Shown here: one piece after another, positions 1 through 55,703 of the stretch | Layout: each line of letters begins with the position of its first letter | Position numbering within the stretch: the stretch's first letter is position 1 | IMG/VR virus record: IMGVR_UViG_3300012665_000794 | Coordinates: 1 to 55,703 of that record | Length of the DNA stretch: 55,703 nucleotides | Direction: 5' to 3' (one strand) | From: a virus | Taxonomy: Duplodnaviria > Caudoviricetes | Made by a program: the position numbers and the translations under genes | Notes under the pieces: model-generated | Database searches by the model: none | Seen by the model: only the letters and a program-made list of their open reading frames with translations | What the model was told of the DNA's origin: nothing

Positions 1-522
1 GCAGCATCAACCGGTTCATCTGGAAAAGAAAAGAAAGAAAGTTACTATGTGCAGAATCGTCCGCTAAGTGAAGGACAGGTATATCTAGTGTTTGATCGTG
101 TGATCAAGCTCGATGAAGGTCCGATGTGGGATAAAGTTAAAGGTGCAGCAGGTAAGGCTGTTGGAGCAGTTGCTCAGAAAGCAGGACAAATTGGCACAAA
201 TCTTACCACAAAAATAACTGCTGACAAGTTAAATTCAGCCTGGAAGAAAGCAGGATCGCCAACGGATTCGGATCAGCTAGCAGCATTTTTACAGGATCAA
301 GGTGTTGATGCAGGTATTGTTGACAAGGTCTATGCAGATCTTAAATTACCAACTTCAGGTGATGCTGCTGGCAACGCCGGTGATCAAAAGGCCGCACCTG
401 GCGAAGAAAAAGCCAAAGGCAAGACTGACTATGCGTCAATTAAAGAATTAGTATTAAAATTAGATAAAAAAGGTAAACAGCGCATAGCTGCTTATCTACA
501 AAAACAACTAGGAACCGCTTGA
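1..522 (+). CDS. Putative internal head protein, 5'-truncated
   Basis: The frame is open from base 1 (AASTGSSGKEKKESYYVQNRPLSEG...), so the track start at 49 is probably internal. It has L-x-E motifs (LSEG, LDEG) and a C-terminal LDKKGKQRI motif shared with the next ORF. Confidence 0.6.
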   Translation, partial: AASTGSSGKEKKESYYVQNRPLSEGQVYLVFDRVIKLDEGPMWDKVKGAAGKAVGAVAQKAGQIGTNLTTKITADKLNSAWKKAGSPTDSDQLAAFLQDQGVDAGIVDKVYADLKLPTSGDAAGNAGDQKAAPGEEKAKGKTDYASIKELVLKLDKKGKQRIAAYLQKQLGTA

Positions 523-523
523 T

Positions 524-1978
524 ATGAAAATTACAGAATTACTAACCGAAGATCAACAACTATCCGAAGGTCCGTTGGCTAACAAGATCGGCACAGCAGT
601 GGGCAAGGGTGTAGGCACATTGGCCAAAGGTGTAGGCGCAGTGGCAGGCGGTGTAGCAGGCCTAGGAGCAGCAGTCAAAAAAGGATTTGCCGCTGGTAAA
701 CAAACAGTAGCAGGCGCAGGCGACACAGATCCAAACGCAGCACCAGCCGCAGGTGGTAATGCAGCCGCAAGTGGAGGAGCCGCAGCAGCACCAGCCGCAG
801 GTGGTAATGCAGCCGCAAGTGGTGGCGGAGGCGATGCAGCCGCAGCAGCACCAGCCGCAGGCAAAAAACCTGGATTTATAGCAGGCGTTAAAGCAGGACT
901 AGCGGGCAAGAAAGGACAACCGGCTGCTGAACCAGCAGCAGGTGGCGCAGCACCAGCAGCAGGCGGTGGAGCAACAGCAGCAGCACCAGCAGCGGGTAGC
1001 GCAGCACCAACAGCTGAGCCAGCTGCTGAACCATCAGCACCAACAGCACAAGATATTAATGCGCAAGGTCCAAAAGGCACAGCAGCAGCTAAACCACAAA
1101 CTGGCGCTGCGGCAACAGCTTTGAAGAAAACAGCAGATGCCACAGCAGGCGCTAGTGCAGAGAAAGCAGGACAAACTGTTTATGCTCAAGTTAAATCTCA
1201 AATCAATAACTTAGATAAGAAAGGCAAGCAACGTATTTTACAGTTGTTACAAAAGTCGTTGACACAGCCGGCACCAGCTGACAAAGCAGCCGCTGCGCCT
1301 GCCGATGCAGGCGCTGGAGCAATGGGACAAATGGCAGGACAGTTAGCTAAAGGCGGAGCAGCACAGCCTAACACTATGGCCAATGCTCCTGTTAGCAAAA
1401 CAAATACTGCTAAACCTGGTAATCCAAACGCTGCTCCAGCAGCCGGAACTACACAAGATGGTAAGCCTCAATGGGATCCGGCAACTGGCAAAGGTGCCAA
1501 ATATGATGGTGTTACAGGTGAAATGACACCTGCATGGAAAGCTGAACAAGATAAACAAGCTGCTGCAAAACAAACTAAAGCTGCACCTACGGCGGAACCA
1601 GCACCAGCACAACAAACTACTGGACAAGCTGCAACACAGGCAGCTGATGCCGGTGGAGATGCTGAAAAAGCAGCATTAGATACTATGAAAGCTAAAAATC
1701 CTAAATTAGCAGGCATGATGGCACAGGCTGGCATGGATGATCAAGGTAATGATGTTGCACCTGTTAAGAAGCGTGGAGGTCGTAAAGCCAAACCAGCAGC
1801 ACCTAGTCAAGCAGAAATTGATGCAGACCGTGAAGCTAGAATGGGTCCAACAAGTGATTCTATTATTAGAAATTATCCAGGTCTTGCAGAAACATTGGCA
1901 ACACGAGTTGAACAACACAAACGCAAGATGTTTGAAGACAGCCTAAGAAAAGGCGAAACTAGCATATTTGTAAAATGA
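524..1978 (+). CDS. Ala/Gly/Pro-rich low-complexity protein, putative internal head protein
   Basis: 484-aa ORF. N-terminus MKITELLTE...LSEG resembles a T4 capsid-targeting/gp21-cleaved leader. Function is inferred. Confidence 0.65.
   Translation: MKITELLTEDQQLSEGPLANKIGTAVGKGVGTLAKGVGAVAGGVAGLGAAVKKGFAAGKQTVAGAGDTDPNAAPAAGGNAAASGGAAAAPAAGGNAAASGGGGDAAAAAPAAGKKPGFIAGVKAGLAGKKGQPAAEPAAGGAAPAAGGGATAAAPAAGSAAPTAEPAAEPSAPTAQDINAQGPKGTAAAKPQTGAAATALKKTADATAGASAEKAGQTVYAQVKSQINNLDKKGKQRILQLLQKSLTQPAPADKAAAAPADAGAGAMGQMAGQLAKGGAAQPNTMANAPVSKTNTAKPGNPNAAPAAGTTQDGKPQWDPATGKGAKYDGVTGEMTPAWKAEQDKQAAAKQTKAAPTAEPAPAQQTTGQAATQAADAGGDAEKAALDTMKAKNPKLAGMMAQAGMDDQGNDVAPVKKRGGRKAKPAAPSQAEIDADREARMGPTSDSIIRNYPGLAETLATRVEQHKRKMFEDSLRKGETSIFVK
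737..861 (+). repeat. Intragenic direct repeat encoding AAPAAGGNAAASG
   Basis: 38-nt GCAGCACCAGCCGCAGGTGGTAATGCAGCCGCAAGTGG occurs at 737 and 785, with a partial third copy at 845. Confidence 0.85.
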
Positions 1979-2391
1979 AAATTAATGAAATAGTCACAGA
2001 AAGTGATGTAGGAGACCTTGCCAACCTAAGTGCTAAGAATGTCAGCACTGGATATGACGCGGTTAACAAATTATTTTCACCTTCACAATGGTTCAAAGGC
2101 AGTGTTAAAACTGATGATGAACCTATTGCTCAAAAAAGTGCGCCAGTAAAACAAAAAGTATCATCTACTGCACATTTAGAAAAAGAAGCAGTTATGGCTG
2201 CTAGTCAAGGTAAAGAATTATATAGAGCTGATCTTGCACAGATAAAAATTGTTTACCAAAAAGTTAAATCTGGAAAAATATCAGTAGACGATAATGAAAC
2301 AACTTTATTATCTCTCAAAGCCTTGCTCAAAGGACAGCAATTGTCTGATCAACAAAAATCTGCATTGGCTCAATTATCTAACCAACTTTAA
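1975..2391 (+). CDS. Hypothetical protein, putative internal head protein
   Basis: 138 aa with an MKINEIVTE leader like the preceding ORF. Its start overlaps the upstream stop. Confidence 0.65.
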   Translation: MKINEIVTESDVGDLANLSAKNVSTGYDAVNKLFSPSQWFKGSVKTDDEPIAQKSAPVKQKVSSTAHLEKEAVMAASQGKELYRADLAQIKIVYQKVKSGKISVDDNETTLLSLKALLKGQQLSDQQKSALAQLSNQL

Positions 2392-2591
2392 AAGAACGGT
2401 AGTCCTGTTTTTTTAGTAGTTTCGAGATTCTCTTTGATAATCTCGCCGATAATATCTCGCTCTTCCCAAGTTAAGTTCATGCCTTCTGCATAAGAAAGAC
2501 CTCTCATATACCAACACAATTTGAGAACTTCTTTCTTTACAGCCCTAACGTCTTTGTCCATCTTCTTGGACAAATCTATGATCTCAGGCAA
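2388..2591 (-). CDS. Small baseplate hub assembly protein (T4 gp51-like), possibly expressed as a -1 frameshift extension of the upstream gene
   Basis: 67 aa with LCWYMRGLSYAEGMNLTWEERDII, directly downstream of the gp26-like gene. Weak TTG start with no clear SD. Confidence 0.6.
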   Translation of the reverse strand: MPEIIDLSKKMDKDVRAVKKEVLKLCWYMRGLSYAEGMNLTWEERDIIGEIIKENLETTKKTGLPFF

Positions 2592-2599
2592 GGGCAGGC

Positions 2600-3466
2600 T
2601 TAAGATCTGGCGGCGAAAAAATTTGATTGATCCATAGTCACAGGCAAGTCAAACTGCTTATGACATTCTTCACATTCGGCATTTTGCACTTTCATTTCCA
2701 TTTGTTCTTTGATGCCTGTGACGTGTTTAGAGATTTTATCAAATACGTCTTTAGAACAGTTATTGATAAATTCTTTAATTTGTTTTTTGTCAGAAACATC
2801 ACCGTCTGGTGTGCTGATCGTAGAAATACAATCACCGATAACATCCACTGTGAGTTCTGTTAACTTGACAAAGCTCTTACCAAAGCGATCCATTTTTTCT
2901 TCATCGCTTATTTGATCATCATTGATAATATTAAAAATTCTTTGCTGTTCTAATGTTTTGATTGATGTTTTGGTAATTTCTTGATAGCTGTAAGGTCTTA
3001 CACGGATAGTCAATGGATCAAACGGAATGTCACTGACATAGTTAAAATTAGCAAACATGTTTAACCATAGATTAAGATCAATGTCATAACTGTTTTCGTG
3101 ATTGCAGTGAGGACAGTTTGCGCCCACTTCCATCATTTCACCGTAAGTGGCAATTCTAATAGCGATTAGCACAAAGTCTAAATCGATACTAGGCATCTTC
3201 CACGGATCTAAGATAGCTGGGAAACAACTTTTGATAACTTCCACAGTGCTTTGTCCAGACAATAATGCGTCTGGAGTTTTAAACATTAGTTCGTCTTTGG
3301 CTGTCATAGCATATACTGGATATTCTCCTGTAGTGCTAACATCTAATGTTCCGTTAGGATAAAACTCGCCATTTGAAGGTAGTTTTACATAGATCTTAGG
3401 TTGTCTAAACCAACCAGCCAGCGGGTTTTTCTTTGCTTCTGATTGCTGATTTAATAAATCACTCAT
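2600..3466 (-). CDS. gp26: Baseplate hub subunit / tail assembly protein (T4 gp26-like)
   Basis: ATG at 3466 with GGAGA SD. Motifs IYVKLPS, MTAKDEL, DLDFVLIAIRIATYGE and two CxxC pairs (CPHC, CEEC) fit the T4-like hub family. Confidence 0.7.
   Translation of the reverse strand: MSDLLNQQSEAKKNPLAGWFRQPKIYVKLPSNGEFYPNGTLDVSTTGEYPVYAMTAKDELMFKTPDALLSGQSTVEVIKSCFPAILDPWKMPSIDLDFVLIAIRIATYGEMMEVGANCPHCNHENSYDIDLNLWLNMFANFNYVSDIPFDPLTIRVRPYSYQEITKTSIKTLEQQRIFNIINDDQISDEEKMDRFGKSFVKLTELTVDVIGDCISTISTPDGDVSDKKQIKEFINNCSKDVFDKISKHVTGIKEQMEMKVQNAECEECHKQFDLPVTMDQSNFFAARS
2615..2624 (-). other. Candidate -1 programmed ribosomal frameshift site (A AAU UUU UUC)
   Basis: The minus strand reads TCA AAT TTT TTC GCC GCC AGA TCT TAA. 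The -1 frame (..TTT CGC CGC CAG ATC TTA AGC CTG CCC TTG CCT GAG) is open into ORF 2388-2591. Confidence 0.6.
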
Positions 3467-3475
3467 TTTTTCTCC

Positions 3476-3483
3476 AATAAATA
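3476..3483 (+). promoter_or_regulatory. Late promoter-like motif AATAAATA for the tape measure/portal operon
   Basis: 7/8 match to T4 late consensus TATAAATA, in the divergent intergenic region. Confidence 0.5.
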
Positions 3484-3497
3484 CAATTAGCGTTATG

Positions 3498-3505
3498 TAT
3501 TTATA
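3498..3505 (-). promoter_or_regulatory. T4-type late promoter TATAAATA for the gp26-like gene
   Basis: Perfect TATAAATA on the minus strand about 30 nt upstream of the ATG at 3466. Confidence 0.7.
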
Positions 3506-3534
3506 TGCGCATTTTTCTGGGGAAAAAATAAAAT

Positions 3535-6234
3535 ATGGCCGGTGTAATGATTGATATTCCAGGAGTTGGTGTTGTCGAAGCCAAAAATGCGGCCACGGAA
3601 GCAACTTTAAAAGAAATACTTAAGGCCATTAACGAAGGCTCTGGTGGCGGCTATAAAAAAGGCGGCAAGCCTGGACTTGAAGAAAAAGGCAAAAGCGGCG
3701 GTAAAGGCGATGGTGGCAAGGAAGGTGGGGGCGGTGGTGGCAAATCTGCTCCTAGCATGTTTGGATTAGGAAAAGCTGTCGGTGCTGCAATAAGACCAAT
3801 ACAACAGGTCACCGGCGGCTTCATGGCCTTAGGCCAGCAGGCAACAAACTTGGTAAATTCGTTTGCCAATGTTGGAGACACTTTTTCAGGTGCTGCTTCA
3901 GTATTTTCTGGAATACCAGTATTAGGCGGAATATTTGCTGTAGTAGCCGCAGCCGCAGATAAAACTCTAGGATCGTATCAAGCTGCTACAGCATCTGGTG
4001 CTACATTTGGCGGTAGTATGAATGCGTTTGCTGGAGCTGCCAGTGCAGCTGGTATGACCATGGACAAGTTTGGTCAGTTGATTGCACAGAACGGCGAAGC
4101 GTTAATGATGCTTGGCGGAACCACAGAAAATGGTGCTAAACAATTTGCCAATATGTCTAAAGAAATTAGAAGCAGCGGTATTGGTTCTCAACTCTACGGA
4201 CTAGGCATGACCACTGCTGAAGTTAACCAAGGCATGGCCAATTACATTAAAACGTATGGAGCCTCTGGAGCACTACAAGGAAAATCAACAAGAGAATTAG
4301 CACAAGGTGCAGGACAGTATCTAAAAGAATTAGACGCACTGGCAAAAATTACAGGTCAGAACAGAGCTGAGTTACAAAAAGAACAAGAAGCAAGAATGAA
4401 AGACTCGCAATTCCGTGCGGCCATTGCTAATCTTGATGCTGACCAAGCTAAGATGATGAATAACTTTGTCAGCAGTTTCCCTAAAGAACAACAAGAAGCT
4501 GTTAAAGATATGATTGCCACAGGTAACATAACTTCTGACGCTGCTATCATGTTTAATCAACAGATGGGCGGAACTGCTCAAGAAGTTATGAACATGGGAA
4601 ATATTATCAAGAGTGGTGGTAAGTTAACTCAACAACAATACGACAATGCTTATAAAGGTGCAATTAGAGAAGCAAAAGTAGCTGCCGGCTCAGACGAAGC
4701 AAGAACACAGGCCTTATACAACAGTCAACAATTTGGTAACACTTACATTGGTCTTGCAGAATTAGCCAAACGAGATATCAACGGCAAAGAAAAAGCTCTA
4801 ACTGAACAAGAAAAAGCACAGGCAGCTCAGGCAGCAGCTATGGAAAAAGCCAAACAGAATTTAGCGGCATTTAGTAACAGTTTCCAAATGGCATTGGCCA
4901 ACAGTGGAATTCTTGATCTAATGTTAAAGGCTTTTGAAGTTGCAGCAAATCTAGTAATGAACTATGTGGTTCCGGCATTTCAAATTTTCTCAGCAGTGAT
5001 AACTGAAGTTGGAACATTTTTATTAGACACACTGAAACCTGTGTTTGCAGCAGTATCAGATTTTATTAGAGATACTTTATATCCTATATTCTTAGATTTA
5101 GCCGCAATAATTTTGGTCGATGTATGGCCGGCTCTTCAAGCAGTAGGTGACATAATTCAAACCTATGTATGGCCCGCACTACAGACTATCGGCGGCGTAA
5201 TAATGGATTATGTATATCCAGTATTTGAAAAGATGTATACATTTATTGCTGATAATCTACAACCTATTCTGTTAGCACTAGGAACTGCTCTGGTAGCATA
5301 TGCGGGTTATGTGACTATTATGAACGGATTGGAATTAATTAGGAACGGATTATTAATTGCATCTAGTTTAGGTCTAGGCGGTCTAGCCACCGCAGCATGG
5401 GCAGCTGCCGCCCCGATACTTGCCATTGCAGCACCAATATTAGCATTAATTGGTATATTCACTTATCTTTATAAAACAGGTTGGTCAGTTAGCACAGCGT
5501 TCGATGCTGTCAAAGACAACTTAGAAAGATTTGGTATGAGTTTTACAGAGATGCTTGATTTTATTAGAAATAAATTACCCAATGATTGGGGAGGCATTTC
5601 CGATGAAGAGAAAAAACTCAGAGATGAGGAAAGAACCAAACGTAGAGCTGAGTTAGATCAAAAAGAAAAAGATAGAGACAAAGAAAGAGAACTCAAAGTA
5701 GCAGAACGATCTTCTGAAAACAAAGCTGCCGAGCGCAAAGAAGCTGCACTTAAAATAGATCAAAAAATTGTTGACCTTAAAAATAAAGGCGCTGGTGGAT
5801 TATCAGCAGCTAACGATAAAGAACAAAAAGCTAGAGAAAAAGCTGCTGAATTAAAAGAACTAAACTACGAAGACACCACCCAATTACTCACTGGATTTGC
5901 TACTCAACAAAAGAGTGCATTTATTAAAAATCCAGAAAGCAATGCAGTTGCAGGTGCCGAAGGTGCTAGAAAAGCTGTTGAAACAGAAGCAGATAAAAAG
6001 GCTCAAACAGAAGCCAAGGTTAAAGCAGAAGCAGAAGCTAGAGCCAAAGAAGAAGAAAAAACCAAAGGAAATAGACCAGCACCGTCAACTCAAGAAAGTG
6101 CTGAAACATTGTTGGCTAGCTTAAATACTAAGATGGATCAACTTATAAAAATCAATAAAGGTGTTCACGATGTCAACGAGAAACAGCTTACTGTTCAACA
6201 GAGCTTTTCAGGCGATGTATTTGCCGCTGTCTAA
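3535..6234 (+). CDS. Probable tape measure protein
   Basis: 899 aa, Ala/Gly-rich and predicted helical. Five 15-aa Pro-spaced amphipathic repeats (5038-5265), a hydrophobic segment, and a charged coiled-coil C-terminus. Adjacent to the hub genes. Confidence 0.65.
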   Translation: MAGVMIDIPGVGVVEAKNAATEATLKEILKAINEGSGGGYKKGGKPGLEEKGKSGGKGDGGKEGGGGGGKSAPSMFGLGKAVGAAIRPIQQVTGGFMALGQQATNLVNSFANVGDTFSGAASVFSGIPVLGGIFAVVAAAADKTLGSYQAATASGATFGGSMNAFAGAASAAGMTMDKFGQLIAQNGEALMMLGGTTENGAKQFANMSKEIRSSGIGSQLYGLGMTTAEVNQGMANYIKTYGASGALQGKSTRELAQGAGQYLKELDALAKITGQNRAELQKEQEARMKDSQFRAAIANLDADQAKMMNNFVSSFPKEQQEAVKDMIATGNITSDAAIMFNQQMGGTAQEVMNMGNIIKSGGKLTQQQYDNAYKGAIREAKVAAGSDEARTQALYNSQQFGNTYIGLAELAKRDINGKEKALTEQEKAQAAQAAAMEKAKQNLAAFSNSFQMALANSGILDLMLKAFEVAANLVMNYVVPAFQIFSAVITEVGTFLLDTLKPVFAAVSDFIRDTLYPIFLDLAAIILVDVWPALQAVGDIIQTYVWPALQTIGGVIMDYVYPVFEKMYTFIADNLQPILLALGTALVAYAGYVTIMNGLELIRNGLLIASSLGLGGLATAAWAAAAPILAIAAPILALIGIFTYLYKTGWSVSTAFDAVKDNLERFGMSFTEMLDFIRNKLPNDWGGISDEEKKLRDEERTKRRAELDQKEKDRDKERELKVAERSSENKAAERKEAALKIDQKIVDLKNKGAGGLSAANDKEQKAREKAAELKELNYEDTTQLLTGFATQQKSAFIKNPESNAVAGAEGARKAVETEADKKAQTEAKVKAEAEARAKEEEKTKGNRPAPSTQESAETLLASLNTKMDQLIKINKGVHDVNEKQLTVQQSFSGDVFAAV

Positions 6235-6247
6235 GTGATAATATAAA

Positions 6248-7951
6248 ATGAGTTGGAAAAAATACTTTACTCCTGTTAACATCGATAATGCCAAATCGAT
6301 GAGTCCGCTTGGTAGCAGAGGCCGCCCAGGACCAGCACGATCAAATTACAGTTCGTTCTTGCCCGATGTTTATGCAGGAGCACCAAATCGTGTTGAGCGA
6401 TATATGCAATACGATACAATGGATATGGACAGCGAAGTCAATGCTGCTTTAGATATCCTTGCAGAGTTCTGCACACAGAAAGATAAAGAAAACTTTACTC
6501 CATTCCATATTGGATTTAGAGGAACACCAACTTCTACAGAAGTTAAAATTATCAAAGACAGTTTACAAAAATGGTGTAAACAAAATCAATTTGAAACAAG
6601 AATATTCCGCATAGTTAGAAACGCATTCAAATACGGAGATGTGTTTTTTGTTAGAGATCCGCAAACTAAAAAATGGTTGTTTGTAGATGCTACTAAAGTA
6701 ACAAAAATTATTGTCAACGAAAGCGAAGGCAAGATTCCAGAACAATATGTATTAAAAGATATTAATTTTAATTTCAAAGAGTTAATAGCAGTAACACCGC
6801 ATGGAACAGCAAATACAAGTCCAAGCGGCACAAGCTCTTATACTACAGGCGGCGGTTTTGGCCGCGGTATGGTAGGCGCAACAGCAAATACACCAGGAAC
6901 TAGATTTCAAAATGGTCAAAATGAAATTACTGTTGATGCAAACCATGTTATACATATTTCATTGTCAGAAGGATTAGACAACAACTATCCTTTTGGTAAC
7001 AGTCTATTAGAATCAGTATTCAAAGTCTACAAGCAGAAAGAATTGCTTGAAGATGCTATTATTATCTATCGTATTCAACGTGCTCCAGAAAGACGTATTT
7101 TCTATGTGGACGTCGGTAACATGCCAGCACACATGGCCATGAGCTTTGTTGAGCGTGTTAAAAATGAAATTCAACAAAGACGTATTCCATCAGCTACAGG
7201 CGGTGGTGCAAACGTCATAGACTCTAGTTATAATCCTCTAAGTGTCAACGAAGATTACTTCTTTCCGCAAACAGCAGAAGGACGTGGATCAAAAGTCGAA
7301 ACACTACCAGGCGGAACAAACTTAGGCGAGATCACTGACTTACGCTATTTTACAAACAAGTTATTCCGTGCTTTAAGAATTCCAGCTTCATATCTTCCAA
7401 CTGCTATTGATGAGCAGCCTAATACAATGGCTGACGGCAAAGTTGGAACAGCTTATATACAAGAATTACGATTTAACGAGTATTGCAAACGATTGCAATC
7501 GATGATTGTAGAAACATTTGACTTAGAATTTAAAGTATGGTTAAACAGTCAAGGTGTTAACATTGATTCTGGATTGTTTGAATTAAAGTTTAACAGCCCT
7601 CAAAACTTTGCTGCTTATCGTCAATCAGAACTTGACACAGCTAGAGCAGCAACATTTAGTCAAGTTGTTCAGATTCCGCATCTAAGCAAACGATTTGCTA
7701 TGAAGCGATTCTTAGGAATGACTGAGGAAGAAATTAAAGAAAACGAAAGAATGTGGAGAGAAGAGAATGGTTCTACTCTCACACCAAAAGTAGATTCCGC
7801 ACAGGATATGAGATCTGTAGGAGTATCTCCGGGAGGCTTATCAGCAGAAGCAGCCGGACAATCAGCAGAAGCACCGCCAGACATGGCCGCAGCAGCAGAA
7901 GCACCCGCAGAAGGCGGCGAAGCTGCACCGGCTGATCAGGTAGTTCAATAA
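6248..7951 (+). CDS. gp20: Portal vertex protein
   Basis: T4 gp20 signatures LLEDAIIIYRIQRAPERRIFYVDVGNMP, EDYFFP...GRGSKVETLPGG and YFTNKLFRALRIP. Confidence 0.95.
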   Translation: MSWKKYFTPVNIDNAKSMSPLGSRGRPGPARSNYSSFLPDVYAGAPNRVERYMQYDTMDMDSEVNAALDILAEFCTQKDKENFTPFHIGFRGTPTSTEVKIIKDSLQKWCKQNQFETRIFRIVRNAFKYGDVFFVRDPQTKKWLFVDATKVTKIIVNESEGKIPEQYVLKDINFNFKELIAVTPHGTANTSPSGTSSYTTGGGFGRGMVGATANTPGTRFQNGQNEITVDANHVIHISLSEGLDNNYPFGNSLLESVFKVYKQKELLEDAIIIYRIQRAPERRIFYVDVGNMPAHMAMSFVERVKNEIQQRRIPSATGGGANVIDSSYNPLSVNEDYFFPQTAEGRGSKVETLPGGTNLGEITDLRYFTNKLFRALRIPASYLPTAIDEQPNTMADGKVGTAYIQELRFNEYCKRLQSMIVETFDLEFKVWLNSQGVNIDSGLFELKFNSPQNFAAYRQSELDTARAATFSQVVQIPHLSKRFAMKRFLGMTEEEIKENERMWREENGSTLTPKVDSAQDMRSVGVSPGGLSAEAAGQSAEAPPDMAAAAEAPAEGGEAAPADQVVQ

Positions 7952-7957
7952 TAAATA
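7950..7957 (+). promoter_or_regulatory. Late promoter-like motif AATAAATA
   Basis: Lies 4 nt upstream of the ATG at 7962. Confidence 0.55.
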
Positions 7958-7961
7958 CATT

Positions 7962-8207
7962 ATGCTTCTTAACGAATTCTTTTATTTTAACGAAAAAAAC
8001 AACGACTTTGCCAACGATCGTAGATACGATAACAGCAGAGATAGTTCTGTTTTAGAAAAAGATGATACCCGTAAAATCCGCTTAACTCTCAAAATGATTA
8101 ATCAAATGAGATTACAAAGCGAAGCTCATATGGTTGAACAGGAATCTGAACTAAACTTTATTAGACAGATGTATGCAACACCAGCAGAAGCAGCACCAGC
8201 CCAATAA
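7962..8207 (+). CDS. Small head-module protein (putative prohead core)
   Basis: 81 aa, MLLNEF leader, immediately after the portal. Function is inferred from position. Confidence 0.6.
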   Translation: MLLNEFFYFNEKNNDFANDRRYDNSRDSSVLEKDDTRKIRLTLKMINQMRLQSEAHMVEQESELNFIRQMYATPAEAAPAQ

Positions 8208-8823
8208 CATCGCATTCATTGTAGGAAATGGCGTTAGCAGAAGTTGTGTTGACGTTGCTAACCTTACGAGTGTAGGCACAGTCTACGGCTGTAATGCACA
8301 GTATAGAGAGTTTAATCCTCACTTTTTAATAGCAGTAGACGTTAAAATGGTTAACGAAATTATAGCTTCTGGGTGGCACAAAGATCATCAATTATGGACC
8401 AATGCCAACAAAGGCATTACTTCTAAGCATAATATTAACTTTTTTACTCCGCACAAAGGCTGGAGCTCGGGGCCCACAGCATTATGGTTTGCAGCTACCA
8501 ACGGACACAAGGATGTTTACATACTAGGGTTTGATTATCAAGGAAACAACGGCAAGTTTAATAATGTGTATGCAGATACATTTAACTATAAAAAATCCAC
8601 AGATGCTGCCACGTTCTTTGGCAACTGGTTAAGTCAAACAGAAAAAGTAATTAAAGATTTTAAGCACACTAATTTTATTAGAGTGATAGAACCGGGAGGG
8701 TTCATCCCGGATAAACTAGGACCCACATTGCCCAACCTTACACACATAACTTATAAAGAATTTGGGCAAAAATTTACAAATGCACTTTATCTTGATCAAT
8801 TCGATCAAAAAACTACCATTTAA
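8173..8823 (+). CDS. MptE/Maf (DUF115)-like nucleotide-binding protein, possible glycosyltransferase
   Basis: Motifs IAFIVGNGVSR, YGCNA, LIAVD and SSGPTA...VYILGFDY. The start position is uncertain. Confidence 0.55.
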   Translation: MQHQQKQHQPNNIAFIVGNGVSRSCVDVANLTSVGTVYGCNAQYREFNPHFLIAVDVKMVNEIIASGWHKDHQLWTNANKGITSKHNINFFTPHKGWSSGPTALWFAATNGHKDVYILGFDYQGNNGKFNNVYADTFNYKKSTDAATFFGNWLSQTEKVIKDFKHTNFIRVIEPGGFIPDKLGPTLPNLTHITYKEFGQKFTNALYLDQFDQKTTI

Positions 8824-8843
8824 TGCCGTTTTATTACGAGCTT

Positions 8844-8851
8844 GTTAAATA
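8844..8851 (+). promoter_or_regulatory. Late promoter-like motif GTTAAATA
   Basis: TAAATA core in the intergenic gap before the core-gp21-gp22-gp23 genes. Confidence 0.45.
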
Positions 8852-8882
8852 AAGCACAGCCTTGACAATTAGGAGAATAGCT

Positions 8883-9734
8883 ATGGCCGATAAAAATATT
8901 TTAGAACAGATGCTCGAGCATCTTGTTAACGATGAACAGCAAAAAGCTGAGGATCTATTCCACGAGTATGTAGTTGCTCGTTCACGTGAAATCTACGAAG
9001 GTTTAATTCAAGAAGAGTTTGACTTAGACGAAGAAAAAGACGAAGAAGAAGACGAAGAAAAAGTTGATGAAGCTTCTGATGAAGAAGAAGACAAAGACGA
9101 AGAAAAAGTCGACGAAGAATTTGAAGATATCGCTATCGAAGGTGATGACGACATGGGTGACATGGGCGGAGATCCAACCGACGACTTAGAAGGCGAATTA
9201 GAAATGGGTGACGATGAAGGCGAAGAAGGCGAAAAGTCTGAAGAAGAACTTTTCCAAGACCTAGACGCTATTGTTGACGAACTACAAGCTAAGTTCGACG
9301 AATTAAAAGGTCACGAAGACAGCGAAGGTGAAGAAGGTGAAGGTGAAGAAGGTGAAAACCCATTTGCCAAAGAAGACACTGACTTAGAAACAGTTCGCGA
9401 ATATGTAGAAAAAGTTCAAAAGCCATCAGCTGGAGACAACGGTGCTAACGCTAAGTCTATCGTAGCTGGTAAGAATGATATGGGCGGCACAACTGCTAAT
9501 ATTGCAACAGGTAAAGAAGAAGCACCTAAGTATGCAGGTGCAGGTGGCGGCCAATTAGGCGGATCAAGCCTATTCAAAGGCACACCAAAAGAAGATAATG
9601 CTGGTAATATCAACGTTCCAGGCGGCAAAGCAGGTAATGCTTTTAGCAAGAAAGAACCAGGACACGGTGCTGAGAAATCTGGTGCCAAAGAGTCCGCTGA
9701 TAACAAGCAAAGCCTTTTCCGTGGCCGTAGATAA
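8883..9734 (+). CDS. Highly acidic prohead core protein
   Basis: ATG at 8883 after AGGAG. Asp/Glu tracts and many hydrophobic-x-E sites. Lies between portal and protease. Confidence 0.7.
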   Translation: MADKNILEQMLEHLVNDEQQKAEDLFHEYVVARSREIYEGLIQEEFDLDEEKDEEEDEEKVDEASDEEEDKDEEKVDEEFEDIAIEGDDDMGDMGGDPTDDLEGELEMGDDEGEEGEKSEEELFQDLDAIVDELQAKFDELKGHEDSEGEEGEGEEGENPFAKEDTDLETVREYVEKVQKPSAGDNGANAKSIVAGKNDMGGTTANIATGKEEAPKYAGAGGGQLGGSSLFKGTPKEDNAGNINVPGGKAGNAFSKKEPGHGAEKSGAKESADNKQSLFRGRR

Positions 9735-9746
9735 TAGGACGAAACG

Positions 9747-10379
9747 GTGAAAAAACTTACTCTAGCAGAACACTTGAGTTATGACCAGGCTAAGATTGTC
9801 TTGGAGAGCGAAGAAGGCAGTGACGGTAAAAAGTCACTGCATTTAAACGGTATTTGCATTCAAGGAGACATCCGTAATGCAAATCAACGTGTTTATTCTT
9901 CTCAAGAGATTGGCAGGGCTGTCAAAACGCTCAACGAACAGATCTCTGGTGGATACTCCGTGCTAGGTGAAGTTGATCATCCTCAGGATTTAAAAATTAA
10001 TCTAGATCGTGTTAGTCATATGATTACCAAGATGTGGATGGATGGTCCTAACGGTTACGGAAAACTTAAAATTCTTCCAACTCCAATGGGTCAGTTAATT
10101 CAGACCATGTTGGAGTCGGGAGTTAAGTTGGGTGTAAGTAGTAGAGGTTCCGGTGAAGTTGATGGCAACGGTAATGTCAATGGTTTTGAAATTATCACAG
10201 TCGACGTAGTAGCTCAACCATCTGCCCCGGGAGCATACCCAACACCAGTTTATGAACACTTGATGAATAATACAGGTGGATATCAGGCATTTAAAATAGC
10301 AAAAGAAGTCCAAGGCGACCCAAAGGCACAGCAGTACATAGCAGAGAGTTTGGTGAAAATCATCAAACGTCTCAGATAA
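9747..10379 (+). CDS. gp21: Prohead core protease
   Basis: NANQRVY, catalytic His in GEVDHP, catalytic Ser in GVSSRGSG, and DVVAQPSAPGAY. Confidence 0.95.
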   Translation: MKKLTLAEHLSYDQAKIVLESEEGSDGKKSLHLNGICIQGDIRNANQRVYSSQEIGRAVKTLNEQISGGYSVLGEVDHPQDLKINLDRVSHMITKMWMDGPNGYGKLKILPTPMGQLIQTMLESGVKLGVSSRGSGEVDGNGNVNGFEIITVDVVAQPSAPGAYPTPVYEHLMNNTGGYQAFKIAKEVQGDPKAQQYIAESLVKIIKRLR

Positions 10380-10396
10380 CCAAGTAGGAGAATCAC

Positions 10397-11491
10397 ATGC
10401 TAGATATCGTAAAACAATTGTTTGAGAACAATGTGATTTCCGAAGAAATCAAATCGGAAATTGAATCCGCTTGGCAAAGCAGAATTCAAGAAAACCGTGA
10501 TCAAGTTACAGCACAACTCCGTGAGGAATTTGCTCAAAAATACGAGCATGACAAATCTGCAATGGTGGAAGCCGTTGAAGTAATGTTATCAGATCGCCTA
10601 CAAGCAGAATTAGGTGAATTGGCAGAAGATCGTCAAGGTCTTATTGAAGCTCGTGCCAAGTATGCTAAGAAGATGAAAGATGATTCCAAAGCTATGGAAT
10701 CATTTGTCTTAAGTAACCTTAAGAAAGAACTAGCCGAGCTACATGAAGATCGCAAGAAAGTTGCATCTAATGTAACTAAACTAGAATCATTCATTGTAGA
10801 TGCCCTAGCGAAAGAAATCGCAGAATTCCACAGTGATAAGAAAGACCTAGCTGAAACCAAAGTTAAATTGGTTCGCGAAAGCAAAGCTAAGTTTGAACAG
10901 GTTAAGAAAGATTTCATCGCTCGCTCAGCTCAGTTAGTTTCAGAATCAATCGCAAAAGGATTGAAAGCTGAAATGACTCAGTTACGTGAGGATATCGAAG
11001 CTGCTCGCAAAAATGACTTTGGTCGCAGAATTTTTGAAAGCTTCGCAAGCGAGTATGCAGCGTCTCATTTAAATGAGAAGTCTGAAACAGCTAAACTTCT
11101 AAAAGTTGTTGATCAAAAAACTCAAGAACTAGAAGAAGCAGCAAAGATTGTTGCAGAATCACAAAAATTAGTAGAAAGCAGAGAACAAGAATTACGTATT
11201 GCACGTGACCGAGCCACTCGTAAAGATTTAATGAGCGAGTTGTTAGGACCACTAGGTGGCGATAAACGTAATGTTATGAGCGATTTACTTGAATCAGTTC
11301 AAACTGAAAAATTAAGATCATCTTTCGAAAAGTATCTACCAGCTGTAATGGATGGCGGAATACCGGCAAAGAAAGCACTGACAGAAGGCAAAGAAATTAC
11401 AGGCGATAAGCAGGCACACCAAACAAGCGGTAAAGAAGAAAAAACCGCTGAAATTTTTGACATCCGCAGGCTTGCGGGACTTAAAGTTTAA
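10397..11491 (+). CDS. gp22: Prohead core scaffolding protein
   Basis: 364-aa coiled-coil protein between gp21 and gp23, with GRRIFESFASEY and an AGGAG SD. Confidence 0.85.
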   Translation: MLDIVKQLFENNVISEEIKSEIESAWQSRIQENRDQVTAQLREEFAQKYEHDKSAMVEAVEVMLSDRLQAELGELAEDRQGLIEARAKYAKKMKDDSKAMESFVLSNLKKELAELHEDRKKVASNVTKLESFIVDALAKEIAEFHSDKKDLAETKVKLVRESKAKFEQVKKDFIARSAQLVSESIAKGLKAEMTQLREDIEAARKNDFGRRIFESFASEYAASHLNEKSETAKLLKVVDQKTQELEEAAKIVAESQKLVESREQELRIARDRATRKDLMSELLGPLGGDKRNVMSDLLESVQTEKLRSSFEKYLPAVMDGGIPAKKALTEGKEITGDKQAHQTSGKEEKTAEIFDIRRLAGLKV

Positions 11492-11502
11492 GGAGAACTA
11501 TA

Positions 11503-12684
11503 ATGTCACAATTACTCGAGTCACGCTGGTCGGAAACTAAAGAGGCTCTCTTAGAAGGCCTACAAGGTAACAAGCGTTCAGTAATGGCAGCTACTCTAGA
11601 AAATACCCGCAAGTATTTGTCAGAGAGTGCTACTGCTGGTGCTACTTCCGCCGGTAACGTTGCAACACTAAATCGTGTGATCCTACCTGTGATCAGACGT
11701 GTAATGCCTACAGTCATTGCAAATGAATTAGTTGGCGTTCAGCCAATGACAGGCCCAGTTGGACAGATCCACACTCTACGTGTTCGTTATGCAGATAACT
11801 ACACAGGTAGCGCAGGTGGTTCAGCTACAGCTGGTGAAGAGGCACTAAGCCCATTCAAGATTGCAGAAGGATATTCTGGTAACACTAACGGTAAAGCTGA
11901 CGCTACAGCCGCTAAAGAAGGTGTTGCTGGTAATAAACTAAGCATTCAAATCTTGAAGCAAACAGTAGAAGCTAAGACCAGAAAGCTATCAGCTCGCTGG
12001 ACATTTGAAGCTGCTCAAGATGCACAAGCCCAACAAGGTATTGACATCGAAGCAGAAATCATGGCTGCTCTTGCTCAAGAAATTACAGCTGAAATCGATC
12101 AAGAAGTTCTATCTTCTTTATTGACATTAGCTGGTTCACAAAACAATATTGCTTATGACCAGGCAGCAGTTTCTGGCACAGCAACATTCGTTGGTGACGA
12201 ACACGCTGCTCTAGCTGTTGCTATCAATCGCGTAGCAAACAGAATCGCTCAGCGCACACGTCGCGGCGCAGGTAACTGGGCTGTGGTATCCCCACAAGCT
12301 CTAACTATCCTTCAAAGTGCTACAACTTCTGCGTTCGCAAGAACAACAGAAGGCACATTCGAAGCTCCAACAAACACCAAGTTCGTTGGAACATTGAACG
12401 GCGCAATGAAGATCTATGTTAACACATTTGCTACAGAAACTTCTGGCAGCGACAAAGTGTTAATTGGTTACAAAGGTTCTAGCGAATCTGATGCAGCAGC
12501 ATTCTATTGCCCATACATTCCATTGATGAGCAGTGGTGTTGTTCTAGATCCTAGCACATTTGAGCCAGTAGTTAGCTTCATGACACGTTATGGATATGTT
12601 GAGTTGACAAACACAGCATCATCTCTAGGTAACGCAGCTGACTATCTAGGAACAGTTACAATCAGTAACGCAACATTCATCTAA
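11503..12684 (+). CDS. gp23: Major capsid protein
   Basis: LPVIRRVMP..IANELVGVQPMTGP, VEAKTRKLSARWTFEAAQD, AAFYCPYIPL and FMTRYG. Strong AAGGAG SD. Confidence 0.97.
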   Translation: MSQLLESRWSETKEALLEGLQGNKRSVMAATLENTRKYLSESATAGATSAGNVATLNRVILPVIRRVMPTVIANELVGVQPMTGPVGQIHTLRVRYADNYTGSAGGSATAGEEALSPFKIAEGYSGNTNGKADATAAKEGVAGNKLSIQILKQTVEAKTRKLSARWTFEAAQDAQAQQGIDIEAEIMAALAQEITAEIDQEVLSSLLTLAGSQNNIAYDQAAVSGTATFVGDEHAALAVAINRVANRIAQRTRRGAGNWAVVSPQALTILQSATTSAFARTTEGTFEAPTNTKFVGTLNGAMKIYVNTFATETSGSDKVLIGYKGSSESDAAAFYCPYIPLMSSGVVLDPSTFEPVVSFMTRYGYVELTNTASSLGNAADYLGTVTISNATFI

Positions 12685-12703
12685 TCTTAGGATAAGTGAA
12701 CTC

Positions 12704-12727
12704 AAAAAGGACCTTCGGGTCCTTTTT
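12704..12727 (+). terminator. Rho-independent terminator with C(UUCG)G loop
   Basis: AAAAAGGACC-TTCG-GGTCCTTTTT directly after gp23. Confidence 0.9.
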
Positions 12728-12733
12728 GTTTGA

Positions 12734-12741
12734 CTTAAATA
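12734..12741 (+). promoter_or_regulatory. Late promoter-like motif CTTAAATA
   Basis: Follows the terminator, 5 nt before the ATG at 12747. Confidence 0.5.
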
Positions 12742-12746
12742 TCTCT

Positions 12747-13016
12747 ATGCATGTAGAAAGCGATAGAGATTTTCCTAACCTAAGACGGCACATATCTGCT
12801 TGGAGAAAACGCTTTCCTATGTTTACGCATGACGTTAACCAAGTAGAACACATAGTAGAACGTCATATTCAAAATTTTGCTATTGCGGGTGTGCAATATC
12901 GACAGACTAAAAGCAAGAGATATTTAGAAATAGCACAGCATGAATTAGACGAAATAAACAGAGTTATTTCCACAGTAGAAAAACTAGAGCTTATGGCTAT
13001 GCTGAGCCAAAGATAA
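12747..13016 (+). CDS. Hypothetical helical protein
   Basis: 89 aa from the ATG at 12747. The track start at 12696 would run through the terminator. Confidence 0.6.
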   Translation: MHVESDRDFPNLRRHISAWRKRFPMFTHDVNQVEHIVERHIQNFAIAGVQYRQTKSKRYLEIAQHELDEINRVISTVEKLELMAMLSQR

Positions 13017-13019
13017 ATA
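13012..13019 (+). promoter_or_regulatory. Late promoter-like motif GATAAATA
   Basis: Upstream of the accessory structural gene run. Confidence 0.55.
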
Positions 13020-13086
13020 AAGTATCTAGCATAATGCGCAGTAGCCACTGAGCGAGACCTAGAACGTCACTCAAAGGAGAAAACAA

Positions 13087-13467
13087 ATGGCAAATAAACT
13101 AAGCAAAAAATATTTTGGAGCAACCGGCACAGCAGCAACACCTCATCTACCAATTCGATTCAAATCTGGCGGAACAGTATATGAAGGTTTTATTGTAAAT
13201 CAAGTTAGTGCTCGCAGATTCAAATGCAGCACAGACGACGGAACTACTGCTGTTGCAATTTGCAAACTAGTAGCAGGAACAAATTCTGATCCAGTAAATA
13301 ACAACGAAGCAACGTTAATTGGATTATTGAACGGTGCACCTATTTCTTTAAGAAAAATTAACTTTAGAACTACTTCTGATTTTAATGGCGCAAGATATAA
13401 GTGGACATTAAGCGATGACTCGACAGAAACTTTAATTATCTTAACACAAGTTTCAGTATCAGTATAA
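13087..13467 (+). CDS. Hypothetical protein, putative virion/head accessory
   Basis: 126 aa, strong AAGGAG SD, beta-rich composition. Confidence 0.6.
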   Translation: MANKLSKKYFGATGTAATPHLPIRFKSGGTVYEGFIVNQVSARRFKCSTDDGTTAVAICKLVAGTNSDPVNNNEATLIGLLNGAPISLRKINFRTTSDFNGARYKWTLSDDSTETLIILTQVSVSV

Positions 13468-13475
13468 TATAAAAT

Positions 13476-14462
13476 ATGGGACAGTTTATTCAAACTAACG
13501 GCGACTACACTATTAAAAGTGGTGAAGGTTCGCAGATAAAATTAGATACTGGATCTGGCGTAGGTCAGGTCTATATCACCGGCGACCTTGTAGTTGTTGG
13601 CCAACAATTGACTGTTCAAGCTACTGACTTAAACGTTGAGGATAATATTATTATTCTTAACTATGGTGAAACAGGATCCGGAGTAACTCTACGTTATTCC
13701 GGTATCCAAATTGATAGAGGAAGTTCATCACCGGCATCTATTGTCTATGATGAAACTACAGATACATGGTTAGTAGGACAAGGTGTTGCAACCAGCGGCA
13801 TTCTAAACTATTCAAATAGTAAAATTAAATTAAAAGAAATATTAACTGATTCGTCGACAGACGGCGGCGATTTGTTATTATTAGGTTCTGACAGTGCAAG
13901 TGGTTCGGTTAAAGTTAGATCTGAAGGCGGTGATGGCACAGAATATCAAGCCAACGTTACAGATCCTAACCATATACCAAATAAAAAATATGTAGACGAA
14001 GCGATTCGTAACAATCCAACATTCCAAATTATTGATAACAATACTCGTGTTATTGTTTCGGATAAAGATGTTAGTGGATCTCTAGCATACCTTTCTGCAC
14101 AAACAGGTTACAGCACATTCGGCGAAAGTGGAATTTCAGTTATTGTTGACGGAACACTAACTACGCAATTCTATAAAAATCGTGCATACATACAAAATTT
14201 AGAATTTAACAATAACGAAATAACCAATAATGATACCAACGGTAATATCAGTATAAGAACACAAGGAACTGGTAAACTACAAACAAATTATGCCATGCAG
14301 CTTGACAACATTGGAACAGTTCCAGCATATGTTTCAGACTCCACATTAGTTTACGGTGCTCAACCTAGTGTAGGATCTACTGGATTATATTTTGTTAATT
14401 CGACTCGCAACGGAGAGCTAATTAATAAAAACAGAGCATTATTGTTTAGTATGATATTTTAA
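13476..14462 (+). CDS. Putative virion structural protein (fibre-like)
   Basis: 328 aa, G/T/S/N-rich, with VEDNIIILNYGE.GSG..SGIQIDRG and IPNKKYVD fibre-type motifs. Confidence 0.6.
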   Translation: MGQFIQTNGDYTIKSGEGSQIKLDTGSGVGQVYITGDLVVVGQQLTVQATDLNVEDNIIILNYGETGSGVTLRYSGIQIDRGSSSPASIVYDETTDTWLVGQGVATSGILNYSNSKIKLKEILTDSSTDGGDLLLLGSDSASGSVKVRSEGGDGTEYQANVTDPNHIPNKKYVDEAIRNNPTFQIIDNNTRVIVSDKDVSGSLAYLSAQTGYSTFGESGISVIVDGTLTTQFYKNRAYIQNLEFNNNEITNNDTNGNISIRTQGTGKLQTNYAMQLDNIGTVPAYVSDSTLVYGAQPSVGSTGLYFVNSTRNGELINKNRALLFSMIF

Positions 14463-14471
14463 GAGACAAAC

Positions 14472-14849
14472 ATGATAAACAGCACATTAGTTACATCAAC
14501 ATCAGTTACAGTTCCAGTGAAAGTGTTCACTAGCTCATCAACAGGAGCTGCTATTGGCGGCGCTGTTACAGCTCAAGACAGAGCAATTACCACAATGATT
14601 CTGTGTAACACAGGAGCTCCTAATCTTACAGATGAAACAATTAACACAGTCAGCGTTAGTGTTTATCTAGTTAAGTCTGGATCTAGCTACGGAACTAACA
14701 ATACAATTGTCAGTAACTTAATAGTCCCAGCAGGTGAAACAGTTTTCTTTTCCGATGAAAAAATTATTTTAGACGGTGGAGACGAAGTTTGGGTTGGAAC
14801 ATCTGTAGGAAGTTTATTGTCAGCAACTATTAGCACATTGCCAGTATAA
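14472..14849 (+). CDS. Small beta-sandwich virion protein (paralogue of 18815 and 32946)
   Basis: Pattern ILCN...VSV...IVPAGET....KIILDGGD. Confidence 0.6.
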   Translation: MINSTLVTSTSVTVPVKVFTSSSTGAAIGGAVTAQDRAITTMILCNTGAPNLTDETINTVSVSVYLVKSGSSYGTNNTIVSNLIVPAGETVFFSDEKIILDGGDEVWVGTSVGSLLSATISTLPV

Positions 14850-14850
14850 T

Positions 14851-15351
14851 ATGAAATTTTTAAAACAAAAAACTATTTCTCGTTATAGCCCCAGCGATAA
14901 CACATTGTTTACTAATCACTACGGCCGCGCTATAATGGACTTAACAGGGGCTTTAAGATTACCTAAAGGCACCACCGCAGAGCGTCCTGATTTGTCAGGA
15001 GTAAGAACTCCAAATGGTCCAGACGGATATATTAGATATAACACCGAAACCAATACCATTGAAGGTTATGTTGCTGGCGTTTGGGAAATTGTTACTGCGC
15101 CAGGATCAACTGGTATTACTAAACAAACACTAGGCCCAGGTAATGAAACTGATACAATTTTTGGTCCGTTGACATTGATACCTGCTTCCGAAAACAGTAT
15201 TTTAGTATTTGTAGAAAACGTATTTCAAATTTCAGACACAAACTTTAATTTACTCTACAATTATCTAGGATCTGGTAATACATATATTCAATTTACCAGT
15301 GCTATTCCGTTAGACAAATACATCACTATCTATTACGGCTACACAACATAA
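14851..15351 (+). CDS. Putative virion structural protein
   Basis: LPKGTTAERP...GYIRYNTET..IEGY...W module plus an ILVFVENVFQ motif seen in T4-like structural proteins. Confidence 0.6.
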   Translation: MKFLKQKTISRYSPSDNTLFTNHYGRAIMDLTGALRLPKGTTAERPDLSGVRTPNGPDGYIRYNTETNTIEGYVAGVWEIVTAPGSTGITKQTLGPGNETDTIFGPLTLIPASENSILVFVENVFQISDTNFNLLYNYLGSGNTYIQFTSAIPLDKYITIYYGYTT

Positions 15352-15361
15352 TCCAACTTTG

Positions 15362-15369
15362 GGTAAATA
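15362..15369 (+). promoter_or_regulatory. Late promoter-like motif GGTAAATA
   Basis: TAAATA core in the intergenic gap. Confidence 0.45.
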
Positions 15370-15393
15370 TACGTATCACATTGGAGATACGTA

Positions 15394-16134
15394 ATGGCTT
15401 TGGTTTTTGCCGATAGAGTTAAAGTAAGAGCTCACACCACGGGTTTAGGCAGTTTTACACTGGCCGATACTATCCCGGGATTTCAAAGTTTCAGTGCCGT
15501 AGGCAACGGTAACGAAACTTATTATGGTATCGTTGATCAAATAGGCAACTGGGAGATCGGACGCGGCACCTTTATATCCCCCTCAACACTAACTAGAGAT
15601 ACAATTATCAGCAGCTCTAATAATGGAGCAAAAATAAACTTTCCAGCAGGTGGAAAAAACGTATACTCAACATTTCCTGCAAGCATCGCACAAACTATTG
15701 TAACTGAATCAGTAGGTAGCTTTAGTTTTGTAGGCAGCACAATTTCAACCACAGACAGCACATCTATATCTGTTGGACAACCTACACGATTTTTTGGCAA
15801 TGTTCAGATCGACGGAGATTTGACATTAGCTGGTGACGAATTAGTATTTTCTAATAATGTTAAATTTCAAAATCGCATAGAAGCAGACACACAAGGTTCT
15901 GTATTTGCAGATGACTCTTCAAAGATCATTGACGGAACAAACGGTCAAATTGCAGCAACAGGAATAACTGCAACAAGTTTTATAAAATTTCCTATATATG
16001 CAGATGCTGCTGCTAGAAATTCAGCATTGCCTGCTGGAACAGTAGAAGAAGGCATGGTTGTTTATGTTTCTGACGTAAACAAATTACAAATTAATACAGA
16101 TTCTACCATAACTGGTTGGGCAAATCTTAACTAA
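15394..16134 (+). CDS. Putative tail fibre-associated protein
   Basis: N-terminal MALVFADRVK...TTG.G..TL...GFQSF...WEIGRG...LTRDTI.SS module typical of fibre N-termini. GGAG SD. Confidence 0.6.
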   Translation: MALVFADRVKVRAHTTGLGSFTLADTIPGFQSFSAVGNGNETYYGIVDQIGNWEIGRGTFISPSTLTRDTIISSSNNGAKINFPAGGKNVYSTFPASIAQTIVTESVGSFSFVGSTISTTDSTSISVGQPTRFFGNVQIDGDLTLAGDELVFSNNVKFQNRIEADTQGSVFADDSSKIIDGTNGQIAATGITATSFIKFPIYADAAARNSALPAGTVEEGMVVYVSDVNKLQINTDSTITGWANLN

Positions 16135-16143
16135 GGAATTATC

Positions 16144-17610
16144 ATGGCAGGACCTTTTAGCACTGAAGTATTTGGAGAAGATCCCAGTAATACCAATGAA
16201 GATAATTTTACCGCTGCATTAGGTAGAATTAGCGGTAAGCTTCTCAAAGATAACTTAACTAGAAATGGTTCAGACCTTACATTTAGAAATAGATTAGGCG
16301 ATCCTGATCTATTATATCTAGATGTCAACGACATGCGAATTGGTATTAATACCGATAATCCTGCCTACGACCTCGATGTTAATTCAAATATTTTTACCAC
16401 TAACGGGTCAGTTACAAGCCAAGCAAATTTAGATAATGTAATCATTAATGCAGCTGGATATTTTTCTACATCAGTGGGATCATTGCACATACAGCCAACT
16501 GGCGCTGGCACAATGATAGAACATCAAAGGATGACTACTGCTAATTTAGAATTCAATGATAATTTTATTGGTAGCTTGTCAAACAGCAACATTGCATTAG
16601 ATCCTAACGGCTCTGGCACAATTGAATTCCAAGCTACCACAGAGATATCTTTAAATTTATTAGTCACAGGAAATATTCAAACTGCTGGGAATTTAAGCAC
16701 AGCTAGCCAATTAATCATCGGTGACAGTCCTTTAGATGTAGTAACTATTGCTCCGGATTTTTCTCAAAGTATAATCCCAGGAACAACTTCATCTTATGAT
16801 CTAGGAACTTCATTAAAGAAATGGAGTAGAGTGTATTCTCCAGACTTGACTAATATCACTAGAATACGTCCAAACGCAGCAAACTACAGTGACCAAGTTA
16901 GGATTGACGGTGTTAATAAAACTATTTTTGCCATGCAGAGCAATGATGACGTTGTTTTAGCTCCGTCAACAGGCATAACATATATTGAAGAATTAAGATT
17001 TGAAGGTAACAACATTACAAACAGCAAATCTGTTAGAGCATTAAATTCTTCTGCTATTGCTGCCGGCTTATTAGCAGGCGATGCATTTTGGAATACTACT
17101 GTTTCTGGATCAGAATATTTCCTCGGCGGCGGAACTACTTTGATCACTACTAGAACTACTAAACTAGGTGATATTAGAAACGATCTAGATAACCCTGGAG
17201 TTATTAATGCAGACGATGCTAACCTAGCTACAATAATTGGTAACAAAACAGGCGGAACATTAAACGAACAATTATGGTATCATCAAATTATGAAACCAGC
17301 AATCTATGCCTCTCCGTCGGCCACTGCCGCATATTCTAACGGAGTGTCAGCAACTAATACTCCTATGACTTTTGCTTCGTCTGGCACTGGCTATTTAAAG
17401 TTTACTGGAACAAACGCACTGCTTATACCGGCAGGAACTTCAGCTGAAAGAACCTATGCAGAAATAGGAGACACACGTTGGAATACAGAACTTAATTATT
17501 TAGAATGTTATGACGGAGAAAGATATATTATTTCAACCGGTGCGGGCGAAGTGGTCAGCACTGATCTAATGACAGACTTAGCTATAACAAGAGCTCTAAT
17601 ACTCACTTAA
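16144..17610 (+). CDS. Virion structural protein, paralogue of 17758-18810, with an internal insertion
   Basis: LGRISGKLLKDNL.R.G.DL, beta-strand repeats, and C-terminal GTSAER...RWNT..YLECYDG. Confidence 0.65.
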   Translation: MAGPFSTEVFGEDPSNTNEDNFTAALGRISGKLLKDNLTRNGSDLTFRNRLGDPDLLYLDVNDMRIGINTDNPAYDLDVNSNIFTTNGSVTSQANLDNVIINAAGYFSTSVGSLHIQPTGAGTMIEHQRMTTANLEFNDNFIGSLSNSNIALDPNGSGTIEFQATTEISLNLLVTGNIQTAGNLSTASQLIIGDSPLDVVTIAPDFSQSIIPGTTSSYDLGTSLKKWSRVYSPDLTNITRIRPNAANYSDQVRIDGVNKTIFAMQSNDDVVLAPSTGITYIEELRFEGNNITNSKSVRALNSSAIAAGLLAGDAFWNTTVSGSEYFLGGGTTLITTRTTKLGDIRNDLDNPGVINADDANLATIIGNKTGGTLNEQLWYHQIMKPAIYASPSATAAYSNGVSATNTPMTFASSGTGYLKFTGTNALLIPAGTSAERTYAEIGDTRWNTELNYLECYDGERYIISTGAGEVVSTDLMTDLAITRALILT

Positions 17611-17621
17611 TTTTCATTCTG

Positions 17622-17629
17622 GCTAAATA
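17622..17629 (+). promoter_or_regulatory. Late promoter-like motif GCTAAATA
   Basis: Precedes a 128-nt leader. Confidence 0.5.
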
Positions 17630-17757
17630 CACTTAATGTAGAAGCCGGCCAAGTTTTTACAAATTAAACTGTGGTAAACCAGCAAAGAACCGTTGAAGCG
17701 GTTGCGGAGAAATCCAAAATTGGTTAACCGTGAAACACGGGGTTATTAGGAGAGCAC
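17630..17757 (+). ncRNA. Candidate structured cis-regulatory RNA leader
   Basis: Hairpins at 17638-17660, 17688-17703, 17706-17715 (GAAA loop) and 17728-17740. 17673-17681 can pair with 17721-17729. SD at 17748-17752. Confidence 0.5.
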
Positions 17758-18810
17758 ATGGCTATTGGTCGTATTTCCGGGCCGCTCTTAAAGCAGAATC
17801 TCATCAGAGATGGTGTGAATCTAGCATTTGAGACCGACCTACTCTATCTTGACGTAAACAACTCTCGCATAGGCGTAAACAACTCCTCTCCAACAACCGC
17901 CCTCGATGTTCTAGGAACCACAAGATCAACAACACTTACTGTAGATAATCAACTTGACGTTGGTAATTTACATATCACCGGCAATACTATTAGCAGTGAT
18001 TTACAAACCATTACGTTTCAACCTGCTGCTGGTAACCCAACAATTTATCACTCTAAATTACAAATAGACGATTTGCAGTTTAGTGGTAACACAATTTCCA
18101 CAACAGTTTCAAATTCAAATTTAGAATTTCGTCCTAACGGAACTGGGCGAGTATCTGTTGTAGGTAACACAAACATCACTGGAAACTTATATGTTTCTGG
18201 TAACATTGAAGCCACAGGAAATATTACAATTGGTGGTAATATTACTATTGGTGATGCACTAACAGACACTATTACAATTAATGCCAGTATACAAAGTAGT
18301 TTAATTCCTGAAACTACAGATACATATGATTTAGGTTCTTCATCATTTAGATGGAAAACAATGTATGTTGACGATATGTATGCTGACACTCTAAATCTTC
18401 CAACATTAGACATTGGACAATTAGAATTTAGAGACAACAGAATTACTACAAAGAGCGGTCAGGATCTTTACATCGACGGCAATGCAGCAGGCGGTGTTAG
18501 AGTAGGAAATTTTAAAATTGCAGATAACATTATTACCAACGTAGTTGTTAATGCAGTCACACAAATTATTCATACCGATAACGGATATTTTAAAATTGCA
18601 GGAACAAATGGTTTTGTTCCACCAGTGGGATCCGATGGGCAAAGACCTACTACATATGCAGTAACAGGTATGACTAGATATAATACCAATTCAAGAGCCT
18701 TAGAAATTTGGGATGGATTTGCTTGGGCATCACCTGCAGGTTCATCTGGTGCTGTTTCTGAAACAGACGCTAACGAAATTGCAGCTATATACTCAATTAT
18801 TTTAGGATAA
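17758..18810 (+). CDS. Virion structural protein
   Basis: MAIGRISGPLLKQNL, GNITIGGNITIGD repeats, and GMTRYNTN...EIWDG..W. Confidence 0.65.
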   Translation: MAIGRISGPLLKQNLIRDGVNLAFETDLLYLDVNNSRIGVNNSSPTTALDVLGTTRSTTLTVDNQLDVGNLHITGNTISSDLQTITFQPAAGNPTIYHSKLQIDDLQFSGNTISTTVSNSNLEFRPNGTGRVSVVGNTNITGNLYVSGNIEATGNITIGGNITIGDALTDTITINASIQSSLIPETTDTYDLGSSSFRWKTMYVDDMYADTLNLPTLDIGQLEFRDNRITTKSGQDLYIDGNAAGGVRVGNFKIADNIITNVVVNAVTQIIHTDNGYFKIAGTNGFVPPVGSDGQRPTTYAVTGMTRYNTNSRALEIWDGFAWASPAGSSGAVSETDANEIAAIYSIILG

Positions 18811-18814
18811 TAAT

Positions 18815-19147
18815 ATGCCAACCGTATTTAGAATGATCACAGCCACAGACGTAGGAACAACACCAATCGATGTTCTACAGATTGCCGAAGGTGTTAGAGC
18901 CACTGTCATTGGTTGTAATCTATCAAACACTACAACATACGATACTGTAAACGTTAACGTATATATTGTAGACGAAAATTCTACAGCAGCAACATTTGTT
19001 AAAAATGTTATCATTCCGCCCAATACCGCTGTGAAATTAATTACGGGTGGTGAAAAATTGATATTACCAGAAACAGCAGGACTTAGAGTAGAAAGCTCAA
19101 TAGATAACAGCGTAGATGCTGTGGTCAGTTATGTTGAGATATCATAA
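18815..19147 (+). CDS. Small beta-sandwich virion protein
   Basis: VIGCNLSN...IIPPNTA...GEKLIL...VSYVEI, the same pattern as 14472 and 32946. Confidence 0.6.
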   Translation: MPTVFRMITATDVGTTPIDVLQIAEGVRATVIGCNLSNTTTYDTVNVNVYIVDENSTAATFVKNVIIPPNTAVKLITGGEKLILPETAGLRVESSIDNSVDAVVSYVEIS

Positions 19148-19157
19148 GGAGCGATAG

Positions 19158-19520
19158 ATGAGTTACTTTGGAAGAACCCCTGCAGACATATTAGGAAACA
19201 GTCCACAGTATTTCTATGCTCTGCGCAGAAACGACGACGGTGAATTATATTTTATTCGCAGCGACCAATTGACAGACAATGACACTGTGATAATTAACAA
19301 TCCAGGGGCATCAACTGATAACTTTGATGATTTTGAAGCAGGTGTTGATTACTTTGAAGGTATTGATGAAGATCACAATGTAGTATTTTCAAATATGAAA
19401 TATCCTCAATATCGTTGGGATAATAGATCCATGTTGTATTATATTGACGACGAAGGTCGACTAGTGCAACGAATTAATAAAACTTATGAATACCCTACTG
19501 GTATTTCTTCAAACGGATAA
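19158..19520 (+). CDS. Hypothetical acidic protein, putative virion accessory
   Basis: 120 aa, AAGGAG SD, directly before the giant fibre gene. Confidence 0.6.
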   Translation: MSYFGRTPADILGNSPQYFYALRRNDDGELYFIRSDQLTDNDTVIINNPGASTDNFDDFEAGVDYFEGIDEDHNVVFSNMKYPQYRWDNRSMLYYIDDEGRLVQRINKTYEYPTGISSNG

Positions 19521-19531
19521 TGGAATAAAAC

Positions 19532-22500
19532 ATGGCAGAGTTTAAGATTAATAAATTTGCTTATACTTGGAAGGGAACCTGGACAAGTAGCACAGCATAT
19601 GTCAGAGATGACGTTGTAAGATACGGCGGTAGCTCTTTTGTATGTATTAGACCACATACAGCAGATACAGATTTTTATGAAGATTTGTATTATGTAATTC
19701 CCGGAGACACTGCACCAACACCGGCCTGGATAAAGATGACCGACGGTTTCTCTTATAGAGATTCATGGGCTGCAACAACAAAATATAATCTTGGCGATAT
19801 TATTCAATACGGTGGAAGATTATATCTTGTAATTGAAGACTATACTTCAACATCAACGTTTGATGATAATATAGGAAAACATGCTGTCTATGCTGAAGGT
19901 TCTTCATGGACAGGTAACTGGGCCGCTGCTACAAGATACGGCATTGGCGATCTAGTAAAATACAACGGTATCGTTTATAGATGTATCACTGGTCACACTT
20001 CTGCATCAACTTCGTTGGGAATTGAGGTAGATCAAGCCAAGTGGTCTACTTATTATGAAGGCATTGAATATAAAGATGTATATGCTTCTGGTGTAAGATA
20101 TAGAGTAAACGACCTAGTTAAATTTGGCGGAAGCATTTTAAGATGCACCACCGGACATACTTCTACATCTACACTTAATAATTCTTATTGGACCATTGAT
20201 CTACCTGGAAATAATCCTGTAGGCGATTGGACAAACACTGATCAATATGCAATTGGAGACATTGTAAAACATGGCGGTTACATGTATGTTTCTAAAACTA
20301 ACCACACAGGAATCAGTCCAGGAAATGAAGACTTCGGTGCTGCTAACTGGTTAGTAATATCTAAGGGTCAAAATTTCAGAGGATCTTGGAATTCAGAAAC
20401 AGTATACAAAACAGGTGACGTTGTTCAACGCGGCGGCCAAGTCTATGTTGCTACTCTTGACAGTTCCACAGACGGCAGCTCGTTAGATTATCTCGAAGCT
20501 GGTTCTTGGGAAGTAATTGTTCCTGGCGAACAGTGGAGAAATTATTGGGCTACTGATTCACAGTATGCAGTTGGCGATGTGATAATATTTGACGGTTCGG
20601 CTTATAAATGTAACTATGCACACACTGCCGACAGTCAAAACTATCCAGGCGACAACGGATCTGGATTTGTATATTGGTCATTACTGTTACAATCTGGACC
20701 AAACACTGGTCTAAGACAACGAGGTGATTTATTAACCTATGATTTACAGAGAGGCCTTGCTGGAGACACCAGCACAATTGGTGTTACTGCTGTTGAGATA
20801 GGAACAAACACACACCTATTAACAATTAACCAAGAAGATAGTTTATACTACAAAGCATTTAACGAACTAGCTAGAGAATTATATGTTGCCCCTAACGGCT
20901 TTGACGAGCCGGGAAGAGGACACAGTATTTTAAATCCTTTTAAAACAATTAGATACGCTTGCGAACGTGCAGAGGAATTAGGATATGCTGTTGAAACTAA
21001 TATCTATATTAGAACAGGCACATATCAAGAAATATTACCAATTATTGTTCCAAGAAAGACAGCATTAAAAGGCGAAGAAGTTCGTGCTGTAGTAGTTGAG
21101 CCAAATGAGCCAATTGCGGCATTGGCCAATGATGTCACCTATACTTTAGATATCTTAGCTAGAATGCGTGAGATACTACCAGACGTTATCGTAGGAGATC
21201 TAGTAACTCCTACTGCTGGAAACAATATTGATCAAGTTGTGTTATCAGGAGAAAGTGATAGCATGACTGCAACAACACTTACCGGATTAATCGACGATGT
21301 AAGTGATTATATTAACTACAAGTTAAACAACGGAACATCAAATCCAACAGTGTCTAGTTCAAATGACCCTACAACAGATTCGATGATTATAAATGCTACA
21401 TTGCAATTAGAAGCAAATATTGAATTCCTTCAAGAAGAAGCCGTGGCATTTATGCAGTATTATTATCCTAACTACACTTTTGATTCTAACTTATGTAGAA
21501 GAGATATTCAGAGATACATTAATGCGTTTATATACGACTTAACTTATACAGGAAACTATAAATCTGTATTTGCTGCAAGATACTATTGCAATGCTGTTAC
21601 AGGTTCTAATCACGAAGATATGTTTTATGTCCGTGATGCCACTGGTGTAAGAAATATGACCTTACAGGGTCTTCAGGGAACATTGAGTTCAACACTATAT
21701 AACGGAATATTCCGCAAGCCCACAGGCGGTGCCTATGTTTCTTTAGATCCAGGTTGGGGCCCAGATGATGAAAGAGTATGGATTACCACAAGATCATGTT
21801 ATGTTCAAAACGTAGCAACATTTGGTTACGGTGCAATTGGTCAAAAGATTGACGGAGCACTGCACAATGGTGGTAATAGATCTATTGTTTCCAACGACTT
21901 TACTCAGGTTATTTCTGATGGTGTTGGCGCTTGGGTATTAAACAACGGTAGAGCAGAACTTGTTTCTGTGTTTACATATTATTCTCATGTAGGTTACCTA
22001 GCAGAGAATGGCGGTAAAATTCGTGCTACCAACGGTAACAACTCATACGGAGATTTTGGATCGTTGGCTGTCGGTAATGATCCATCAGAAACTCCTAGAT
22101 ACGGTAATGTCAACAACAGAAATAATGAAGCAACCGTGTTGTCTGCGTTTGCAGGCGAAGTTAATGATTTTATCTTAACACTAGAATTTGAAAATGCTGG
22201 ACAGAATTATACACAGGCAACATACAGTATTATTGGTTCTGGAACTGGAGTTGATGTATTACAAGAAGATTTTAGAGACAAGGCAGTATTTTATCCTAAA
22301 CTTATAAATCCTCAAGATTCGTCATTGCCAGGCGGTGCTGGATTTATTGTAATTCAAAACAATGCACAAAGTGGTGATGCCACTAGTATTACTATTGCAT
22401 CCAACGACAATAACGAAGAATCTAAATATTTAGGTATGCGTATTGTTATTACCTCTGGAGTTGGAACTGGTCAATACGGTATTATTACTGGTTACAACAC

Positions 22501-25003
22501 ATTAACAAAAGTTGTGTCAGTTAAAAGAGAAAGCGACGGCGTAGCAGGTTGGGATCATGTGGTCCCAGGTTTTCCTATAGCTCCGTTGTTAATTAATTCA
22601 ACATCATATAGAATTGAAGCATTAGTCACATTTGATGCACCTCCATACATTACCAATGCACTTACATTACCAGTAAGCACATATTGGAGTAATGTAACAT
22701 ACGGTGAAACTCAAGAATCATTTGTAAATGTTTTAGGTTCGGCACCAGCAGGAACAACAATAGATATTCCTACTTCGATTGCAGCATGGAATGTAACAAA
22801 AACTGCTCGAACATACACAGTTGCTATTGGTGGATCTTCAGGCGCAGGATATGCTCTAGGACAACAGGTAATATTAACAGGCGATGATCTAGGCGGAGTT
22901 ACTCCAGATAATGACATCACTATTACAATTACTGGAATATCCAACGACAGCACAAACTCGATTACCAGTTATACCTATGAAGGTATAGCATCAAGTGGCC
23001 GTTTTGTTATTATTCCTTCAACAGGAACCAGTGCTATAGCATCTAAAGATGGAATTAGTTGGGAAAATTCTACATTACCAGCAAGTAGAGAATGGAAGGG
23101 GATAGCATCGGGTGCAAATAGATTTGTAACTATTGGTTACAATTCAGCATCTGTAGCACAATCTTTAGATGGAATAAATTGGACTGAGAGATCAATTGCA
23201 ACTAGACAATGGAATGCTATAGCCTTTGGTGGCGGAGTGTTTGTTGCAGTTGCAGGAAACTTGAACAGCTCAGGAAGAAGCACAGACAACGGAACAACAT
23301 GGACAGTTTCTAATAACCTTCCAACATTAGGTGATTCAACAATCAACGAATGGGTTGATATTGCCTACGGTAAAAACATGTTTGTGGCTATTGCAAACAG
23401 CAATAACGTTTATGCTATGAGCAACGACGGTGGTGCAACATGGACTGGCGGAATCATGGACGTTATTGCAGATTCAAGCCAAAAGGACTGGGTCAGCATT
23501 GCCTACGGTAGAGATCGTTTTGTGGCAATTTCAAGTCAAGGAGACATAGCTTATAGTTTTGACTCTGTAACTTGGTATCCGGGCACAATGCCAACACAAG
23601 ACGGATCAACTTCTATGAATTGGAAGAGTCTAACTTACGGTAACGGAGTATTTGTAGCAGTATGTGATACTGGATCAAGAGATATATTTGGAGATCCTAC
23701 AACAGGGCCAACAAATTATATGGCTACATCCGAAGATGGTATTGTATGGACAGGTAGAGAACTTTCCAGCTATCAAAATTGGATTGGTTGCGCATATGGA
23801 AATCCAGATATTACCCTTGATGATTCTACAGTTAGAGATCTTGGAAACAATACACCAACATGGATTGTAATTTCAGGCGATCAAACTAACGTGATAGATT
23901 TAGTTAAAGTTGGTTCTAGAGCAAAAGGTCGTGTAATACTAGCCAGCGGAAGAGTTGGCGGAATTAAATTACTAGATCCAGGTTCTGGTTATGTCAGCGG
24001 AAGTCCTGATGTAACTGTTTATGATCCAAATGCAGCAGCAGCACCATTCTTTAATAACAGAGTAGCAGACGGTGTTCTAGGACAGCCAAGCTGGTTGAAT
24101 AGAGGTAATGCTTATAAGACATCGACAACCAGGGTGACAGTGTCAGGAAACGGATTTGCAGATGTTATACCAGCTAATAGATATGTAACTCTTAGCGGGC
24201 TAACACAATATCCAAGACCTGGAGCACAGTTTAGATTTGATGGCAATCCTGAATTATACACAGCAGTGGTTATAACACCAATCACCGGCACATCATTTGA
24301 TGGACTAACAGCTAGATTCCAGATACAACCTTACTTTAATGTAGACAACGGTCCTGTGAATAATACACTGGTCGAAATTCGTGAAAGATATTCGCAATGT
24401 CGTATTACAGGACACGATTTCTTAGATATAGGAACTGGAAATTTCTTAGAAACCAACTATCCAGAATTATATTCTTCAGGCGATTTCTTCAAAGCACCTG
24501 AAAATGAAACTGTAGAAACAGATGGTGGTCGTGTATTCTATACATCCACAGATCAAGACGGTAACTTTAGAGCAGGTGAACTGTTTGCAGTTGAACAGGC
24601 CACAGGTATTGTTACAATTAGTGCTGACTATTTTGATTTAAATGGTCTATCAGAATTGGCGCTTGGTGGTGTTAGATTAGGTGGAACCGGAACTGTTATT
24701 AGAGAGTTCTCGACAGATCCGTTATTCAGTGCTGATAGTAATAATGTTATTCCAACACAGCGAGCTATTAAGGCTTATCTAGCTAATAGATTGAGTGTTG
24801 GCGGAGCAGATATTGCTACAGCCAGCTTTATCGCTGGAACAGTAAAAGTTGGTCCTGGCGAAATTCGTAGCACAATTAATGGGGCAACAGTATTTCCTCA
24901 AAGAATGGACTTTTATGGTTCAGATGCAAGTGGTAGAAATGGATCGATCAATGGAACAATATTAGCTCAAACGCTGTTCTATAGATCGTTTAAGCACAGA
25001 TAA
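19532..25003 (+). CDS. Giant virion structural/fibre protein (1823 aa)
   Basis: N-terminal W....Y..GDVV.YGG..Y.C...H repeats (CBM5/12-like), a beta-helix-like region, one CxRD helical repeat, and S.DG..W (Asp-box) propeller repeats. Paralogue of the next ORF. Confidence 0.75.
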   Translation: MAEFKINKFAYTWKGTWTSSTAYVRDDVVRYGGSSFVCIRPHTADTDFYEDLYYVIPGDTAPTPAWIKMTDGFSYRDSWAATTKYNLGDIIQYGGRLYLVIEDYTSTSTFDDNIGKHAVYAEGSSWTGNWAAATRYGIGDLVKYNGIVYRCITGHTSASTSLGIEVDQAKWSTYYEGIEYKDVYASGVRYRVNDLVKFGGSILRCTTGHTSTSTLNNSYWTIDLPGNNPVGDWTNTDQYAIGDIVKHGGYMYVSKTNHTGISPGNEDFGAANWLVISKGQNFRGSWNSETVYKTGDVVQRGGQVYVATLDSSTDGSSLDYLEAGSWEVIVPGEQWRNYWATDSQYAVGDVIIFDGSAYKCNYAHTADSQNYPGDNGSGFVYWSLLLQSGPNTGLRQRGDLLTYDLQRGLAGDTSTIGVTAVEIGTNTHLLTINQEDSLYYKAFNELARELYVAPNGFDEPGRGHSILNPFKTIRYACERAEELGYAVETNIYIRTGTYQEILPIIVPRKTALKGEEVRAVVVEPNEPIAALANDVTYTLDILARMREILPDVIVGDLVTPTAGNNIDQVVLSGESDSMTATTLTGLIDDVSDYINYKLNNGTSNPTVSSSNDPTTDSMIINATLQLEANIEFLQEEAVAFMQYYYPNYTFDSNLCRRDIQRYINAFIYDLTYTGNYKSVFAARYYCNAVTGSNHEDMFYVRDATGVRNMTLQGLQGTLSSTLYNGIFRKPTGGAYVSLDPGWGPDDERVWITTRSCYVQNVATFGYGAIGQKIDGALHNGGNRSIVSNDFTQVISDGVGAWVLNNGRAELVSVFTYYSHVGYLAENGGKIRATNGNNSYGDFGSLAVGNDPSETPRYGNVNNRNNEATVLSAFAGEVNDFILTLEFENAGQNYTQATYSIIGSGTGVDVLQEDFRDKAVFYPKLINPQDSSLPGGAGFIVIQNNAQSGDATSITIASNDNNEESKYLGMRIVITSGVGTGQYGIITGYNTLTKVVSVKRESDGVAGWDHVVPGFPIAPLLINSTSYRIEALVTFDAPPYITNALTLPVSTYWSNVTYGETQESFVNVLGSAPAGTTIDIPTSIAAWNVTKTARTYTVAIGGSSGAGYALGQQVILTGDDLGGVTPDNDITITITGISNDSTNSITSYTYEGIASSGRFVIIPSTGTSAIASKDGISWENSTLPASREWKGIASGANRFVTIGYNSASVAQSLDGINWTERSIATRQWNAIAFGGGVFVAVAGNLNSSGRSTDNGTTWTVSNNLPTLGDSTINEWVDIAYGKNMFVAIANSNNVYAMSNDGGATWTGGIMDVIADSSQKDWVSIAYGRDRFVAISSQGDIAYSFDSVTWYPGTMPTQDGSTSMNWKSLTYGNGVFVAVCDTGSRDIFGDPTTGPTNYMATSEDGIVWTGRELSSYQNWIGCAYGNPDITLDDSTVRDLGNNTPTWIVISGDQTNVIDLVKVGSRAKGRVILASGRVGGIKLLDPGSGYVSGSPDVTVYDPNAAAAPFFNNRVADGVLGQPSWLNRGNAYKTSTTRVTVSGNGFADVIPANRYVTLSGLTQYPRPGAQFRFDGNPELYTAVVITPITGTSFDGLTARFQIQPYFNVDNGPVNNTLVEIRERYSQCRITGHDFLDIGTGNFLETNYPELYSSGDFFKAPENETVETDGGRVFYTSTDQDGNFRAGELFAVEQATGIVTISADYFDLNGLSELALGGVRLGGTGTVIREFSTDPLFSADSNNVIPTQRAIKAYLANRLSVGGADIATASFIAGTVKVGPGEIRSTINGATVFPQRMDFYGSDASGRNGSINGTILAQTLFYRSFKHR

Positions 25004-25011
25004 TAGTTAGT

Positions 25012-25019
25012 GATAAATA
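25012..25019 (+). promoter_or_regulatory. Late promoter-like motif GATAAATA
   Basis: Intergenic, 20 nt before the ATG at 25040. Confidence 0.55.
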
Positions 25020-25039
25020 ATGTAACTTGGAGCATTTAA

Positions 25040-28000
25040 ATGGCAGAATTTAAATTAGGTAGAATTAGATTTGTATGGAAGGATAACTGGACAACAGGAA
25101 CCGCATACTATAAAGACGATGTTGTTCGTCAAGGCGGTAAAACTTTTATTTGCACGGTAGGTCATACTGCCGCTGCTGATTTCTATACAGACCTTAGCTT
25201 TGTTCCTACAAAGTGGAATCAAATGACCGATGGTCAGGAATGGAAAGGAAACTGGACCACTGCTACTTCTTATAAAGTAGGTGATACAGTTAAGTATGGC
25301 GGAACAGTTTATATCTGTAGAACATCGCATACATCTGCATCTACATCTGCTCTAGGTTTAGAAAACAGTATTGCTAACTGGGATACCTTTGCAGAAGGAT
25401 TTGATTGGAAAGGCGATTGGGGTATTAATACTAGATACAAACCCAACGATGTTGTTTCCTATGGCGGTATCACATACATCTGCGTAACTGGCCATACATC
25501 TGCTTCAACTACTGGTTTAGGTTTAGAAAATAATTCTGCTGCATGGGAAGAATGGAATACTGGTCTTGAATATAAAGGCTCATGGAGTGGTTCAAGTGTT
25601 CGATACAAAGTCAACGACATTGTTAAACACGGCGGTGGCACATGGATTTGTATAACTGCCCACACTTCTCAGGCATTGTTTACCACTGACGAAGCAAAGT
25701 GGAGTCAATTCAATGAAGGTATTGAGTTTGAAGGTGACTGGTCAGGTGCAACAGCATACCAAATTGGCGATATTGTTCGTTACGGTGGTAATCAATATGT
25801 TGCCAAAACAAACAATACTGACGAAAATCCAAGAACCAGCACAGCAAACTGGGATTTATTCTCAGAAGGTTTTAAATATAGAAACGCACATGCTCTAACC
25901 ACAAGTTATCTAATCGGTGATGTGGTAAGACACAGCGGACACATTTATCTAGCTTCAACAGATTCAACAGCATTACAATTTACCTGCACCAGCACATTGG
26001 GTGCTTCAGAAAGATTTGTAATGTCTACACCGACCACCAATGTTCAAGTTGGTCAAGCTGTTCGTTTCTCCGGAACCACATTCGGCGGAGTTTTAGCAGG
26101 CGCAACTTATTACGTTAAAACAGTAGTAAGCCCTACAGATATTACAATCTCTACTACTCCAGGCGGCACAACATTTAACGTTCCAGGCAATGCTTCTGGA
26201 ACAATGACAGTAGATATCGGTTGGTTACCAAGTCAAGCAGAAGCATCTAGCGTATGGACTAGATTAAACAGCGGTCTAAATTGGATTGGTGAATGGCTGG
26301 ACGACACAGAATACGATACAGGCGATGTTGTTCGTTACGGTGCTAACTCTTATGTTTGCGTAGCTCGTCATAGATCAGACGGCGACGACGGTTCTACAAT
26401 AGGAACACAGGGCGGCGGACAATCTAACAGCCGTCCAGACAGAGATTCTACCGGAACATATTGGAATATTTTAACAATTGGAACAGAAACCAGTTTACTA
26501 ACCACAAGGGGTGACTTAGTTTACTTTGGTGGCGCAGGCCCAACAAGATTGCCAGTAGGACTTGAAGGTCAAGTTTTACGTGTCAGCGAAGACGAAATTC
26601 CAGAATGGTTTACAATTGGTAAAGTTGATCATGTTTACTACGTGGCGAATCACGGAACTGATCAACCAGCACCAATTCACGGTTTAACTGTTGACAAACC
26701 TTGGTCTAGCATACGCTATGCTTGCGAACAAGTATTAGCAGGTCCAAGAAATTTAAATGCAGCAAGATTACTTGAACTTAATAGAGCGTTTATTCAAAGA
26801 GAAACAGTTGAGTGGATTGAATCTCAAGTTTCTAGTAACACTGCACCATTTACTACATCATTTACATTCAAAGACGATCGTTGCGAAAGAGATGTTGGAT
26901 ACATTATTGATGCAGTTATCTGGGACATCCGTCATGGCGGAAATAGAAAGACTAGAGAATCGGCATTATCTTATGTTAATGATGCTCCAAGATTCTATAC
27001 ACTAGGTCAAGAAGCAGAAACTGTAGCAGCTATTAATTATTCATTGACTGTTATGAATAATGTGTTAGATCAAACAGCACCGGTAGCAAATTATCAAACA
27101 TTAAACGGAGATAATTCGACAGCTATTGTTGCACAGTGGACTGATTCTAGTATCGCAGCAGAAACTGGTATAAAAACCACAGTAGCTGGCCTAGTAGAAA
27201 TTGTTACAGATGCTATCACTGCTGGTGTTGACACAGACATTCCAGCAGAGTATTTGCCAAGCACAATTATTCACGTTAAGACAGGTCGTTATTTAGAAGA
27301 ATTACCAATCGTAGTTCCAGAAGGATGCTGTTTGTTAGGTGACGAAGTTCGTTCAGTCAATGCTGGACCAACTGCAGGAACAACAAACATTGCAGACGCA
27401 TACTACTCACTACAAACTCTATCTAGAATGGAGTCAATAGTAGGTGACATTGTAGTAGGAACCACAGTGTCTAAGACTTCTGGTAATACTGCTAGCCAAT
27501 CAAAATTGTTCCCGTATGCTGATACAACACAGCAAACCACAGTTAAGCAATTGGTAAGAGCAATCCGTCATAGTATTGATTGGAGACTTGGCACTATGAA
27601 TCTAGCTTCATACCCAGATCCAACAAGTTATAACTCAGGATACCTAGTTGGTTACGGTGATGCCAGAACACAACTGCTACTAAACAAAGAATATTTCAAA
27701 GTTGAAGTTACAGCATTTATCGATGCTAACTACCCAGATGTATATTACAGCAGAACAAAATGTCAACAAGACGTTGGATATATTGTAGATGCTCTAGTAT
27801 ATGACTTAACTTATGGTGGATATCAACAAAGTATCACAGCAGGACTAGCATATTTTAATGGTGCTGGCGGCGCAATGGCCATTGACTCTGAAGAGTTGGG
27901 AGCTACAATTGCAGCTATGAATCATCTAAAAGGCATGGTTCAAGATGCTATCGTGTTAACTCCAACAGGCGGCGATCAAAACGAAATCCCACAGTGGAGA

Positions 28001-31000
28001 GCAGGCACAGCAGGATCGGCAGGCTCTGTAACATTTGTTGGTCAAGCGTTTGATTATATTATTGGTATTGTAACAAATGGCACAACTGGTGCTCCATCGG
28101 CTACTATTACTACTATTGCTAGCAATACAACAATTACAACTTTAGTATCACATGGACTACAGGCTGGTGATACATTTACTCCAAGAACTAGTGCTAATGG
28201 ATTAGTTAAAGGTGTAACATATTTTGTTAAAACTACCCCAGCGCCTGATCAAATAACACTAGCACCAAGTTTTGATGGCACTGCAATTACATCATTAACC
28301 AACGGAACAGGCTTATCTATTGTCTGCGACATTGTTAACTGGCCATTGACTTCTTGGGCAACAGGTTCACAGGTTACTGCCTACACTATTTTAAGTGCTG
28401 CACAAGAAACAATTGTTCAAAATGTAATTGATGATTTAAATGCTGTGGCATGGCATACAGATTTTACAGTTGATGCAACATCATTGACTACTACACAATT
28501 CCGTGTATATGTAGGTAAGACAACTTTTGCTCACACTTATGTAAGCGGAGGAATTGTAACCAAATCAAACGGAACTACATTAGCAATTACAGGATTTACC
28601 TATAACAATTCAACAGGTTATGCAGTTGTAACTACTGCTACACACGGTCTTTCAGCTGGTGATCTAGTAGATATTGAAAACGTTATACTTTCTTTTGTTG
28701 ATCCTTCAAAGAGCCCAACTACTAGAACTGTAACATTCCCAAGTGCGACTGATTATAATACCGGGGCTGCTAAAGTTTCATATCTACAATACAAGTGCAT
28801 TAGAGACATTGGTTTAATTCTAAATGCAGTTGGTTACGATGTAATGTTTAACAGCAACTATCAGTCTCTAAGAGCTGCTTATTCATATCTAAGATCTACA
28901 GCAACAGAAGTGTTTAGCTTAGGCCAAAAAGCAGTTACAAGAGATGCATTGTTAAATGCTAAGACCGAAGCTAAGGCTAACGTTGGTGGCGACTCTACAG
29001 CACAAGCACGTATTGAAACGCTGATGACTTTGATAGATGATATTATCTATAGCGGAAGCAATGAAGGCAGCAATCAAACTACAGATTCTAACAGCCTACA
29101 CCATGCTGCTCGTCAGTTAGAGTTGAACAAAGACTTTATGGTTGCAGAAATTTCTGCTTACATCACTGCTACGTTCACAGGATCCGCAACTGGTGTTGAT
29201 GGACCTACAAACAGAATTACCTGTGCAACTAACACATGGTTAAAGAGAAATGCTGCTATTAGATTTACTGGCACAGTATTTGGCGGAGTTCAAACTGGCG
29301 TTACATATTATGTAAGAGAAGTAGCTAATTCCACACACTTTACTCTTTCTCTAACACCGTATGGATCTGAAGTGGATCTAAGCACAGCTACAGGCACAAT
29401 GTCATTTGCATTGTATTACGATTCAGCACTATGTTTAAGAGACGTAGAAGCATATACAGATGCATTGAAGTATGATTTAATTTACCCAGGAAATTACAGA
29501 TCATTGTTAGCTGCTCGTTACTATGCTAATTCTGTAAAAGGCAGCTTAGAAGAAGACATGTTCTATCTAAGAAATGCTACCGGTGTAAGAAATATGACCA
29601 TGGAAGGTCTAACTGGTGATTTAACTTCTAACAATGATTACGGAACACGCCGTGTAACTGCTGGTGCATACTGTTCGTTGGATCCAGGTTGGGGTCCAAA
29701 TGACGAAAGCGCATGGATTAGAACACGTTCACCATACATTCAAAACAATGCAACATTTGGTAGAGCTGCTGTTGGACAAAAGATTGACGGATCTCTACAC
29801 AATGGTGGTAACAGATCTATTGTTTCCAACGACTTTACACAGTTGATCAGTGATGGTATTGGTGCATGGGTAACTAATAATGGTAGAGCAGAACTTGTTT
29901 CTGTGTTTACATACTACTCACACATTGGTTACCTAAGTGAAAACGGAGGTAAGATCCGCGGCACAAACGGTAACAACTCATACGGTGATTTTGGTTCTGT
30001 TGCTGAAGGCTTTGATGCTTCTGAAACACCAAACGTGGGTATGGTTGACAACAAGTATCAATTTATTGCTACTGTAGGTTCAGCATTCACTGACGGTCAA
30101 AGGGTTCTAAACTTAGAATTTAATAACGCTGGATCAGAATACACTACCGCTACCATGAACGTAACAGGTTCGGGAGCTAGCGCATCTGTAGAAGCTGATG
30201 AGTTCCGTGATGATGCAGTTTTCCAAGTTAGACTATTAGACTTAGGCAACGATTCATCTGGACAATACGGCGGCTCAGGTTATGTAACTAACAGTAACAC
30301 AGCACAGGGCGGAACAAGCACAAGTATTACTATTGCTGCAACTGACCAAGAGATTAACTCTGCATACGTTGGTATGAAAGTTTATCTAACAGGTGGAACA
30401 GGTGCAGGGCAGTATGGTATTATTACATCTTATAATGCTGGAACTAAACTAGCTGCGGTTGTAACAGAATCAACAGGTGCAAGTGGATGGGATCATTTAG
30501 TTCCTGGAACTGCTATTACATCACCTGATGCTTCAACAACTTATACAATTGAGCCAAGAATTTCGTTCACAGCTCCAACATACACATCAACAGCCAGCAC
30601 ACTAAACAGTTCTGCAACTTGGGATGATGTAGATTATTCTAATTTAAGCAGAGGTTATGACAGTGTATCTGGAACTACAAACGGTTCTGGAACAGGTGCT
30701 ACTTTCTTAGTTCTTAAGAAAGGCACAAAGTATAATGTCATTACTAAAACTGCTGGAACTGGATATCAAAGATTAGACACTATTACAATTGCTGGAACTA
30801 ACGTTGGCGGTGCTTCTACAACCAACGATATTACATTAACTATCACAGCGGTTAATTCAACAACTGGTGCTATCCAGGCATTTGACACAGACGGTTATGG
30901 ACAAGGCGGTCACTATGTAGCTGTTTCAACAGGTGCTACAACCACTAACATTTCTCCAAGCGGAACAGCTTGGATTGCAGGTGGTGCAATGCCAAGTTCA

Positions 31001-32932
31001 ACAACATGGACTAGTGTTGCAGGCGGCGACTTAACTGTGGCAGAAACTGGATCGGCATTTATTGTTGGTAGAGCATACACAATTGCTACATTAGGAAATA
31101 CTAACTGGACAGCAGTTGGCGCTCCAAGCACAACAGTTGGTGTATCATTTATTGCCACAGCACAAGGTGGAACAGGAACTGCAACACCAACTGCATCTGC
31201 GGTAGTAGCTATTGCAGCTACAGGTGCAACAGCATACTCACATGATGGCGGTGCTACATGGACAGCTGGTGCTAATTTACCATCAAGCACAGGATCATGG
31301 ATCTCTGTTAAGTATGCCAAAGGCATTTGGGTAGCAGTAACATTTGGTGATAACAAAACCGCATACTCAACCAACGGTGGCAGAACATGGTCGTCAGGCG
31401 GAGTTTTACCAAGCTCATCAAATTGGATTGACGTTACCTATGGTAAAGGTCGTTGGGTTGCTATTGCACAAGGTGGAACAGTTGCAGCATACTCATTAGA
31501 CAATGGTCAAGCATGGCTAACTGCTACATTACCTTCTAGCTCTAACTGGGTTTCTGTAACATATGGAAATAACAGATTCGTTGCTGTTTCTAACACCAGC
31601 GGAACAGTTGCAGCCTACAGTTTAGACGGTTCGGCTTGGTCTGCAAGCACATTGCCAGCAACAGCAAGTTGGACTGCTATCACTTACGGACAGGGTGTAT
31701 TCTTTGCAGTAAGTCAAAGCACAGCAGCAGCAAGTTCAGAAGATGGTATTGTATGGACTTCTAGAACAACATCTACAGCAGCTAACGGATTTAGCGGCGT
31801 AACATTTGGTAATCCAAATAGATACGGATTGTTTGTAGCTGTTCAAAGATCCACAGCAGGCACAGTGGCTTCTTACATTAGAACAGGTGCTACTGCAAGA
31901 GCAAGAGCATTTGTATCGCAAGAAAAGATCTTTGCAATTCGCTTAGTAGAACCAGGTTCTGGATATGCAGCAGCTCCGACAATGACAATTACTGATCCTA
32001 ACAACATCTATGAAATGCCATTCGCTGTAAGAATTGGTAAGGGAGCATTGGCAAATCCAAGCTTCGTTAATAGAGGAACAGGATATGTTACAGGCGCTGG
32101 CGAAATTTCCGGCGGTGACGGCTACGGTGATTTCTACCAAAGCGGATCATACATTGCAGTAAGAAGATTAACACAACGTCCAGTAGCTGGATCTAACGTT
32201 GTATTAACTAGCTTACCAGGAAGAACATTTAAGTTAGTTAACGTTGTATCATTCAGAGGATCATATGACGGTTCTTACACAGCGTTCTTCCAAATTAGTC
32301 CACAACTAGCTGTAAGCGAATCACCAGAACACGGTGATACTGCAACAACTAGAATCCGTTATTCACAGGTTCGACTAACTGGACACGATTTCTTGAGCAT
32401 TGGATCGGGTAACTTTAATGAAACCAACTATCCAAATGACTTTACACAAGATCCGTTCCAAGCAAACGAAACTGTTGAAAATAACGGCGGACGAGTGTTC
32501 TTTACATCAACTGACCAAGACGGTAACTTCCGAGTTGGTGATTTGTTCACAATTGAACAGTCCACAGGTATCGCAACATTAAATGCTGATGCGTTTAATA
32601 TTGCTGGTCTACAAGAACTTACACTGGGTAATATTACACTCGGCGGAGCTTCAGCAAGTATTACTGAATTCTCCACTGATCCGTTCTTTACCGCAGACTC
32701 AGATTCTGTTGTTCCTACACAACGAGCAATTAAAGCCTACATTTCCGCACAAATTGGTGGCGGTGGTGCTTCATTGAATGTAAATAGTGTAACAGCTGGT
32801 TTTATCTTTATTAGTAATAACCAGATCACTACTACAACAAATACACCTATCCAAATGAAGGCAAGATTTGATTTCCGTGGTGGCGTAACAGGATACCCAG
32901 TAGCTTGGAACTACTTTTTAAATAACAGATAA
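25040..32932 (+). CDS. Giant virion structural/fibre protein (2630 aa)
   Basis: Same architecture as 19532-25003 with four Cx(R/Q)D repeats and extra inserted domains. Shared C-terminus (GHDFL.IG.GNF.ETNYP...TSTDQDGNFR...EFSTDP). Confidence 0.75.
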   Translation: MAEFKLGRIRFVWKDNWTTGTAYYKDDVVRQGGKTFICTVGHTAAADFYTDLSFVPTKWNQMTDGQEWKGNWTTATSYKVGDTVKYGGTVYICRTSHTSASTSALGLENSIANWDTFAEGFDWKGDWGINTRYKPNDVVSYGGITYICVTGHTSASTTGLGLENNSAAWEEWNTGLEYKGSWSGSSVRYKVNDIVKHGGGTWICITAHTSQALFTTDEAKWSQFNEGIEFEGDWSGATAYQIGDIVRYGGNQYVAKTNNTDENPRTSTANWDLFSEGFKYRNAHALTTSYLIGDVVRHSGHIYLASTDSTALQFTCTSTLGASERFVMSTPTTNVQVGQAVRFSGTTFGGVLAGATYYVKTVVSPTDITISTTPGGTTFNVPGNASGTMTVDIGWLPSQAEASSVWTRLNSGLNWIGEWLDDTEYDTGDVVRYGANSYVCVARHRSDGDDGSTIGTQGGGQSNSRPDRDSTGTYWNILTIGTETSLLTTRGDLVYFGGAGPTRLPVGLEGQVLRVSEDEIPEWFTIGKVDHVYYVANHGTDQPAPIHGLTVDKPWSSIRYACEQVLAGPRNLNAARLLELNRAFIQRETVEWIESQVSSNTAPFTTSFTFKDDRCERDVGYIIDAVIWDIRHGGNRKTRESALSYVNDAPRFYTLGQEAETVAAINYSLTVMNNVLDQTAPVANYQTLNGDNSTAIVAQWTDSSIAAETGIKTTVAGLVEIVTDAITAGVDTDIPAEYLPSTIIHVKTGRYLEELPIVVPEGCCLLGDEVRSVNAGPTAGTTNIADAYYSLQTLSRMESIVGDIVVGTTVSKTSGNTASQSKLFPYADTTQQTTVKQLVRAIRHSIDWRLGTMNLASYPDPTSYNSGYLVGYGDARTQLLLNKEYFKVEVTAFIDANYPDVYYSRTKCQQDVGYIVDALVYDLTYGGYQQSITAGLAYFNGAGGAMAIDSEELGATIAAMNHLKGMVQDAIVLTPTGGDQNEIPQWRAGTAGSAGSVTFVGQAFDYIIGIVTNGTTGAPSATITTIASNTTITTLVSHGLQAGDTFTPRTSANGLVKGVTYFVKTTPAPDQITLAPSFDGTAITSLTNGTGLSIVCDIVNWPLTSWATGSQVTAYTILSAAQETIVQNVIDDLNAVAWHTDFTVDATSLTTTQFRVYVGKTTFAHTYVSGGIVTKSNGTTLAITGFTYNNSTGYAVVTTATHGLSAGDLVDIENVILSFVDPSKSPTTRTVTFPSATDYNTGAAKVSYLQYKCIRDIGLILNAVGYDVMFNSNYQSLRAAYSYLRSTATEVFSLGQKAVTRDALLNAKTEAKANVGGDSTAQARIETLMTLIDDIIYSGSNEGSNQTTDSNSLHHAARQLELNKDFMVAEISAYITATFTGSATGVDGPTNRITCATNTWLKRNAAIRFTGTVFGGVQTGVTYYVREVANSTHFTLSLTPYGSEVDLSTATGTMSFALYYDSALCLRDVEAYTDALKYDLIYPGNYRSLLAARYYANSVKGSLEEDMFYLRNATGVRNMTMEGLTGDLTSNNDYGTRRVTAGAYCSLDPGWGPNDESAWIRTRSPYIQNNATFGRAAVGQKIDGSLHNGGNRSIVSNDFTQLISDGIGAWVTNNGRAELVSVFTYYSHIGYLSENGGKIRGTNGNNSYGDFGSVAEGFDASETPNVGMVDNKYQFIATVGSAFTDGQRVLNLEFNNAGSEYTTATMNVTGSGASASVEADEFRDDAVFQVRLLDLGNDSSGQYGGSGYVTNSNTAQGGTSTSITIAATDQEINSAYVGMKVYLTGGTGAGQYGIITSYNAGTKLAAVVTESTGASGWDHLVPGTAITSPDASTTYTIEPRISFTAPTYTSTASTLNSSATWDDVDYSNLSRGYDSVSGTTNGSGTGATFLVLKKGTKYNVITKTAGTGYQRLDTITIAGTNVGGASTTNDITLTITAVNSTTGAIQAFDTDGYGQGGHYVAVSTGATTTNISPSGTAWIAGGAMPSSTTWTSVAGGDLTVAETGSAFIVGRAYTIATLGNTNWTAVGAPSTTVGVSFIATAQGGTGTATPTASAVVAIAATGATAYSHDGGATWTAGANLPSSTGSWISVKYAKGIWVAVTFGDNKTAYSTNGGRTWSSGGVLPSSSNWIDVTYGKGRWVAIAQGGTVAAYSLDNGQAWLTATLPSSSNWVSVTYGNNRFVAVSNTSGTVAAYSLDGSAWSASTLPATASWTAITYGQGVFFAVSQSTAAASSEDGIVWTSRTTSTAANGFSGVTFGNPNRYGLFVAVQRSTAGTVASYIRTGATARARAFVSQEKIFAIRLVEPGSGYAAAPTMTITDPNNIYEMPFAVRIGKGALANPSFVNRGTGYVTGAGEISGGDGYGDFYQSGSYIAVRRLTQRPVAGSNVVLTSLPGRTFKLVNVVSFRGSYDGSYTAFFQISPQLAVSESPEHGDTATTRIRYSQVRLTGHDFLSIGSGNFNETNYPNDFTQDPFQANETVENNGGRVFFTSTDQDGNFRVGDLFTIEQSTGIATLNADAFNIAGLQELTLGNITLGGASASITEFSTDPFFTADSDSVVPTQRAIKAYISAQIGGGGASLNVNSVTAGFIFISNNQITTTTNTPIQMKARFDFRGGVTGYPVAWNYFLNNR

Positions 32933-32945
32933 TGGAGAATTTATA

Positions 32946-33266
32946 ATGGCAACAGGAAGATTAGGAACCGCAGACCTATCAGCAGCAACAAATACTACGG
33001 TCTATACCGTTCCAGCAGACACGTTTGCTGTAGTTTCTGTAAACTTATGTAACAGAGGCTCAACAGCGGCATCAGTCCGTATAGCAGTAGCTACTTCTTC
33101 AACACCAGGTAATGCTGAGTTCATTGAATATGATGCTCAGATCACAGCCAACGGTGTTCTAGAAAGAACAGGTCTAGTATTAGACGCTGGAAAATTAGTT
33201 GTGGTGCGTTCAAGTGCTATCAACGTTACTGCTATGGTGTATGGTATTGAAACATCAACAGCTTAA
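32946..33266 (+). CDS. Small beta-sandwich virion protein
   Basis: VYTVP...VNLCNR...IEYD....VLERTGLVL...VYGIE. GGAG SD. Confidence 0.6.
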   Translation: MATGRLGTADLSAATNTTVYTVPADTFAVVSVNLCNRGSTAASVRIAVATSSTPGNAEFIEYDAQITANGVLERTGLVLDAGKLVVVRSSAINVTAMVYGIETSTA

Positions 33267-33281
33267 TAGGAGCGTAATAAC

Positions 33282-33737
33282 ATGGGAAGAATAGTATCAT
33301 TAGGTATTCAGGCAACAATGTCTGCCAATATCATGGGGACAACTGCCGAACGACCGACTGCGGTTAACCCAGGAGTTACCTTTTTTAATCAATCAACAGC
33401 ACAACTAGAAATTTATAACGGCTCTACCTGGGTTACAGTTGGCGACTACCAAAGAATAGATGTTACATCAAGTCAAACAGTAGTTGCTAATAGATCATTT
33501 TGGGTAAACACCAACAGCGCAGCAGTGACTATTACACTTCCTGCTAGTCCAAATCCTGGCGACTTTGTTAAAATTACCGATGTTGCTGGAACATTTGCAA
33601 CAAATAACTGCACCGTTAATCCAAACGGTAACAGAATTATGCGTCAAGCAGACACAATGACTATCAGCACTAACGGTGCTAGCGTTAGAATGGTCTATTA
33701 TGATGCAACAAGAGGTTGGTTACTAGAAGCTATCTAA
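33282..33737 (+). CDS. Tail fibre-related adaptor protein
   Basis: TTAERP...FFN...LEIYNG..W followed by TITLPASP..GD.V...D..GTF.TNN, a module resembling T4 gp34 repeats. Confidence 0.6.
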   Translation: MGRIVSLGIQATMSANIMGTTAERPTAVNPGVTFFNQSTAQLEIYNGSTWVTVGDYQRIDVTSSQTVVANRSFWVNTNSAAVTITLPASPNPGDFVKITDVAGTFATNNCTVNPNGNRIMRQADTMTISTNGASVRMVYYDATRGWLLEAI

Positions 33738-33747
33738 GGAATAAAGA

Positions 33748-34599
33748 ATGCCGTTCAATTATCAGTCATTAAAAAATATTACCGATCAAGCTATCGTTGA
33801 CGGCTCCATTGATTCTGTAGACATTGCCGATGGTGCTGTTACAGGCACAAAAATACAACTTGGAAACGTAACTGCTGGAAAGCTAGGCTCGGGAGCAGTT
33901 GATTTAGGTTCTTCAACTACTACAGGAACACTGCCTATTAATAAAGGTGGTTTAAATCGAACTACTCTAGGCGGAGCCTATCAAGCATTATACAGTGACG
34001 GATCAAATTTACAATTTAATCAACACGGTATACAAGGTATGCAGGTCTTTACAGGCGGTGGCACATGGAATAGACCAAGTGGCGTAAGATACATATTAGT
34101 TCAAGTGCAAGGCGCCGGCGGTGGTGGATCTGGTCACGGAGAAGGCGGTGGCGCTGGTGGATATGCAGAACGTTATTTAGACGTTACTGGTATTGGATCA
34201 GTGGGTGTTTACGTAGGTGGCGGCGGTGGTGGCACGTATTATGCTAACGCTGGCGGTAACGGAGATTATGCAGCATTTGGACCATACATTTCGGCAGGTG
34301 GTGGTCATGGTGCTAACAGACAAAACCAACACAGCGGTGGTGTTAGTGGTGCAGGATCAGGTGGAAATTTAAACTTACACATGGGCGGCGGCTTTAGCCA
34401 TCATGCTCGAAGTGCCCAATCCAATGCCGATACATTTTGGGGCGGCGGTGCACCGAGTAGTCATCCACAGGGCGGACATTTTGCGCATAATCACCAAACA
34501 CATTGTTCGCCAGGCACAGGAGGAGCCGGAGCTCACTTCCACGGACATAGAGGTTCAGATGGTAGACCGGGTCTAGTTGTTGTTACTAGTTTTTATTAA
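33748..34599 (+). CDS. His/Gly-rich fibre or adhesin-like protein, paralogue 1
   Basis: MPFNYQSLKN N-terminus, FT..GTW..PSGV glycine-rich domain, and HPQGGHFAHNHQ. Confidence 0.7.
   Translation: MPFNYQSLKNITDQAIVDGSIDSVDIADGAVTGTKIQLGNVTAGKLGSGAVDLGSSTTTGTLPINKGGLNRTTLGGAYQALYSDGSNLQFNQHGIQGMQVFTGGGTWNRPSGVRYILVQVQGAGGGGSGHGEGGGAGGYAERYLDVTGIGSVGVYVGGGGGGTYYANAGGNGDYAAFGPYISAGGGHGANRQNQHSGGVSGAGSGGNLNLHMGGGFSHHARSAQSNADTFWGGGAPSSHPQGGHFAHNHQTHCSPGTGGAGAHFHGHRGSDGRPGLVVVTSFY
34036..34094 (+). repeat. 59-nt perfect repeat, copy 1 (copy 2 at 35775-35833; 23-nt core at 34929-34951)
   Basis: GGTATGCAGGTCTTTACAGGCGGTGGCACATGGAATAGACCAAGTGGCGTAAGATACAT is identical at both sites. Confidence 0.9.
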
Positions 34600-34610
34600 G
34601 AGAGATATCG

Positions 34611-35468
34611 ATGCCATTTAATTATCAAAGTTTAAAAAATATAAGCCAAGCGGCATTGGTTAACTCTGCTATTATTGGTGCAGACTTAACTACAAATGCT
34701 GTTACTAATGCCAAACTAGCTAATTCTACAATCACATCAAGTGAACTAGGTTCAGGCGCTGTTGATGTAACACAAGCATCCGTTTCGGGAACTTTGCCGG
34801 TAGGTAAAGGCGGAACTGGAATAACAGGATTTAGTGGTGCATATAGAGTTCTAGCAGCTAATTCTGCAAACAATGCCTTAGAATTTGCACCAGCCGGAAT
34901 ATATAGAATGGTAGTGTTTACAGGCAACGGCACATGGAATAGACCAAGTGGTGTAAGATATATCAAAGTTCAAGTGCAAGGTGGTGGCGGTGGTGGCGGT
35001 GGCCATGGAGAATCTGGCGCTGCTGGTGGTTATGCAGAACGTGTATTAGATGTTACAGGTATTTCGTCTGCAGGTATAACAATTGGTGGCGGTGGTGGTG
35101 GCACATACTACAATAATGCAGGCGGCAATGCAGGTAGTTCATCGTTTGGTCCATACGTATCAGCTGGCGGTGGCCATGGTTGTAATAGACATAACAATCA
35201 CAATGGCGGACTAGCAGGTGTTGGTTCGGGCGGTGATTTAAATCTATACGGTGGATGTGGCGGTGGCCACGAACAACGTTCTTCTGGCATGGGCGGTTCA
35301 ACATATTTTGGAGGTGCTGCACCCGCAGGTCATCCACAAGGCGGACACTTTGCGCACAATCACCAAGGTCATTCAGCTCCAGGAACTGGCGGAACTAGTG
35401 GTTACTTCAGTGGACATAGAGGATCAGATGGCCGCCCTGGAATTATTGTAGTTACAGAATATTATTAA
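34611..35468 (+). CDS. His/Gly-rich fibre or adhesin-like protein, paralogue 2
   Basis: Same architecture, 285 aa. Confidence 0.7.
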   Translation: MPFNYQSLKNISQAALVNSAIIGADLTTNAVTNAKLANSTITSSELGSGAVDVTQASVSGTLPVGKGGTGITGFSGAYRVLAANSANNALEFAPAGIYRMVVFTGNGTWNRPSGVRYIKVQVQGGGGGGGGHGESGAAGGYAERVLDVTGISSAGITIGGGGGGTYYNNAGGNAGSSSFGPYVSAGGGHGCNRHNNHNGGLAGVGSGGDLNLYGGCGGGHEQRSSGMGGSTYFGGAAPAGHPQGGHFAHNHQGHSAPGTGGTSGYFSGHRGSDGRPGIIVVTEYY

Positions 35469-35480
35469 TAGAGTAAAAAA

Positions 35481-36335
35481 ATGCCATTTAATTATCAGAT
35501 ACTTAAAAATTTAACCGGTGCTGCAATTGTTGATTTGCAGATTGGAACTAGTCAGCTTTCGGATAGATCGATTCCGGATGCAGACATCACTGCATCTGCG
35601 ATCTCATCTGGAAAGATGGCCACAGGTGCAGTAAATTTAGCATCAGCAACAGTAACCGGAACACTTGCAGTAGGTAAAGGAGGCACCGGACTTACTAGTA
35701 TTGGTGGCGGAAATACAGTATTAAGAACTAATGCATCTAACAACGGACTAGAGTATTCAGTTGCAGGATTTTCTGGTATGCAGGTCTTTACAGGCGGTGG
35801 CACATGGAATAGACCAAGTGGCGTAAGATACATTCGAGTCAAAGTCCAAGCTGCTGGAGGCGGCGCATCAGGTCACGGTGAATCAGGAGGTGCAGGCGGT
35901 TATTCTGAACGTGTGCTAGATGTTAGCGGAATATCGTCAGTATCAGTATATGTTGGCGGTGGCGGTGGTGGCACATATTACTCAGGTGCAGGCGGAAACG
36001 GCGATTATGCATCTTTTGGCCCATACGCATCAGCACAAGGCGGCCACGGTGCTAATAGACAAAATCAACACAGCGGTGGTGTTAGCGGCGGCGCTGGCGG
36101 AGGCGATTTAAATATACATACAGGTTCTGGCGGAGCTCATCACGATAGTTTTGGCCCTGGCGGAACCAGCCATTTTGGAGGACCTGCACCTAGCGGTCAT
36201 CCACAAGGCGGACATTTTTCACATAATCATCAAGGTCATGCAGCACCGGGCACCGGTGGCACAGGTGGTTATTTCCACGGACATAGAGGCTCAGACGGCC
36301 GTCCGGCAATTGTAGTAGTTGAAGAATATAAATAA
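35481..36335 (+). CDS. His/Gly-rich fibre or adhesin-like protein, paralogue 3
   Basis: Same architecture, 284 aa. Confidence 0.7.
   Translation: MPFNYQILKNLTGAAIVDLQIGTSQLSDRSIPDADITASAISSGKMATGAVNLASATVTGTLAVGKGGTGLTSIGGGNTVLRTNASNNGLEYSVAGFSGMQVFTGGGTWNRPSGVRYIRVKVQAAGGGASGHGESGGAGGYSERVLDVSGISSVSVYVGGGGGGTYYSGAGGNGDYASFGPYASAQGGHGANRQNQHSGGVSGGAGGGDLNIHTGSGGAHHDSFGPGGTSHFGGPAPSGHPQGGHFSHNHQGHAAPGTGGTGGYFHGHRGSDGRPAIVVVEEYK
35775..35833 (+). repeat. 59-nt perfect repeat, copy 2
   Basis: Identical to 34036-34094. Confidence 0.9.
36327..36334 (+). promoter_or_regulatory. T4-type late promoter TATAAATA
   Basis: Perfect consensus overlapping the end of paralogue 3. Confidence 0.55.
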
Positions 36336-36353
36336 TCTGGGAGATTAAAAGTT

Positions 36354-36854
36354 ATGAAAAAAGCATTAGTAGGATATCAAGGCTGGGTTTCTCAGGTCGT
36401 AGAACCAGGCGAAGATCACGAAATTTATGAAGGTCCAGGAGCCACAATGGCGTGGGTAGATGCCCCGGACGATATCACAATGGATTGGACTTTAGAATGG
36501 AGTCCAGGCCAACAAAAAATGATTTGGGTTGAAAGAGATGGCCCATTTACTAACAACGAAGTAGCACGTAAAGTAGCATACGGTGATGCTGGCGCACAAT
36601 TAGGCATGATCTTTGATGCTATAAAAGAGAATGGTGTTTTAGACACAAACAGCGAATGGTTTCAGCATCAAATAATGGTTAAATCCATGATTCCAAAACC
36701 AACTCAAGAAAAATTCTTAATGACTCCGGAAGAATATATTGAATCTATGGCTAATACAGAGCCAAGTGCAAATCGCAATCCGGTTCCGTCAACTACGGAA
36801 ATGCCTTCATGGGTAAGATATCCAGGCTGGAAGGGATATCAAGGCAGATACTAA
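36354..36854 (+). CDS. Hypothetical protein, possible fibre assembly chaperone
   Basis: 166 aa. ARKVAYGDAGAQLGMIFDAI resembles motifs in proteins that follow fibre genes. GGGAG SD. Confidence 0.55.
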   Translation: MKKALVGYQGWVSQVVEPGEDHEIYEGPGATMAWVDAPDDITMDWTLEWSPGQQKMIWVERDGPFTNNEVARKVAYGDAGAQLGMIFDAIKENGVLDTNSEWFQHQIMVKSMIPKPTQEKFLMTPEEYIESMANTEPSANRNPVPSTTEMPSWVRYPGWKGYQGRY

Positions 36855-36867
36855 TCCGCTTTAGAAC

Positions 36868-36896
36868 AAAAAAAGGCATCTTGGATGCCTTTTTTT
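36868..36896. terminator. Intrinsic terminator, potentially bidirectional
   Basis: AAAAAAAGGCATC-TTG-GATGCCTTTTTTT. Confidence 0.85.
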
Positions 36897-36917
36897 ATTT
36901 CCACTATAAAATACGCA

Positions 36918-36925
36918 TATAAATA
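36918..36925 (+). promoter_or_regulatory. T4-type late promoter TATAAATA heading the plus-strand enzyme operon
   Basis: Perfect consensus just after the terminator and before the AAGGA SD and ATG at 36952. Confidence 0.75.
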
Positions 36926-36951
36926 AAGCACCATTGGTATAAGGACTATTC

Positions 36952-38571
36952 ATGCAAATTAAGAAAGTGACAATTATTGGAGGCGGCAGTTCGGGTTGGA
37001 TGACTGCTGCTGCTTTATCTAAACTGTGCAAACATTTAGAAATTACATTAGTAGAATCTTCTAAGGTAGGAACTGTTGGAGTAGGCGAAAGCACACTAGG
37101 GCACATTAATAAATTTTTAAATCTCTTAGGATTAAAAGACGAAGACTGGATGGCTGCATGTAATGCCACTTATAAAAACTCTATTCGATTTACTAATTTT
37201 AGAGAAAACGACGGCACACATTTTGAATATCCGTTTAGTGCAGGATTGGACTTTACAGATAAACCTCGCGGACTTCAATCTTGGTCAGAACTTGCAACCT
37301 TATACCCAGAAGAATACACCCCAAATACATTTGCAGAATTTTACTGCACAGGAAATACATTTCTTGCCAAATATTCAAAACAATCTAGAAATGAAAAAGG
37401 TATACTAAGAAATTATGAGTTTGCCAACGATACAGCATATCATCTTGATGCTCAGTTGTTTGGCCAATGGTTAAAAGAAAATATTGCATTGCCTAACGGA
37501 GTAAAGCATATTATCAACGATATTCATAGTCATAAAAAAGATCGCCAAGGTAATATTGTTAGTATTTTATGTCAAGATGGTTCAGTATTACCTGAATCGG
37601 ATTTGTGGATTGATTGCACAGGTTTTAAATCTATCCTTTTAGAAGAATGGATGGGACAGCAGTTTCAATCTTTTGACAAATACTTGGCTAATGATCGAGC
37701 ATGGGCTTGTAGATTGCCGTATACTGATAGAGAGCGTCAGATGTTAAATGTCACTGATTGCCATGCTCTTGGTAACGGGTGGGTATGGTATATTCCGTTA
37801 TGGAATCGAATTGGCACAGGATATGTTTACTCTACAAGATTCACAACTCCAGAAGAGGCCAAAAAAGAATTTAGAGAACACATTGCAAAACAGCACGGTC
37901 CTGAAATTGCAGAAAATGCTGACATGTTTGAAATTAATATTAAACATGGAAAACGTCGTAGAGCGTGGGTGCATAATGTTGTAGGTGTTGGCTTGAGCTA
38001 CGGATTTGTTGAGCCCCTTGAATCGACTGGTCTGCTAACCACACACGAAAACGTTATTAAACTTGTCGAAAGCCTAAATAGAAGAAACGGTTATGTTACC
38101 CGAAGCGAAGTTGAAGGTTTTAATTTTGCAGTTGATTACGAAGTTACAAAATTTAGAGATTTCGTTGCACAACACTATGCGTTGTCTATGAGGACAGATA
38201 CACCATATTGGCGTTGGTGCACTCAGTTAAATGAATACTGTCCAGAGATGCAAGGAGATGTGATTTTAAAACAAGCACAATTTGCTAACTTATTAGGTAA
38301 TTTAGCAAACTATCAAGCGTATGTTCCGGACTATGTTGGTAATAATTTTATTGCCGCTGGAATGGGTGTAAAGTCGATATCAACTCCGGAGTTAATTTAT
38401 TACAGCGGAGATAGGATAGATGTTTTACGCAAAGAAGAAGATATTAATTATACTAAACGTAGGTATGAAGAATACAGAGATTTTATAATCGATTATGTAA
38501 AACAATTACCTAGTCATTATCAATTTTTAAAAGATAATATTTACGGCGGCAAGGATGACTACACTCTGTAA
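36952..38571 (+). CDS. Flavin-dependent tryptophan halogenase-family protein 1
   Basis: GGGSSG FAD motif, VGVGEST, ATYK (PrnA K79 position), IDCTGF, WVWYIP and FVEPLESTG. Confidence 0.9.
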   Translation: MQIKKVTIIGGGSSGWMTAAALSKLCKHLEITLVESSKVGTVGVGESTLGHINKFLNLLGLKDEDWMAACNATYKNSIRFTNFRENDGTHFEYPFSAGLDFTDKPRGLQSWSELATLYPEEYTPNTFAEFYCTGNTFLAKYSKQSRNEKGILRNYEFANDTAYHLDAQLFGQWLKENIALPNGVKHIINDIHSHKKDRQGNIVSILCQDGSVLPESDLWIDCTGFKSILLEEWMGQQFQSFDKYLANDRAWACRLPYTDRERQMLNVTDCHALGNGWVWYIPLWNRIGTGYVYSTRFTTPEEAKKEFREHIAKQHGPEIAENADMFEINIKHGKRRRAWVHNVVGVGLSYGFVEPLESTGLLTTHENVIKLVESLNRRNGYVTRSEVEGFNFAVDYEVTKFRDFVAQHYALSMRTDTPYWRWCTQLNEYCPEMQGDVILKQAQFANLLGNLANYQAYVPDYVGNNFIAAGMGVKSISTPELIYYSGDRIDVLRKEEDINYTKRRYEEYRDFIIDYVKQLPSHYQFLKDNIYGGKDDYTL

Positions 38572-39358
38572 GAAATTATTTGGTTGGATGCGAAAAGAGA
38601 AAAAATCTTTTGTAAGATTTTATTCTTTAGAACCCGGTGTGGTTGATATATTCCCTATTATAAATGCTTCTAGTTTAAAAAGAAACTTTATGGCATCTGA
38701 TCAGGTGGGAGATCGTCCAGAGACACTAAGTTCAAAAAATTGTCCAGGAATTCGTAAAATTATTTCTACTGGTTGGATAGTTCCAGCACCTTCTGACTTT
38801 ATCATTCAAACAAACGGTGACGGAGTGAGTATGGAATGGATGGAACCTTATCGATTTAGTAAAGTAAGTCCGGGTAGAGATGCATATGTTTCTTCGCATA
38901 CACGCAGTCAGTCCGAACCTCTACTAGACGATCCAGACAATACACTTAAAACAGTTGTAAAATTAGAAACACCTTGGAGAGTTGAAGCCAGTGATGATAT
39001 AGTATTATTATTCATGCCAGTGACCTATAACAATGAACATAGATTTCAAGCAGCACATGGAATTTTAGATACAAAATATGGTCACGTATTAAACATTCAA
39101 CTTTTTTGGAAAGATATGAATTCAAAAACATTAGTTAGAGCAGGAACACCGTTGGTGCAAATAATACCAATTCCAAGACAAAGCCTTAGTCTAGCTAATT
39201 ATGATGTCGTTATTGACAAATTCCAAGAAGCAGATTTAGAAAAAGAACAGGCATTTAATTATGCAGCTAATTGTGTTTTTCTAAATTCAGACAGTTTGGC
39301 CAATAGATTAACAAGATCTATTTCTATACTTAAAAATTTTAAAAAGGAAAAATTATGA
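38555..39358 (+). CDS. Hypothetical protein, DUF6065-like (dUTPase-like beta fold)
   Basis: CPGI....GWIVPAP.D, GILDT and AGTPLVQIIP. Confidence 0.5.
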   Translation: MTTLCKKLFGWMRKEKKSFVRFYSLEPGVVDIFPIINASSLKRNFMASDQVGDRPETLSSKNCPGIRKIISTGWIVPAPSDFIIQTNGDGVSMEWMEPYRFSKVSPGRDAYVSSHTRSQSEPLLDDPDNTLKTVVKLETPWRVEASDDIVLLFMPVTYNNEHRFQAAHGILDTKYGHVLNIQLFWKDMNSKTLVRAGTPLVQIIPIPRQSLSLANYDVVIDKFQEADLEKEQAFNYAANCVFLNSDSLANRLTRSISILKNFKKEKL

Positions 39359-39603
39359 GTTACTTACAAGTTATGCATACAACATTAGCAAATGTCACTG
39401 CTGAAAAAGCAACCAAAGAAGAAGAATTAAAAAAATTAGAAGAAGAATTTGCCAATGTAAAATTAAATCCTTATGGAATTACTTCTATTGATTTCACTAA
39501 AAGACAAGACCTAGCTACTGACATTTTAAAAATGGAAGGAGTAATTATGGGCATTACATTAGCAATTGAGACCTTTGGAGAAACCCAGAGTGTTACAGCT
39601 TAA
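39355..39603 (+). CDS. Hypothetical coiled-coil protein
   Basis: 82 aa, AGGA SD, ATGA overlap with the upstream stop. Confidence 0.65.
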   Translation: MSYLQVMHTTLANVTAEKATKEEELKKLEEEFANVKLNPYGITSIDFTKRQDLATDILKMEGVIMGITLAIETFGETQSVTA

Positions 39604-40174
39604 TAATGGCGATACATTCTTATTTCCATCGTATATATGGAAATATCAATACGATTTTAATTATGAAAAATTAAAATCAAAAATTGACAATCTATTTTCT
39701 TTAATTGAAATAAATTCTAAATTAGAAAAAGGTAATGCAGTATCTACAGTTTCAGTTGATCAAGAATTGCAACCGCATACCTGGGAAGAACTAGCCAATT
39801 TTCAACAATGGTTAGGAGAGAAGTTTGAATCTATAAAAGATACTTACAAGTTTGTTGAGAGACAATCTGTAGTAACACAATCATGGATTAACAGACACGG
39901 GTATGGCGGAATAACTGAAGAACATAATCATAATTTTTCTACATTTGTTGTTAGTTGTTATTTAAATTGTCCACCGAACTCCGGCAATATAGAGTTTAAA
40001 GATCCCCTAGAATATCATTTTACCAGTTGGCCTATTGAACCAGAAGAAATACTTTATAAAGAAATACCTGTTGCTACTAACGATGTAATAATTTTTCCTG
40101 GATGGTTAAGGCATAGAGTTCAGCCTAGTCAATCTCAAGAAAATAGATACGTAATGACTTTTAATATAAAATGA
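39590..40174 (+). CDS. 2OG-Fe(II) oxygenase, TIGR02466-like
   Basis: GTG start after GGAG. SWIN, HNH, FPGWLRHRV, R...FN. Confidence 0.8.
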   Translation: MLQLNNGDTFLFPSYIWKYQYDFNYEKLKSKIDNLFSLIEINSKLEKGNAVSTVSVDQELQPHTWEELANFQQWLGEKFESIKDTYKFVERQSVVTQSWINRHGYGGITEEHNHNFSTFVVSCYLNCPPNSGNIEFKDPLEYHFTSWPIEPEEILYKEIPVATNDVIIFPGWLRHRVQPSQSQENRYVMTFNIK

Positions 40175-40968
40175 CAGATTTTAAAGTTTGTTATCCCGAT
40201 GCTAATAATTTTGACAAGGTCATTAAGATCAAAAACCTTAACGATTGGAAAACAGAATACGTTCATTTAGAAGATGACATCGGTTATTGGGTAACTGAAT
40301 TACCGTTTGAAGATTCGTTGTTAGACACGTATAAAAATTTAATATCAACATTTCCCATACAAAAAGATAACAGTCACCCAAACAATTTTGATCCAAATCC
40401 GTTTGACACAATACATCTACCAGATTGGATATACAAAGATATTTGTTTCTTAATAAAAGATTTTTACATTCAAAATGTTACCAACAGTATTGTAGACCCG
40501 CAGATACACGAATGGGGTAACTTATACAGAAAAAATATTAATAAACCAATTTCTTGTTGGAGAATACCGCATATTGATTATGTTTACGGACTAGTGGCGA
40601 ATATGTGGTTTACTGATCACGATATAGAAGATAGTTCTACTAAACTTTATAAGTATACAGGTAAAATGCATCGTGAAGTTTATGATTTTCAAATAGACGC
40701 CGATCATAAAATGTATAAAGAATGGGTAGCAATGGCTGAAAATCCTAAAAGAATAGAATGGTTTAACTACCCGGATGAGGAATTAAAACGTTGGGGTTTT
40801 GAATTAGTTGGTGCAGCCCCAACAAAAATAAACACCATGACTATGTATAAAGCAAACATACACCACTCCGCCTATGTTAACAACAATGTAGATTTTAGAT
40901 GGAGTCACGCATTTGCTTTTAGTCATGAATTGGCCAAAGAAACTTTTATGAGAGATATTTTTCTATGA
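40171..40968 (+). CDS. 2OG-Fe(II) oxygenase-like protein (DUF6445-like)
   Basis: PHID...HSA facial triad pattern and a distal Arg. Confidence 0.65.
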   Translation: MTDFKVCYPDANNFDKVIKIKNLNDWKTEYVHLEDDIGYWVTELPFEDSLLDTYKNLISTFPIQKDNSHPNNFDPNPFDTIHLPDWIYKDICFLIKDFYIQNVTNSIVDPQIHEWGNLYRKNINKPISCWRIPHIDYVYGLVANMWFTDHDIEDSSTKLYKYTGKMHREVYDFQIDADHKMYKEWVAMAENPKRIEWFNYPDEELKRWGFELVGAAPTKINTMTMYKANIHHSAYVNNNVDFRWSHAFAFSHELAKETFMRDIFL

Positions 40969-41597
40969 ACTTAGATTATTATTTTCCAACTCCGGTGTGG
41001 TGGGAGCAAACTGAAATAGATAACTTGCCCATCGAAGCACTAGCATATAGACTAAGAAAAGAAGACCCAGTTGGAAGAAAATTAAGTAACCAAGGCGGTT
41101 GGCAAAGTATGGACTTTCGTCCCGGCACCCATTCTGAAGTTGCAGAATTAGAAAAAAGAATAATGGATCAAGCAGCTAACTGTTATAGAGACTACGGGTA
41201 TAAAGAAAACTGTTGCATTATAGTAATGGAAAATATGTGGATTAATATTAACGAAAAAGGATGCACTAACTCGGTTCATATACACGATAACTCTTTTATT
41301 TCTGGAGCATATTATGTCAAAGCAAAAAGAGGTCACGGTAATCTAAATTTTTATAAAAGCTATTATCAAGATTACATTATATCTTCACAGGCAGCAGTTG
41401 ACAAATATACTCCTATCAGTGCTAGTGCTATAACATTTGAACCTTCTTCAGGAAAGTTAATAATGTTTCCAGGATTTTTGCCGCATGGTGTTGAAAGAAA
41501 CGAGTTAGACGAAGATCGAATTAGTATTTCTTTTAACATAAAATTAATTAGGATAGACGATGAACGATATTGGCCAACGGCTTCTCAACGAAACTAA
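40965..41597 (+). CDS. 2OG-Fe(II) oxygenase, TIGR02466-like
   Basis: SNQGGWQS, WININ, HIH, SGAYYV, FPGFLPHGV and RISISFN. Confidence 0.85.
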   Translation: MNLDYYFPTPVWWEQTEIDNLPIEALAYRLRKEDPVGRKLSNQGGWQSMDFRPGTHSEVAELEKRIMDQAANCYRDYGYKENCCIIVMENMWININEKGCTNSVHIHDNSFISGAYYVKAKRGHGNLNFYKSYYQDYIISSQAAVDKYTPISASAITFEPSSGKLIMFPGFLPHGVERNELDEDRISISFNIKLIRIDDERYWPTASQRN

Positions 41598-42279
41598 TTT
41601 ATTAGTAGACGATAAGCCGCATTTTTTTAAGCAGCTGGTCAAAAACCCCGAAGAATATCTCACATGGGCTGATGTAGAAGTTTGTCTTAATAATCCTTAT
41701 CTCTATCAATTTGAAATGATAGATCAATATAATACTAAACTTGATATTCCACAGCATAAAAAAGCATGGATATGGGATAGAGAAATACAAGACAAGGGTT
41801 TTCTTTTTGAAAAGTTTCATCAAGGTGCAGGCTTAGTTATTATGAATTACGGATTCTATAGTCAAAAAACTATGGAGTTATTAAAAATATTTGAGACAAC
41901 CTATCAGGTAAATTCCGCTATCCATGTATACTGCGGATTGCACAATTCTAAATCATTTACTATACATGACGACTATCCTTGCAATTTTATCATACAGGTT
42001 GAAGGAAAAACTAAATGGAAGATTTTTAATAACAGAATATCATATATGTATAGAACAGGTGCAATGAATGGTAGATTAAAAGAAGAAGATCTTGAGATCG
42101 CTATCGAAGTTACGTTGGAACCCGGAGACGCACTTTATATTCCTAGTAGAATGTATCATTGTGCTTACCCAGAAGGTAAACGCTTAAGTATGAGTATACC
42201 GTGTTGGAATAGATTTCCGAACGATCCCACAACTAATTCAGTTGATAGAAATTTTTATAGGATTAATACAGATGTTTAA
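41560..42279 (+). CDS. JmjC/cupin-4 (YcfD/ROX-like) protein hydroxylase
   Basis: SFTIHDD, FIIQVEGKTKW and LEPGDALYIPSRMYH. Confidence 0.8.
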   Translation: MNDIGQRLLNETNLLVDDKPHFFKQLVKNPEEYLTWADVEVCLNNPYLYQFEMIDQYNTKLDIPQHKKAWIWDREIQDKGFLFEKFHQGAGLVIMNYGFYSQKTMELLKIFETTYQVNSAIHVYCGLHNSKSFTIHDDYPCNFIIQVEGKTKWKIFNNRISYMYRTGAMNGRLKEEDLEIAIEVTLEPGDALYIPSRMYHCAYPEGKRLSMSIPCWNRFPNDPTTNSVDRNFYRINTDV

Positions 42280-42853
42280 ACCAATTGAAATATTTGACGT
42301 TGTTGATAAAGAATATCAAAATCAAATTTATAATTATGTCACAGATGTAAAATTCCCCTGGCATTTTTTAGGGGATACTACCTTTGAACATGCAACTAAT
42401 GATCCGCAAACTTCAACTCCTGGTTTTGTAAATTTAATATATCATCCTAATAATGAAACAAATCCGCATGTTGATTTTTTTATGCCTTTATTAAATCAAT
42501 GTTTAGATAAGGCAGGTTTTAAATTAGTTAATCTTTTACGGATGCGTATGGGATTTCTATTAAACACAAAGTATATGTTTCCTAGTTTACCTTACAAACA
42601 TAATAATCCACACAGAGATTTTGATCAAGAACATTATACAATTGTTTATTATGTCAACAAAACAGACGGCGACACTGTGATTTTTAAAGAATTAGAAGAA
42701 TCAGAAAAATATAACGTGCTTCATAAAAGCACTCCCGACAAGGGAAAGATGGTAATGTTTAATGGTTGGCATTATCATGCTAGCACCTGTCCTAAGATGT
42801 TTACTAAAAGAATAGCATTGACTATAAACTTCACAGCAGAAAAAAATGGATAA
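42272..42853 (+). CDS. 2OG-Fe(II) oxygenase (paralogue of 44769)
   Basis: PHRD, YYVN.TDGDT, HAS and R...IN. ATG at 42272 after AGGA. Confidence 0.75.
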   Translation: MFKPIEIFDVVDKEYQNQIYNYVTDVKFPWHFLGDTTFEHATNDPQTSTPGFVNLIYHPNNETNPHVDFFMPLLNQCLDKAGFKLVNLLRMRMGFLLNTKYMFPSLPYKHNNPHRDFDQEHYTIVYYVNKTDGDTVIFKELEESEKYNVLHKSTPDKGKMVMFNGWHYHASTCPKMFTKRIALTINFTAEKNG

Positions 42854-43550
42854 GCACGTAGAGCAACTAAAACAACAAAATTCTCAAAGTGCAGAATTTA
42901 TTAAAAATTCTGGAATTAAAAACAGATACGTGTTTCCATACCTACCTACAATGGTCATCGATAACTTTTACGAGGACCCTGATGTATGGAGAGAATTTGC
43001 ATTACGTCAAGAATATTTTAAAGGTGAAAGAGGCAGCTGGCCCGGATTGCGATCAAAGATGCTACATGAACTTGATGAAAATATATTTCGTGTAACTATG
43101 AGAAAACTGCTAATGGTTGTGCGCCAATACGGTTTTACACACTTTGATGAATTGCAAACAACTTTTCAACACATTGATAACACATACGGTCGAGGCTGGG
43201 TGCATGATGACGATCCAAGATTAAATATAGCTGGTTTAATTTATCTAAACAAAGATGCTCCTTTAGGATCAGGAACTGTGATCTATCAAGATCAAGATGA
43301 TTTTAATGGTGAACAATATTCACAATTGTTTATGGATGATGTATTGTTATCTACTCCTGAAGAACGAGAAACATTTGCAAAGTATAGACAAGAGCAAGTA
43401 GCACATTTTACAAAAAGTATAGAGATTGAAAGTGTTTATAATAGATGTATTATATTTGATCCTAGGAATTGGCATAGTGCTGAAAAATTCTTTGGCGAAA
43501 ACTTTGTTGATTCAAGATTAACACAGGTCTTTTTTATTAGAGCAAGATGA
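42846..43550 (+). CDS. 2OG-Fe(II) oxygenase-like protein (DUF6445-like)
   Basis: VIDNFY..P, WPG.RS, GWVHDD, GLIYL, WHSA and RLTQVFF. Confidence 0.75.
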   Translation: MDKHVEQLKQQNSQSAEFIKNSGIKNRYVFPYLPTMVIDNFYEDPDVWREFALRQEYFKGERGSWPGLRSKMLHELDENIFRVTMRKLLMVVRQYGFTHFDELQTTFQHIDNTYGRGWVHDDDPRLNIAGLIYLNKDAPLGSGTVIYQDQDDFNGEQYSQLFMDDVLLSTPEERETFAKYRQEQVAHFTKSIEIESVYNRCIIFDPRNWHSAEKFFGENFVDSRLTQVFFIRAR

Positions 43551-44158
43551 AAATACCATACACTCCGATTAAAGTTATAGATATATTTTTAGAATCTCCA
43601 GAATTATGGAGAGAGTTTGCATTGAGTCAAGAATATTATAGAGAAGATTCTTCTCCGTGGCCTGGACAAAAGTCACAATTACTGTCAGAGATTAATCCAG
43701 ACTTGTTTTCTTCATTTGCCAGCAAACTAATAAAGCATTGCCACGGCGGCTCTGGATTTTCGCATTTAGAAGTTTCGTTTTCGTTAATTGACGAGACTTA
43801 TAAACAAGGCTGGCTACATCAAGACGAGCCTCATTATAACATTGCAGGATTAATTTACTTAAACCCAACCCCAGCACCTAATTCCGGCACCAGTTTTTAT
43901 CGTATGACCAATCCTGCACAGGAGACGTTTAGTCATTTGCTTGAAGAAGAATTTTCAACTCCAGCAGAAAGTAGAAAAGATTATACAGCAGATAAACTAC
44001 GACAAAAAAGTTATTTTAAAAAAACTATGACTGTAGAAAATGAATTTAATAGATGTATAATGTTTCATCCTAACGAATGGCACGGTGCTGATAACTTTTT
44101 TGGAACTTCAAAAGAAGATTCGCGTTTAACTATAACATTTTTTGGAATATGGAAATAA
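43547..44158 (+). CDS. 2OG-Fe(II) oxygenase-like protein (tandem paralogue of 42846)
   Basis: GWLHQD, GLIYL, WHGA and RLTITFF. Confidence 0.75.
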   Translation: MKIPYTPIKVIDIFLESPELWREFALSQEYYREDSSPWPGQKSQLLSEINPDLFSSFASKLIKHCHGGSGFSHLEVSFSLIDETYKQGWLHQDEPHYNIAGLIYLNPTPAPNSGTSFYRMTNPAQETFSHLLEEEFSTPAESRKDYTADKLRQKSYFKKTMTVENEFNRCIMFHPNEWHGADNFFGTSKEDSRLTITFFGIWK

Positions 44159-44772
44159 CAACACTGTTTGGAAATTTTGCAAATTACGGGTTTGTTAAAG
44201 CCCGTATTCCTGACGAGCTATTACTTAACCTAACAAAAGAAATCAACGAGCTAGACTATCAAACAGCTACGCCTTTTAATAATAACCTAGCTGGAAATAT
44301 AACGTTAGAATTTAAATTAGAAAAAAATAAAGATCAGCTAGAACAGTTTTTAATTGAACAATGCCAAGCATACACTAAGAATTGGAATATTACCTATACA
44401 ACTAAAGATTTAAGATCAGACGATTTAGAACTTTATAGTCATTGGGTTAATATTCAATATAAAAACGAATTTAATCCTATGCATAGTCATGACGGTGTGT
44501 TTAGTTTTGCTCTATGGATAAAAGTCCCATATCTAATAGGCGACGAGATTGCTAGACAAAACTGTAAAAATTCAAATGCCCCTAGAGCAGGAATGTTTTC
44601 GTTTATATACACTAATATATTTGGTGAAATTAGAGAAGCAGAGTTTCCCGTGGATAACAGCTACGAAGGTTATGTGTTTATTTTTCCTAGTTCTTTACAG
44701 CATACAGTATATCCTTTTTCTACTTCTGACGAACCAAGAATATCTATTTCAGGAAATTTAAAAAGAAAATGA
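44149..44772 (+). CDS. 2OG-Fe(II) oxygenase, TIGR02466-like
   Basis: WVN....EFNPMHSH, FPSSLQHTVYPF and RISISGN. Confidence 0.8.
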   Translation: MEITTLFGNFANYGFVKARIPDELLLNLTKEINELDYQTATPFNNNLAGNITLEFKLEKNKDQLEQFLIEQCQAYTKNWNITYTTKDLRSDDLELYSHWVNIQYKNEFNPMHSHDGVFSFALWIKVPYLIGDEIARQNCKNSNAPRAGMFSFIYTNIFGEIREAEFPVDNSYEGYVFIFPSSLQHTVYPFSTSDEPRISISGNLKRK

Positions 44773-45374
44773 GCGATATTATTGAAATTGAAAATTTTAT
44801 ACCCATAGACTATCAACGTCACATTGAAACAGTAATGACTGGTATGGAATTTCCTTGGGTGTTTAACAAAAATATGGTTTCTGGTGACGATGTATTCTTA
44901 GACAACGATAATAACCATGCTGGATTTAACCATTTTTTCTACGAACATCAAACAACTCAGAGTAACTTCTTTCAGTTATTCTATCCACTGGTGCTTAGTA
45001 TTACTAGTAAAGTAAACATTCCGTTTGATATGTTAATCAGGATGCGAGCTAATATGACCTTAGCCAACCCCGAATCAAAATTAGATTGGCATATGCCTCA
45101 TATCGACAGTTTTATGCCACACTATAATGCAATTTATTATGTCAATGACACAGACGGCGACACTGTGATTTTTAATGAAACCAACAATGAGTATGATTCA
45201 GGCCAACAAGATATTACAACTATCAAGAACAATGAATTTACTGTAAAACAACGAATAACACCTCAAAGAGGAAAGCTATTAGTATTTCCTGGAAAATATT
45301 ATCATAGTTCTAGTCCAGTAAGGAATCACAAATATCGTTGTGTGATTAATATGAACTTAGGAAAAGTTCTGTGA
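44769..45374 (+). CDS. 2OG-Fe(II) oxygenase
   Basis: PHID, YYVNDTDGDT, YYHSS and RCVIN. Confidence 0.75.
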   Translation: MSDIIEIENFIPIDYQRHIETVMTGMEFPWVFNKNMVSGDDVFLDNDNNHAGFNHFFYEHQTTQSNFFQLFYPLVLSITSKVNIPFDMLIRMRANMTLANPESKLDWHMPHIDSFMPHYNAIYYVNDTDGDTVIFNETNNEYDSGQQDITTIKNNEFTVKQRITPQRGKLLVFPGKYYHSSSPVRNHKYRCVINMNLGKVL

Positions 45375-45982
45375 ATGATATAAAATTAAATTATCAAATG
45401 CCACAAAGGCATCGGTTTAACAACGATGCTGATCAATATATTGTGCGTCAATGTGATTTTATTGCAGATAATTTAACAGATATTTTTGAAGATCTTAGAG
45501 TAGCACATGAAAATTTTAAACGATTGTTTCCTAACGAAGATTCTACTTGGTCATATTCTAAGTATAACATATTTGCATTAACCGCTCCTTCGACTAATTT
45601 TTATAAAATATTTTCTGAATTGCGAAACGTTGTTAGATCACAACTGGGTTGGGATAGACCCCTGTGGATTGAAGCATGGTTAAATTACCACACTGCTGAC
45701 CAGGTGTTAGATTGGCATCATCATGAATTTGATTACCACGGATATATTTCAATAGATCCAAAAAATACAAAAACTATTTTTGAAAATTATGAAATTGTAA
45801 ATAAACCAGGACAAATATATTTTGGACCCGGAAACAGACTACATAAAGTTGAAATACTAGAGCCGTTTGAAGGTGTAAGAACTACTATTGGCTATGACAT
45901 ACACACTGTTCCTAACAGTCCTATTATAACTAACTATATCGAACGTCCATTTGTAAACATGAGTTTAATTCCATTACCATGA
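45371..45982 (+). CDS. 2OG-Fe(II) oxygenase-like protein
   Basis: AWLN....LDWHHH, HKV and RTTIGYD. GTGA overlap. Confidence 0.6.
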   Translation: MNDIKLNYQMPQRHRFNNDADQYIVRQCDFIADNLTDIFEDLRVAHENFKRLFPNEDSTWSYSKYNIFALTAPSTNFYKIFSELRNVVRSQLGWDRPLWIEAWLNYHTADQVLDWHHHEFDYHGYISIDPKNTKTIFENYEIVNKPGQIYFGPGNRLHKVEILEPFEGVRTTIGYDIHTVPNSPIITNYIERPFVNMSLIPLP

Positions 45983-46611
45983 ATAAAGATTACATAATAA
46001 TAAAAAATGCAGTAGACGCAAACTTATGCAAGTTTCTTGCACTAGAATTTGAAATGATGGAAGCTGTATGTAAACACATATATCCCGGTGAAAGTTTAGC
46101 TGATCTCTGCGAAAATACCTTTGCCAGATATAGTCCGTTAATGATGGAAGCATTGAGTGTTTGGCTGCAACCAGTAATTGAAGAAGCAGTAGATATGAAA
46201 TTATATCCTACATACTCATATGCTAGAATATATTACAAAGGCAGCGAACTACAGAAACACGTTGATAGGGAAACCTCAGAAGTGACAGTATCTGTGTGTT
46301 TACAAAAAGATGTTGATTGGCCGTTGTATGTTAAAAATTCAGAAGGAGTTGTTCACCAACTAGATCTAGAAGTTGGAGATATTGCAATTTACTCTGGAAG
46401 AAAACACGAACACTGGAGGGATCCGTTACCTAGTGAAAAACAAATACTAGCATTTTTGCAATATGTTGATGTTAACGGACCTAGTTCTTGGTTAAAGTGG
46501 GATACTAGACCATTATTAGGAATGCCGTTTGAATCGGCAGACTTTAGGGTCCAAGATGAAATCAAAAGAATAGCCAGTGTAAGAGACTGGCTCAAAAACA
46601 CTGGCTTATAA
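45979..46611 (+). CDS. 2OG-Fe(II) oxygenase
   Basis: LYPTYSYARIY, KHVDR, EHWR and FLQYV. Confidence 0.8.
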   Translation: MNKDYIIIKNAVDANLCKFLALEFEMMEAVCKHIYPGESLADLCENTFARYSPLMMEALSVWLQPVIEEAVDMKLYPTYSYARIYYKGSELQKHVDRETSEVTVSVCLQKDVDWPLYVKNSEGVVHQLDLEVGDIAIYSGRKHEHWRDPLPSEKQILAFLQYVDVNGPSSWLKWDTRPLLGMPFESADFRVQDEIKRIASVRDWLKNTGL

Positions 46612-46613
46612 AT

Positions 46614-46784
46614 TTAGCTTGGGTTTTCTACTTTCATTGGCCCAGCAACAGTGCGTCCGCTGCCGTGGCGTTCTTCAAAAATTTTCTGAGCTTCATCTCT
46701 AGATTTAGCTTCACAAAAATCTTCTTCAACTGCCAGCGTTCCTGCTGGTTCTGCTTTTCTTAAAATCATTTTATAGGTTGGCAT
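46614..46784 (-). CDS. Small hypothetical protein (56 aa)
   Basis: ATG at 46784 with AAGGAG SD (46791-46796) and its own promoter-like motif. Confidence 0.7.
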   Translation of the reverse strand: MPTYKMILRKAEPAGTLAVEEDFCEAKSRDEAQKIFEERHGSGRTVAGPMKVENPS

Positions 46785-46804
46785 TATAATCTCCTTACAG
46801 TATA

Positions 46805-46812
46805 TATTTATG
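46805..46812 (-). promoter_or_regulatory. Late promoter-like motif CATAAATA
   Basis: Overlaps the halogenase stop codon, 20 nt upstream of the small gene. Confidence 0.5.
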
Positions 46813-48361
46813 CTGTCCGCTGTATCCACTCTTCGATCGTCCAAAATGGAGCGACAAGATCCCTATAACGGGCTTCGTTGATATTTAGCACCTTTTCGCC
46901 TATTGGCAAGGCTTTTTTATGAATATTTGCTAAGGTAGCACTATCAAATATTTTTAGACCTTGTAAAACCATTAACCATGCAGTAGGACTATATCCGTGC
47001 AACCACGGTTCCCCCTTGGTTCCGTTAAAATATTCAGCCCAGTCGTTTAACTTTGCTTTAAGACTTTCGGGAATTCTAAACTCGTCATTGCCGTGACTTT
47101 TCCAAAAATCTGTATCTCTTCTATGGCCTCGATAATGTAATGCAAGAAAGTCTTTAATATCTTCAGTGATATTCCAAACACGCAAATTAAATCTTTCAAT
47201 CCTTTCTCTTCTTAATAATTCAGTATGAGGCTTCCAGTGATCTTGTAAACAATACAAACTTTCGATAATAACTGCTACACCGTTGGCTTCTAACGGCTCT
47301 AAAAATCCGCTACTTAACCCAATAGCTATGACATTATTTCTCCATGCGTTTTTCATCATTCCGGGAGTAAATTGAAAATTTGCTATAGGTTCGATGTGCT
47401 CTCCAAATTCTTGACGTGCTTCATCTAAGGCTTGATCTAATGTCAAGTGATCTGGATCATAGATGTAACCATTACCGGATCTATGTCTAAGATTAATATT
47501 CCATGACCACCCATATTTCATTGCAGTGGCGTTAGTGGTAACACAATAACAAGGTTTGTCCCACCATGCTACAACTGCTCGGGCGGGAAAGTAATTAGAA
47601 TAATCGATGATCGGTTCTTTTAAAACTTTCCCTAACAATAATCTAGCAAAACCAGAACAATCAAAAAACCAATCAGCTGATAAAGACATACCTTCTTCTA
47701 AATTAATTGCTGCTATGTCGCCGTTGTCTTTTAATGTAGAATGTGTATATACTCCTTCAATTAATTTAATTCCTCTTGAAAGAGCAATACTTTTAAAATA
47801 TGCTGCTGCACCTCTGCTTTCAAAATGCCACATAGGCACACATGGTAGTTCAGATTCAGCACCAAAAGGAACTTTTTGATTTTTTATAAATTGTGTGGCA
47901 TAAAATGCATTCGTCAACGGAATATCATTAGCAATTATTGTTTTTAAATATATGTCCTTGGTATGCTCGTTATTCATTATTGAATACATTGAACCAATGC
48001 TAAGTTCTTCCTCTGGAGCAGATTTAACATAATCTTCCCAACCGTCTAACCATGGAGCATGGTCAGTCTGAAGAGCATGTATAAATTCAGTGCCCACCCC
48101 ATTCCAGTTTTTAAAATAACCGCCTACCTTTGGAGTAGCATTTACATTTTTAATAAAATCATTAATATCGATTTTTAAATTTTTAAGAAGTGTAACAAAT
48201 GTAGTGGTTCCACTTTCGCCTGCTATAATTGGAGGTTGATTAGGATTCTCAACTACAACAACATCAACTTCAGGAAAATATCTATCAACAAATAGAGCAG
48301 TGAGCCAACCTGCGGTGCCGCCTCCTAATATAACTGCTTTAGAATTTGTATTGGACTTCAT
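46808..48361 (-). CDS. Flavin-dependent tryptophan halogenase-family protein 4 (divergent)
   Basis: GGGTAG, GESG, ATPK, DCSGF, WSWNIN and FLEPLEA. Confidence 0.85.
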   Translation of the reverse strand: MKSNTNSKAVILGGGTAGWLTALFVDRYFPEVDVVVVENPNQPPIIAGESGTTTFVTLLKNLKIDINDFIKNVNATPKVGGYFKNWNGVGTEFIHALQTDHAPWLDGWEDYVKSAPEEELSIGSMYSIMNNEHTKDIYLKTIIANDIPLTNAFYATQFIKNQKVPFGAESELPCVPMWHFESRGAAAYFKSIALSRGIKLIEGVYTHSTLKDNGDIAAINLEEGMSLSADWFFDCSGFARLLLGKVLKEPIIDYSNYFPARAVVAWWDKPCYCVTTNATAMKYGWSWNINLRHRSGNGYIYDPDHLTLDQALDEARQEFGEHIEPIANFQFTPGMMKNAWRNNVIAIGLSSGFLEPLEANGVAVIIESLYCLQDHWKPHTELLRRERIERFNLRVWNITEDIKDFLALHYRGHRRDTDFWKSHGNDEFRIPESLKAKLNDWAEYFNGTKGEPWLHGYSPTAWLMVLQGLKIFDSATLANIHKKALPIGEKVLNINEARYRDLVAPFWTIEEWIQRTA

Positions 48362-49847
48362 TGAATCTTTCCTTTAGTCTATTAATAGATTGTCTGTGAG
48401 AAAATACATCAACTTCTAAATTTTCTGTTTGTTTAGCAAATTTAATATTTTCTAAAGATAATTCGGTATATCTTTGCATGTGCTTATCATACTTTTCTTT
48501 GATGCTTGTGTGATTAAACATTCTTAATCCGTGCATGACTTGTGCATAATTTAAATGACTGAATAATAGTAATGGAACATTAAAGTGATAAACATTAGGA
48601 AAGGATTTTTTAAAATATTCCAAATATTCTCTATTAAAATCTGTTTTAACTATTTCATTTTTACACCAGCGCCAAAACTCGGTGTCATCTCTTTGAGTAA
48701 AATAATGTAACTGAATAAAATCTACAATATTCAAAGCGATTGCCGACATCTGCTCATTGTATTTTTTTGCAGTAATGTCTTCGCCCTTTTCATAAAAAAA
48801 TAAAGCTGGAGTTAAAATAAAACATTGTTGTATAGTGGTTCCTATACTAGATGCTTCTAATGGCTCAACAAATATGCCGCTTAGTCCTACCTGGACACAA
48901 TTTTTAATCCAGAATTCTTTAACATATCCAGCACCAAACTTTACTCGTTTACCTATTTTTAGTTCATCTGTTATATTAAGATTTTCTTTGTAATGAGCAG
49001 AGACTTCAGCATAGGCTTGGTCCTCATTTATAAACTCATCACAAAATACATATCCGTTACCGTATCTTTCTTGAGTAGGTATGCGCCATACCCAACCACT
49101 GCCAAGCGCAGTGGCTTCTGTATATGAAGGGATGTCTTCTGTATACCCAGTAGGAAATGCAATAGCAGAATTCATTGGTAATTGTTTAGTGCAATCTACC
49201 CACTGTGTTCCTAGAGCTGTGCCTATCACACGTCTAAATCCGCTGCAATCTATATAGAAATCATATTCGTGGATATTACCTTGCTTGTCTTTTAACTCTT
49301 TAACATGACCTTGATTGTCTAAAATTACTTGTTCTACCTCAGTGTCTACAAAATTTATATTTCGTTCTCGACATTTTTTATGTAAAAACTCGTTTAACTT
49401 AAAAGTATCAAAGTGATATTGTGCTAGAATATCATGTAATGGTTCTGTATGATAACTTTTTTGACTCAAACTCCACGATGTGTCTAAAGGGTCATAATTT
49501 TCCCCAGTCATATAAATCCAAGTAACCGGTAACCCGCTTTCTTTAGAATGGTGTCCAAACTGTTCACTTAAACTATGAAAATAGTGAGTTCCGTCGCCGT
49601 GCCAATTGGTAAATTTAATTCCAACTTTATAAGTAGCTCCGCATTCTCTCATCAATTCCGGAACAGAAATACCTACGTGATCGATGAATTTTTTCCAATG
49701 CTCTGTGCTGCCTTCGCCAACGCCTATAATTCCAATTTGGCTAGATTCGATCACTGTGATTTTTAATTCAGGCCACGAGTGTCTCAACATTAGTGCTGAG
49801 ACTAGACCACTGGTTCCACCGCCTACAATACATAATGAATCAATCAT
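48339..49847 (-). CDS. Flavin-dependent tryptophan halogenase-family protein 3
   Basis: GGGTSG, IGVGEGS, ATYK, IDCSGF, WVWRIP and FVEPLEA. Confidence 0.9.
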   Translation of the reverse strand: MIDSLCIVGGGTSGLVSALMLRHSWPELKITVIESSQIGIIGVGEGSTEHWKKFIDHVGISVPELMRECGATYKVGIKFTNWHGDGTHYFHSLSEQFGHHSKESGLPVTWIYMTGENYDPLDTSWSLSQKSYHTEPLHDILAQYHFDTFKLNEFLHKKCRERNINFVDTEVEQVILDNQGHVKELKDKQGNIHEYDFYIDCSGFRRVIGTALGTQWVDCTKQLPMNSAIAFPTGYTEDIPSYTEATALGSGWVWRIPTQERYGNGYVFCDEFINEDQAYAEVSAHYKENLNITDELKIGKRVKFGAGYVKEFWIKNCVQVGLSGIFVEPLEASSIGTTIQQCFILTPALFFYEKGEDITAKKYNEQMSAIALNIVDFIQLHYFTQRDDTEFWRWCKNEIVKTDFNREYLEYFKKSFPNVYHFNVPLLLFSHLNYAQVMHGLRMFNHTSIKEKYDKHMQRYTELSLENIKFAKQTENLEVDVFSHRQSINRLKERFNEVQYKF

Positions 49848-51343
49848 AATTTATAACTAACCTCAACATTACTCATTTTTTTAATATGATTAACAGCCTC
49901 TCTACAGGTCATCCACCCCCGAGTCGGCTCAGTTTCTATTTGAAGTAACATCTCTTCGTCATCTTTTCTAAATCGACTGTAGTATTTTTCATATCTTGCT
50001 TTAATACTAGCTGTGTCGAACATTCTTAATCCATGCATAACTTGTATCCAATTAAGACAATCATAGATTCTAAAATTACTCATTAATCCGTCTTCGGGCA
50101 ATATTATTTGATTTACAAAATTTTTCTTAAAATTTTCAAGATTTTCCTTGTTAAAATCAGTCATTGTCATTTCATTTTTACACCAACGCCAAAACTCAGT
50201 ATCATTGCGTTCGGTGAAATAATGTAACTGTATAAAATCTAAAATATTTGACATCATATCATCGACTATTCTGTTATACTCTTTGATAGTTCCGGTATCT
50301 TCTCGATCCCAGTTCCATAAAGAACCTGTCAAGAGTTGTAATTGTTTTATAGTTGTTGATATACTAGATGCTTCTAACGGTTCAACAAAATTACTGCTCA
50401 ATCCAATAGATACACAATTTTTAATCCATGCCTGATTAACTTTGCCTGAAACATAATTAATTTTTCTGCCAATTTTTATAGTATCTTTAAAATGTTTTTG
50501 TATCTCGTCTACAGCCTGCTGTTCGGAAATAAAATTATCACTGAATACATAACCGTTGCCGAATCTATCCTGCACAGGACTGCGCCAATGCCAACCTGCA
50601 TCCATAGCTTTGGCTAAAGTATATGGCGGTATCTCTTCTTCATAAGATGTTTGAAAAGCAATAGCAGAATTTAAAGGTAGATATTTTGACCAGTCAACCC
50701 AAGCTGCACCTAGCTTAGAAGCTATTACACGTTTAAATCCGCTGCTGTCAATAAAAAAATCTGCAGAATAACTAGTGCCATGGTCGTCAATAATTGACGT
50801 AACAAACCCATCATTGTCGATTATAGGATTTGTTATTTCTGCTTCGATAATTTGAATACCTAACATATTGCATTTTTTTTCTAAAAACGCATTTAATTTT
50901 TCACTATCGAAATGAAACTGATAATAATCTGTTAACGGTTCCCTTAAATATCCTTGCATTGTAAGATCCCAATGCAATTTTCCAGGCGGAATTCCGTCAC
51001 CAATCAACCGCATCATAGTATACGGAGCCCCAGAATATTGATCCATCCATAATAAAAATTCTGGAAGACTATGAAAATAACTGGTGCCATCTCCGTGCCA
51101 GTTTTCAAATTTAATTCCAATCTTAATAGTAGCACCACATTCATTAATTAATTCTGCCATACTAATTCCAACAGCTTGAGCAAATCTTGTCCAGTGCTCG
51201 GTGCTGCCTTCACCGACACCGATAGTGCCAATTTTTTTAGATTTAATAAGCCTAATTGCTAAAGATGGAAGGGCTGTTTTCAAATACAAAGCAGACATTA
51301 GTCCTGCATTGCCACCTCCTAATACTATAACATCGTTAATCAT
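49844..51343 (-). CDS. Flavin-dependent tryptophan halogenase-family protein 2
   Basis: GGGNAG, IGVGEGS, ATIK, IDSSGF, WHWRSP and FVEPLEA. Confidence 0.9.
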   Translation of the reverse strand: MINDVIVLGGGNAGLMSALYLKTALPSLAIRLIKSKKIGTIGVGEGSTEHWTRFAQAVGISMAELINECGATIKIGIKFENWHGDGTSYFHSLPEFLLWMDQYSGAPYTMMRLIGDGIPPGKLHWDLTMQGYLREPLTDYYQFHFDSEKLNAFLEKKCNMLGIQIIEAEITNPIIDNDGFVTSIIDDHGTSYSADFFIDSSGFKRVIASKLGAAWVDWSKYLPLNSAIAFQTSYEEEIPPYTLAKAMDAGWHWRSPVQDRFGNGYVFSDNFISEQQAVDEIQKHFKDTIKIGRKINYVSGKVNQAWIKNCVSIGLSSNFVEPLEASSISTTIKQLQLLTGSLWNWDREDTGTIKEYNRIVDDMMSNILDFIQLHYFTERNDTEFWRWCKNEMTMTDFNKENLENFKKNFVNQIILPEDGLMSNFRIYDCLNWIQVMHGLRMFDTASIKARYEKYYSRFRKDDEEMLLQIETEPTRGWMTCREAVNHIKKMSNVEVSYKL

Positions 51344-51947
51344 TGATTATCCTTAAGGTTGCTTTTGAATCTGTAGCCAAGTTGTGATTAATTTTGCCAT
51401 TAGGCAAAGTATTAAAACTAATAATATATCTATGCTTGTCACCGAAGTGCGGTAAACTACTATGGTATAACCAGCTAGGAAATAAAACTAGTTTACCCGG
51501 TTCTGGATTTATTCTGTAAAAAGGATTATAGTCAAATCTTAATACTTCTAATTGAGCTTGTGTTCTATGTATAACTGGATCTTCAAACTCAGTGGGTGAT
51601 CCTTCACTGAGATAATAAACCGCACTCCACATACTCATTGAATGCCTATGCACGTTTTGATACATTTGATAATTTGCAAGAGCTACATTAAACCAACTAT
51701 TGGTGATTTCTAAACTATCACAGTCATATTTCATATGCTCTTTGACAGAATTTAAACATTGATTAAACCAAGCAAACAATTCTTTAAATTCTGGATGACT
51801 TCTAAGATCCACAATCATACTAAGGGTAGAAGTTTTTTTAATTTTTATATTATCTAACTTGTCTAATTCTGCAATTAGCCGTTGATTATCAACGTCGGTA
51901 TTTTTAAAAACAAAAACTTCGGTGGGAAATAACTCTAATACTTCCAT
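51336..51947 (-). CDS. 2OG-Fe(II) oxygenase, TIGR02466-like
   Basis: ATG in a TAATG overlap at 51947. SWFN, HRH, SAVYY, FPSWLYH and RYIISFN. Confidence 0.8.
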   Translation of the reverse strand: MEVLELFPTEVFVFKNTDVDNQRLIAELDKLDNIKIKKTSTLSMIVDLRSHPEFKELFAWFNQCLNSVKEHMKYDCDSLEITNSWFNVALANYQMYQNVHRHSMSMWSAVYYLSEGSPTEFEDPVIHRTQAQLEVLRFDYNPFYRINPEPGKLVLFPSWLYHSSLPHFGDKHRYIISFNTLPNGKINHNLATDSKATLRIIND

Positions 51948-52525
51948 TAGAACTCTACCCAACCTGTAAGGAGATATTTTTCACCACTTAGCGGAGGATT
52001 TCCCCTATGGGTATGTGTAAAACCCGCAGGCCAAATAACCAGTGTGCCCTGTGTTGCTGGAATTCTTACTCCTTGGTATAGGAATTCTGTTTCCCCGCCC
52101 TGCTCAATAGTATTAAGATACAATCCCCAAGATAATACTCGACCTGATCTTTCTAGGCTATCTGACTCAAAATGCCAAACATGATACCCTTGTCCGGGCA
52201 GTGTTTTTTGTAGTTTCATCATTCGAACTTGATGTTTGCTAGCTTCGGATAGTATGCTGTAATGTTCTATATATTGATTATAACAGCTCCAAAAACGTTC
52301 CATAAAATAAGTAATAAAACTTGTATCTGGAGTAAATCTCAAACTCTGTTGCTCTAAAACAAACACTGCCCTGTCGCTTTTTTTATGTCCAGGAGCATCG
52401 CCTATTTGAAGACGACTATAACTGAGATTTAGGGCGGCCATGTTTTCATAGTGATCTATGAGAACTTGGCATTCCGTGGGGGTCATTATGCCGTCAAACA
52501 CGGCAATGTCTTTGTTTAAATCCAT
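51947..52525 (-). CDS. Prolyl 4-hydroxylase-like 2OG-Fe(II) oxygenase
   Basis: GYHVWHFE, YLN...GGETEF, WPA.FTHTHRGNPP..GEKY. Confidence 0.85.
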   Translation of the reverse strand: MDLNKDIAVFDGIMTPTECQVLIDHYENMAALNLSYSRLQIGDAPGHKKSDRAVFVLEQQSLRFTPDTSFITYFMERFWSCYNQYIEHYSILSEASKHQVRMMKLQKTLPGQGYHVWHFESDSLERSGRVLSWGLYLNTIEQGGETEFLYQGVRIPATQGTLVIWPAGFTHTHRGNPPLSGEKYLLTGWVEF

Positions 52526-52545
52526 GGTTAAAATATCCTGTAGGG

Positions 52546-52553
52546 TATTTATG
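52546..52553 (-). promoter_or_regulatory. Late promoter-like motif CATAAATA heading the minus-strand enzyme operon
   Basis: 20 nt upstream of the ATG at 52525, with an AGGA SD in between. Confidence 0.6.
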
Positions 52554-52602
52554 TGTGTAGTTTTTAGCTGTGTGCAAACTAGAACACCGTTTTTAACTCC
52601 GC

Positions 52603-52610
52603 GATAAATA
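52603..52610 (+). promoter_or_regulatory. Late promoter-like motif GATAAATA
   Basis: Divergent partner upstream of 52634. Confidence 0.55.
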
Positions 52611-52633
52611 TATAATCATAATGGATTCCAAAC

Positions 52634-54022
52634 ATGGCGACAGATCGTAACCCTATTCTAGACAGCGTAAGAATAATACCCAGAGAACAAGCATTCTTAG
52701 ATAGAAAGTTGGGCTCTCGCGGTGAGATCTTTTACGACCGAGAAGACAATGCTCTAAGACTTTTTGACGGGGTCGAACCCGGAGGGTTTGCCCTTCTAAG
52801 AGCAGACCTAACCAACGTAGAAGGCGTAATTGGAGCGCAGCCTAGCGCCACAGTTCCACCTATTGCTCAAATTGGAGCTATGTGGTTTAACACCACAAAC
52901 GGCAGATTGTTTGTTTATTACAACGATGGCAATAGCAATCAGTGGGTTCAACCCACTTCAAGTTTTTACAATCAGCAGGGAACGCCTGCTGCCCTGGCAT
53001 TTCCTAGCTCACCAACAGTTGGGCAAATAGTTACCAACGGTGTAGACACTTGGGAATGGTCTGGAACATATTGGGGTATCAAGAGTCAAACTGGCCTAAC
53101 ATTAACAGATCTTACAGTATCAAATGTTATCAACGGTCAAGTAGACGATATTACAAATCATCAGTTATCTGATCTAAGCGATGTTGGTGCCACAGCAGGT
53201 GCTGCCAATGGCGATGTTTTAGCTTATAATACTGCACAGCAACAGTGGTCGCCTATAACTTTATCATCGACATTCAATGGTGGAACAATTAGTAATCCAT
53301 TGTTTGTAAACAACAATACTGCCAGCACTTCATCAGTTACTGGCGCAGTAAGAGTTTTAGGCGGTGTGGGTATTGGTGGAGATTTATTTGTTGGCACAAA
53401 TATTAATGCTAGATTTAGAGGCGAAATACGATTCTGGGACAATGATAATACACAACATATCGGCTTCCGAGCACCAACTAACGTAACAACAAATACCGTT
53501 TGGACATTACCTGCCACAGACGGCACAATAGGTCAAGTGTTGACCACAAACGGATCTGGAACATTAAGCTGGGCCACAGTAACTGGAGGCGGTGGGGGCG
53601 GAGCATCGAATCCCCCAGGCGGTTCAGACGGCAACATTCAGTTTAACAATAATGGTGTATTTGGTGGCACAGCTAATCTAGTATGGGATAATGCTACAGA
53701 TACATTAGGAACATTTGAATTATATGTAAATTCAACAACAACTAGCACATCGCCTACAACTGGTTCAGTTATTGTAGACGGTGGAGTAGGTATTGGTGGA
53801 AGATTAAATGTTGGAGCTCAAACAAAAATCACTGACAGCACAGCTTCGACATCAACAACTACCGGAGCCTTTGTAGTAACTGGAGGCGCTGCCGTAGGAG
53901 GCAGTGTTCATGTTGGCGGAGATGTAAATATAGCAACAAGCCCAACACAACCAAATCATGCAGCAAATAAATCTTATGTAGATTCAAAAGCATTAGCATT
54001 TTCAATGGCATTCGGAGTTTGA
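52634..54022 (+). CDS. Tail fibre-like protein
   Basis: GAMWFNT..G.LFVYY.DG.S.QWV, LSDLSDV, TLPATDG..GQVLTTNGSG.LSW, repeated STSTTTGA.VV.GGVGIGG, and AANKSYVD. Confidence 0.7.
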   Translation: MATDRNPILDSVRIIPREQAFLDRKLGSRGEIFYDREDNALRLFDGVEPGGFALLRADLTNVEGVIGAQPSATVPPIAQIGAMWFNTTNGRLFVYYNDGNSNQWVQPTSSFYNQQGTPAALAFPSSPTVGQIVTNGVDTWEWSGTYWGIKSQTGLTLTDLTVSNVINGQVDDITNHQLSDLSDVGATAGAANGDVLAYNTAQQQWSPITLSSTFNGGTISNPLFVNNNTASTSSVTGAVRVLGGVGIGGDLFVGTNINARFRGEIRFWDNDNTQHIGFRAPTNVTTNTVWTLPATDGTIGQVLTTNGSGTLSWATVTGGGGGGASNPPGGSDGNIQFNNNGVFGGTANLVWDNATDTLGTFELYVNSTTTSTSPTTGSVIVDGGVGIGGRLNVGAQTKITDSTASTSTTTGAFVVTGGAAVGGSVHVGGDVNIATSPTQPNHAANKSYVDSKALAFSMAFGV

Positions 54023-54033
54023 GGAAAAATTAA

Positions 54034-55703
54034 ATGGCAAAAAAATTAGTTAAAAATTATGTTTTTACACCTGGTAGAGGTCTAACCTATAACGCTTATC
54101 CAGATGCATGGCAAGCAATACACAATAATCGAGAATTTATTCTCAGCGAAATCACATCTTTCAATACCAATCAGGTTGCCGACGCTACTAAATGTGCTAG
54201 AGACTTAGGATACATCATCGATGCATCTGTGTTTGACATGGCTCTTAACACAAATTACAACGCTATTTTCCAAGGGCTTGCAGAATATAATTCAGATTAT
54301 ATTTCTGGAACAGTTATTAGAACTATTCAGCGTGTCAGAGATGACATGTTAACTAGATCGGGTATTTCGGGTGTTGCTACTCCAACAACAAGATTGACCA
54401 GTTACTATAATGAGATTGTGGATATTGCACAAAACGGTAGAACTGCTGCCGATGCTCATATTTTTACAAACCCCTCATTGGGAGTAACTACTAGTCAAAT
54501 TGCTGCCAAAGATAAACTTGTAGCCAACGTTAATTTTATTGCTGCAGAAATCAATGCATGGGTAGCTGCTAACTATCCTGGATCAGATCATGACCCTGTA
54601 AAATGTTCTCGAGATGTCAAGTATGCAGTGTATTCTTTTGCCTATGATATTTTATACGGCGGCAACTCTGCTACCTATGACAATGCAAGATTCTTCTTTT
54701 ACTTTGATCCAGCACTAAATCCTGGTATCGATCCTACACATAAGGCACAGACTGTTTCTGCCTACGACTATCTAGCACAGATTTTAAGTCAGATTGTGCA
54801 GGGAACTTCAATTACCAAAAGTGCAGGAAATGCATTAACACAGGTAACATCTGGAAATAATGCTGGATCTACAGATGCAACTGCTGTTTATAATCTAGCT
54901 ATTGTTATCAAAGATGTTATCAACAATGGAACTAGTTCATTACCAGGCACAAGAACTGCACCTACACTATCATCATTAGGAGTGTCGTCTGAATTACTCA
55001 CGGCCGCAACAGCAATTGGCAACGCCAAAGCGGCAGTTATTGAAACAGCAAATGGATTTGCTGGATACGTGTTTAACGCAGCAAAGTGTCGCAGAGACTC
55101 TGGTTATGTTATTGATGCGTTATTAAGTGATTTAAGATACGGCGGCAATGAAGAAATTCGCAGAGTGTCTTCAAGATATTGGAATGGAACAACTCCTCAA
55201 ATTGACGGCAGCAGACTGCCAGAATACGAAACATACTTGTTTGTGACAGATCTTTTAAATGACTTTGTCATTGACAATCTTGCTGTGGAAAGAGTGCAAC
55301 AAACAGAAGAAGAGCAAGTCATTGACACAGATTTAAATGGTGAAGCAGCTTCTAAGACCAGAGTGACTGCTTTATTAGACATTGTGGTTGATGTGATCAC
55401 AACCGGACTATCAGTGTTACCCGCAGAAGATGTTCAACTTGCTCGTATTGCAGTGCTAGGTAAAATTGAATTAGAAGATTTATTATTAATCAGCAACGTT
55501 ACCACCAACACAGTGATGTATAACTTTGCTGACCCAGAGAAAGGCGGAACAGTATATTTTATTGACGGAGACACAGCAGACTATCCTGCTGCTAAACAGG
55601 TCAGTAACGGTGTTACTTATATCAGAGTAAAAACTGATTGTTTCTCAATGTCAGCGGCAGATGCTATTCAAGTATTTTTAGAAAATACTGAATTAAAAGT
55701 TCG
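54034..55703 (+). CDS. Large virion structural protein with CxRD helical repeats, 3'-truncated (absent from the ORF track)
   Basis: ATG at 54034 after GAGG. Open to the window end (MAKKLVKNYVFTPG...). KCARDLGY at 54190, KCSRDVKY at 54601 and KCRRDSGY at 55084. Confidence 0.85.
   Translation, partial: MAKKLVKNYVFTPGRGLTYNAYPDAWQAIHNNREFILSEITSFNTNQVADATKCARDLGYIIDASVFDMALNTNYNAIFQGLAEYNSDYISGTVIRTIQRVRDDMLTRSGISGVATPTTRLTSYYNEIVDIAQNGRTAADAHIFTNPSLGVTTSQIAAKDKLVANVNFIAAEINAWVAANYPGSDHDPVKCSRDVKYAVYSFAYDILYGGNSATYDNARFFFYFDPALNPGIDPTHKAQTVSAYDYLAQILSQIVQGTSITKSAGNALTQVTSGNNAGSTDATAVYNLAIVIKDVINNGTSSLPGTRTAPTLSSLGVSSELLTAATAIGNAKAAVIETANGFAGYVFNAAKCRRDSGYVIDALLSDLRYGGNEEIRRVSSRYWNGTTPQIDGSRLPEYETYLFVTDLLNDFVIDNLAVERVQQTEEEQVIDTDLNGEAASKTRVTALLDIVVDVITTGLSVLPAEDVQLARIAVLGKIELEDLLLISNVTTNTVMYNFADPEKGGTVYFIDGDTADYPAAKQVSNGVTYIRVKTDCFSMSAADAIQVFLENTELKV

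Follow-up and report, generated by a model that had tools for sequence, protein, structure and literature searches.

The gp26-like gene of this phage, an uncultured giant freshwater phage and a distant giant-phage relative of T4, probably contains a programmed -1 ribosomal frameshift, which would yield a short and a long chaperone in the manner of G and GT of lambda. The gene lies in the window, by which we mean the whole stretch of 55,703 nucleotides that was analysed, and close to its 3' end there is a slippery heptamer, from which the -1 frame is open and is conserved as protein. Table 1 lists the features concerned.

Table 1. Coordinates of the gp26-like gene, the signals at its 3' end and the neighbouring genes
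Feature	Position	Strand	Remarks
gp26-like gene, 0 frame	2600..3466	minus	288-aa short form; ATG at 3466, stop TAA 2602..2600
Slippery heptamer T TTT TTC (U UUU UUC)	2615..2621	minus	register X XXY YYZ; 4 codons before the 0-frame stop
Overlapping second heptamer A AAT TTT	2618..2624	minus	in register; not conserved outside the near clade
-1 frame extension	2388..2615	minus	75 codons (RRQIL...GLPFF) and stop TAA 2390..2388
67-aa ORF of the gene caller	2388..2591	minus	covers the extension only from a TTG start, which is not conserved, onward
Hairpin	2580..2607	minus	7 nt past the heptamer; 7 bp in the window, 10 bp in most relatives
Probable tape measure gene, 899 aa	3535..6234	plus	divergent from the gp26-like gene
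Portal gene	6248..7951		follows the 899-aa gene

The gp26-like gene and its short product

The ATG of the gene is preceded by GGAG, and its product matched the Pfam family PF12322 (T4_baseplate) with an E-value of 8.2e-21 and 75.1 bits (cut-off 24.5) over profile positions 7-218 of 219, and the PHROG family phrog_150 (baseplate hub) with an E-value of 1.2e-22. Four cysteines arranged as two CxxC pairs (C118, C121, C265 and C268) are invariant across 40 aligned sequences. A single PF12322 match was found in the record of the window, which is only about 15% complete, and therefore a second paralogue may be present elsewhere in the genome. The predicted structure of the protein had a pLDDT of 83.2. 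For a relative that carries the long form in one frame (P0131, see below) the pLDDT was 89.8, and its model had 50 matches in BFVD at E <= 0.001, among which those with a name include baseplate hub proteins of the gp26 and gp51 types. With the P0131 model as a stand-in, the predicted fold thus appears to resemble that of other members of the PF12322 family.

Conservation of the slippery heptamer

Inspection of the 3' end of the gene on the minus strand, read in the 0 frame as ...CAA TCA AAT TTT TTC GCC GCC AGA TCT TAA with TCA AAT TTT TTC at 2626..2615, bore out the description in the initial annotation of two overlapping, in-register heptamers just before the stop. A slip on either of them would be expected to give the same protein. 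The upstream heptamer is lost in relatives where the preceding codon is CAT, AGT, CGT, GAT or ACT, and T TTT TTC alone is universal. Because TTTTTTC occurs in the window at the frequency expected by chance (21 seen, 22.4 expected from shuffles), the heptamer is uninformative by itself; what is above chance is its place, its register and its conservation. U_UU.U_UU.C is described as one of the frameshift-prone motifs in E. coli (PMC4066793).

The initial annotation had proposed the conservation of the heptamer and of the -1 register in homologues as a check, and this was carried out using 91 loci, 80 of them from IMG/VR (60-91% identical in protein) and 11 from isolate giant phages (30-35%), together with a further set of more distant loci. 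TTTTTTC was found in the same register in all 91 loci and in all 73 of the more distant two-frame loci, that is, in 164 of 164 two-frame relatives, and the -1 linker was open in every two-frame relative examined. All seven positions of the heptamer were invariant in 74 distinct stretches of 130 nt, while the adjacent third-codon positions varied. The T run was exactly six letters long, and never longer, in the 73 loci for which its length was determined, as it is in the window; the codon preceding it always ended in T (AAT, AGT, CAT, CGT, GAT or ACT), and the Phe pair was always written TTT TTC. Because T4, too, retains Phe-Phe in the protein, coding accounts for some of the T run.

The 11 isolates are RaK2, PA5oct, Atu_ph07, Phosso, CBB, XbC2, XaC1, A4, Turkey5, slurp01 and Hallingskeid, in which the gene is annotated as "baseplate hub". 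They share heptamer, register and -1 extension with the window, but each of the 11 records leaves the two frames apart and annotates no slip, and a long form of the 359-aa type is absent from all of them as well as from those gene calls of the relatives that were inspected.

The -1 frame extension

The -1 frame from the heptamer reads FFRRQILSLPLPEIIDLSKK... and is free of stops down to its TAA, in agreement with the earlier observation that it continues into the 67-aa ORF. The predicted long form consists of residues 1-284 of the gp26-like protein followed by the 75 residues of the extension, 359 aa in total. The 67-aa ORF had been noted to have only a TTG start and no clear SD, and a scripted search of the stretch 5-16 nt before this TTG at 2591 yielded no SD-like word. 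The downstream ORF has no conserved start codon: no ATG, GTG or TTG was present within the first 34 codons of the downstream frame in 13 of 72 distinct loci, and a start combined with an SD-like word within 20 codons was present in only one of the 72. The lengths given by gene callers for the ORF in relatives vary (63, 67, 69, 71, 92 and 95 aa, for example). The -1 frame directly from the heptamer keeps FFRxxLL/IL across all clades, and the 0-frame tails past the heptamer are 1 to 11 codons long and also vary in sequence between relatives. A profile search with the extension found 330 library proteins at E <= 0.001, and the extension sequences of the RaK2-type and WYMRG-type groups are unlike each other.

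Long forms encoded in one frame

Among the best 150 matches of the extension profile, 19 were proteins of 319-351 aa with the extension at their C-terminus. The C-termini of these one-frame long forms matched the extension with E-values of 1e-22 to 1e-9, and PF12322 was found in all six that were tested. The junction is gapless and collinear, D Q S N F F R R Q I L in the window being aligned with D Y C N N F R N Q I L in P0131. Seven of 80 distant loci carry the long form in one frame and lack TTTTTTC, and in each of the five records of one-frame loci that were searched a second PF12322 paralogue without the extension was adjacent. These fused forms emerged only in the exhaustive profile search; a search for longer homologous proteins among close relatives gave one 145-aa protein and no fusion, and P0131 as a single query found no loci in IMG/VR, whereas an alignment used as the query did.

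Hairpin downstream of the heptamer

The segment 2614..2552 folds with -18.4 kcal/mol (z -3.83), and the 0-frame stop sits within the 5' arm of the resulting hairpin. The hairpin 3' of the heptamer shows covariation: in 58 aligned sequences 91% of the cells were paired and 30 cells were changed on both sides, a level reached by none of 500 shuffles. The pair 15-42 was GC in 39 sequences, AU in 18, GU in one and unpaired in none. For the RaK2-type relatives, folding of single sequences gave no clear hairpin in 5 of 8 cases (z between 0.1 and 1.2). A search of 2380..2720 against Rfam at E <= 1 matched no family.

Comparison with gp26 and gp51 of T4

PF12322 is common to the window protein (75 bits), T4 gp26 (216 bits) and T4 gp51 (178 bits), and the printed sequences of both T4 proteins contain CxxC pairs as the window protein does. 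T4 gp51 is composed of a PF12322 domain (residues 1-201) and a 48-residue tail, so that the short and long logic is the same as here. The two systems differ in that T4 uses two genes, which are divergent, and lacks a slippery site, Phe-Phe of gp26 being encoded by TTC TTT with the -1 frame closed, and in size, the window protein having 288 aa against 208 in T4 and a tail of 75 residues against 48. A tblastn search with the window protein at E 1e-5 gave no T4 match.

The downstream ORF had been called gp51-like in the initial annotation. This name holds for the tail of gp51 only, as gp51 itself is a PF12322 protein with a tail, and even to the T4 tail the link is weak: hhalign of the extension against the profile of the T4 gp51 family gave an E-value of 5e-4 with a probability of 31%, although extension residues 41-75 were aligned with gp51 residues 223-259, which is the expected region. 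Neither hhalign nor hmmsearch gave a significant match of the extension to the single gp51 sequence, and tblastn of the extension found close relatives only. An objection to the label on grounds of position, namely that T4 gene 26 is divergent from the 51-27-28-29 cluster and is followed by gene 25, was considered and dropped, gp51 being a PF12322 paralogue with a tail. The homologues of gp51 bear the precomputed assignment PF28602.1.

According to the accounts in PMC10274946 and PMC12846349, Vladimirov, Gautam and Davidson (Virology 2022;566:9-15) recognised gp26 (short) and gp51 (long) as the proteins that serve T4-like phages as tail assembly chaperones, and described some T4-like phages with a poly-T slippery sequence in the TAC-N gene and others with two separate genes for the short and the long protein. 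Both the slip-type and the two-gene states were found among the relatives of the window. The earlier proposal that the gene pair is the G/GT equivalent of a T4-like lineage is thus supported but is not new, the chaperone identification being that of the 2022 paper as represented in these accounts. A literature search yielded, among the sources it covered, no paper that treats this frameshift.

Tape measure neighbourhood and comparison with lambda G/GT

The 899-aa protein encoded next to the gp26-like gene matched no Pfam or PHROG family and showed no significant BLASTP similarity to T4 gp29. It matched ORF088 of RaK2 in BLASTP with an E-value of 8e-8, and the record of ORF088 states similarity to a tail tape measure protein. 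The order of the portal gene, a large structural gene and the divergent gp26-like gene is seen in full in RaK2, as in the window, and a large divergent gene also adjoins the gp26-like gene in PA5oct and Phosso. No tail tube gene was found in the window.

Xu, Hendrix and Duda reportedly showed in 2004 that the -1 frameshift of tail assembly chaperone genes, such as G/GT of lambda and E/E+E' of P2, is conserved in long-tailed phages. The arrangement described here resembles lambda G/GT in the X XXY YYZ heptamer a few codons before the stop of the short ORF, in the -1 extension without a start of its own, in the adjoining tape measure gene and in the two products, predicted for our gene, with a common N-terminal part. 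It differs in the heptamer, which is G GGA AAG in lambda and U UUU UUC here, and in the gp26-like protein, which has roughly double the length and contains four conserved Cys. As to position, the gene does lie next to a probable tape measure gene as had been stated, but in lambda G/GT precedes the tape measure gene and shares its strand, whereas the gp26-like gene is divergent and on the opposite strand.

Structural searches gave no link to solved tail assembly chaperones, although it does not follow that the folds are different. Foldseek against the PDB found no match at E <= 0.001, VIA-align wide returned generic helical-hairpin rows only (Z <= 8.0), and a search of the PDB with a sequence profile produced no match with an E-value under 0.4.

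Alternative explanations

The same 359-aa protein could be made by ordinary translation if RNA polymerase added an extra U on the T6 in some of the transcripts. The T6 is indeed a homopolymer, and since the product would be the same, the fact that relatives keep both this run and the -1 reading frame agrees with such transcriptional slippage too. However, the slippage sites known in bacteria are runs of about 8-9 or more, and the run never exceeds six in the loci measured. Slippage also does not need the covarying hairpin, which lies at a distance typical of the stimulators of ribosomal frameshifting. RNA-library contigs cover parts of the gp26-like gene, although contigs give no measure of slippage or expression, and the only one that crosses the site (X6 record 8, 2483..2687) shows no insertion; this counts little against slippage, as it is a consensus contig and DNA may have been in the library, and as contigs over the site are unable to reveal rare variants, insertion at a low level is possible. 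Taken together, we consider transcriptional slippage unlikely. As for an origin by accident, either as a T-rich stretch followed by a short open frame or as a homopolymer sequencing error that broke the gene, the chance-level frequency of TTTTTTC is what it would predict, but the identical arrangement in every two-frame locus, in independent assemblies as well as isolates, and the conservation of the downstream frame as protein in hundreds of library proteins make it so improbable that we regard it as refuted by the conservation counts.

If the downstream ORF were translated alone, through re-initiation or a weak internal start such as the TTG at 2591, the product would be a free peptide of about 67 aa rather than a fusion protein. 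A small hypothetical ORF is listed in 9 of the 11 isolate records, and the stop shares bases with an ATG (ATGA) in Phosso, Atu_ph07 and Turkey5, three phages in which coupled re-initiation is therefore possible. Nevertheless, the annotated starts differ from record to record, PA5oct and RaK2 list nothing at this place, and of the 72 loci counted above, 13 lack any start codon in the first 34 codons of the downstream frame and all but one lack a start with an SD-like word. Moreover, the conserved FFRxxLL residues of the -1 frame lie upstream of every candidate start, the one-frame long forms show that both parts function as a single chain in relatives, and the invariant wobble T and the choice of TTT TTC would be left unexplained. 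We therefore regard separate translation as distinctly unlikely. The G/GT-style -1 frameshift put forward in the initial annotation is the best-supported reading, since the heptamer, the register and the linker are conserved, no start is conserved, the hairpin covaries and the long forms in one frame are collinear with the predicted product.

Model and implications

In the model that we propose, most ribosomes would translate the 0 frame to the stop at 2602..2600 and make the 288-aa short chaperone, the equivalent of T4 gp26. A fraction of them would move back one base on U UUU UUC, where tRNA-Phe on UUU in the P site and on UUC in the A site could both re-pair with UUU, and the hairpin a few bases downstream would aid the slip. 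The ribosomes that slipped would read 75 further codons and make the 359-aa long chaperone, the equivalent of T4 gp51. If lambda G/GT and T4 gp26/gp51 are a guide, the short and the long form may both act in the assembly of the complex of baseplate hub and tape measure, and the ratio of short to long form may be set by a fixed slip rate. As the principle has been in print for T4-like phages since 2022, according to the accounts cited above, the gp26-like gene is probably a further example of it, and the result is solid yet unsurprising.

A broader reading, which joins three parts and which as a whole we can only offer tentatively, would be that a very large group of giant phages, most of it uncultured and including RaK2-, PA5oct-, Atu_ph07- and CBB-type isolates as well as the abundant freshwater clade of the window, uses this recoding, its long form being absent from the 11 records examined and perhaps also from what has been published on such phages; that the slip is driven by the covarying hairpin, whose arms are copies of a palindrome (AAGATCTT); and that relatives have switched between one slip gene and two tandem genes. 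With the frameshift, the annotation of a conserved structural-assembly gene would be corrected by the addition of the 359-aa long form, and the short and long chaperone logic of long-tailed phages would be extended to giant phages related to T4. The 164 slip-type loci and the 7 two-gene loci provide a clean comparative set for studying what sets the ratio of the two forms, and if the three-part reading is true, the relatives would amount to a natural experiment on this question.

The gp26-like gene and its surroundings

The 288-aa product of the gp26-like gene matches Pfam PF12322 'T4_baseplate' (75.1 bits, E 8.2e-21, cut-off 24.5) and also phrog_150 'baseplate hub'. The gene ends with the codons CAA TCA AAT TTT TTC GCC GCC AGA TCT TAA, and the -1 frame runs from the heptamer T TTT TTC without a stop (FFRRQILSLPLPEIIDLSKK...) to TAA at 2390..2388. 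When we read the minus strand, the overlapping in-register heptamers, the open -1 frame and the 67-aa TTG ORF described by the initial annotation were all accurate. The protein of the neighboring 899-aa gene had no family match; it resembles RaK2 ORF088 (BLASTP E 8e-8), which the RaK2 record describes as similar to tail tape measure protein.

Coordinates of the gp26-like locus and its neighbors in the window
Feature	Position	Strand	Remark
gp26-like ORF, 288 aa	ATG at 3466, TAA 2602..2600	-	translation
Heptamer T TTT TTC	2621..2615	-	X XXY YYZ register
Overlapping heptamer A AAT TTT	2624..2618	-	X XXY YYZ register
67-aa ORF, TTG start	2591..2388	-	distal part of extension; sole part in ORF list
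Stem, 7 bp	2607..2601 with 2586..2580	-	7 nt past heptamer; shorter than near-clade 10 bp
899-aa gene	3535..6234	+	divergent from gp26-like gene
T4-type portal gene	6248..7951	+	PF07230, E 5e-109

The extension ORF (2388-2591, minus strand) faces a convergent 138-aa plus-strand ORF (1975-2391) that matched no family, and their 3′ ends share 4 nt, leaving no space for a terminator between them.

Conservation of the heptamer and of the reading frame

The heptamer by itself is not above chance (21 occurrences of TTTTTTC in the window against 22.4 expected), but its context is. The phage collection contains relatives of the gp26-like protein in 95 records; these are giant phages, with 30-35% of residues identical, and 11 isolates were examined: PA5oct, Phosso, Atu_ph07, RaK2, A4, Turkey5, XbC2, XaC1, Hallingskeid, CBB and slurp01. 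In every one of these the gene has xxT TTT TTC at its end, with 1-11 codons left before the stop, and the -1 frame is open for 71-79 codons from the heptamer. The same arrangement was found in all 80 IMG/VR loci with identities of 60-91% and in all 73 further, more distant two-frame loci, where the T run is exactly six throughout. Thus heptamer and register are kept in homologues, and the -1 linker is free of stops in all two-frame loci examined, as the initial annotation had proposed to check. Among 74 distinct 130-nt stretches, all seven heptamer positions are invariant in each, while flanking third-codon positions vary on both sides; the conserved T ahead of the run and the use of TTT TTC are both synonymous choices.

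Beyond the heptamer, the frame under selection is -1: from the heptamer on, all clades retain FFRxxLL/IL, and the 0-frame tails (A*, E*, RES*, AARS*, DLSFSSQTQKK*) vary both in sequence and in length. Start codons of the downstream frame are not conserved in the loci compared: of 72 distinct loci, 13 lack ATG, GTG and TTG over the first 34 codons, and in only one is a start within 20 codons accompanied by an SD-like word. Gene-caller lengths for the downstream ORF differ among relatives (e.g. 63 to 95 aa); nine of the 11 isolate records list it as a hypothetical ORF of its own, starting at differing points, two annotate nothing, and none annotates the joined frames.

Relatives encoding the long form in one frame

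Nineteen extension sequences, taken from the window and from IMG/VR, were combined into a profile, which matched 330 proteins at E <= 0.001 among 1.84 billion representatives. Among the best 150 of these, 19 have the extension at the C-terminal end of a 319-351 aa protein, aligned from profile position 2, and PF12322 lies in front of it in all six tested. The junction alignment is gapless and collinear (D Q S N F F R R Q I L in the window, D Y C N N F R N Q I L in the one-frame relative P0131), so that a slip on the heptamer would yield exactly the chain that these relatives encode in one frame. The 80 more distant IMG/VR loci comprise seven with the one-frame long form, which are without TTTTTTC, and 73 split loci with it. 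An adjacent second PF12322 paralogue without the extension was present in all five one-frame records searched; the window's record, only about 15% complete, contains one PF12322 match.

In those five records (G001-G005, loci L174-L178) the second paralogue directly adjoins the long form on the same strand. In four it is without CxxC pairs and scores merely 20-31 bits, indicating that the short partner there is strongly diverged.

The two-gene state of T4 is like that of the one-frame relatives, with gp26 short (208 aa, PF12322 alone) and gp51 long (249 aa, PF12322 at residues 1-201 plus a 48-residue tail), and the two genes are divergent. The Phe-Phe pair also occurs close to the end of T4 gp26, where the codons are TTC TTT and the -1 frame is closed. 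In profile-profile comparison the extension matched the gp51 tail weakly (E 5e-4, probability 31%; extension 41-75 with gp51 223-259), and single-sequence tests of this pair were not significant. The T4 gp51 homologues P0275-P0366 carry a precomputed Pfam family, PF28602.1, beside PF12322, which may be the gp51 tail; the listed matches of the window's extension carry none.

The predicted fold had a pLDDT of 83.2 for the 288-aa short form and 89.8 for a one-frame relative, whose extension was modeled as confident helices. In BFVD the model of this relative had 50 matches at E <= 0.001, and gp26- and gp51-type hub proteins are among those with names. Comparison with the PDB gave no meaningful match and neither supports nor contradicts a fold link to lambda-type chaperones.

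A probable hairpin downstream of the heptamer

In the near clade, a stem of 10 bp closing a 16-nt loop begins 3-4 nt past the heptamer and would act as a stimulator of the slip. Pairing was kept in 91% of cells over 58 aligned sequences, with changes on both sides in 30 cells, and fell to about 50% when the partner was slid by one column; none of 500 shuffles reached the observed covariation. At pair 15-42, for example, 39 sequences have GC, 18 AU and one GU, and none is unpaired. We regard this covariation as good evidence for a hairpin, short of proof because the arms are also protein-coding and the aligned sequences are relatives of one another. The window fold 2614..2552 had a z of -3.83, and PA5oct has a comparable hairpin (z -3.8); single-sequence folds gave no hairpin for five of eight RaK2-type phages.

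Both arms contain the palindrome AGATCT (consensus AAGATCTT; window 2576-2611, minus strand; columns 11-20 and 37-46 of A3, the alignment used for the hairpin) and, read in the -1 frame, both code for x-Ile-Leu. A direct repeat of a self-complementary word thus makes up the stem, and each arm could pair with itself or with another molecule.

Other genes of the window

Four tryptophan-halogenase-like genes (phrog_2928, E 1e-84 to 8e-146) lie at 36952-38571 (+), 46808-48361 (-), 48339-49847 (-) and 49844-51343 (-); so many genes for a single type of enzyme within a 55-kb fragment are unusual in a phage. About 11 back-to-back ORFs of 200-265 aa occupy 39566-46611 (+), the two scanned being 2OG-Fe(II) oxygenase-like (the first, phrog_81) and minor-coat-like (the second, phrog_1644); two more 2OG-Fe(II) oxygenase-like genes are on the other strand (51336-52525). 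The Ala/Gly/Pro-rich ORFs 1-522 and 524-1978 (+), with no family match, have a common C-terminal motif, LDKKGKQRI..LQK, and may code for paralogues, low-complexity proteins with a structural or scaffold role. Two giant genes for tail fibres (1823 and 2630 aa, phrog_9851; 19532-25003 and 25040-32932, +) are followed at 33748-36335 (+) by three tandem phrog_863 'tail fiber assembly' paralogues of 283-285 aa each.

Interpretation

The locus is probably best read as a programmed -1 ribosomal frameshift on the heptamer, which would yield, beside the short form of 288 aa, a long form of 359 aa (residues 1-284 plus 75). The lambda G/GT-style frameshift that the initial annotation proposed, joining gp26-like and gp51-like ORFs beside a tape measure gene, gains support from the conserved heptamer and register, the lack of a conserved start and the natural collinear long forms. 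Transcriptional slippage on the six Ts would produce the same long protein, but it is unlikely, since the run is never longer than six and a covarying hairpin sits downstream; the sole RNA-library contig across the site (X6, 2483..2687) also has no inserted base, which is weak evidence. Separate translation of the small downstream ORF is very improbable, as 13 of 72 loci lack a start early in its frame, conservation extends upstream of any start and one-frame long forms exist in nature.

A programmed ribosomal frameshift also fits into earlier work. U_UU.U_UU.C is counted among E. coli frameshift-prone heptamers (PMC4066793). For T4-like phages, the summaries of Vladimirov, Gautam and Davidson (Virology 2022;566:9-15) in PMC10274946 and PMC12846349 give, respectively, a short gene plus a longer fused gene in place of frameshifting in some phages, and poly-T sequences as -1 frameshift signals of TAC-N genes. 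Literature under gp26/gp51 terms yielded nothing further on frameshifting. The observation is confirmed and its interpretation as a frameshift supported; the principle is already known in T4-like phages and the surprise is modest. The value for annotation lies in the long form, which none of the 11 isolate records examined contains.
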